Part shown: one piece after another, positions 1 through 32,000 of the stretch
Numbering within the stretch: the first letter of the stretch is position 1
How the letters are laid out: each line of letters starts with the position of its first letter
Assembly: GCA_038234335.1 (NCBI GenBank)
Contig: JBBSUN010000014.1
Coordinates: 1-32,000 of the forward strand
From: Mycobacteriales bacterium
Lineage (GTDB): Bacteria > Actinomycetota > Actinomycetes > Mycobacteriales > Mycobacteriaceae
DNA: 32,000 nucleotides
Direction of reading: 5' to 3'
Notes under the pieces: model-generated
Told to the model about the DNA's origin: nothing
The model's database searches: none
Seen by the model: the letters and a program-made list of their open reading frames with translations, nothing else
Made by a program: the position numbers and the translations under genes

Positions 1-127
1 CGCCGACACCGCCGCCGCCCTCAACGCCCGACCCCGCAAGACCCTGAACTGGGCCACCCCCGCCGAAGCCATCACCGCACTACTCTCCAGCCCAACAACA
101 ACCAACGATGTTGCAACGACCGGCTGA
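1..127 (+). mobile_element. 3' end of an IS30-family transposase gene (partial, runs off the left edge)
   Basis: Frame 2 reads ADTAAALNARPRKTLNWATPAEAITALLSSPTTTNDVATTG*, with stop TGA at 125-127. The LNxRPRKxLxWxTPAE block is the conserved C-terminal signature of IS30 transposases. The tail codons (cta, cca, aca, gat, gtt, gca) are atypically AT-ending for this window. It is absent from the ORF track because it has no start in the window. The IS terminus (expected in 128-175) could not be delimited. Confidence 0.6.
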
Positions 128-175
128 ATCCGCCGCGAGGTCTCGTTCACAGCGGTTGGCGCAGGGGGGACGGGG

Positions 176-1159
176 ATGAGGGCCCTCATCGTCCGCGCCT
201 TCGGTGAGCCGCCCCGGGTCGAGACCGTCCCGGACCCCGCGCCGGACCGGGACGGCGTCGTCGTCCGGGTCGCCGCGACGGGGGTGTGTCGCTCCGACTG
301 GCACGCCTGGTCGGGCCACGACGACGGGGTGGTGCTGCCGTTCGTGCCGGGCCACGAGCTCGCGGGCACCGTGCAGGCGGTCGGCGCCGACGTCGACCCG
401 CGCTGGCTCGGCCGCCGGGTCACCACCCCGTTCGTGTGCGCCTGCGGAACCTGTGCGGCCTGCCGGGCCGGCGACCAGCAGGTGTGCCCGAACCAGACCC
501 AGCCCGGGTTCACCCATGACGGCTCGTACGCGGAGCTCGTCGCGCTGCGGCACGCGGCGGTCAACCTGGTCGAGCTGCCCGCGACGGTGCCGTTCGCGGT
601 CGGCGCCCTGCTCGGCTGCCGGGTGGCGACGGCGTGGCGCGCGGTCCACCACCGGGGGCGGGTGCGCGCGGGGGAGACCGTCGTCGTGCTCGGCTGCGGC
701 GGGCTGGGCCTGGCCGCGGTCGCCATCGCGGCGGCGGCCGGGGCCCACGTGGTCGCCGTCGACCCCAGCCCCGGTGCACGCGCGCTCGCAGAGAACAGCG
801 GCGCGCACGAGGCGCTGAGCAGCGCCGACGGGATCGACGACGCGCACCTGAGCCTGGACTGCGCCGGGCTGGCGGTCACCGCCGCGGCCTCGATCCGGTG
901 CCTGCGCCCCCGCGGGCGGCACGTCCAGGTCGGGCTGCTGCCCGGGGGTGCGCACCTCCCGATGGGCGTCGTCGTCGCCCGCGAGCTCGACGTCCTCGGC
1001 AGCCACGGCGCCCCCGCCCACGCCTACCCCGAGCTGCTCGCCGCCCTGCCGTCGCTCGGTCTCGAGCGGCTCATCACCCGCACCGGCACCCTCGACGACG
1101 CCGCGCAGGCGCTGACCGACGTCGGACGGGAGCCGGGGATCACGGTGCTCGTGCCCTGA
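176..1159 (+). CDS. zinc-dependent alcohol dehydrogenase family oxidoreductase (MDR superfamily)
   Basis: 327-aa ORF with a GVCRSDWH catalytic-Zn motif, a structural-Zn Cys cluster (CACGTCAACRAGDQQVC) and an LGCGGLG Rossmann motif. GC3 is high. A purine-rich GGGGA stretch precedes the ATG. Confidence 0.9.
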   Translation: MRALIVRAFGEPPRVETVPDPAPDRDGVVVRVAATGVCRSDWHAWSGHDDGVVLPFVPGHELAGTVQAVGADVDPRWLGRRVTTPFVCACGTCAACRAGDQQVCPNQTQPGFTHDGSYAELVALRHAAVNLVELPATVPFAVGALLGCRVATAWRAVHHRGRVRAGETVVVLGCGGLGLAAVAIAAAAGAHVVAVDPSPGARALAENSGAHEALSSADGIDDAHLSLDCAGLAVTAAASIRCLRPRGRHVQVGLLPGGAHLPMGVVVARELDVLGSHGAPAHAYPELLAALPSLGLERLITRTGTLDDAAQALTDVGREPGITVLVP

Positions 1160-1180
1160 GGGGCGGGGGAGGATGAGCCC

Positions 1181-1936
1181 ATGAGGTTCACCGACACGGT
1201 CGTCCTGGTCACCGGTGCGGGCTCCGGCATCGGGGCTGCCACCGCCCGCCGCTTCGCCGACGAGGGGGCCACCGTCGTCCTCGCCGGCCGCACCCGCAGC
1301 ACGCTCGACGAGGTCGCCGCCGGGCACGAGCGGATGCACGTCGTCATCCTCGACGTCACCGACCCCGACGCCGTCGTCGCCGCGCTCGAGCGGGTCGTCG
1401 GCGAGCACGGGCGCCTCGACGTGGTGGTGAACAACGCCGGGGACGGCAACCCCGGCACGGTCACCGACACCTCCGACGACGACTGGCGCCACGTGATGGC
1501 CGTCAACCTCGACGGCGTCTTCCACGTCTCGCGCGCCGCCGTGGCGCACCTCGTCGAGACCCGGGGTTCGATCGTCAACGTCAGCTCCGTCTCCGGGCTC
1601 GGCGGCGACTGGGAGAACGTGGCCTACAACGCGGCCAAGGGCGCGGTGAGCAACCTGACCCGGGCCATGGCGATGGACCACGCGCGCGACGGCGTGCGGG
1701 TGAACGCCGTCGCCCCCAGCCTCACCGCCACCCCCATGGCGCAGGGCATCACCGGCGACGACGACCTGCTCGCCCGCTTCGCCGAGCGCATCCCGATGGG
1801 CCGGGCCGCCCGTCCCGAGGAGGTCGCGGCCGTGATCGCGTTCCTCGCGAGCGAGGACGCCGCCTTCGTCACCGGGGTGGTGCTGCCCGTCGACGGTGGC
1901 CTCGGCGCCTCCAACGGCCAGCCCCGGATGAGCTGA
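1181..1936 (+). CDS. SDR family oxidoreductase
   Basis: 251 aa with TGAGSGIG cofactor motif, NNAG, and YNAAK catalytic Tyr/Lys. GGGGGAGGA lies upstream of the ATG. Its stop overlaps the next start (TGATG). Confidence 0.92.
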   Translation: MRFTDTVVLVTGAGSGIGAATARRFADEGATVVLAGRTRSTLDEVAAGHERMHVVILDVTDPDAVVAALERVVGEHGRLDVVVNNAGDGNPGTVTDTSDDDWRHVMAVNLDGVFHVSRAAVAHLVETRGSIVNVSSVSGLGGDWENVAYNAAKGAVSNLTRAMAMDHARDGVRVNAVAPSLTATPMAQGITGDDDLLARFAERIPMGRAARPEEVAAVIAFLASEDAAFVTGVVLPVDGGLGASNGQPRMS

Positions 1937-2643
1937 TGGAGCTCAGCGGCGTGCTCAACGCCCGCGACCTCGGCGGTCTGTCCACGGTGGACGGTCGCAC
2001 GGTCCGGCCCGGGGTGCTGCTGCGGGCGGCCAGCCTCGCCGGCGCGACCGACGACGACGCCGCGGCGCTGCAGGAGTGGGGCCTGCGCACCGTGATCGAC
2101 CTGCGCGGGGAGGCCGAGGCGCAGCGCGACGGCCGTGGGCCGGGCGACGTCACCTACCGCAACCTGCCCGTCGTCGGGGCCCGCTCGGTGCGCCTGGACC
2201 AGGCCGACGGGCTCGCCGGCTCGCTCGTCGACCACTACGTGGGCTACCTGGAGCACAGCGCCGACGTGGTCGTGGAGGTGCTGCGCCTGCTCGCCGACGA
2301 CACGACGGGCCCCGTGGTGGTGCACTGCGCGGCGGGCAAGGACCGCACCGGGGTGGTCGTCGCGGTGGTGCTGGAGGCGCTGGGGGTCCGGCGGGAGGCC
2401 GTCGTCGCCGACTACGCCGCGACCGCCGCCAACATGCCCGGGGTGCGCGAGCAGCTCGCCGCCACGGCGACCACCCGCGAGCTCGGTTCCGTCCCGGACT
2501 GGGTGCTCACCGCGCTGCCGGAGACCATGGCGGGCCTGCTCGCCCACCTGGACACCGTCGGCGGCACGATCGCCTGGCTGCGGTCGCACGGACTGACCGA
2601 CGAGGAGCTGGCTCGGCTCCGGGATCGCTTGCTCACCGGGTGA
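1936..2643 (+). CDS. tyrosine-protein phosphatase (Tyr_phosphatase_3-like)
   Basis: 235 aa with the CX5R active-site loop HCAAGKDRTG and an N-terminal NARDLGG motif typical of this family. The ATG overlaps the SDR stop by 1 nt, so the two are in one operon. Confidence 0.88.
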   Translation: MELSGVLNARDLGGLSTVDGRTVRPGVLLRAASLAGATDDDAAALQEWGLRTVIDLRGEAEAQRDGRGPGDVTYRNLPVVGARSVRLDQADGLAGSLVDHYVGYLEHSADVVVEVLRLLADDTTGPVVVHCAAGKDRTGVVVAVVLEALGVRREAVVADYAATAANMPGVREQLAATATTRELGSVPDWVLTALPETMAGLLAHLDTVGGTIAWLRSHGLTDEELARLRDRLLTG

Positions 2644-3036
2644 TCACCAGATGGTCACCGGGGCGGGGTGGCGGTGCTCCCGCAACCGAACGTCCTTGGT
2701 CACGAGCCGCCAGCCCTGGGTGACGGCGGTGGCGTAGATGAGCCGGTCGGCGGGGTCGCCGGCGAACGACGCGGGGAGGTCGGCCGCAGCCGTGGCCACC
2801 GACGGGGTGATCGGCGTGGTGCGGACCTGCTGCGCGAGCCGGTCCAGCCAGGTCGGCGCGGGGATGGTGAGCCGGATGCGGTCGTGCTCGGCCAGCCACG
2901 CCAGCTCGTACCAGGTGATGCCGCAGACCGCGAGCTCGTCGGCCTCCTCCACCGCGGTGACCGCCGCGGGGCTCAGGCGCTCGGGCTCCGCGGACCACCA
3001 GTGCAGCACGTGGGTGTCGAGCAGGACGGTGCTCAC
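2644..3036 (-). CDS. vapC: type II toxin, PIN-domain ribonuclease VapC
   Basis: This is the C-terminal 130 aa of the 232-aa track ORF: [14 protein letters not shown]...[11 protein letters not shown]...LVTKD (PIN acidic residues). The GTG at 3036 overlaps the antitoxin stop (GTGA). The upstream part of the track ORF is a non-coding extension. Confidence 0.88.
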
Positions 3037-3263
3037 TGCGTCTCCCAGCCCTCGCCGGTGCTGAACAGTGCCGCGTCGTCCTCCTCGACGGTCATGGCCG
3101 AGCCGCTCAACCGGCCGCGCAGCGCGTGCGGTCCCCGGGCGGGGACCAGCCGGGCGACGACGCGGCCGTGCTTGGTGATCTCGACGTCGTCCCCCGACGA
3201 GACGCGGTCGAGCAGGCCGAGCAGCTGCGCCTTGGCGACGGATGCGGTCACCTGAGTGGTCAT
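3033..3263 (-). CDS. type II antitoxin, Phd/YefM family
   Basis: These are the last 76 aa of the 457-aa track ORF: [41 protein letters not shown]..., a typical Phd/YefM N-terminus. There is a 4-nt overlap with vapC. The ATG at 3263 lies 6 nt after a TACAGT -10-like hexamer. Confidence 0.85.
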
Positions 3264-3267
3264 GTGA

Positions 3268-3286
3268 CCACTGTAATGACCAGTGG
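3268..3286. promoter_or_regulatory. candidate vapBC operator/promoter (inverted repeat CCACTG-N7-CAGTGG overlapping a -10 box)
   Basis: The inverted repeat at 3268-3273/3281-3286 sits immediately upstream of the antitoxin ATG. On the minus strand it reads CCACTGGTCATTACAGTGGTCAC-ATG, with TACAGT at 3270-3275 and TGGACC 18 nt further upstream. TA antitoxins classically autoregulate through such palindromes. Confidence 0.5.
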
Positions 3287-3368
3287 GGCTGACGGTCCAC
3301 CCGTGGAGCACGCCGAACCCGGCACCCGTGCGGTAGACACACCGGAACCGTCGACCGCAGGAGGAACC

Positions 3369-4463
3369 GTGCCCGGACCGCTCGCCGGACTCAAGGTGCT
3401 GGAGCTCGCGGGCCTCGGCCCCGGCCCGCACGCCGCGATGCTGCTCGCCGACCTCGGCGCCGACGTGGTGCGGGTGGACCGCCCCGGCGGCGGGGGACTG
3501 CAGCTGGTGCCCCCGGAGCGCGACCACACCCTGCGCGGGCGCCGCTCCGTCACCGCCGACCTCAAGAGCGACGACGGCCGGGAGCGGGTGCTCGCCCTCG
3601 CCGCGGTGGCCGACGTGCTGATCGAGGGTCTGCGGCCGGGGGTGTGCGAGCGCCTCGGCATCGGGCCGACGGACTGCCACGAGCGCAACCCCGGGCTGGT
3701 GTACGCCCGGATGACCGGGTGGGGTCAGGACGGACCGCTGGCCCCGCGCGCCGGGCACGACATCGGCTACCTCGCGCTCACCGGGATGCTGCACGCGATC
3801 GGCCCGGTCGAGAAGCCCGCGGTCCCGCTGAACCTGGTGGGCGACTTCGGCGGCGGCTCGATGTTCCTGGTGCTCGGCATCATGGCCGCGCTGCACGAGC
3901 GGCAGTCCTCCGGGCTCGGCCAGGTCGTGGACGCCGCGATCGTCGACGGCACCCCGGTGCTGGCCCAGATGCAGTGGGCCTACCGCGGGGCCGGGGTGTG
4001 GAACGACGCGCGCGCCTCGAACGTGCTCGACGGGGCCGCCCCGTACTACGACACCTACGCCTGCGCCGACGGGGAGCACGTGGCGGTGGGCGCGCTGGAG
4101 CCGCAGTTCTACGCCGCCCTGCTCGACGGGCTCGGGCTCGCCGGCACCGACCTGCCCGTCCAGCACGACGTCCGGGGCTGGCCGACGCTGCGGGCAGCGT
4201 TCGGGGCGGCGTTCCTGACCAGGACCCGCGACGGGTGGGCGGGCGTGTTCGGGGCGACGGACGCCTGCGTGGTGCCGGTGCTGAGCATGGCCGAGGCCGC
4301 TGCCCACCCGCACCACGCGGCCCGGGGCACGTTCACCGAGGTCGACGGCGTGGTGCAGCCCGTCCCCGCGCCGCGCTTCTCCCGCACCCCGGCCGCGCTC
4401 GGCCACGGTCCGCGGATCCCGGGGCAGGACACCGACGCGGTGCTCGCCGACTGGGGGGCCTGA
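3369..4463 (+). CDS. CaiB/BaiF family III CoA-transferase (alpha-methylacyl-CoA racemase-like)
   Basis: The N-terminus reads [40 protein letters not shown] and a [11 protein letters not shown] motif follows. I place the start at GTG 3369 behind AGGAGGA (3359-3365). The track's 3126 start would overlap the TA pair. Confidence 0.88.
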
Positions 4464-4487
4464 GCAGGCGTGCTCAGGCGGCGGTGC

Positions 4488-5504
4488 TCAAGCGGAGACG
4501 ACCGCCCCGAGCTGCTCCCCCACGATCTCGTAGCTGCGCAGCCGGTCGGAGTGGCTGTGCACCATCGTGGAGACCATGAGCTCGCTGGCGCCGGTCCGCT
4601 CGGCCAGGGCGCGCAGGCCCGCGCCGACGGTCTCCGGACCCCCGACGACCGCGCTGGCGGTCATCCCGCCGAGGCTCGCCAGCTCGCCCGGGCTCAGCGG
4701 GTTCGCCGCCGCCTCCTCGGGCGTGGGGAAGGTGCCGGGGTTGCCGGCGCGCAGCCGCACCATGGCCAGGGTCTGGGACGCGGCGAGCCACCGGGCCTGC
4801 TCGTCGTGCGCCGCCGCGACGACCGACGCGGTGACCATGAGGTACGGCGCCTCCAGCACCCCCGGGCGGAACGACGCGCGGTAGGCGGCCACCGCGGCGT
4901 CCGTCGACCCCGACGCGAAGTGGTGGGCGTGCGCGTACGGCAGCCCGAGCACCCCGGCGACCTGGGCGGAGTACGTCGAGGAGCCGAGCAGCCAGACCGT
5001 CACGTCCGCACCCAGGCCCGGCACCGCGGTGATCGCGGCGTAGGGGTGGTCGGCGGGGTAGCCGTCGTCGAAGAAGGCGCGCAGCTGCGCCAGCTGCTGC
5101 GGGAAGTCGTCCTCGCTGAGCTGGGTGGCGCTGCGGCGCAGGGCGTGGGCGGTGACCTGGTCGGTGCCCGGCGCCCGGCCGAGCCCGAGGTCGATGCGCC
5201 CGGGGTACAGCGCGTCCAGGGTGCCGAACTGCTCGGCCACGACCAGCGGCGCGTGGTTGGGCAGCATCACCCCGCCCGAGCCGACCCGCAGCCGCTCGGT
5301 GACCGCCGCGACCTGCCCGATCATGACCGCCGGCGCGGAGCTGGCGATGCCGGGCATGGAGTGGTGCTCGGCCAGCCAGTACCGGTGGTAGCCCAGGCGC
5401 TCGACGTGCTGCGCGAGGTCCAGGGTGTTGCGCAGCGCGTCGCCCGGCGTGGAGCCCGACGGCACGGGGGAGACGTCCAGGACGGAGATCGGCAGCACGG
5501 TCAC
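4488..5504 (-). CDS. LLM-class (luciferase-like) flavin-dependent oxidoreductase
   Basis: The sequence reads [58 protein letters not shown]..., and family members typically start at xLSVLDxSP. The start is taken at GTG 5504 (alternative 5498). The 565-aa track ORF is an over-extension with poorer GC3. Confidence 0.85.
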
Positions 5505-5752
5505 GCCAGGGGGAACCGAGCCCGGGGGAGCGCTGTTCCCCGGGGCCCCCGAGGAGCTCCCCCGATGAACGGGCCCGGGCACGGGCACGGGCCGACCACG
5601 AGCCACCCCGTGCGGAGCTCGGGATCCCCGTCCACCACCGGCCACCCCCACGCGGGCCTGCGCGGGGCCTGCCCGGCCCAGGTGGTGCTCGGCGTCCTCG
5701 ACCCCCGGGCCCGGACGGACCGACCCGTGGACTGCTGTGCCGGTCAGCCTGG

Positions 5753-5780
5753 AAAACATTGACAAAATGTTGAAAACTGG
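5753..5780. promoter_or_regulatory. AT-rich promoter/operator candidate upstream of the allantoicase unit
   Basis: AAAACATTGACAAAATGTTGAAAACTGG forms an AT island in GC-rich DNA. It contains TTGACA (5759-5764), the inverted repeat AACATT-N5-AATGTT (5755-5771) and the 9-mer TGTTGAAAA (5768-5776). The same 9-mer occurs at 16933-16941. Confidence 0.45.
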
Positions 5781-5825
5781 CGATCCTGGCCGGAGGACAC
5801 GACGGCGTCGTCGGGTCGAGGGAAG

Positions 5826-6239
5826 GTGGAGACAGTGGCCGAGCTCTTCTGCAACGGCGGTGCGATGCGGGGCGGAGCCCTGCACCACAACGTCTCCGCC
5901 CACCCCTTCGTGGGATCGGTGACCACGGCACCGAGCTACCGCTTCTACTCGGTCCGGGACGAGTTCCCGGCTCTCGAGCTCGTCGACGCCGGCGGGGTGT
6001 GCATCGAGGGTGAGCTCTACGACGTGCCCCTGGACCAGATCCGCACGGACTTCCTGCCGGAGGAGCCCGTCGAGCTCGAGCTCACGGTGGTCGAGCTGAC
6101 CGACGGCCGCTCGGTGCTCGCCGTCGGGCTGCGGCCCGGGCTGCGCACGTCGATGGGGGACGAGCTCACCGACATCTCCTCCCACGGCAGCTGGCGCCGC
6201 TACCGCGGCCTCGCCGCTCCCGCCGGGGACGCCTCGTGA
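5826..6239 (+). CDS. gamma-glutamylcyclotransferase-fold protein (allophanate hydrolase C-terminal domain-like)
   Basis: The sequence [17 protein letters not shown]...[15 protein letters not shown]...IEGELYDVP matches the GGCT/AIG2 and allophanate-hydrolase C-terminal pattern. The start is GTG 5826, or more likely GTG 5835 behind GGAAGGTGGAG. The stop overlaps the allantoicase GTG (GTGA). Confidence 0.7.
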
Positions 6240-7315
6240 GCACCGACGACGTCACCACCCTGACCGACCTCGCCTCGCGCGCCCTCGGCGGCTCGGTCAC
6301 CGCGGCCAACGACGAGCTGTTCGCGCAGCGGGAGAACCTGATCCGTCCCGAGGCGCCGGTGTTCGACGCCTCGGAGTTCGGCCACAAGGGCAAGGTCTAC
6401 GACGGCTGGGAGACCCGTCGTCGACGCTCCGTCGTGCGTGACCCCGAGGCGCACGACTGGGCCGTGGTCCGCCTCGGAGCCCCCGGGGTCATCCGCGGCG
6501 TCGTCGTCGACACCGCGTTCTTCCGCGGGAACTACCCGCCCCACGTCGCGGTGCAGGCCGCCTCCGTCGAGGGGTACCCGGACGCGGAGGAGCTGCTCGG
6601 CGCCGAGTGGGTGACCGTGGTCGCCAAGTCCGCCGCCCAGGGCGACACCGCCAACGTCTACCCCGTGACGGACCCGCACCGCTTCACCCACGTGCGCCTG
6701 GCCATCTACCCCGACGGGGGGGTCGCCCGGCTGCGGGTGCACGGCGTCGTGGTTCCCGATCCCCGGCTGCTGACCGGGACGGTGGACCTGCTCGCCGCTG
6801 AGGGGGGTGGCCGGCTCGAGGAGTGCTCCGACGCGTTCTACGCCTCACCCGCCAACATCATCGCGCCCGGCCGGGCCCGCAACATGGGGGAGGGCTGGGA
6901 GAACGCCCGTCGTCGCGGGGAGGGCAACGACCACGCGGTCTTCGCCCTGGGCGTCGCGGGGGTTCCCCGGCGGGTCGAGGTGGACACCAGCTACTACGTC
7001 GGCAACGCGGCCGGGTGGGTGCGGCTGAGCACGGTCGACGCGCGCACCGCCGACCCGGCCGACCCCGGGGCGTGGACCGAGCTGCTGGCCCGCACCGCGG
7101 TGCAGCCCGACACCCGCCACCACCTCGCGCTGCCCGGTGCGGTGGCGGCGACCCACCTGCGCCTGGACGTCTATCCCGACGGCGGGCTGTCCCGGCTGCG
7201 CCTGTGGGGCGACCTCGACGAGGAGTCCCGGCGCTCGGTCCGCCGGACGTGGTGGGACGCGCTGCCCGAGGCCCACCGCGCCCAGCTCGACGGTGAGGCC
7301 CCGAGCGCGTCGTAG
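6236..7315 (+). CDS. alc: allantoicase
   Basis: 359 aa with two internal allantoicase repeats (GWETRRRR...FFRGNYPP...[17 protein letters not shown] and GWENARRR...YYVGNAAG...[17 protein letters not shown]). Confidence 0.92.
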
Positions 7316-7537
7316 CCGGGGATCGCGTGCGTGACGGCGACGTGGTCCACGCTGCGTGGACGGGGCACGTGCGCCGAGATCGAGCCGCTGGTGGTGAGCC
7401 GACCGCGCCGGGTTCCACCACCCGCACCGCGCGGTGGGTGCACCGCACGGCGCCGATGAAGTACCCCTCCACCGTCGTCCGGAGCGCGGCGGCGGCGACC
7501 GCGGCCACCGGCCCGAGGCTGGCAGCGTCCCTGCCGA

Positions 7538-8890
7538 TCACCGCGCGGTGCGGACGGGGCGGGTCACCAGCCGGCCGAGGGGCGGTCCGTCGAGCGACAC
7601 CCGCTCCCCCGCCAGCCAGGTGCTGCGCACGACGCCGTGCAGCTGCTGACCCGAGTACGGCGTGACCGCGTTGCGGTGCTGCAGCGCAGCGGCGTCGACG
7701 ACGAAGGTCGCCTCCGGTGCGAGGACGCAGAAGTCGGCCCGCCGACCCACCGCGATCGCGCCGCGGTCGTCGAGACCGGTCTGCGCGGCGGGGCCCGCCG
7801 ACATCCAGCGGACCACGTCGGACAGGGTGTGACCGCGCCGGCGGGCCTGGGTCCAGATGACGGGCAGGCCCAGCTGCAGCGACGAGATCCCGCCCCAGGC
7901 CGCGCCGAAGTCACCGGTGTCGAGGCACTTCAGGTCGATCGTGGAGGGGGAGTGGTCGGACACGATGGTGTCGATGAGCCCGTCGGCGAGGCCGGCCCAG
8001 AGCGCGTCGCGGTTGTCGGCCTCGCGGATCGGCGGGCAGCACTTGTACTGGGTGGCGCCGTCGGGAACGTCCTCGGCGGTCAGGCACAGGTAGTGCGGGC
8101 AGGTCTCCACGCTCAGGCGCACCCCGTCGGCCCGGGCGGCGGCGATCATGGGCAGCGCGTCCGCGCTGGAGAGGTGCAGCACGTGGACCCGGCACCCCGT
8201 GCGGCGCGCCGCCTCGATGACCTGCCCGATGGCGAGGTCCTCCGCGCGGGGCGGCCGTGAGGCCAGGAAGTCGGTGTAGCGGGTGCCCGTGGGCTCCGGG
8301 GCCTCCTCGATCGTGTGGGCGTCCTCGGCGTGCACGATGACCAGCCCGTCGAAGCGGGCCACCTCGGCGAGCGCCAGCTCGAGCTGCGCGGCGTCCAGCG
8401 GCGGGAACTCCGGCACCCCGGAGCTGAGCAGGAAGCACTTGAACCCGAACACGCCCGCCTCGTGCAGCGGGGCCAGCGCGTCGACGTTGCCGGGGACGGC
8501 CCCGCCCCAGAAGCCGACGTCGACGAACGCGGACGGCGCGGCGACGGCCCGCTTCACCTCGAGCGCGGCGACGTCGGTGGTCGGGGGGATGCTGTTCAGC
8601 GGCATGTCGACGATCGTGGTGACGCCGCCGGCGGCGGCTGCGCGGGTGGCGCTCGCGAAGCCCTCCCACTCGGTGCGCCCCGGCTCGTTGACGTGGACGT
8701 GCGCGTCGACCAGGCCGGGCAGCAGCACCTCGTCCGCGCCCAGGACGACCTCTACGGCGGCGTCGACCTCGACGTCCACCGCCAGCACCGCCGTGACGAC
8801 ACCGTCGCGGACGACGACCGCCGCGGCACGCTCCCCGTCGGGCAGGACCGCTCGGGCCGCTCGGACGACGAGGTCGGGGGCGTGGCTCAC
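7538..8890 (-). CDS. allB: allantoinase
   Basis: 450 aa with the amidohydrolase [15 protein letters not shown] metal motif and the cyclic amidohydrolase pattern (FKCFL, VHAED, HLSS, SDHSP). GAGGAG precedes the GTG start. Confidence 0.92.
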
Positions 8891-8927
8891 GGGACGTTCT
8901 CCTCAGGTCGTGCGGGGGACAGGGGGG

Positions 8928-10052
8928 TCAGGACGGGAGCTCGGCGGCGGCGATCTGCTCGCCGAGCACCTCCAGCAGCGGACCCGCGCCGGCGATGCAG
9001 CGTGCGACGTCCGGCTCGATGTCGGTGAGACGGTAGGTGCGGGAGATCCCTGCCGCCTGCAGCGTCGCGTCGGGCAGGATCGACCGGCCGCAGACCGCGA
9101 CGACCGGGACCCCGGCGGCCCCGGCGGCCCGGGCGACCCCGGTGGGGGCCTTGCCGTGCAGCGTCTGCTCGTCGAGCGAGCCCTCGCCGGTGATGACCAG
9201 GTCGGCCCCGCGCAGCGCCGCGTCGAACCCGACGAGCTCGAACACCACCTCGATGCCGGGGCGCATGCGCGCCCCGAGCAGCGCGAGGGCGGCGAACCCG
9301 ACGCCGCCCGCGGCCCCCGCACCGGGGAGGGCGCGCGCGTCGGTGCCCGTCGTGGTGGCGACCACGTCCGCCCAGTGGGTCAGCGCGGCGTCGAGGGTGC
9401 GGACCTGCGCGGCGTCCGCACCCTTCTGCGGCCCGTAGGTCGCCGCGGCGCCGGTCGGACCGAGCAGCGGGTTCGTCACGTCGCAGGCCACCGTGACCTC
9501 GACACCGATCAGGGTCTTCCGCAGCCGGTCCACCTCGAGGGTGTGCAGGCCGGCCAGCGCGGCGGCGCCGTCCTCCAGCTCGTCACCGTCGGCGTCGAGC
9601 AGCCGGGCCCCGAGCGCTGCGACCATCCCCGCACCCCCGTCGGTGCTCGCGCGGCCCCCGATGCCGAGCACGATCCGGCGGCAGCCCTGCGCGACCGCCT
9701 CGGCGAGCACCTCACCCACCCCGCGGCTGGTGGCCGTCATCGGGGCGAGCGTCTCGCCGCGGAGCAGGTCGAGGCCGCAGACCTCGGCGAGCTCGACGAC
9801 CGCGACCTCGCCCGACCGGGCGAAGCGCGTGGACCGCACGCGCCCGGTCGGGCCGGCTGCGGTGACCCCGGCCTCGTCGTACCCGGCCGCCAGGGCGGCG
9901 GCGAGGGTGCCGTCCCCCCCGTCGGCCACCGGCGAGACGGACACCGTCACGTCGGGTCGGACACGGTGGATCCCGTTGGTGAGGGCGGCACCGACCTGAG
10001 CCGCGGTCAGCGAGCCCTTGAACTTGTCGGAGGCGACGAGGACGTGGACCAC
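8928..10052 (-). CDS. glxK: glycerate kinase
   Basis: These are the C-terminal 374 aa of the 840-aa track ORF: VVHVLVASDKFKGSLTAAQV...ADGGDGT...ITGEGSLDEQTLHGKAP. GTG 10052 lies 5 nt after the gcl stop. The rest of the track ORF overlaps gcl out of frame. Confidence 0.9.
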   Translation of the reverse strand: MVHVLVASDKFKGSLTAAQVGAALTNGIHRVRPDVTVSVSPVADGGDGTLAAALAAGYDEAGVTAAGPTGRVRSTRFARSGEVAVVELAEVCGLDLLRGETLAPMTATSRGVGEVLAEAVAQGCRRIVLGIGGRASTDGGAGMVAALGARLLDADGDELEDGAAALAGLHTLEVDRLRKTLIGVEVTVACDVTNPLLGPTGAAATYGPQKGADAAQVRTLDAALTHWADVVATTTGTDARALPGAGAAGGVGFAALALLGARMRPGIEVVFELVGFDAALRGADLVITGEGSLDEQTLHGKAPTGVARAAGAAGVPVVAVCGRSILPDATLQAAGISRTYRLTDIEPDVARCIAGAGPLLEVLGEQIAAAELPS

Positions 10053-10057
10053 CGAGC

Positions 10058-11833
<1,776 letters not shown>

Positions 11834-11879
11834 GGTGGTGTCCTGTCTGGGGTTCGAGAGAGGTGTGGGTGGGGGTCGC

Positions 11880-12755
11880 TCAGCTGCCGGAGAGGCGCTC
11901 GAGCGTGCGCAGCAGGGCCGAGTGGTCCAGCCCGCCGTCGCCGGCGGCCACGGCGGAGGCCATGAGCTGGGCGACGAGGGCCGCGACGGGCGTGACCACC
12001 CCCGCGGCGCGAGCCGCGTCGACGACGATGCCCATGTCCTTGTGGTGCAGCGCGATGCGGAAGCCGGGGTCGAAGGAGCGGGTGCGCATCTTCTCGCCCT
12101 TCTGCACGAGCACGGCCGAGCCGGCGAGGCCGCCGCCGAGGACCTCCAGCGCGGCGGTGGTGTCCACCCCGTGGGCCTCCAGGAACAGCAGCGCCTCGGC
12201 GAGCAGGGCGATGTTGCCCGCCACGATGAGCTGGTTCGCGGCCTTCACGGTCTGGCCGGACCCGCTGGGTCCGACGTGCACGACGGTGCGCCCGACGGCC
12301 TCCAGCAGCGGGCGGGCCGCGGCCACGTCGTCGGCCTCGCCGCCGACCATGATCGACAGCGTTGCCGCCTTCGCCCCGGCCTCCCCGCCGGAGACGGGGG
12401 CGTCGACGTAACGCAGGCCCTGCTCCCGGGCGAGACCGGCGAGCTCGACGGTGACGTCGGGCCGGATGCTCGAGAGGTCGATGACCAGGGTGCCGGGCTC
12501 GGCACTCTCGAGCACGCCACCGGGGTCGGTGAGCACGGCCCGCACGTCGGGGGAGTCGGGAACCATGATGGCGACGACGTCGGCGCCACGGACGGCGTCG
12601 GACACCGACGTCGCGGCCCGCCCTCCTGCCGCCACCAGCGGCGCGGTCCGGTCGGGGGACTGGTTGTACCCGGCCACGGTGTGACCGGCCTCGGCGAGGT
12701 GCACCGACATGGGGCTGCCCATGATGCCGAGACCGATGAAGGCGATGGTGCTCAT
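11880..12755 (-). CDS. glxR: 2-hydroxy-3-oxopropionate (tartronate semialdehyde) reductase
   Basis: 291 aa of the beta-hydroxyacid dehydrogenase family ([13 protein letters not shown] Rossmann motif, [11 protein letters not shown]). It overlaps hyi by 4 nt. Confidence 0.9.
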
Positions 12756-13594
12756 GCTCCGGTGCTCCTGCTCTGTTCGGACGGGGCCGAGCTCCGTCGT
12801 GCGTGGTCGAGGAAGGCAAAGCTGTCCTGCGTGGATCCGGTCGGCTTGTACTCGAGCCCGACCCAGCCCGCGTAGCCCGCGGCCTGCAGGTCGCGGAGCT
12901 GGCGGTCCAGCTCCAGGTGGCCCGAGCCGGGCTCGCCCCGGCCGGGGCTGTCGGCGATCTGCACGTGCGCGATGCGGTCCACGTGCTCGGCGATGACGGC
13001 GTCGACGTCGTCACCGTTGACCGCCAGGTGGTAGAGGTCGGCGAGGAGTGCGACGTTGTCCGCGCCGACCTGGTCGATCACGCGCAGCGCGTCGGCGGCG
13101 GTGAGCAGCGGGTAGCGGGGGGCGCCGCTGACCGGCTCGACCAGGACGGTGGAGCCGCCGGACGCCGCGGCGGAGCTCGCGGCGAGGGTCAGGTTCGCCA
13201 TGGCGAGCTCGTCCTGCACCTGTGGGGCGACGCCGTCGATCCGGTTGCCGTACAGCGCGTTGTAGGTGCGGCAGCCGAGGCGGGCGCCGAGCTCGAGGGT
13301 GGCCGCGACGTTGTCGCGCACCTCGAGCTCGCGGCCCGGCCACGACATGAGCCCCCGGTCGCCGCCGGGCATGTCGCCGGCGAAGAAGTTCAGCCCGACC
13401 AGGGCCACCCCGGCGTCGGTGACCGCCCGGACCAGGGCGTCGGCCTCGGCGTCGGTGGGCACCGCGGTGGCGAAGGGCCACCACAGCTCGATGGCGTCGA
13501 AGCCGGCCCGGCGGGCCGCGGCGGGCCGCTCCAGCAGCGGGAGCTCGGTGAACAGGATCGAGCAGTTGACCTCGAGGGGCAGCGTGTGGGTCAT
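12752..13594 (-). CDS. hyi: hydroxypyruvate isomerase
   Basis: 280 aa of the xylose-isomerase-like TIM-barrel family with an Hyi-type N-terminus (NCSILFTELPLLERPAAARRAGFDAIELWWPF). There is an ATGA overlap with the permease stop. Confidence 0.88.
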   Translation of the reverse strand: MTHTLPLEVNCSILFTELPLLERPAAARRAGFDAIELWWPFATAVPTDAEADALVRAVTDAGVALVGLNFFAGDMPGGDRGLMSWPGRELEVRDNVAATLELGARLGCRTYNALYGNRIDGVAPQVQDELAMANLTLAASSAAASGGSTVLVEPVSGAPRYPLLTAADALRVIDQVGADNVALLADLYHLAVNGDDVDAVIAEHVDRIAHVQIADSPGRGEPGSGHLELDRQLRDLQAAGYAGWVGLEYKPTGSTQDSFAFLDHARRSSAPSEQSRSTGA

Positions 13595-15057
13595 GAGGTC
13601 TCCTTGCGGGCGGACGGGGGCTCGGGGGCGGGTGCCGGTGGGGAGGTGCGGGCGTCGCGGTCGGGGACGGGCAGGTCACCCCGCTCGTCGGGCACCGCCG
13701 CGAACACCGATGCGCCGGAGCGGTTCCCGGCGGTGATCTCGTTGAACAGCACGTTGAGCAGGACCGCCGTCACCGCGGCCGCGCTGATCCCGGAGTCCAT
13801 GACCACGGCCACGCCCTTGGGGAAGGCGTCCCAGAACGTCGGCGCCGCGATCGGGATGACGCCGAGGCCGATGGAGGTGGCCACGATGACCAGGTTGAGG
13901 TTGTCGGAGAAGTCCACCTTGGCCAGGGTCCGGATGCCGCTCGCGGCGACCGTGCCGAAGAGCACGATCCCGGCCCCACCGAGGACGGGGAAGGGGATGG
14001 CGGCGACGACCCGGCCGACGACCGGGAGCAGGCCGAGCAGGAACAGGAGCGCCCCACCCGCAGCGACCACGTACCGGCTCTTGATGCGGGTGAGGGCGAC
14101 CAGGCCGACGTTCTGGGCGAAGGCGCTGCAGGGGAAGGATCCGAGCAGCGGGGAGATCGCCGTCGAGACCATGTCCGCCCGCAGCCCGTCGGCGACGCGC
14201 CGGGCGTCGACGTCGGTCTCCACGATCTCGCCGATGGCGATGATGTCGGCTGTGGTCTCGGTCATGATCACCAGGATCACGATCGTCATCGAGACGATGG
14301 CCCCGACCTGGAAGGTGGGGGAGCCGAAGTGCAGCACCGGGGGCAGCGCGACGATGGTCCCGCTGCCGACGCCGGAGAAGTCGGTCTTGCCCAGCGCCAC
14401 CGCGACGAGCGTGCCGACCACGATGCCGATCAGGATCGACAGCCGGGAGACCGCACCCTGGAACAAGCGGCTGATGGCCAGGATGATGAGCAGCGTGAGG
14501 CCGGCGAGGCCGATGTTGCCGGTGGAGCCGAGGGTCTTGCTCCCGGCGCCGCCCATGGCCCAGGTGAAGGCCACGGGCATCAGCGACAGCCCGATGACGG
14601 TGATGATCGTCCCGGTCACGACGGCAGGGAACAACCGCACCAGCTGGGCGAAGAACGAGGAGAGGGCGAGGCCGATGAGACCGGCGACGATGATCGCGCC
14701 GAACACCGGTCGCAGCCCGTCGGTGCTGGCGATGGCGACCATGGTGGAGACGCTGGCGAAGGAGATGCCCTGCACGATCGGCAGCCGGGCGCCGAAGCGA
14801 CCGATGCCGAGGGTCTGGAGCAGCGTGGCCAGGCCGCTGACGAACAGCCCGGCGGTGACCAGCAGCGCGACGTCGGTGGGCGAGAGGCCGGCCGCCGTGC
14901 CGACGATGAGCGGGGGGGCGATGACCCCGCCGTACATCGTGAGGATGTGCTGCAGCCCGTAGAGGAGCAGCTGTCCCACGGGCATCCTCTCGTCCTCGGG
15001 TCGGCCGGAGCGGACCTCCTGGGTGCGGGGCGTGGCGGTGGTGCGACGCAGCTTCAT
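13591..15057 (-). CDS. nucleobase:cation symporter-2 (NCS2) family permease, probable urate/xanthine transporter
   Basis: Multi-pass membrane protein with the QLLLYGLQHILTMYGG and AFAQNVGLVALT NCS2 motifs. The start is taken at ATG 15057 (MKLRR...), 16 nt after the uricase stop. The track start at 15129 would overlap uricase. Alternative start: 14985. Confidence 0.88.
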   Translation of the reverse strand: MKLRRTTATPRTQEVRSGRPEDERMPVGQLLLYGLQHILTMYGGVIAPPLIVGTAAGLSPTDVALLVTAGLFVSGLATLLQTLGIGRFGARLPIVQGISFASVSTMVAIASTDGLRPVFGAIIVAGLIGLALSSFFAQLVRLFPAVVTGTIITVIGLSLMPVAFTWAMGGAGSKTLGSTGNIGLAGLTLLIILAISRLFQGAVSRLSILIGIVVGTLVAVALGKTDFSGVGSGTIVALPPVLHFGSPTFQVGAIVSMTIVILVIMTETTADIIAIGEIVETDVDARRVADGLRADMVSTAISPLLGSFPCSAFAQNVGLVALTRIKSRYVVAAGGALLFLLGLLPVVGRVVAAIPFPVLGGAGIVLFGTVAASGIRTLAKVDFSDNLNLVIVATSIGLGVIPIAAPTFWDAFPKGVAVVMDSGISAAAVTAVLLNVLFNEITAGNRSGASVFAAVPDERGDLPVPDRDARTSPPAPAPEPPSARKETS

Positions 15058-15073
15058 CGGTGCTCGCCCCCGC

Positions 15074-15979
15074 TCAGCAGAGCCCGGGCGCGGCGTTCCA
15101 GGCCGTGCCGGGGTCGGAGGCGTCGTCACGCGTGACGGTGGTCTCGATCAGGCCGTAGGGCCGGTCGGCGGCGATGAAGACCTCGCCGTGGTTCTCGACC
15201 CCGAAGGGCGAGAGGTCGACGGCGAAGTGGTGCTTGTTGGGCGCGGAGAACCGGATCTCGGCCACCTCGGGGTGCTGCTCGAGCACCGAGGTGCCCATGC
15301 CGAACAGCGACTCCTGCAGGGCGTGGCTGTGGATCTCGGCGAAGCGCTGCAGCAGCGTCGCCTTGATCGCGTCGTAGGTCTCGTCCCAGGCGACGTCGGT
15401 GCCGTCGTACCGCCACCGGGCGACGAGCGAGGTCGCCAAGATGCGGTCGTCGGTCTCTGCGAGCGTCGTGTAGTCGTCGACGAGGAACCCCCGGAACTCC
15501 GAGCCGGTGGTCTTGCCGATGACCAGGTCCGAGACGCCGGAGACGACGTGCACCCGGCGCGAACCACCCGAACCGTCGACGTTGACCACGGTGTTGCGCG
15601 TCCCGCTGCCCCCGCGGACGAAGGAGTGGGCGTGACCGGCGCCGTCGACCTGGATCCGGTCCCAGTGGTACTCCTCGATCTCGACCCGGGCCCCCTCCGC
15701 GGCTGGGATCACCGACACGAAGTGGTCGGCGAGGGCGAGCGCGAAGTCCTCGATCGCGCCGATGCCCTTCTCCTTGGCGAAGGAGAAGATGGTGTTCTTC
15801 TGGGTGTCGGTGGGTAGCACCGCTCCCTGGTCGCCACTGGTGTGGGCGTCCTCGAAGCGACCGCGCAGGGCGCTCGAGACGTTCAGGTCGCGGATCTCGT
15901 GGCGGGCGGTGTCGCGGTACACGCGGAACACGCGGTTCTCGGACTTGCCGTACTGGTTGGGTCCCAGGACGATGGTCAT
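15074..15979 (-). CDS. uox: urate oxidase (cofactor-independent uricase)
   Basis: 301 aa reading MTIVLGPNQYGKSENRVFRVYRD...LPTDTQKNTIFSFAKE...SFVRGG, which are classic uricase signatures. Confidence 0.93.
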   Translation of the reverse strand: MTIVLGPNQYGKSENRVFRVYRDTARHEIRDLNVSSALRGRFEDAHTSGDQGAVLPTDTQKNTIFSFAKEKGIGAIEDFALALADHFVSVIPAAEGARVEIEEYHWDRIQVDGAGHAHSFVRGGSGTRNTVVNVDGSGGSRRVHVVSGVSDLVIGKTTGSEFRGFLVDDYTTLAETDDRILATSLVARWRYDGTDVAWDETYDAIKATLLQRFAEIHSHALQESLFGMGTSVLEQHPEVAEIRFSAPNKHHFAVDLSPFGVENHGEVFIAADRPYGLIETTVTRDDASDPGTAWNAAPGLC

Positions 15980-15980
15980 G

Positions 15981-16313
15981 TCAGCTCCCTCGGTAGGTCG
16001 AGTAGGCGAACGGGCTCAGCAGGAGCGGCACGTGCAGGTGCTGCTCCGGGTCGGAGATCGTGAAGGTCACGCACACCTCTGGGTAGAAGGTGGGCTGACC
16101 GCTGGCTGCGTGGTAGGCCGCCGTGTCGAAGAACAGTCGGTAGGTGCCCGGAGCCAGCGCGTCCGGGGCCAGGTCGCGGGCGCGGCCGTCGGCGTCGGTG
16201 GTCCCGGTGCCGACGGTGCCGTCGGTGGACTCGAGCCGGACGGGGACGCCGGCGGCGGGACGGCCGAGGGACGCGTCGAGGACGTGCGTGGTGACGAGCC
16301 CGGGGCTGCTCAC
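15981..16313 (-). CDS. uraH: 5-hydroxyisourate hydrolase
   Basis: 110 aa: THVLDASLGRPAAGVPVRLE...GTYRLFFDTAAY...HVPLLLSPFAYSTYRGS (transthyretin-like, with the YRGS C-terminal tetrapeptide). GTG 16313 overlaps the uraD stop (GTGA). Confidence 0.9.
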   Translation of the reverse strand: MSSPGLVTTHVLDASLGRPAAGVPVRLESTDGTVGTGTTDADGRARDLAPDALAPGTYRLFFDTAAYHAASGQPTFYPEVCVTFTISDPEQHLHVPLLLSPFAYSTYRGS

Positions 16314-16855
16314 GGGGTGGCCTCCCCGGTCGCGCAGGACCCGGTGGTGGCGAGTGTGCTGTCGGCGAGCTGGCGCAGGCGCAGCCGCGCGATCTGCCGC
16401 AGCTCGTCGGCGACGACGGCCCGCTCGGTCTGCTCGTCGTTGTCCAGCCGCGCCCGGGCGGCGGCGACCACCTCGGCGGCACTCAGCCCGGTGGCGCAGA
16501 TCAGGAAGACCCTCCCGAAGTGCTCCTCGTAGGCGCGGTTCGCCTCGAGCAGCGCGGTCGCGCCGGCGTCGTCGGTCGATGCCGCGGCCTGCTCGCGGCG
16601 GGAGAACGACGCCGTGGTGCCGGAACCGGCGACGCGGTCCCCGATGCGGGGGTGGGCGGCCAGCGCGCGGTCCACCTCCGTCGACGTGAGGGTGGTGGCG
16701 GCGCGGTCGCCGGCGTCGAGCAGCTCGGTGACGTCGGCGTACGGGCCGCCGTCGAGCACGGCCGCGGCCCACCGGGGGACGTCGCAGCACGCGAGGAGGG
16801 CGGCCTCGGTGCCCTCGCCCGCAGTGTTCAGCCAGGTCAGGCCGGGTGCCGTCAT
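16310..16855 (-). CDS. uraD: 2-oxo-4-hydroxy-4-carboxy-5-ureidoimidazoline (OHCU) decarboxylase
   Basis: 181 aa with the AHPRIG...SRREQA...YEEHFGRVFLICATG motifs of OHCU decarboxylase. GGAGG precedes the ATG. Confidence 0.9.
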   Translation of the reverse strand: MTAPGLTWLNTAGEGTEAALLACCDVPRWAAAVLDGGPYADVTELLDAGDRAATTLTSTEVDRALAAHPRIGDRVAGSGTTASFSRREQAAASTDDAGATALLEANRAYEEHFGRVFLICATGLSAAEVVAAARARLDNDEQTERAVVADELRQIARLRLRQLADSTLATTGSCATGEATP

Positions 16856-16869
16856 CGCTACCTCCGCTC

Positions 16870-16941
16870 TGCGGAACCGCGTTCCGCATCTCGGATCAAG
16901 GTAGGTCTGTGGCCGGGCTCACGTCAACACTTTGTTGAAAA
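16870..16941 (-). promoter_or_regulatory. candidate promoter/operators of the urate operon
   Basis: On the minus strand: -35 TTGACG (16927-16922), an 18-nt spacer, then -10 TACCTT (16903-16898). The palindrome TCAACA-N3-TGTTGA (16924-16938) overlaps the -35. A perfect inverted repeat TGCGGAAC-N3-GTTCCGCA (16870-16888) lies between the predicted start site and the SD of uraD. Confidence 0.45.
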
Positions 16942-16962
16942 AAATCTGGGGAGGTCGAGCGC

Positions 16963-17355
16963 TCAGGCTGTGCGGTCCCGGTTGAGGTAGTTGTAGATCG
17001 TGAACCGGGTGACCCCGAGCGCGTCGGCGACGGACTCCACCGACTTGCGGTACTGGAAGGCGCCCCGCTCGTCGAGCAGCCGCACCGCCCGCTGCCGACC
17101 GCTCCGGTCGAGCGTGGCCAGCGGTGCCCCCAGCTCCGCCGTCAGCTGCTCGAGCAGGCCCGCCAGCTCACTGGTGCGCTCCGTCCCCGCCAGCCGCACA
17201 CCGCCGACGACCTCGCCGTCCCACTGGAGCGCGACGTCCTCGGGGCCGAGCGCTCCGACCGGGACGAGGGTGGCGCCGATCCGCTCCACCAGCGGGGTGA
17301 TCGCGACGACGAGGGGGTGCGGCTCGGCGTGGTCCTCGTGGCGGGGCTCAGGCAC
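16963..17355 (-). CDS. helix-turn-helix domain transcriptional regulator (small, C-terminal HTH)
   Basis: 130 aa whose C-terminus KSVESVADALGVTRFTIYNYLNR is a canonical HTH. It overlaps the upstream YkoF-like gene by 8 nt and sits directly upstream of the urate operon promoter region. Confidence 0.75.
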   Translation of the reverse strand: MPEPRHEDHAEPHPLVVAITPLVERIGATLVPVGALGPEDVALQWDGEVVGGVRLAGTERTSELAGLLEQLTAELGAPLATLDRSGRQRAVRLLDERGAFQYRKSVESVADALGVTRFTIYNYLNRDRTA

Positions 17356-17599
17356 GTTCGCGCTCCGCCCGCTCGACGACCAGCGTGATCCGGGTCGCCC
17401 CCGCGGCCAGCGCCACCCGGACCACGTCGGCGAGGGCAGGCACGACGAGCTCCAGCTCTCCGGTCACCGCGGTGCCCAGCGGGCCGAAGTCGGTCTCGAG
17501 CCCGGCGGCCTGGAGCACGGCCAGCGCGCTCGTCGCGTGGCGTGGCGGGTCTGACTCGCCGCGGAAGGGCTCGGTCGTGAACTCAGCCTGGACCTGCAT
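17348..17599 (-). CDS. MTH1187/YkoF-family (thiamine-binding-like) small protein
   Basis: 83 aa: MQVQAEFTTEPF...LETDFGPLGTAVTGELELVVPALADVVRVAL, the single ferredoxin-like repeat pattern of this family. A TAGCCT hexamer lies 6 nt upstream of the ATG. Confidence 0.65.
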   Translation of the reverse strand: MQVQAEFTTEPFRGESDPPRHATSALAVLQAAGLETDFGPLGTAVTGELELVVPALADVVRVALAAGATRITLVVERAERERA

Positions 17600-17996
17600 G
17601 CGGCGAGGCTACGCACACCCACTCGGCCTGGACCGGGCTCGTCGTGGACACCCACGACCCGGGAGGCGTTCGCGCCGATCGCGTCGATGACGGTGGCCGG
17701 GCTGCGCGAGCACCTGCTGGTGGCCACGCGCTCGGCGGACTCCGCGCCGGTCCCCGAGAGGACGTCGCCGGAGCGCAGCAGGGTGGCACGGGCGAGCAGC
17801 GTCGCGAACCGGTGGCGGCGCCCCGCCGGGGAGCCGTGCCGGACCGTGATCGGGTGATCGTCACCGTCCCGGCCGGGGCCGTCAACGCCTGTGCGCGAGC
17901 CGCCGAGTCCATGGTGCACGATGGTGTGGCATGCGTCACTGACGATGTGTGCCGACCCCTCCCCCGAGCGGTCGCAGCCCCACCCAGGAGGTCCCC

Positions 17997-19214
17997 ATGG
18001 CAGGCAACCGCGGCGTCGCGTACATCTCCCCGGGCAAGGTCGAGGTGCAGACCATCGACTACCCCAAGCTCGAGCTGCAGGACGGTCCGGGGGTCAACCC
18101 GGCCAACGTCGGCCGCAAGCTCAACCACGGCGTCATCCTCAAGGTGCTGAGCACCAACATCTGCGGCTCCGACCAGCACATGGTCCGCGGTCGCACCACC
18201 GCGCCGCCGAACCTGGTGCTCGGCCACGAGATCCTCGGCGAGGTCGTCGAGGCCGGCTCCGACGTGGAGTTCATCAAGGTCGGCGACGTGTGCTCGGTGC
18301 CGTTCAACATCGCCTGCGGGCGCTGTCGCAACTGCAAGGAGGGCAAGACCGGGATCTGTCTCAACGTGAACCCGGCCCGTCCCGGTGCGGCCTACGGCTA
18401 CGTCGACATGGGTGGTTGGGTCGGCGGGCAGGCGGAGTACGTGACGGTGCCCTACGCCGACTGGAACCTGCTGGCCTTTCCCGACAAGGACCAGGCGATG
18501 GAGAAGATCCTCGACCTCACGATGCTGTCGGACATCTTCCCGACCGGCTTCCACGGCGCGGTCACCGCGGGGGTGAAGCCCGGCTCCACGGTGTACATCG
18601 CCGGGGCCGGTCCGGTGGGGCTCGCCGCCGCCGTCGGGGCGCAGCTGCTCGGCGCCTCCGTCGTCATCGTCGCCGACCTCAACCCCGACCGGCTGGCCCA
18701 GGCCCGCAGCTTCGGCTGCGAGACCGTGGACGTGTCCAAGGGCTCCCCGCAGGACCAGATCCTGCAGATCCTCGGGGTGCCGGAGGTGGACTCCGCCGTT
18801 GACGCGGTGGGCTTCGAGGCCCGTGGGCACGGCGACGGTGCGGCCACCGAGGCTCCGGCCACGGTGCTGAACTCGCTCATGGACGTCACCGCGGCCGGCG
18901 GTGCGATCGGCATCCCCGGGCTCTACGTCACCGGTGACCCCGGGGGCATCGACGAGGCGGCCAAGGTCGGGGCACTCTCGCTGAGCCTGGGCACCGGGTG
19001 GGCGAAGTCGCTCTCCTTCACCACCGGCCAGTGTCCCGTCATGAAGTACAACCTGGGCCTGATGAAGGCGATCCTCGCCGAGAAGGTGCAGATCGCGAAG
19101 GCCGTGAACGCCACGGTGATCTCGCTCGACGAGGCGCCCCAGGGCTACGCCGACTTCGACAAGGGTGCGGCGCAGAAGTACGTCATCGACCCGCACGGCT
19201 CCATCGCCGCCTGA
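17997..19214 (+). CDS. fdhA: glutathione-independent formaldehyde dehydrogenase (Zn-dependent MDR)
   Basis: MAGNRGVAYISPGKVEVQTIDYPKL...STNICGSDQHMVRGRT...GHEILGEV...CGRCRNCKEG is highly characteristic. ATG 17997 lies behind AGGAGG (17984-17989). The track start at 17949 lacks an SD. Confidence 0.9.
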   Translation: MAGNRGVAYISPGKVEVQTIDYPKLELQDGPGVNPANVGRKLNHGVILKVLSTNICGSDQHMVRGRTTAPPNLVLGHEILGEVVEAGSDVEFIKVGDVCSVPFNIACGRCRNCKEGKTGICLNVNPARPGAAYGYVDMGGWVGGQAEYVTVPYADWNLLAFPDKDQAMEKILDLTMLSDIFPTGFHGAVTAGVKPGSTVYIAGAGPVGLAAAVGAQLLGASVVIVADLNPDRLAQARSFGCETVDVSKGSPQDQILQILGVPEVDSAVDAVGFEARGHGDGAATEAPATVLNSLMDVTAAGGAIGIPGLYVTGDPGGIDEAAKVGALSLSLGTGWAKSLSFTTGQCPVMKYNLGLMKAILAEKVQIAKAVNATVISLDEAPQGYADFDKGAAQKYVIDPHGSIAA

Positions 19215-19234
19215 GTCGGCACCCGTTCCGTGAT

Positions 19235-19285
19235 CCTCGCCCTCGTCACTGTTCCCCGCCCCGGGAAACCGTGACGAGGGCGAGG
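19235..19285. terminator. bidirectional hairpin terminator between convergent fdhA and MFS genes
   Basis: A perfect 15-bp inverted repeat, CCTCGCCCTCGTCAC (19235-19249) and GTGACGAGGGCGAGG (19271-19285), flanks a 21-nt loop that itself contains TTCCC...GGGAA. By my estimate, chance expectation of a 15-bp perfect inverted repeat in this window is well below 0.01. There is no strong U-tract, which is common in high-GC actinobacteria. Confidence 0.6.
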
Positions 19286-19307
19286 TTCGAGGGGGCTCGG
19301 GCCCCGC

Positions 19308-20597
19308 TCAGGTCGTCGCGGGCTGCGCGGGGAGGGCGGGCAGCGGGTCGTCGACGACGCGGTCCTGCGCCTGGCGCAGCACCCGCAGGCCCAGCGCGGC
19401 CGCCCCGAAGCAGGCCAGCGCGCCCATGGCAAGCCCGGCCCGCGCGCCGAGGGTCTCGCTGACGTAGCCGGCCACCGGGCCGCCGATGGGGGTGGAGCCG
19501 AGGAAGGCCACCGCCCACAGCGCCATCACCCGGCCGCGCATCTGCGGGTCGGCGCGCAGCTGCAGCGTCGAGTTGCCGGTGGCGAGGAAGCCCACGCTCA
19601 CCGCGCCGACCAGGGCCAGCGCCACCAGCTCGGTGGGCAGGTTGGGTGCGTACGCCGCACCCAGCATCACCACCCCGAACAGCGCCGAGGTGCCGACCAG
19701 CGTGCGGATCCCGGTGCGCCCACGGGCGGCGACGTACAGCCCGCCGAGCACGGCGCCGATCCCCATGGCCGCCGTCATGAAGCCGTAGGTCTGCGAGCCG
19801 CCGCCGAAGGTGGTGTCGGCGAGCACCGGCAGGGTCACCTGGAACTCGTAGGCCAGGCACCCGACGAGGGCCATCATGAGCAGCGGGACGCCGAGGCCCC
19901 GGTGGGCCCGCACGTAGCGGAACCCGTCGCGCAGCTGCCCCTTCGCCCGGACCGCGGGGGCCGACGGGCGCAGCGCAGAGGTGTCCAGGGTGGACAGCGA
20001 GACGACGACCGCCGCGAAGCTGACCGCGTTGAGCAGGAAGCAGATCCCGGTGCCGCCGAGAGCGATGATGATGCCGGCGAGCGCCGGACCCACGGCGCGG
20101 GCGGCGTTGACCAGCACCGAGTTCAGGCTCACCGCGTTGCGCAGGTCGTCGGGGCCGACCATCTCGAGCACGAAGGCCTGCCGCGCCGGGTTCTCGAAGC
20201 AGCTGTTCAGCCCGAGCAGGAAGGCGAGGGCGTACACCTGCCACAGCGCCACCACGCCGGTGACGGTGAGCAGGCCGAGCACCAGGGCGAGCACGCCCAT
20301 CATCGACTGCAGCCCGATCATGAGTCGGCGCTTGTCGAGCCGGTCGGCGACGACACCGCCGTACGGACCGAGCAGCAGCACCGGCAGCGTCTGCAGCGCG
20401 ACGACGACACCGAGCGCGGTCGCCGAGCCGGTGAGGGTCAGCACCAGCCACGACTGGGCGACGGTCTGCATCCACGTGCCCAGCAGCGAGATCAGCTGCC
20501 CCGAGGTGTACCGACGGTAGTTGGGGTTGCGCAGCGCCGCGAAGGTCTCGCCCCGCAGGGCGCGAGCGCGGGTGGAGACGTGGGTGGCGGCGCTCAC
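19308..20597 (-). CDS. MFS transporter (EntS/MFS_3-like efflux permease)
   Basis: 429 aa with about 12 hydrophobic segments, an N-terminal FRRYTSGQLISLLGTWMQ stretch and a VADRLDKRR loop motif. The GTG start overlaps the MarR stop (GTGA). Confidence 0.88.
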   Translation of the reverse strand: MSAATHVSTRARALRGETFAALRNPNYRRYTSGQLISLLGTWMQTVAQSWLVLTLTGSATALGVVVALQTLPVLLLGPYGGVVADRLDKRRLMIGLQSMMGVLALVLGLLTVTGVVALWQVYALAFLLGLNSCFENPARQAFVLEMVGPDDLRNAVSLNSVLVNAARAVGPALAGIIIALGGTGICFLLNAVSFAAVVVSLSTLDTSALRPSAPAVRAKGQLRDGFRYVRAHRGLGVPLLMMALVGCLAYEFQVTLPVLADTTFGGGSQTYGFMTAAMGIGAVLGGLYVAARGRTGIRTLVGTSALFGVVMLGAAYAPNLPTELVALALVGAVSVGFLATGNSTLQLRADPQMRGRVMALWAVAFLGSTPIGGPVAGYVSETLGARAGLAMGALACFGAAALGLRVLRQAQDRVVDDPLPALPAQPATT

Positions 20598-21031
20598 GCG
20601 GGGTCACCGGCCAGCGCCTCGAGCGCGTCCAGCGCGGCCAGCAGCGACGCGCGGTGGGCGGGCTCGAGCGCGGCGAGGCGGGCGGCGAGGAGCCGGCTGC
20701 GCTCGGCCCGCACCCGGACGTGCAGTGCGTGACCGGCCTCGGTGGCCTCGACCCGCGCGGCCCGGCGGTCGTCGGGATCGGTGGTGCGGGCCAGCAGCCC
20801 GGCGTCGTCGAGCTTGCCGACGATCCGGGACAGCATGGTCGGGTTGATGCCCTCCCGCTGCGCCAGCTCGCCGATGCCGAGCGGGCCCAGGCGGGTCACC
20901 GTGCCGAGCACGGAGCTCTGCGTGCGTGTCAGCCCCCCGTCCGCCGACTGCCGCTCCAGCCAGCGGGCGGTGCGGGCGAGCGCGGTGCGCAGCCGGGTGA
21001 CCTCCTCGCTCCCGGACCCGTCAAGTTGCAT
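20594..21031 (-). CDS. MarR family transcriptional regulator
   Basis: Winged-HTH pattern LTRTQSSVLGTVTRLGPLGIGELAQREGINPTMLSRIVGKLDDAGLLAR..DPDDRRA. The start is taken at ATG 21031 (MQLDGSG), 7 nt after a TATGCT hexamer. Alternatives are 21043 and 21076. Confidence 0.85.
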   Translation of the reverse strand: MQLDGSGSEEVTRLRTALARTARWLERQSADGGLTRTQSSVLGTVTRLGPLGIGELAQREGINPTMLSRIVGKLDDAGLLARTTDPDDRRAARVEATEAGHALHVRVRAERSRLLAARLAALEPAHRASLLAALDALEALAGDPA

Positions 21032-21291
21032 GCCGAGAAGCATACATCGCGGTCGGACGTCCACGACCGTGTGCACCCGCGGAACCTGCTGCCCTGCGCG
21101 CGGACCTCGCTCGTCTTCCCGCTGCGCTGCGCGGCGGCGCGGGGCGGGCTGCAGGTGCTGGGCGTGCGGGGCCGAGCTGGGGAGGCCGAGCTACGACGGA
21201 CGGGGCTGCGGGCCCGGAACCGCCGGCCCTGGGCACGGGGGAGGGGCCGAGGCCGGAACCCGGAGCGCGGCCGGGCCCTAGGGTCACGGAC

Positions 21292-22122
21292 GTGCTGCCA
21301 CGCGTGCGGGCGACCCGCTACGTCACCCCGCTGCGGGAGGGGGGCTCCCTGCCCGGGCTCGTCGAGGCCGACGACCTGGGCACGTACGTGGTGAAGTTCC
21401 ACGGCGCCGGGCAGGGCCGCAAGACCCTCGTCGCCGAGGTCGTCACCGGGGAGCTCGCCCGCGAGCTGGGCCTGGCCGTGCCCCGCCTGGTCACCGTCGA
21501 CGTCGATCCCGCCCTGGCGCCCGGGGAGCCCGACGAGGAGGTGCAGGACCTGCTGCGCGCCAGCCCGGGACTGAACCTGGGGATGGACTTCCTGCCCGGG
21601 GCGCTGGATCTCGACGCGGCCTGGGTCGATCCGCCGACGGCCGGACGGGTGCTGTTCCTGGACGCGCTCGTCGGCAACGTCGACCGGAGCTGGCGCAACC
21701 CGAACATGCTGCTGTGGCACCGGGAGCCGTGGCTGATCGACCACGGGGCGACGCTGACCTTCCACCACCACTGGCCCGGCGCCGAGGCCTTCCCCGCCCG
21801 TCCCTACGACGCCCGGGCGCACTTGCTGCTCACCGCCGCACCCGAGCTCGACCCGGCCGCCGCGGCGCTCGCGCCGCAGGTCACCCCCGAGCTGCTGGAG
21901 GACGTGGTGGCCCAGGTGCCCGAGGCCTGGCTGGCCGACGAGCCGGGCTTCGACGACCCGGCGCAGGTGCGGGCGGCCTACGTGCGGCTGCTCGGCGCCC
22001 GGGTCGCGCAGCGCGAGGCGTGGCTGCCGGGGGTGCACGAGGCCGTGGCCGCGGCGCCGTCCGTGCGGGCGCCGGTGGAGATCGGCCGCACCCGCCCGCG
22101 CTGGCTCGGGCCGGCCCAGTGA
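21292..22122 (+). CDS. HipA-like / PI3-PI4-kinase-like protein kinase family protein
   Basis: 276 aa with YVVKFHGAGQG (Lys codon 21394-21396), the catalytic-loop-like GNVDRSWRNPNML (21673-21711) and the metal-binding-like LIDHG (21733-21747). GC3 is high. The stop overlaps the next gene's GTG. Confidence 0.75.
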   Translation: MLPRVRATRYVTPLREGGSLPGLVEADDLGTYVVKFHGAGQGRKTLVAEVVTGELARELGLAVPRLVTVDVDPALAPGEPDEEVQDLLRASPGLNLGMDFLPGALDLDAAWVDPPTAGRVLFLDALVGNVDRSWRNPNMLLWHREPWLIDHGATLTFHHHWPGAEAFPARPYDARAHLLLTAAPELDPAAAALAPQVTPELLEDVVAQVPEAWLADEPGFDDPAQVRAAYVRLLGARVAQREAWLPGVHEAVAAAPSVRAPVEIGRTRPRWLGPAQ

Positions 22123-22541
22123 CCCCGACCCCCGGTTCCCCAGCCGTGCACGCCCCCGCCGTGCACGCCTCCGCCCTGCACGCCTACGAGTACGCCGTGC
22201 TGCGCGTGGTCCCGCGCGTCGAGCGCGGCGAGGCGATGAACGCCGGGGTGCTGCTGTGGTGCCGGCCGCTGCAGGCGCTGCACGCCCGGGTGCACCTGGA
22301 CGGCGCCCGGCTGCACGCGCTGGACCCGCACGCCGATGCCGATGCGGTCGCCCACGCCCTGGCCGCGGTGCTCGACGTGTGCGCCGGGGTGGGGGCGGCC
22401 GGGGCCGAGCCCGCCGGTGGGCGGTTCCGCTGGCTCACCGCGCCGCGCAGCACCGTCGTCCAGCCCGGCCCCGTGCACACCGGGCTGACCGCGGACCCCG
22501 TCGTCGAGGTCGACCGGCTGCTCGAGGTCCTCGTCCGCTGA
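22119..22541 (+). CDS. DUF3037 domain protein
   Basis: YEYAVLRVVPRVERGEAMNAGVLLWC...RFRWLTAPRSTVVQPGPVHTG matches my recollection of the DUF3037 pattern. The GTG at 22119 overlaps the kinase stop (GTGA). In-frame alternative GTGs are at 22146 and 22161. Confidence 0.7.
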   Translation: MTPTPGSPAVHAPAVHASALHAYEYAVLRVVPRVERGEAMNAGVLLWCRPLQALHARVHLDGARLHALDPHADADAVAHALAAVLDVCAGVGAAGAEPAGGRFRWLTAPRSTVVQPGPVHTGLTADPVVEVDRLLEVLVR

Positions 22542-22578
22542 CGGGAACACGTTCGCCGCGCGAAAGGTTGGGGCGGAG

Positions 22579-23427
22579 ATGACGCAGGCAGCGAACCCGG
22601 TCCCGGACACCGCCCTCAACGACGGCACGACGATCCCCCAGCTCGGGTACGGGGTGTTCCAGGTGCCCGAGCAGGAGACGTTCGACGCCGTCTCGGCCGC
22701 CCTGGCCGCCGGGTACCGCCACATCGACACCGCCAAGATCTACGGCAACGAGCGGGGCGTGGGACGGGCCATCGCCGAGTCCGGCATCCCCCGCGACGAC
22801 GTCTACGTGACCACGAAGCTGTGGAACGCCGACCACGGCCACGACGCCACCCTGCGGGCCTTCGACACCAGCCTGGGCGAGCTCGGCCTGGAGCAGCTCG
22901 ACCTGTACCTCATCCACTGGCCGGTGCCCGCCAAGGACGAGTGGGTGAGCACGTGGAGGGCCTTCGAGCAGCTGCAGGCCGACGGCCGGGTCACCTCGAT
23001 CGGCGTCTCCAACTTCACCGTGCCGCTGCTGCAGCGGCTGCTGGAGGAGACCGACGTGGTGCCGGTGCTCAACCAGATCGAGCTGCACCCGCGGTTCTCC
23101 CAGCCCGAGCTGCGCGCCTTCCACGCCGACCACGACATCCGCACCGAGGCCTGGAGCCCCCTGGGGGGGCAGGGTGGTTCGGTGCTCGACCAGGACACCC
23201 TCGTCGCGGTGGCGCAGGCCCACGGCAGGAGCCCGGCGCAGACCGTGCTCCGCTGGCACCTGCAGCTGGGCAACATCGTCATCCCCAAGTCGTCCACCCC
23301 CTCGCGCATCGCGGAGAACTTCGACGTCTTCGACTTCGAGCTCACCGGCGACGAGATGGCCTCGCTGGCCACCATGGACGACGGCAGCCGCGTCGGTCCC
23401 GACCCGGCCCGGGCCAACTTCGCGTAG
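22579..23427 (+). CDS. aldo/keto reductase (2,5-diketo-D-gluconate reductase-like)
   Basis: 282 aa with GYRHIDTAKIYGNE, LDLYLIHWP and IPKSSTPSRIAENF, which are the AKR catalytic tetrad context. Confidence 0.92.
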   Translation: MTQAANPVPDTALNDGTTIPQLGYGVFQVPEQETFDAVSAALAAGYRHIDTAKIYGNERGVGRAIAESGIPRDDVYVTTKLWNADHGHDATLRAFDTSLGELGLEQLDLYLIHWPVPAKDEWVSTWRAFEQLQADGRVTSIGVSNFTVPLLQRLLEETDVVPVLNQIELHPRFSQPELRAFHADHDIRTEAWSPLGGQGGSVLDQDTLVAVAQAHGRSPAQTVLRWHLQLGNIVIPKSSTPSRIAENFDVFDFELTGDEMASLATMDDGSRVGPDPARANFA

Positions 23428-23456
23428 CCCTCCCGGCCGCACCCGCGAGGCGGGGG

Positions 23457-24566
23457 TCAGGCGAGGAGCTCCCGGACCTCGCGCACGGCGGCCCGCCCGG
23501 CCCGGTTGGCGCCGATGGTGCTGGCCGAGGGTCCGTACCCCAGCAGGTGCACCCGGGGCTCGCCCGCGACCCGGGTGGCCAGGGTGCCGTCCATCCGGAT
23601 GCCCCCGCCCGGTGAGCGCAGGTGCAGCGGCGCCAGGTGGTCCAGGGCCGAGCGGAACCCGGTGCACCACAGCACGACGTCGGCACGCAGCGTCTCCCCT
23701 CCACCCCAGGATCCCCCGTGCCAGGCCACCCCCTCGGGCACGAGCCGGGTGAACATCGGCCGCCGTGCCAGCACCCCGCGCTCGCGCGCCCGGGCGAGCG
23801 ACGGGGTCAGCGGCAGCCCCGTCGCGCTGACCACGCTGCCCGGCGGCAGCCCCGCCCGGACCCGCTGCTCCACCCGGGCCACCGCGGCCCGGCCCTCGGA
23901 CGCCCGGAACGGACGCTCGTCGAAGACCGGCTCCCGTCGGGTCACCCACGTCGTCGTCGTGACCTCGCTGATCTCGGTGAGCAGCTGGACGCCGGAGATC
24001 CCGCCCCCGACGACGACGACGTGGCGGCCCGCGAACGCCGCCGCGCTGCGGTACTGCGCGGTGTGCAGCTGCTCGCCGTCGAAGCGGCCGGGGACGTGCG
24101 GCACGAAGGGGCGCTCCCAGCTGCCGGTGGCGTTCAGCACCGCCCGGGCGCGCCAGGTGCCGGTCGGGGTCTCCACGTCGAGACGGTCCGAGTCGGGACG
24201 GTCCGAGTCGAGACGGTGACCGACCGGTCGGGGCCGCACGGCACGGACGTCCACGGGTCGCTGCACGTCCAGGCCGAGCTCGTGCTCGTAGCGGGCGAAG
24301 TAGGCGGGCACCACCTCGGCCGCCCGCACCTCCGGGTCCTCGATCTCCGGCGCCAGGGTCGCCAGCGGCAGCCCCGGCAGGTCGTGCACGTGGTTCGTGG
24401 TCCCCAGGGTCAGGCTCGGCCACCTGTGCTGCCACGCCCCGCCGGGGGCGTCGTCGTGGTCGAGCACCACGTGCCCCAGCCCCGAGCGCTGCAGGAAGTA
24501 GGCCGCGCTCAGCCCGGCCTGGCCGGCCCCGACGACCACCACGTCGACGTCGGTGGGGGTGCGCAC
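23457..24566 (-). CDS. FAD/NAD(P)-binding flavin-containing monooxygenase-like oxidoreductase
   Basis: These are the C-terminal 369 aa of the 593-aa track ORF: DVVVVGAGQAGLSAAYFL (FAD GxGxxG) and a second VVVVGGGISGVQ (NADPH) motif. The start is at GTG 24566. The gene is divergent from the AraC gene. Confidence 0.82.
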   Translation of the reverse strand: MRTPTDVDVVVVGAGQAGLSAAYFLQRSGLGHVVLDHDDAPGGAWQHRWPSLTLGTTNHVHDLPGLPLATLAPEIEDPEVRAAEVVPAYFARYEHELGLDVQRPVDVRAVRPRPVGHRLDSDRPDSDRLDVETPTGTWRARAVLNATGSWERPFVPHVPGRFDGEQLHTAQYRSAAAFAGRHVVVVGGGISGVQLLTEISEVTTTTWVTRREPVFDERPFRASEGRAAVARVEQRVRAGLPPGSVVSATGLPLTPSLARARERGVLARRPMFTRLVPEGVAWHGGSWGGGETLRADVVLWCTGFRSALDHLAPLHLRSPGGGIRMDGTLATRVAGEPRVHLLGYGPSASTIGANRAGRAAVREVRELLA

Positions 24567-24648
24567 GTCGGGGCCAACGCGGGCAGGGTCCGGCGCAGTC
24601 CCGGGCCGGCTCGGGTGGGCGGTCGCAGACCGGGACCCGCCAGGGAGG

Positions 24649-25632
24649 ATGATGAGGGCGCGGGATCGGCCGAGGACGGGAGCGTCGCGCGTGGGCACGG
24701 TGTCGGTGCAGCGCGTCAGCACGACCGGCGTCCCCACGGCGGAGCGCCTCGAGTTCTGGCAGGCCACCGTCTCGGCGTCGCTGCGACCGGTGCTGCTGAC
24801 CCCCGCCCAGGCGTTCGGCCGTGAGTTCCAGGCCGAGTTCCTCCGCGTGGACGCCGGTGCCGCCAAGATCACTCGGGGTCTGGTGGACCCGGTCCGGTCC
24901 GTGCAGACCCCGGCGCTCGCCCGCCAGCAGTCGGGGAACCTCATCGTCACCCTGCAGGAGTCGGGTCGGACGGGGCTGGAGTCGCGCTCCGGGGCGATCG
25001 TCGTGCCGGCACGCTCGGTGCTGATCCAGTCCGACGACGAGCCGGTCGTGCACACCCACCTCGACCGCACCGGCATGGTGCTGCTGTCGGTCGACGCCGA
25101 CCGGCTCTCCCTCCCGACCACCTCGCTGCGCGAGCACATGAACGTTGCGCTGCCCGTCGACGCGATGCTTCGTGCCGTGGTGCTCGGCGCGGCCGAGACC
25201 GCGCGGCACGCCGGTCGGACGATGGACGCGACGGGCATGGAGGCCTACCTCACCGGTGTCGTCGAGCTGGTGCTGCGCACCGTGACGGGACGCGCCGAGG
25301 ACCACGCGAGCAGCGCCGGGGTGCGCCGGCAACAGGTCCACGACACGGTGCTCGCGCGCTACTCCGACCCGCACCTCACCGTCGGCGTGGTGGCGGAGAA
25401 GCTGGGCGTGTCGGTGCGCCGGCTCCACCAGCTCTTCGCGGGCGAGGACAGCGTCACCGCCCAGATCCGCACCGCCCGGATGGAGTGCGCCGTCCGGCTG
25501 CTGCAGGACCCGGCGTGGTCGTCGCAGCCCGTCGCGGCCGTGGCCCAGCGCTGCGGCTTCCTCGACCACTCCCAGTTCTCCCGCGCCTTCCGCCAGCACA
25601 CCGGTTCGTCCCCGAGCGCCTTCCGCAGCTGA
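24649..25632 (+). CDS. AraC family transcriptional regulator
   Basis: The C-terminal dual HTH reads VVAEKLGVSVRRLHQLFAGE...VAAVAQRCGFLDHSQFSRAFRQHTGSSPSAFR. The start is uncertain: ATG 24649/24652 directly behind GGGAGG, or GTG 24691. The track start at 24553 would overlap the divergent gene. Confidence 0.85.
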   Translation: MMRARDRPRTGASRVGTVSVQRVSTTGVPTAERLEFWQATVSASLRPVLLTPAQAFGREFQAEFLRVDAGAAKITRGLVDPVRSVQTPALARQQSGNLIVTLQESGRTGLESRSGAIVVPARSVLIQSDDEPVVHTHLDRTGMVLLSVDADRLSLPTTSLREHMNVALPVDAMLRAVVLGAAETARHAGRTMDATGMEAYLTGVVELVLRTVTGRAEDHASSAGVRRQQVHDTVLARYSDPHLTVGVVAEKLGVSVRRLHQLFAGEDSVTAQIRTARMECAVRLLQDPAWSSQPVAAVAQRCGFLDHSQFSRAFRQHTGSSPSAFRS

Positions 25633-25646
25633 GCCCGCGTCCGGCG

Positions 25647-25726
25647 GTGCGTTGGTGGAAGCCCCTGTGCGTTCGTGGAAGCCGCTGTGCGTTCGTGGAA
25701 GCCGCTGTGCACAGGAGGAAACCGGT
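25647..25726. repeat. intergenic 20-bp tandem direct repeat, about 3.5 copies
   Basis: The units are GTGCGTTGGTGGAAGCCCCT (25647-25666), GTGCGTTCGTGGAAGCCGCT (25667-25686), GTGCGTTCGTGGAAGCCGCT (25687-25706) and a degenerate GTGCACAGGAGGAAACCGGT (25707-25726). The period is not a multiple of 3. There are no spacers, so this is not CRISPR. Confidence 0.9.
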
Positions 25727-25914
25727 GTCACCAAGGATCGCGCCCGGCCGAACAACAGACAACCGGGTCGCAACGGGACGACGGGGTGCCACCACCTCGG
25801 TCCAGGAGCCCCGGTGACGGCGCCGACCCCACTGACGAGGGGACAGTGGGGTCGCGCCCGTCGTCGTGCCCGCACCGGGGAACACACCGGGCCGGGGGCG
25901 TGGTTGGGGCAGAG

Positions 25915-26928
25915 ATGAAGTCCGTCGTCTACACCGAGCCCGGGGACCCGGCGGTCCTGCAGCACGTCGAGCGTCCCGCGGCGCACCCCGGACCCGGTGA
26001 GGTCCGGGTCCGCGTCGTCGTCGCCGGGGTCAACCCGACCGACTGGAAGACCCGTAGCGGCGCCTCGGGTCCCATGCTGTTCGACGAGGTGTCGCCCGGC
26101 CAGGACGGGGCCGGGGTCGTCGACGCCCTGGGCGAGGGCGTCACCGGGCTCGAGGTCGGCCAGCGGGTGTGGCTGTACCTCGCCCAGCACGGGCGCGCGG
26201 TCGGCACGGCGGCCGAGCTCACCACCCAGCCGGCGTCCCGGGTCGTCCCGCTGCCCGAGGGCGCCAGCTTCGACGTGGGGGCGTCCCTGGGGGTGCCCGC
26301 GATCACCGCGCACCGGGCGCTGACCGTGCGCGACGGCGGTGCGAGCCGCCTCGCTCCGGGGACGCTGGACGGGCAGGTGGTGCTCGTGGCCGGGGGTGCC
26401 GGGGCCGTGGGTCACGCGGCCATCCAGCTCGCGCGGTGGGCCGGCGCGACGGTCGTCGCCACCGTGAGCGGTCCGGCCAAGGCGGCGCTGGCCGAGGCCG
26501 CCGGGGCCCACCACGTGGTCACCTACACCTACGGCGACCCGGCCGCGGAGATCCGCGCGATCGCCCCGGACGGCGTGCACGTCGTCGTCGAGGTCGCGCC
26601 CGGGCCCAACGCGGCGCTGGACGCGGCCGTGCTCGCCCCGCACGGCACCATCGCCGTCTACGCCAACAACGGCGGCGACCAGGTGCGCCTGGACGTGCGC
26701 CCGCACATGGTGCTGAACACCCGCTGGCAGTTCGTGCTGCTGTACACCGTGGGGGAGCAGGCCCTGGCGAACGCCGCGGAGGACGTGACCGCCGCGGTGG
26801 CCGACGGCGCGATGGAGGTCGGTCGCGAGACGGGGCTGCCGCTGCACCGCTTTCCCCTGGAGCGCACCGCGCTCGCCCACTCCGCCGTCGAGGACAACGT
26901 GGTCGGCAAGGTGTTGATCGACCTGTGA
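25915..26928 (+). CDS. NADPH:quinone oxidoreductase (zeta-crystallin-like MDR)
   Basis: MKSVVYTEPGDPAVLQHVERP...VRVVVAGVNPTDWKTRSG...VLVAGGAGAVGHAAIQLAR. The start is ATG 25915. The track ORF start at 25675 lies in the repeat region. Confidence 0.88.
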   Translation: MKSVVYTEPGDPAVLQHVERPAAHPGPGEVRVRVVVAGVNPTDWKTRSGASGPMLFDEVSPGQDGAGVVDALGEGVTGLEVGQRVWLYLAQHGRAVGTAAELTTQPASRVVPLPEGASFDVGASLGVPAITAHRALTVRDGGASRLAPGTLDGQVVLVAGGAGAVGHAAIQLARWAGATVVATVSGPAKAALAEAAGAHHVVTYTYGDPAAEIRAIAPDGVHVVVEVAPGPNAALDAAVLAPHGTIAVYANNGGDQVRLDVRPHMVLNTRWQFVLLYTVGEQALANAAEDVTAAVADGAMEVGRETGLPLHRFPLERTALAHSAVEDNVVGKVLIDL

Positions 26929-26938
26929 GCGCACGCCG

Positions 26939-27238
26939 GTGACCCTGGCCCAGCTCGAGGGGGCGCTGGACTGGTGCGTCCCGGGCTTCGCCGAGGCCGC
27001 TCGTGCCCGGAAGCTGCCCGGCGCCTACCAGGGGGAGCGGTTCTGGCACGGACGGGCCACCGTGCAGCGGCACCGGCACTGGGTCGTCGTGCTGCCCGTC
27101 CTGGCCCGGGGGACCGCGGCGGTCACGGTGGGCTTCGACGGCACGTGGGCCTGGGTGGTGCGCCCGGCCGAGACGGCGCTGGCTCCGGTGGACCTCGACG
27201 CGGTGCAGGCGGCGCTCGACGCGGCTCTGGCGGGCTGA
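26939..27238 (+). CDS. hypothetical protein (99 aa)
   Basis: A GTG-initiated ORF 10 nt after the quinone oxidoreductase stop. GC3 is near-uniformly G/C, like the bona fide genes here. I recognise no family. Confidence 0.5.
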   Translation: MTLAQLEGALDWCVPGFAEAARARKLPGAYQGERFWHGRATVQRHRHWVVVLPVLARGTAAVTVGFDGTWAWVVRPAETALAPVDLDAVQAALDAALAG

Positions 27239-27263
27239 GGGTGGGCGCGGGGGGATCCCTACG

Positions 27264-28370
27264 ATGGGCGCAGTGAGACGCGTGCTGGCCGCTGCGGCGG
27301 TGCTGACCGGGGCCGGGGTCGGTCGGGCGCTGTGGGGCCTGCCGAACGCGATGGGGGCCTCACGCCGGACGGTGCGCCCCTGGGTGGCGGGATCCCCGCA
27401 CCACCGCGACGGCGACTTCCACAACTCGCTGCCCGCGACGGTCCTGGCCCCCGGGGGCATCGGACGGTTGCTGCGGCGGTGGATCGTGCAGGGTCGGCCC
27501 CAGGGCCCGACCGCGGCGGTGCCGGTGGTGGCGACGTCGCTTCCCGCCGACGCCGCGGAGCTGGCCGCGACCTGGTTCGGCCACTCCAGCGTGCTGCTGG
27601 AGGTCGACGGGGCCCGCGTGCTGGCCGACCCGGTCTGGGGGCACCGGGTCTCGCCGTCGCCGGTGTTCGGGCCCACCCGGCTGCACCCGGTGCCCCTGGC
27701 GCTGGAGGCGCTGCCCCCGGTGGACGCCGTCCTCATCAGCCACGACCACTACGACCACCTCGACCTGCCCACGGTGCGGGTGCTGCTGGCCACCCAGACC
27801 GCCCCGTTCGTGGTGCCGCTCGGGGTGGGGGCGCACCTGCGGCGGTGGGGGGTGCCCGAGGCGCGGATCGCCGAGCTCGACTGGGACGGCACCCGCACCG
27901 TGGGGGAGCTGACGCTCACCTGCACCGAGGCGCGGCACTTCTCCGGTCGCGGGCTGGGCAACAACCCCACCCAGTGGGCGTCCTGGGTGGTCGCCGGGCC
28001 GCGGCACCGGGTCTTCTACGGCGGCGACACCGGCTACACCCCGGCGTTCACCGAGATCGGGGGGCGGCACGGCCCCTTCGACCTCACCGTGCTGCCCGTC
28101 GGGGCCTACAACGAGCAGTGGCCCGACATCCACCTCGACCCGGAGCAGGCGGTGCGGGCGCACCGCGAGCTGAACCCCGGTGCTGCCGCGGGTGCGCTGC
28201 TCCCCGTCCACTGGGCCACCTTCACCCTCGCCTTCCACCCTTGGGACGAGCCGGTGACGCGGCTGCTCGCGGCGGCGGACGGTCTGGCGGTGGTGGTGCC
28301 CCGACCGGGGGAGCGGGTCGACCTGGCCGAGCTGCCCGCGCTCGTCGACTGGTGGTCCGCCGTCGCCTGA
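27264..28370 (+). CDS. MBL-fold metallo-hydrolase (NAPE-PLD/Zn-dependent hydrolase-like), N-terminal signal/anchor
   Basis: WFGHSSVLLEVDGARVLADPVW...LISHDHYDHLD...FYGGDTGY...HWATF, preceded by the hydrophobic N-terminus MGAVRRVLAAAAVLTGAGVG. The start is ATG 27264 within the 455-aa track ORF. Confidence 0.85.
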   Translation: MGAVRRVLAAAAVLTGAGVGRALWGLPNAMGASRRTVRPWVAGSPHHRDGDFHNSLPATVLAPGGIGRLLRRWIVQGRPQGPTAAVPVVATSLPADAAELAATWFGHSSVLLEVDGARVLADPVWGHRVSPSPVFGPTRLHPVPLALEALPPVDAVLISHDHYDHLDLPTVRVLLATQTAPFVVPLGVGAHLRRWGVPEARIAELDWDGTRTVGELTLTCTEARHFSGRGLGNNPTQWASWVVAGPRHRVFYGGDTGYTPAFTEIGGRHGPFDLTVLPVGAYNEQWPDIHLDPEQAVRAHRELNPGAAAGALLPVHWATFTLAFHPWDEPVTRLLAAADGLAVVVPRPGERVDLAELPALVDWWSAVA

Positions 28371-28420
28371 CCCCCGGCTGCTGCTCGCCGCTCCGCACGT
28401 CTTCGCGACAGAGCAGGGGT

Positions 28421-28470
28421 TTGTCAACAAGGATTGACGCAGCCGAGTGCGTCAATGTAGGTTGACCGCG
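28421..28470 (+). promoter_or_regulatory. promoter plus palindromic operator upstream of the HTH/NRPS unit
   Basis: TTGTCAACAAGG-ATTGACGCA-GCCGAG-TGCGTCAAT-GTAGGTTGACCGCG-ATG. A perfect 9-bp inverted repeat spans 28433-28441/28448-28456. The promoter reads -35 TTGACG (28434-28439), an 18-nt spacer, then -10 TAGGTT (28458-28463), 7 nt before ATG 28471, which predicts a leaderless transcript. Confidence 0.55.
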
Positions 28471-28680
28471 ATGTCCAGAGCCACCCGCCTCGCCCGCGCC
28501 GCGGGTTCCGACGACCCGTCGACCGGCCTGGGAGCCGTTGCTGCGCTGCGTGTCCAGCTGGAGGAGCTCGAGGCGACGCAGGTGGGCAACGCCCGCAACC
28601 GGGGCTGGTCCTGGGCGGAGATCGCCACCGAGCTCGGCGTCAGCCGCCAGGCCGTGCACAAGAAGCACGCCACCAGCTGA
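28471..28680 (+). CDS. small helix-turn-helix DNA-binding protein (69 aa)
   Basis: MSRATRLARAAG...ARNRGWSWAEIATELGVSRQAVHKKH is a sigma-70 region-4-like / Hin-like HTH. The track start at 28447 lies inside the operator, so ATG 28471 is preferred. Confidence 0.75.
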   Translation: MSRATRLARAAGSDDPSTGLGAVAALRVQLEELEATQVGNARNRGWSWAEIATELGVSRQAVHKKHATS

Positions 28681-28699
28681 GCGCCCGGAGGAAACACCG

Positions 28700-31600
28700 T
28701 TGTCCCCAAGCAGGTCCCCCAGCACGACCACCGACCCGCTCCGGCGCGCCGGGCACGCCCCGCCGGCCCGCACCCTGCTGGACGTCCTCGCCGCCACCAC
28801 GGCCGCCCACCCCGACGAGCCCGCGCTGGACGACGGCACCACCGTCCTCACCTACCTCGAGCTGGCCGCCGCCGCGCACGCGCTGGCCCGCAGGCTGGCC
28901 CGGCGTGGGGTCGGTCCGGGCGCACGGGTGGGGGTGCGGATGCCGTCGGGCTCGGTCGAGCTCTACGTCGCGATCCTCGGGATCCTCGCCGCCGGGGCCG
29001 CGTACGTGCCCGTCGACGTGGACGACCCCGACGAGCGGGCGCAGCTGGTCTTCGGCGAGGCCGCCGTCGCGCTGGTGCTGGACGGCACCGTGCTGGAGGG
29101 CCCCGTGGTGGAGGGCACCGTGCTGGAGGGCCCCGTGCTGGAGGGCCCCGACTCGGACGGGAGCGACCTGCCGGGCACCGCCGCCGAGCCCACCGCACCG
29201 GGCCTGACCGACGACGCCTGGATCATCTTCACCTCCGGCTCCACCGGCACCCCCAAGGGCGTCGCGGTGAGCCACCGCAGCGCGGCCGCCTTCGTCGATG
29301 CGGAGGCGCGCCTGTTCTGCGTCGACGCGCCCCTGGGCCCCGGGGACCGGGTGCTCGCCGGGCTGTCGGTCGCCTTCGACGCCAGCTGCGAGGAGATGTG
29401 GCTCGCCTGGGGCCACGGGGCCGCCCTGGTCCCCGCCCCGCGCGCGCTCGTGCGCACCGGGACCGACCTCGGGCCCTGGCTGGTGGCGCGGGAGATCACC
29501 GTGGTCTCCACCGTCCCCACCCTCGCCGCGCTGTGGCCCGCCGAGGCGCTCGAGGCCGTGCGGCTGCTCGTCTTCGGCGGCGAGGCGTGCCCCGAGGAGC
29601 TCGCGGCCCGCCTCTCCGTGCCCGGGCGCGAGGTGTGGAACACCTACGGCCCCACCGAGGCCACCGTCGTCGCGTGTGCGGCACGACTGGGCGGGGACGG
29701 TCCGGTGCGGATCGGGCTGCCGCTGGACGGCTGGGACCTCGCCGTGCTCGACCCCGACGGGAACCCGGTGGGCGAGGGTTCCTCCGGCGAGCTGGTCATC
29801 GGCGGAGTGGGTCTGGCCCGGTACCTCGACCCGGCCAAGGACGCCGAGAAGTACGCTCCTGCAGCGGTGCTGGGCTGGGACCGCGCCTACCGCTCCGGTG
29901 ACCAGGTTCGCAACGACGCCGCGGGTCTGGTGTTCGTGGGGCGTCTGGACGACCAGGTCAAGCTGGGCGGGCGCCGCATCGAGCTCGGCGAGGTCGACGC
30001 GGCGCTGGCCGCTGCACCCGGGGTCGCCGGCGCCGCTGCCGCCGTGCGCGGCCCGGCCGGGGGCCACCAGCTGCTCGTGGGCTACGTGGTGCCCGGGCCG
30101 GGCTACGACCGCGACGTCGTGCGTGCCCAGCTGCGCGAGACCCTGCCCGCCGCCCTGGTGCCGCTGCTGGCCGAGGTGCGGACGCTGCCCACCCGCACCT
30201 CCGGCAAGGTGGACCGTGGGGCGCTGCCCTGGCCCCTGGAGCAGGGACCCACCGTCGAGCTCGACGGCACCGCCGGGTGGGTCGCCCGGCGGTGGGCGGG
30301 TGTCCTGGGCTCCACCCCGGGTCTCGACGACGACTTCTTCACCCACGGCGGGGGCAGCCTGGCCGCCGCCCAGCTCGTGGCCGCCCTGCGCGCCCGCCAC
30401 CCGGGGGTCACCGTGGCCGACGTCTACGACCACCCACGCCTCGGCGCGCTGGCCGGGCACCTGGACTCCCTGCGCCCCGCCGAGGTCGTCACCGAGCGGC
30501 ACGTGCGGCCGGTGCCGCGGCGGGCCCAGGCCGTGCAGGTGGCGCTCACGCTCCTGCTGCAGACCCTCGTCGGGCTGCGGTGGCTGACCTGGACCGCGCT
30601 GCTGGCCAACAGCCTGGCCGCGGTCACCGGGGCGCCCTGGCTGCCCACCACGTCGTGGTGGTGGGTGGTGCTGGGGTGGCTGCTGCTGGGCACCCCACCC
30701 GGGCGGATGGGCGTCTCCGTGCTCGGGTCCCGGCTGCTGCTGCGCGGCGTCGTCCCCGGTGCGCACCCGCGCGGCGGCTCGGTGCACCTGCGGCTGTGGT
30801 GCTGCGAGCAGCTCGCCGCGGCCAGCGGCGCCGCGAACCTCGCCGGGGCCCCCTGGATCACCTACTACGCGCGGGCGCTGGGGGCCACGCTCGGTCCCGG
30901 GGTGGACCTGCACTCGTTGCCCCCGGTGACCGGGATGCTGACGCTGGGGGCAGGGGCCTCGATCGAGCCCGAGGTGGACCTCGCCGGGTACTGGCTCGAC
31001 GGGGACGTGCTGCACCTCGGGCGGGTGCACGTCGGCGCCGACGCGCACGTCGGGGCCCGCAGCACCCTGCTGCCGGGGGCGCACCTGGGCCGCGGCGCGC
31101 ACCTGTCCGCCGGGTCCTCGCTGGACGCCACCGTGCCCCCGGAGCAGACGTGGGCTGGCTCCCCGGCGGTGCGCACCCCGGTGGCCCGCCCGTCCTGGCC
31201 GCCCGCCCGCCCCCAGCGCGCCCCGGGCTGGGTGCCCGCCTACGGGGTGGCCTCCGCCGTCCTCGGGGCGCTGCCGCTGCTGGCGGCGTCCGTCGGGCTC
31301 GTCGTCGTCGGCTCCCTGGTGGCCGGGGCGGACTCCCTCGGCTCCGCCACCACCCGTGCCCTGCTCGCGGCGCCGCTGGGGGCGCTCGTCGCGCTGGTGG
31401 TCTTCGCCGGGCTCGTGCTGGGCGGGGTGCGGGCGCTCAGCGTCGGCATCCGGGCCGGGCACCACCCCGTGCGCAGCCGCACCGGGTGGCAGGTGTGGGC
31501 CACGCTGCGGCTGATGGACGACGCCCGCACCTGGCTGTTCCCGCTGTACTCCTCGCTGGCCACCCCCGTGTGGCTGCGGCTGCTCGGGGCGCGCATCGGG

Positions 31601-32000
31601 CGCGGCGTGGAGGCCTCGACCGTCCTCATGCTCCCGTCGCTGACCACGGTGCGCGACGGGGCGTTCCTCGCCGACGACACCATGGTCGGCACCTACGAGC
31701 TCGGGGGCGGCTGGATCAGGGTGGAGCGCACCCGCATCGGGCGTCGGGCGTTCCTGGGCAACTCCGGGTTCACCGGGCCCGGCCGCAAGGTCCCCCGCGA
31801 CGGGCTCGTGGCCGTCCTCGCCGGCACCCCCCGCAAGGCCAAGGCGGGCTCGTCGTGGCTGGGCAGCCCCCCGGTCCGGTTGCGCCGCAACGCCGCCGAG
31901 GTCGATGAGTCGCGCACCTTCGCCCCGACGCCCCGGCTGCGGGTGGCCCGCTCGCTGGTGGAGCTGTGCCGGGTGGTCCCCGTGGCGATCTCCGTCGCGC
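28700..32000 (+). CDS. Pls/PosA-type single-module non-ribosomal peptide synthetase (A-T-TM-LbH repeats), partial at the window end
   Basis: A frame open from TTG 28700 (GGAGGA at 28687-28692) to the window end, at least 1100 codons, and not listed in the ORF track. It carries A-domain cores AYVPVD, FTSGSTGTPKG (about 29227-29260), NTYGPTE, GELVIGG, YRSGD, GRLDDQVKLGGRRIELGE and SGKVDR, plus T-domain FFTHGGGSL (Ser codon 30356-30358). Paired hydrophobic segments then alternate with hexapeptide-repeat soluble domains. No C or TE domain is present. Confidence 0.85.
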   Translation, partial: MSPSRSPSTTTDPLRRAGHAPPARTLLDVLAATTAAHPDEPALDDGTTVLTYLELAAAAHALARRLARRGVGPGARVGVRMPSGSVELYVAILGILAAGAAYVPVDVDDPDERAQLVFGEAAVALVLDGTVLEGPVVEGTVLEGPVLEGPDSDGSDLPGTAAEPTAPGLTDDAWIIFTSGSTGTPKGVAVSHRSAAAFVDAEARLFCVDAPLGPGDRVLAGLSVAFDASCEEMWLAWGHGAALVPAPRALVRTGTDLGPWLVAREITVVSTVPTLAALWPAEALEAVRLLVFGGEACPEELAARLSVPGREVWNTYGPTEATVVACAARLGGDGPVRIGLPLDGWDLAVLDPDGNPVGEGSSGELVIGGVGLARYLDPAKDAEKYAPAAVLGWDRAYRSGDQVRNDAAGLVFVGRLDDQVKLGGRRIELGEVDAALAAAPGVAGAAAAVRGPAGGHQLLVGYVVPGPGYDRDVVRAQLRETLPAALVPLLAEVRTLPTRTSGKVDRGALPWPLEQGPTVELDGTAGWVARRWAGVLGSTPGLDDDFFTHGGGSLAAAQLVAALRARHPGVTVADVYDHPRLGALAGHLDSLRPAEVVTERHVRPVPRRAQAVQVALTLLLQTLVGLRWLTWTALLANSLAAVTGAPWLPTTSWWWVVLGWLLLGTPPGRMGVSVLGSRLLLRGVVPGAHPRGGSVHLRLWCCEQLAAASGAANLAGAPWITYYARALGATLGPGVDLHSLPPVTGMLTLGAGASIEPEVDLAGYWLDGDVLHLGRVHVGADAHVGARSTLLPGAHLGRGAHLSAGSSLDATVPPEQTWAGSPAVRTPVARPSWPPARPQRAPGWVPAYGVASAVLGALPLLAASVGLVVVGSLVAGADSLGSATTRALLAAPLGALVALVVFAGLVLGGVRALSVGIRAGHHPVRSRTGWQVWATLRLMDDARTWLFPLYSSLATPVWLRLLGARIGRGVEASTVLMLPSLTTVRDGAFLADDTMVGTYELGGGWIRVERTRIGRRAFLGNSGFTGPGRKVPRDGLVAVLAGTPRKAKAGSSWLGSPPVRLRRNAAEVDESRTFAPTPRLRVARSLVELCRVVPVAISVA

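What the first reader, a model, noticed from the sequence alone, without database searches (positions are those of the whole stretch)
21292..22541. Translationally coupled HipA/PI3-4K-like kinase + DUF3037 two-gene cassette of unknown function
The first gene retains what look like all the kinase essentials.
- A VVKF lysine.
- A GNVDRSWRNPNML catalytic-loop-like motif (compare DRHxxN of PI3/4-kinases and NxDxHxKN of HipA).
- A LIDHG metal-binding motif.

Its stop overlaps the GTG of a DUF3037 gene (CAGTGACC, 22119-22122). The toxin-like kinase plus small partner layout resembles HipBA-type toxin-antitoxin or abortive-infection modules, but the partner has no recognisable HTH. The pair sits divergently from a MarR-MFS unit in an accessory-looking stretch. 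To my knowledge the function of this pairing is undescribed.
Basis: partly seen in the sequence, partly recalled or inferred. Interest (0 to 1): 0.65.

Follow-up and report, generated by a model that had tools for sequence, protein, structure and literature searches.

The report
HipA-like kinase with DUF3037 partner
This is a real, tightly coupled two-gene unit, a HipA-like protein kinase and a small DUF3037 protein. Relatives of the pair were recently shown to be a kinase-toxin/antidote anti-phage system, so the pairing is already known, though this short actinobacterial version is untested and behaves like a stable chromosomal resident.

Summary
- Gene 1 (21292-22122, +, 276 aa) is a Pfam HipA_2 kinase. 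It has a confident protein-kinase-like model and invariant K35, D131/N136 and D150.
- Gene 2 (22119-22541, +, 140 aa) is a single-domain DUF3037 protein. The two overlap by GTGA.
- In 82 of 82 related actinobacterial loci the DUF3037 gene lies directly downstream. 79 of 82 have RTGA at the kinase stop.

The toxin-antitoxin/abortive-infection reading fits, but the pairing is not undescribed.
- It is PADLOC candidate PDC-M66.
- Homologous pairs (DS-6/HipAD in E. coli, and the pair next to Retron-Sda1) defend against phage. Defence needs the kinase, and deleting DUF3037 is toxic.

The window copy differs from those tested systems.
- Its DUF3037 protein is the short form, without the C-terminal DUF1829/DNA-binding extension.
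- It is not in a defence island or mobile element. Its relatives sit at fixed, syntenic sites within genera and cluster by taxon.
- None was found in phage collections.
- DUF3037 models confidently but has no relative among solved structures.

Best reading: a kinase toxin with a DUF3037 neutraliser, resident in the chromosome (confidence 0.55). Moderate interest: a short-form variant of a known kind.

The parts
21292..22122 (+). HipA_2-family protein-kinase-like gene (276 aa, GTG start), the putative toxin/effector
   Evidence: ORF. Coding signature. Pfam PF20613, E 5e-15. PADLOC PDC-M66A, E 1.7e-19. PHROG 3162, E 2e-18. AF2 pLDDT 88.4 and pTM 0.87. Foldseek matches CtkA, PI4KII-alpha, Fam20 and HipA. 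The start is supported by the homolog alignment.
21340..21348 (+). G17-G18-S19, a Gly-rich loop between the first two strands of the N-lobe. S19 is a candidate autophosphorylation site (inferred by analogy with HipA S150).
   Evidence: Invariant in 38 sequences. The function is inferred.
21388..21399 (+). VVKF: strand carrying the ATP-contacting lysine K35 (codon 21394-21396). E49, on the following helix, is also invariant.
21673..21711 (+). Catalytic loop GNVD131RSWRN136PNML. The D-to-N spacing matches HipA's GATD309GHAKN314.
21733..21747 (+). LID150HG, the metal-binding Asp motif (equivalent of DFG, or of HipA D332)
22119..22122 (+). GTGA: the DUF3037 start codon overlaps the kinase stop codon, giving translational coupling
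   Evidence: RTGA is present at the kinase stop in 79 of 82 related loci.
22119..22541 (+). Short-form DUF3037 gene (140 aa), the putative neutralising partner of the kinase. The DUF3037 domain spans residues 25-139 (22191-22535). The N-terminal ~20 residues are a variable Pro/Ala/His-rich tail.
   Evidence: Pfam PF11236, E 3.4e-37. PADLOC PDC-M66B, E 1.5e-6, over 65 of 281 profile positions only. Alignment with 42 invariant positions. AF2 pLDDT 90.5. No solved-structure relative.
21077..21291 (.). Intergenic region shared with the divergent MarR gene. It presumably holds the promoter of the pair (inferred only).
   Evidence: No sigma-70-type promoter match and no convincing operator repeat were found.

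Best explanation
The two genes form a chromosomal toxin-antitoxin-like module of the HipA_2/DUF3037 type, the same kind as PADLOC PDC-M66 and the E. coli HipAD/DS-6 system.

Proposed mechanism, with the basis for each step:
1. The kinase is catalytically competent (shown): all catalytic residues are invariant.
2. Its partner is made from the same mRNA by stop/start coupling, so both appear in fixed proportion. The overlap is shown. The coupling is inferred.
3. DUF3037 binds the kinase and keeps it inactive. This is inferred from homologs, where deleting DUF3037 is toxic and AlphaFold3 predicts a kinase-DUF3037 complex.
4. When the partner is lost or displaced, by phage infection or by stress that stops synthesis, the kinase phosphorylates one or more essential proteins and arrests growth (inferred). 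The target is unknown. Aminoacyl-tRNA synthetases are the HipA precedent.

The window copy is the minimal version. Its DUF3037 protein lacks the C-terminal DUF1829/DNA-binding part, so it probably neutralises without repressing its own promoter. In Actinomycetota the pair looks like a long-resident, vertically inherited module rather than a mobile defence island gene.
For: The linkage between the two genes is strict.
- 82 of 82 loci carry DUF3037 directly downstream.
- 79 of 82 have the RTGA overlap.
- The 4-nt overlap was also called independently by public gene callers in L001, L002 and L085-L087.
- Natural kinase-DUF3037 fusions exist: P0073, P0198 and P0174.

Experiments on homologs:
- In the Retron-Sda1 operon, deleting HipA abolishes defence against phage Bas51. 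Deleting DUF3037 is toxic. The RT and ncRNA are dispensable (PMC12548924).
- In DS-6/HipAD, the kinase catalytic mutant loses defence, and AlphaFold3 gives ipTM 0.76-0.79 for the A-B complex (PMC13092281).

Phage-borne distant relatives exist: PHROG 3162 and 5137, and BFVD structural matches to the DUF3037 model.
Against: - No experiment exists for the short form or for any actinobacterial copy.
- The partner matches only 65 of 281 positions of PDC-M66B, and it lacks the C-terminal module present in every validated example.
- The genomic behaviour is unlike typical defence or mobile TA genes.
  - Flanks are syntenic within genera.
  - Kinase sequences cluster by synteny group, 72 of 73.
  - Neighbours are housekeeping genes.
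  - There is no defence enrichment.
  - There were 0 hits in 50,697 phage genomes and none in IMG/VR.
- DUF3037 is unusually conserved for an antitoxin. It has 42 invariant positions, many of them polar.
- Similarity to canonical HipA is visible only at fold and motif level.
Confidence: 0.55

Rival explanations
1. A domesticated regulatory kinase module. In Actinomycetota the pair is not a poison/antidote or defence system. It is a vertically inherited signalling switch, in which DUF3037 acts as a sensor, an allosteric regulator or the kinase's dedicated substrate, and it controls a normal physiological response.
For: - The pair sits at fixed syntenic positions within Pseudonocardia (16 loci), Blastococcus/Modestobacter (15), Jatrophihabitans (12), Streptomyces/Actinacidiphila (8) and Actinoallomurus (4).
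- Kinase identity is 78.7% within synteny groups and 62.7% between them. The nearest neighbour lies in the same group for 72 of 73.
- Both genes are intact in nearly all loci.
- Neighbours are housekeeping genes such as Ddl, GpsA, catalase and PhoX.
- DUF3037 has many invariant polar residues, including PRST and HTGxT, which could be phospho-acceptors or a ligand site.
- No phage or viral copies were found.
Against: - Homologous pairs behave as toxin plus neutraliser.
- Chromosomal TA modules can also be stably inherited.
- The scan returns only genomes that have the pair, so its prevalence within genera is unknown.
- No conserved third gene or pathway neighbour appears across genera.
Confidence: 0.25
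2. A small-molecule or lipid kinase (antibiotic, metabolite or phosphoinositide-like substrate), with DUF3037 as an accessory subunit. It would be linked to resistance or secondary metabolism rather than to protein phosphorylation.
For: - The fold matches PI4KII-alpha as well as it matches the protein kinase CtkA (E 3.6e-5, TM 0.51).
- In the window the pair lies next to a MarR-MFS efflux unit.
- APH-family genes lie next to it in Pseudonocardia.
- On two Streptomyces plasmids the kinase matches; in the one inspected (L084) the pair lies inside a polyketide cluster, beside an elfamycin-type efflux gene.
Against: - These contexts are lineage-specific. None of the window's neighbours recurs in the 82 loci.
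- No Pfam PI3_PI4_kinase or APH hit was found.
- The family is curated as HipA-like.
- Validated homologs act as toxins whose partner's deletion is lethal. That is not expected of a resistance kinase.
Confidence: 0.08
3. A mobile anti-phage abortive-infection system in the strict sense, acquired recently in this genome, exactly like prophage-borne HipAD.
For: - Both proteins hit the PDC-M66A/B models.
- The window's flanking genes are not shared with any of the 82 related loci.
- One locus (L002) has AbiEii and a transposase a few kb away.
Against: - There is no integrase, transposase, tRNA-adjacent boundary or defence gene near the pair in the window.
- Composition and codon signature match the surrounding genes.
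- Relatives are vertically inherited.
- Phage and viral collections hold no copies.
- Only 9 of 72,556 plasmids match. Most are very large replicons (0.5-11.9 Mb), and two are Bacteroidales records of 131 and 278 kb.
Confidence: 0.12

Closest known systems
HipAD / DS-6 (E. coli; Brenes & Laub 2025, cited in DeWeirdt et al. 2026, PMC13092281) and PADLOC candidate PDC-M66
   Same: A two-gene unit with the HipA-like kinase first and a DUF3037 protein second. Both window proteins hit the PDC-M66A/B models. The partner has no HipB-like HTH. In DS-6 the kinase catalytic residue is required for function.
   Different: - The DS-6B and PDC-M66B partners are about 280 aa, with DUF3037 plus DUF1829 and a predicted DNA contact. 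The window partner is 140 aa, DUF3037 only, and matches 65 of 281 profile positions.
- The window kinase matches PDC-M66A only over residues 1-161.
- HipAD is prophage-borne. The window pair lies among metabolic genes, and its relatives are vertically inherited.
HipA-like/DUF3037 pair in the Retron-Sda1 operon (PMC12548924)
   Same: The same two families, adjacent to each other. Experimentally it is a stand-alone defence unit with the kinase as toxin and DUF3037 as neutraliser. The N-terminal kinase motifs are alike (LGGS...YVIKF against EGGS...YVVKF).
   Different: - The Sda1 DUF3037 protein has a C-terminal region similar to retron type III DNA-binding proteins, and an Xre-like HTH gene lies upstream.
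- It comes from a low-GC host, next to a retron RT and ncRNA.
- None of these features is present in the window.
Canonical HipBA (E. coli hipBA) and HipBST
   Same: Protein-kinase-like fold with the same order of G-loop Ser, Lys, D-x5-N catalytic loop and metal-binding Asp. The logic of a toxin kinase plus a small neutralising partner is shared. The kinase is short and lacks the HipA N-terminal subdomain, as HipT does.
   Different: - There is no HipA_C (PF07804) or Couple_hipA match.
- hhalign against E. coli HipA finds only one helix (probability 2.6%).
- The gene order is reversed, with the toxin first.
- The partner is neither HipB (Xre HTH) nor HipS. DUF3037 has no solved-structure relative.
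- DUF3037 partners are not mentioned in the 2021 Hip-kinase phylogeny paper (PMC8262856).
Helicobacter pylori CtkA and type II PI4-kinases (structural neighbours)
   Same: These are the best Foldseek matches to the kinase model (E 3.6e-5, TM about 0.5).
   Different: Sequence identity is only 11-17%, with no family-level sequence match. They are not paired with DUF3037. This is a resemblance of fold, not membership.

Membership tests
HipA_2 kinases (Pfam PF20613, clan PKinase) | Match to the family HMM above the gathering score | tested here: met
   55.9 bits against a cut-off of 27; residues 14-244 cover profile positions 8-237 of 240
HipA_2 kinases (Pfam PF20613, clan PKinase) | Protein-kinase-like fold with an intact Lys, catalytic Asp/Asn and metal-binding Asp | tested here: met
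   AF2 pLDDT 88.4. Foldseek matches CtkA, PI4KII, Fam20 and HipA. K35, E49, D131, N136 and D150 are invariant.
DUF3037 (Pfam PF11236) | Match to the family HMM above the gathering score | tested here: met
   127.7 bits against a cut-off of 22.6, over the full length of the profile (1-118 of 118)
PDC-M66 / HipAD (DS-6) defence system | Component A: HipA-like kinase matching PDC-M66A | tested here: met
   E 1.7e-19, but only residues 1-161 against profile positions 9-179 of 270
PDC-M66 / HipAD (DS-6) defence system | Component B: protein matching PDC-M66B | tested here: inconclusive
   E 1.5e-6, covering only profile positions 2-65 of 281. Whether PADLOC's coverage rules would accept this was not tested.
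PDC-M66 / HipAD (DS-6) defence system | The two genes adjacent, co-directional, kinase first | tested here: met
   The arrangement is conserved in 82 of 82 loci.
PDC-M66 / HipAD (DS-6) defence system | Partner carries a C-terminal extension (DUF1829 or DNA-binding region) after DUF3037 | tested here: not met
   The partner is 140 aa, and DUF3037 is its only domain. The next gene is an aldo/keto reductase.
PDC-M66 / HipAD (DS-6) defence system | Kinase-dependent protection against phage, and toxicity when the partner is removed | not testable with these tools
   Shown only for homologs (PMC12548924, PMC13092281)
PDC-M66 / HipAD (DS-6) defence system | Residence in a prophage, mobile element or defence island | tested here: not met
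   Window neighbours are metabolic genes. There were 0 phage hits and none in IMG/VR. The scan of 129 neighbour proteins gave only generic PADLOC hits and no integrases.
Canonical HipBA toxin-antitoxin | HipA_C (PF07804) kinase domain with the N-terminal Couple_hipA subdomain | tested here: not met
   No such Pfam hit at E up to 1. hhalign against E. coli HipA gave probability 2.6%. The protein is 276 aa against 440 aa for HipA.
Canonical HipBA toxin-antitoxin | Upstream Xre-type HTH antitoxin/repressor (HipB) | tested here: not met
   The upstream gene is a divergent MarR that is not conserved in related loci. The partner is downstream and has no HTH.
Canonical HipBA toxin-antitoxin | Phosphorylates an aminoacyl-tRNA synthetase | not testable with these tools
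   No substrate information is available
PI3/PI4-kinases | PI3_PI4_kinase catalytic-domain sequence match | tested here: not met
   No Pfam hit. The only link is fold similarity to PI4KII-alpha and Vps34.
Type II toxin-antitoxin modules (general) | Patchy, horizontally mobile distribution | tested here: inconclusive
   Within-genus synteny and taxon-congruent clustering argue for vertical descent. Presence/absence frequencies within genera could not be measured. Positions differ between genera.

The most novel reading that the evidence does not exclude
In Actinomycetota and Bacteroidota the short-form HipA_2/DUF3037 pair is not a phage-defence cassette. It is an ancient, vertically kept growth-control switch. 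DUF3037 is a fold with no solved relative. Its invariant RFRW...PRST...HTGxT surface gates the kinase directly, either as a pseudosubstrate or phospho-acceptor, or as a sensor of a ligand. The phage-borne long forms (HipAD) would then be a derived, weaponised offshoot.
Probability: 0.25. Interest if true: 0.55.

Novelty: new variant of a known kind. Interest (0 to 1): 0.35.

Why it matters
The finding was flagged as an undescribed kinase/DUF pairing, and that claim no longer holds. The pairing is in PADLOC (PDC-M66) and has been validated as a kinase-toxin defence system (HipAD/DS-6, and the pair in the Retron-Sda1 operon).

What remains of value:
- The window shows the minimal form of the system, a kinase plus a bare DUF3037 domain with no DNA-binding part. 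This should be the cleanest material for asking how DUF3037 restrains a HipA-like kinase.
- DUF3037 models confidently, has no solved-structure relative, and is unusually conserved. A structure of the complex would be new.
- In Actinomycetota the pair sits at the same chromosomal site across species of a genus, away from defence islands and phages. Either a defence/TA module has become a stable resident, or this clade has a housekeeping regulatory role. Deciding between these would say something general about how defence systems are domesticated.

Tried and rejected
- **Fusion as a stand-in for the complex.** I tried to model the complex using the natural fusion P0073 with a block alignment of kinase and DUF3037 homologs (A2). 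MAFFT dragged the kinase C-termini onto the DUF3037 region, so I dropped it and folded the two window proteins separately.
- **The primary HipAD paper.** Brenes & Laub 2025 is not held. HipAD is cited second-hand from PMC13092281.
- **Sequence search of the PDB.** Nothing meaningful for either protein.
- **hhalign against E. coli HipA.** Only a 23-residue helix aligned, probability 2.6%. The alignment has low diversity (Neff 1.9), so this does not argue against fold-level relatedness.
- **Promoter, terminator and operator search at 20900-22750 and 21000-21320.** Nothing convincing.
- **DUF3037-Fic fusion (P0221) as evidence that DUF3037 is a generic toxin regulator.** It is a singleton with no recurrent architecture, so it is only a weak hint. 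The DUF3037-NUDIX fusion (P0138) was not followed up.
- **NCBIfam.** No model hits either protein.
- **Look-up of the window's own kinase in the contig index.** Not on record, so the source organism was not identified. The best species-level relatives are 67-72% identical Actinomycetota.
- **The MarR-MFS unit or the downstream aldo/keto reductase as functional partners.** Rejected, because none of the window's neighbours recurs in the 82 related loci.
- **The full Retron-Sda1 operon sequence.** It is truncated in the stored supplement, so no pairwise comparison with a validated system was possible.
Full report
**1. What is there**

The window is 74.4% G+C. Two co-directional ORFs occupy the stated coordinates:
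- 21292-22122 (+, GTG start, 276 aa)
- 22119-22541 (+, GTG start, 140 aa)

The junction reads CAGTGACC at 22117-22124. The GTG start of the second ORF (22119-22121) therefore overlaps the TGA stop of the first (22120-22122).

Both ORFs have the third-position G+C bias of real genes in this genome. Their GC1/2/3 values are 0.83/0.50/0.97 and 0.87/0.53/0.96.

The first start codon is supported by homolog N-termini that align from residue 1.

The first ~20 residues of the second protein are a variable Pro/Ala/His-rich tail. However, a 93%-identical homolog covers 100% of the query.

**2. Family assignments**

The first protein:
- It is a Pfam HipA_2 kinase (PF20613, 55.9 bits against a cut-off of 27).
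- It gives no HipA_C, APH or PI3_PI4_kinase hit.

The second protein:
- It is a full-length DUF3037 domain (PF11236, 127.7 bits) and nothing else.

NCBIfam has no model for either protein.

The PADLOC library matches both proteins to the two components of one candidate defence system:
- PDC-M66A: E 1.7e-19, window residues 1-161.
- PDC-M66B: E 1.5e-6, window residues 21-84, against only positions 2-65 of a 281-position profile.

PHROGs holds distant phage families for both:
- phrog_3162: E 2e-18.
- phrog_5137: a 279-position profile, matched only at its N-terminus, E 3e-4.

**3. The kinase is intact**

In an alignment of 38 relatives (63-86% identical to the window protein), the following are invariant:
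- G17-G18-S19
- K35 (in YVVKF)
- E49
- D131 and N136 (in GNVDRSWRN)
- D150-H151-G152 (in LIDHG)

AlphaFold2 gives a confident model, with pLDDT 88.4 and pTM 0.87.

In that model GGS lies in the loop between the first two strands. K35 ends the third strand, and E49 lies on the following helix. This is the arrangement of a protein-kinase N-lobe.

Foldseek against the PDB returns these matches:
- H. pylori CtkA, human PI4KII-alpha and Fam20 kinases, at E about 4e-5 and TM about 0.5.
- Shewanella HipA (4pu5), at E 1.6e-3.
- Vps34, mTOR and ATM.

Sequence-level comparison with E. coli HipA finds only the helix after the lysine (hhalign probability 2.6%).

The order and spacing of motifs nevertheless agree:

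| Element | E. coli HipA | Window kinase |
|---|---|---|
| G-loop Ser | S150 | S19 |
| ATP lysine | K181 | K35 |
| Catalytic loop | D309-x4-N314 | D131-x4-N136 |
| Metal-binding Asp | D332 | D150 |

The label 'HipA/PI3-4K-like' is a fair description of the fold.

**4. The partner**

DUF3037 relatives are numerous:
- 1,478 representatives at 50% clustering with E up to 1e-3.
- About 7,500 proteins at 90% clustering.
- Most are 120-145 aa single-domain proteins.

The domain is strikingly conserved. There are 42 invariant positions among 36 sequences, in three patches:
- Y25...P32-R33...R36-G37-E38...N41
- R102-F103-R104-W105
- P109-R110-S111-T112...Q115...H120-T121-G122...T124...D126-P127

AlphaFold2 models it confidently (pLDDT 90.5) as a four-stranded sheet with four helices.

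Structural comparisons:
- Nothing in the PDB resembles it. The best Foldseek E is 1.6 with TM below 0.3, and phmmer finds nothing.
- In the viral predicted-structure library, a few uncharacterised phage proteins of 125-287 aa match (E 3.5e-4 to 1.6e-2, TM 0.5-0.6).

The partner has no HTH.

**5. The pairing is real and conserved**

A scan of one genome per GTDB species returned 80 loci. All are Actinomycetota, 60-72% identical in the kinase. Two further loci were fetched by protein look-up.

- In 82 of 82, a DUF3037 homolog lies directly downstream on the same strand.
- 79 of 82 have ATGA or GTGA at the kinase stop.
- In 74 of 82, that start opens a DUF3037 ORF of at least 110 aa.
- Public gene calls in five loci show the same 4-nt overlap.
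- Natural kinase-DUF3037 fusions exist: P0073, and the partial P0198 and P0174.
- Bacteroides and Parabacteroides carry a 45-47% identical kinase. In the Bacteroides finegoldii record inspected, a 127-aa DUF3037 gene lies next to it.

**6. What the literature already says**

The pairing is not undescribed.

PMC12548924 (PLoS Biol 2025) reports the following:
- DUF3037 is 'strongly associated' with HipA-like kinases.
- PADLOC labels the pair PDC-M66.
- In the Retron-Sda1 operon the pair is a stand-alone defence against phage Bas51.
- Deleting the kinase abolishes defence, and deleting DUF3037 is toxic.
- The retron RT, the ncRNA and an upstream HTH are dispensable.

PMC13092281 (Science 2026) validates DS-6, also named HipAD after Brenes & Laub 2025:
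- DS-6A is a HipA-related kinase.
- DS-6B carries DUF3037 plus DUF1829.
- A catalytic mutant loses defence.
- AlphaFold3 predicts an A-B complex (ipTM 0.76-0.79) and a weaker DNA contact.

DUF3037 partners are not mentioned in the 2021 paper on the phylogeny of HipA-homologous kinases.

**7. How the window copy differs**

(a) The partner is the short form.
- It has no DUF1829 or DNA-binding extension.
- All validated examples have a partner of about 280 aa.

(b) The surroundings are ordinary chromosome.
- The rest of the window holds allantoin/purine catabolism genes: allantoicase, amidohydrolase, glycerate kinase, glyoxylate carboligase-type TPP enzyme, tartronate-semialdehyde-reductase-type dehydrogenase, permease, uricase, HIUase and OHCU decarboxylase.
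- It also holds dehydrogenases, the divergent MarR-MFS unit, an aldo/keto reductase, a flavin monooxygenase, AraC, an MBL-fold protein and an NRPS-like gene.
- No integrase, transposase or defence gene lies near the pair.

(c) Related loci are stable within genera.
- None of the window's neighbours recurs in the related loci.
- Within genera, however, the flanks are syntenic. 73 of 82 loci fall into 11 groups:
  - 16 Pseudonocardia
  - 15 Blastococcus/Modestobacter
  - 12 Jatrophihabitans
  - 8 Streptomyces/Actinacidiphila
  - 4 Actinoallomurus
  - six smaller groups of 2-6 loci
- Kinase identity averages 78.7% within groups and 62.7% between them.
- The nearest neighbour belongs to the same synteny group for 72 of 73.

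- I scanned 129 neighbour proteins: the three genes on each side, in 24 loci spanning all groups.
- The only PADLOC hits come from generic domains. One DEAD-box helicase accounts for 12 of the 17 families hit. The others include a Lon-type protease.
- The Pfam families are SDRs, alpha/beta hydrolases, PhoX, APH, enoyl-CoA hydratases, catalase, D-Ala-D-Ala ligase and glycerol-3-phosphate dehydrogenase.

(e) Mobile collections hold almost no copies.
- tblastn finds no copy in 50,697 phage genomes.
- Only 9 of 72,556 plasmid records match. Most are very large replicons.
- Pattern scans of IMG/VR find none. That test is limited to near-exact conserved peptides.

**8. Interpretation**

The most economical reading is that this is the minimal version of the HipA_2/DUF3037 toxin-neutraliser module.
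- The kinase is active.
- The partner is co-translated from the overlapping start.
- By analogy with the deletion phenotypes and the predicted complex of homologs, the partner binds and silences the kinase.
- Loss of the partner would free the kinase to phosphorylate an essential target and stop growth.

What is shown here is the anatomy, the conservation, the intact active site and the family link. Toxicity, neutralisation, the trigger and the target are inferred.

The short partner probably cannot repress its own promoter, because it has no DNA-binding part. No operator-like repeat was found upstream.

The vertical inheritance, the housekeeping neighbours, the absence from phages and the unusually conserved polar surface of DUF3037 leave a real alternative open. 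In Actinomycetota the pair may be a domesticated regulatory switch, with DUF3037 as sensor or substrate.

A small-molecule kinase role is suggested only by lineage-specific contexts: MarR-MFS here, APH neighbours in Pseudonocardia, and a polyketide cluster on a Streptomyces plasmid. It is the least likely reading.

**9. Verdict**

The kind of system is right, but the claim of novelty is wrong.
- The pair is a short-form variant of a known kind (PDC-M66/HipAD).
- Interest is moderate (0.35). The general discovery has been made. What is left is the unsolved DUF3037 fold, the unknown kinase target, and the question of whether the vertically inherited actinobacterial clade is still a defence/TA module.

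Noticed in passing
window 2644-3290 (- strand): A second, classical type II toxin-antitoxin pair sits in the same window. It is a PIN-domain (VapC-like) gene at 2644-3036 (E 1.1e-17), preceded by a small ORF with a Phd/YefM antitoxin match (26.9 bits, just below the Pfam cut-off of 29.8). The two overlap by 4 nt at 3033-3036.
   Followed up: partly
window 5826-17355: A large purine/allantoin catabolism block. It holds the AH_C domain protein, allantoicase, an amidohydrolase (allantoinase-like), glycerate kinase, a glyoxylate-carboligase-type TPP enzyme, a tartronate-semialdehyde-reductase-type dehydrogenase, a hydroxypyruvate-isomerase-type TIM barrel, a xanthine/uracil permease, uricase, HIUase, OHCU decarboxylase and a PucR-like HTH_22 regulator.
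   Followed up: partly
window 28928-31999 (+), runs off the window end: An NRPS-like gene with AMP-binding, PP-binding and hexapeptide-transferase repeat regions. A small HTH ORF (28462-28680) lies just before it.
   Followed up: no
window 22119-22190 (N-terminus of the DUF3037 protein): A Pro/Ala/His-rich tail (SPAVHAPAVHASALHA) with a repeated AVHA motif, upstream of the conserved domain. The closest homolog (P0271, 93% identical) lacks five of these residues, so this is a small repeat-length polymorphism.
   Followed up: partly
P0221 and P0138 (metagenomic proteins): DUF3037 is fused to a Fic domain in P0221. There it takes the place of the usual Fic_N region, and no second example turned up among the 120 best hits. 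DUF3037 is fused to a NUDIX hydrolase in P0138. Both partners are nucleotide-using enzymes.
   Followed up: partly
L084 6031-7172 (Streptomyces sp. 2P-4 linear plasmid NZ_CP095012.1): A HipA_2/DUF3037 pair sits inside a polyketide gene cluster. It lies between a phosphopantetheinyl transferase and crotonyl-CoA carboxylase/reductase, near a facT-like elfamycin efflux gene. S. globosus plasmid NZ_CP030864.1 gives an identically scoring kinase match at a similar position, but its surroundings were not inspected.
   Followed up: no
window 1936-2643 (+): A Y_phosphatase3-family tyrosine phosphatase gene (E 9e-60). It abuts the PIN toxin gene tail-to-tail and follows an SDR gene, with a start/stop overlap at 1936.
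   Followed up: no
L014 6762-7168: In one MAG locus the DUF3037 homolog is split into three tblastn pieces in different frames. This is either a pseudogene or an assembly error. It is the only clearly disrupted partner among the 82 loci.
   Followed up: no
window 26939-27238 (+): A 99-aa ORF with a strong coding signature (GC3 0.95) and no Pfam match. It lies between a quinone-oxidoreductase-type gene and an MBL-fold gene.
   Followed up: no

Follow-up and report, generated by a model that had tools for sequence, protein, structure and literature searches.

The 3' edge of the window, by which we mean the whole 32,000-nt stretch of DNA that was analyzed, is occupied by the 5' 85% of a pls-type gene (codons 1 to 1100; positions 28700 to 31999, plus strand). 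As the initial annotation had proposed, the frame starts at TTG 28700 and meets no stop in the window: its 1,100 codons run past the window end, a GGAGG ribosome-binding site lies 9 to 13 nt 5' of the start, and the start agrees with the N-terminus called for P0001, a 93%-identical homolog. The GC contents at codon positions 1, 2, and 3 are 0.79, 0.57, and 0.97, values typical for a real gene in DNA of 75% GC, and we therefore treat the frame as one; family and homolog matches support the same frame. Judging from the 1,294-aa P0001, the missing 3' part amounts to ~590 nt (~195 codons). A 941-aa open reading frame on the minus strand (28640 to 31465) has codon-position GC contents of 0.95, 0.58, and 0.80, and this peak at position 1 is the pattern of an antisense shadow and not of a gene. 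The earlier description of the gene as hidden from the open reading frame track is right about the shadow, but the gene is hidden solely from a naive list, on which only the shadow is visible because the list drops frames that leave the sequence. Where tracks omit window-edge genes, only antisense shadows remain in high-GC DNA, which is a practical caution.

A 69-aa helix-turn-helix open reading frame (28471 to 28680, plus strand) with weak matches to HTH_23 and Sigma70_r4_2 ends 19 nt before the pls start. It is kept in L081, the contig from another sample that encodes P0001, and the same protein and layout occur in a Logan contig; it has no counterpart among 80 related loci. It is possibly a lineage-specific regulator cotranscribed with pls, which would make it a putative member of the system. 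An imperfect inverted repeat of 19 nt (GTCAACAAGGATTGACGCA / TGCGTCAATGTAGGTTGAC; 28423 to 28466), situated 5 nt 5' of this open reading frame, is a candidate operator. A sigma-70 consensus promoter scan 5' of the gene gave no match, a result that is uninformative for an actinobacterium. Farther upstream, the MBL-fold, Zn-ADH, and AraC genes have no counterpart in the 80 related loci, and the remaining genes of the window encode ordinary catabolic and other metabolic functions. No extended biosynthetic cluster was seen around the gene in the window. On the 3' side, 79 of the 80 related loci have an M1 peptidase gene directly after pls in the same orientation; in L081, which is 94% identical to the window gene at the nucleotide level, the two genes overlap by 4 nt. 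In Streptomyces albulus, pldII is translationally coupled to pls (PMC9223678). By analogy, a translationally coupled M1 peptidase of the PldII type is expected just past the window end.

The N-terminal half of the predicted protein has one adenylation domain and one thiolation domain, as first described. The adenylation domain (aa 33 to 503; 28796 to 30208, plus strand) comprises Pfam matches to AMP-binding at aa 33 to 374 and AMP-binding_C at aa 431 to 503, scores 345 bits against TIGR01733 (cutoff, 317), and matches the solved structure 7WEW, with the specificity code DAESVGTVVK. Its core motifs A1 to A10 are presumably intact, a reading made by eye against the published consensus and carrying no tool score. 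The thiolation (carrier) domain (aa 527 to 588; 30278 to 30463, plus strand) matches PP-binding at 39.7 bits, and its phosphopantetheine serine is Ser553 within FFTHGGGS (nt 30356 to 30358). The claim that condensation and thioesterase domains are missing is borne out, in that neither family (PF00668, PF00975) was found at an E value of ≤0.01 in a Pfam search of the window protein and the full-length P0001. Within the adenylation domain, a 15-nt in-frame tandem repeat encoding (VLEGP)n (29075 to 29150, plus strand; 5.1 copies; TRF score of 124 with 90% matches) falls, by alignment gaps, in a length-variable loop ahead of the TSGSTGxPKG motif. The repeat is missing from P0001, while P0002 and other homologs carry even longer inserts at the same site.

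The remainder of the protein alternates between paired membrane helices and soluble domains. The Trp/Leu-rich segments initially placed at 30525 to 30720 correspond to TM1 (aa 607 to 643) and TM2 (aa 653 to 680) at 30518 to 30739 (plus strand); their signal is weak by the Kyte-Doolittle scale, and the structure model gives long helices at model residues 7 to 43 and 53 to 80 with pLDDT values of 84 to 91. The second hydrophobic pair, previously assigned to 31210 to 31440, is likewise recovered by hydropathy and structure modeling as TM3 (aa 844 to 874) and TM4 (aa 880 to 914) at 31229 to 31441 (plus strand), with Kyte-Doolittle peaks of 2.3 and 2.6 and model helices 244 to 274 and 280 to 314. 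Between the pairs lies soluble domain C1 (aa 681 to 843; 30740 to 31228, plus strand), with a predicted left-handed beta-helix/hexapeptide-repeat core that includes the GPGVDLHS...HLSAGS stretch at 30893 to 31117. Three lines of evidence agree with the hexapeptide-like character noted earlier: a hexapeptide repeat at aa 776 to 810, under the Pfam threshold in the window protein and over it in P0001; a profile search of the PDB in which the matches were hexapeptide acyltransferases only; and Foldseek matches to serine, galactoside, and maltose acetyltransferases, obtained with a beta-helix model of low pLDDT (40 to 60). The suggested second soluble domain of the same type is C2 (aa 915 to 1091; 31442 to 31972, plus strand), which lies inside the TIGR02353 match and is homologous to the C1 unit (hhalign probability of 98.7%, E value of 4e-16). 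The first residues of TM5 (VPVAISVA...; 31973 to 31999, plus strand), cut by the window end, align with the position at which TM5 of P0001 begins. The window thus covers the first two TM pairs, the first two C domains, and only the beginning of TM5; the rest of TM5, TM6, and C3 are visible in P0001 only. The structure model has six long helices as three pairs, and the three units are mutually homologous. No solved or cryo-electron microscopy structure of a polymerization domain was found in a literature search.

As anticipated, the protein falls within the Pls/PosA family in profile searches. Despite its missing end, it scores 468.1 bits against TIGR02353 ("Pls/PosA family NRPS"; cutoff, 423.1) over aa 612 to 1099, covering positions 2 to 494 of the 695-position profile before the window cuts it off. 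P0001, which stands in for the unseen 3' end, matches the whole profile (1 to 695) at 728 bits and, with 1,294 aa, a third soluble domain, and six membrane helices, has the layout forecast for the complete protein. Exact-protein look-ups aimed at the 3' end itself yielded, where there was any match, no more than short Logan contigs of sample SRR24807090, and an exact 51-nt search of metagenome contigs gave no match. Among solved structures, 7WEW, the adenylation domain of S. albulus Pls, matches best, at 637 bits and 68% identity. Ordinary NRPS chains come next, with ≤385 bits over their adenylation and carrier regions, and 8G95, the adenylation domain of PosA, reaches no more than 194 bits. 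As judged from the adenylation domain, the part compared, the protein is closer to confirmed Pls than to PosA. A search of the protein collection for full-length S. albulus Pls, made with the 7WEW fragment, gave partial proteins of ≤851 aa, the best at 78% identity, and the homolog sequences in Data Set S3 of Jiang et al. (PMC8117764) end at ~430 aa and do not include the confirmed reference enzymes. In the polymerization domain, identity is 41 to 52% to P0121, an uncharacterized partial Streptomyces homolog compared over the TM1-2 and C1 regions, and 45 to 72% to uncharacterized Kribbella and Prescottella proteins. The window protein is 65% identical to P0058 from Prescottella equi. P0058 itself matches WP_005515789.1, the homolog from Rhodococcus hoagii, almost perfectly, and the latter is in turn ~60% identical to the Corynebacterium variabile enzyme. 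The clade spans the Mycobacteriales, Kribbella, the Pseudonocardiales, and the Micrococcales, and the best locus among the matches listed in a genome search for related loci was 66% identical.

The specificity code read by eye in the initial annotation, DAESVGTVVK, was reproduced by MAFFT alignment to GrsA-PheA. Its lysine-like character stands at 9 of the 10 positions; the reference code given there, DAESIGSVCK, does not. The published code of every experimentally confirmed Pls is DAESIGTVVK (PMC10522769, supplemental Table 2; PMC8117764, Data Set S3), and the match to Pls is therefore closer than first thought. The lone change, Ile to Val at position 5, is conservative and recurs sporadically within the clade (P0059, P0092, and P0107); in PosA crystal structures, this position makes no substrate contact (PMC10522769). 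Position 2 is Ala, as in the lysine enzymes, and is Met in ornithine, Phe in Dap/Dab, and Gly in beta-lysine enzymes (PMC10522769). The acidic positions 1 and 3 are present as Asp235 and Glu239 (GrsA numbering), residues that bind the two amino groups and are conserved in all family members (PMC10522769). Together with the 68% identity to the Pls domain, the code narrows the basic amino acid substrate proposed earlier to L-lysine.

In our reading, the gene is very probably the 5' 85% of a Pls ortholog encoding a membrane-anchored single-module NRPS that would make the antimicrobial polymer epsilon-poly-L-lysine (ε-PL). This is the most likely product, its linkage and chain length being predicted by analogy with characterized enzymes. 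By the scheme of characterized Pls, the adenylation domain would adenylate L-lysine and load it as a thioester onto the carrier domain, and C1 to C3 would form a pseudo-trimer on a six-helix membrane bundle. The C domains would then catalyze attack on the thioester, the nucleophile being the epsilon-amino group of either a free lysine or the free, growing chain. Chain growth would be iterative and template free, with release outside the cell as ε-PL of a few tens of residues, and the PldII-type M1 metallopeptidase may shorten or break down the chains. Identity to Pls is only 51% for the C. variabile enzyme, which nonetheless produces ε-PL of 26 to 35 residues (PMC8117764). In native C. variabile, no polymer could be detected (PMC8117764), and such genes may for that reason be silent.

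It is conceivable but unlikely that the enzyme is a lysine polymerizer of this family whose product is not the classical 25- to 35-mer ε-PL but a much shorter, much longer, or cell-associated polymer whose role, in actinobacteria other than Streptomyces, would be physiological and not antibiotic. The modest identity to the Streptomyces homolog in the TM1-2 and C1 regions would fit such a product, as would the retention of the clade across several actinobacterial groups and the silence of the native C. variabile gene (PMC8117764). However, the C. variabile enzyme is farther from Pls than the window adenylation domain is, and it makes 26- to 35-mers all the same (PMC8117764); the conserved pldII-like peptidase also speaks for the same product logic. 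We consider it quite unlikely, as a wider conjecture, that the widely conserved non-Streptomyces clade natively makes, in place of the classical secreted 25- to 35-mer, a polymer of other length or localization with a physiological role, perhaps switched here through the helix-turn-helix protein and the inverted repeat.

The code bears on a second alternative, in which the enzyme would form another homopolymer from Orn, Dab, Dap, beta-Lys, or Arg. The family does include Orn, Dab, Dap, and beta-Lys enzymes and one homolog with modest Arg activity (PMC10522769), and the code differs from that of Pls by one change. However, that change is the sporadic Val variant, all lysine enzymes share the Ala found here at the chain-length-determining position 2, and the adenylation domain sides with Pls and not with PosA, all of which makes another substrate very improbable. 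That the gene is inactive or decaying is equally hard to credit: the 60-nt tandem expansion, (VLEGP)5, absent from the nearest homolog, might have damaged the adenylation domain, and a truncation might lie past the window with the 3' end, but 3,300 nt pass with no stop or frameshift at a GC3 of 0.97, every indel relative to L081 is a multiple of three with no frameshift, the catalytic motifs seem intact by our own reading against the published consensus, and homologs such as P0002 carry longer inserts at the insertion site.

The finding of a pls-type gene here is correct but ordinary. Genes of this type are picked up by standard annotation in thousands of actinobacterial genomes, and NCBI's pipeline gives their proteins a name; relatives at 60 to 68% identity occur throughout the Actinomycetota, already named Pls/PosA or flagged by antiSMASH as NAPAA, and equivalent genes are annotated in Rhodococcus, Nocardia, Mycobacterium, Kribbella, and many other genera. 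Epsilon-polylysine is approved for preserving food, and other members of the family make other cationic isopeptide polymers. Any new synthetase is a possible variant for production or engineering. The synthetase in the window adds little, having a standard lysine pocket, a canonical architecture, and widely annotated equivalents.

Among characterized systems, Pls of S. albulus NBRC 14147 (BAG68864.1; 7WEW) shares with the window protein the A-T-(TM pair plus C domain)x3 architecture, with two C domains seen in the window and the third expected, as well as 68% adenylation identity, a code alike at 9 of 10 positions, and a coupled 3' metallopeptidase, expected here. Unlike S. albulus Pls, the window protein has Val at code position 5 and the (VLEGP)5 loop insertion, its gene has a small helix-turn-helix open reading frame directly 5', and its membrane and C1 regions show lower similarity, gauged solely on a partial Streptomyces homolog. 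The delta-poly-L-ornithine synthetase PosA of Acinetobacter baumannii (8G95 to 8G98) is alike in TIGR02353 membership, overall architecture, and the acidic code residues Asp (position 1) and Glu (position 3), but it has the code DMEHNGTVSK, uses Orn, matches the window adenylation domain at only 194 bits, and is encoded in a single-gene operon without a peptidase (PMC10522769). The poly-Dap, poly-Dab, and poly-beta-lysine synthetases of Streptomyces and Streptoalloteichus share the family and membrane architecture but have Phe or Gly, not Ala, at code position 2 and lie in other gene contexts (PMC10522769; PMC8117764). Pls of C. variabile (WP_014008652.1 / WP_148263309.1), together with the coryneform and Rhodococcus homologs of Jiang et al. 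(2021; PMC8117764), offers a pls-peptidase operon from actinobacteria other than Streptomyces and a DAESIGTVVK-type pocket. The window protein is 65% identical to P0058, the near match of WP_005515789.1, which that study lists. For the C. variabile enzyme, ε-PL was shown heterologously; for the window protein, it is predicted.

The plus-strand reading frame that opens at TTG 28700 continues for 1,100 codons without a stop up to the end of the window, with a GC content of 0.79/0.57/0.97 at the three codon positions in DNA that is 75% GC overall. The competing 941-amino-acid open reading frame (ORF) on the minus strand (28640-31465) was rejected as a gene, since its values of 0.95/0.58/0.80 are the signature of an antisense shadow. 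The ORF list leaves out frames that run off the source, so that only this shadow was visible to the initial annotation; its proposal of a real plus-strand gene with no in-window stop is borne out by the open frame and the codon-position GC. The TTG 28700 start is supported: GGAGG lies 9 to 13 nucleotides (nt) upstream, and the N terminus of P0001, a full-length homolog, agrees with it. Another long spurious ORF of 1,499 amino acids (22435-26934, minus strand), typical at this GC content, was likewise rejected. It covers several real plus-strand genes (aldo-keto reductase, AraC, and Zn-ADH) and overlaps, in a different frame, the real minus-strand flavin oxidoreductase gene (23457-25238).

Pfam searches of the encoded protein recovered AMP-binding (amino acids [aa] 33 to 374), AMP-binding_C (aa 431 to 503), and PP-binding (aa 527 to 588) domains and a subthreshold hexapeptide repeat (aa 776 to 810) but no condensation or thioesterase domain, the same picture of one adenylation and one thiolation domain that had been drawn from the translation. 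The protein scored above the cutoff for amino acid adenylation (NCBIfam TIGR01733) and, over aa 612 to 1099, for the "Pls/PosA family non-ribosomal peptide synthetase" profile TIGR02353 (468 bits versus a cutoff of 423). The latter match spans just profile positions 2 to 494 of 695, indicating that the window end truncates this domain; membership in the Pls/PosA type, as first suggested, therefore holds despite a partial domain.

Membrane segments were placed by hydropathy and by an AlphaFold model of the C-terminal 710 residues of P0001 (pTM, 0.75; mean pLDDT, 68), in which confidence is good for the helices and poor for the beta regions. In the window protein, the helices TM1 (aa 607 to 643) and TM2 (aa 653 to 680) precede the soluble domain C1 (aa 681 to 843), TM3 (aa 844 to 874) and TM4 (aa 880 to 914) precede C2 (aa 915 to 1091), and TM5 begins at aa 1092, a layout that agrees with the segments initially assigned by eye. 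The three repeats of a TM pair and a soluble domain are mutually homologous (hhalign, 97 to 99%; E values of 1e-10 to 1e-16). In the PDB, the soluble-domain profile matched nothing but hexapeptide-repeat acyltransferases and gamma-carbonic anhydrases, and Foldseek with the model returned serine, galactoside, and maltose acetyltransferases; both results support the left-handed beta-helix that had been suspected. Sequence and profile searches of the PDB found no solved Pls-type polymerization domain.

Within the collection, the nearest protein is P0001 (93% identity, 1,294 aa), which comes from a 4.8-kb Logan contig with 94% DNA identity to the window, all indels being in frame. P0001 includes TM5, TM6, and C3 and aligns with TIGR02353 over the full profile (728 bits), as expected from the earlier prediction of about 1,300 aa with six TM helices and a third soluble domain. 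The next gene begins in a 4-nt overlap with the P0001 stop codon, and its product matches Peptidase_M1_N. In 79 of the 80 related loci listed, pls is directly followed on its own strand by a homologous M1 peptidase (at about 13.8 to 15.3 kb within each locus), kept at 49 to 69% identity across many actinobacterial orders; only Gordonia sp. B21 had no such match among them. This pairing is the pls-pldII arrangement. In S. albulus, pldII is translationally coupled to pls (PMC9223678), and C. variabile was noted to have the same pls-peptidase operon (PMC8117764). For the window gene, the corresponding site would lie about 590 nt past the window end.

The adenylation domain best matched the solved structure of the S. 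albulus epsilon-poly-L-lysine synthase (7WEW; 637 bits, 68% identity), followed by ordinary NRPS chains (≤385 bits) matched across the adenylation and carrier regions; the PosA adenylation domain (8G95) gave 194 bits. Alignment to GrsA-PheA reproduced the specificity code read by eye, DAESVGTVVK. The reference used was what we take to be the GrsA sequence, and it is validated by returning DAWTIAAICK at the ten code positions. In 7WEW and almost all of 120 homologs, the aligned code is DAESIGTVVK; the codes published for S. albulus Pls and every confirmed Pls enzyme are the same (PMC10522769, Suppl. Table 2; PMC8117764, Data Set S3). The "DAESIGSVCK" initially quoted was slightly off, and the resemblance to the lysine code is closer than first thought. 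The residue at position 2, which is proposed to determine substrate chain length, is Ala in lysine enzymes, Met in Orn, Phe in Dap/Dab, and Gly in beta-Lys enzymes (PMC10522769); it is Ala here. The sole difference from the Pls code, Ile to Val at position 5, is also found in a few clade members, and in PosA the residue there does not touch the substrate (PMC10522769). [quoted passage not shown]

Judged by sequence, the protein has an intact A-T loading module bearing a lysine pocket, and the complete enzyme would combine it with a membrane-embedded, pseudotrimeric beta-helix domain. By analogy with characterized Pls, Lys-AMP would be formed and thioesterified on the carrier domain, the epsilon-amine of free lysine or free polymer would attack the thioester in an iterative, template-free manner, and release would take place outside the cell, with PldII trimming the polymer.

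Three features around pls are lineage specific. A 69-aa plus-strand ORF (28471-28680) with a C-terminal helix-turn-helix (weak HTH_23 and Sigma-70 region 4 matches) ends 19 nt before pls; it is kept in two Logan contigs of close relatives and had no match in the 80 related loci. Five nucleotides upstream of it, in a locally AT-richer stretch, a 19-nt inverted repeat (28423-28466; 79% complementary, 6-nt spacer, TTGAC motifs) could serve as an operator or promoter element. Within a length-variable loop of the adenylation domain, 5.1 in-frame copies of the 15-nt unit GTGCTGGAGGGCCCC (29075-29150) encode (VLEGP)5, whose absence from P0001 points to recent expansion.

Genes for an MBL-fold hydrolase, Zn-dependent dehydrogenase, AraC regulator, flavin oxidoreductase, and aldo-keto reductase lie upstream; none is kept beside pls in the 80 related loci. 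The remaining window is ordinary metabolism, including an amidohydrolase. A minus-strand run (10058-16015) encoding a TPP-dependent enzyme, a xylose isomerase-like TIM-barrel protein, a xanthine/uracil-type permease, and uricase resembles a cluster for purine/urate catabolism with no relation to pls. A HipA-like kinase domain (PF20613) is encoded by the ORF at 21001-22122, which adjoins an MFS_3 transporter gene (19308-20603) on the opposite strand.

After the 93%-identical relative, the next is 68% identical. Among the matches listed, homologs with 60 to 68% identity and lengths of about 1,290 to 1,310 aa come from Kribbella, Rhodococcus, Prescottella, Nocardia, Mycobacterium, Gordonia, Tsukamurella, Amycolatopsis, Micromonospora, Cellulomonas, Cryobacterium, and further genera, and the name "Pls/PosA family non-ribosomal peptide synthetase" is already attached to many of them. 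Such loci are called NAPAA by antiSMASH, with 100% similarity to epsilon-poly-L-lysine, e.g., in Tsukamurella (PMC11387468). Given this spread, these names, and these calls, the gene is an ordinary feature, a new sequence of a thoroughly known kind. Jiang et al. found that a C. variabile enzyme with just 51% identity to Pls produces epsilon-PL of 26 to 35 residues, that the native gene is silent, and that Rhodococcus homologs have the same pocket (PMC8117764). The published PosA model agrees with the left-handed beta-helix reading here (PMC10522769), and the stand-alone pls(-pldII) unit of known producers has the same organization as the locus described here.
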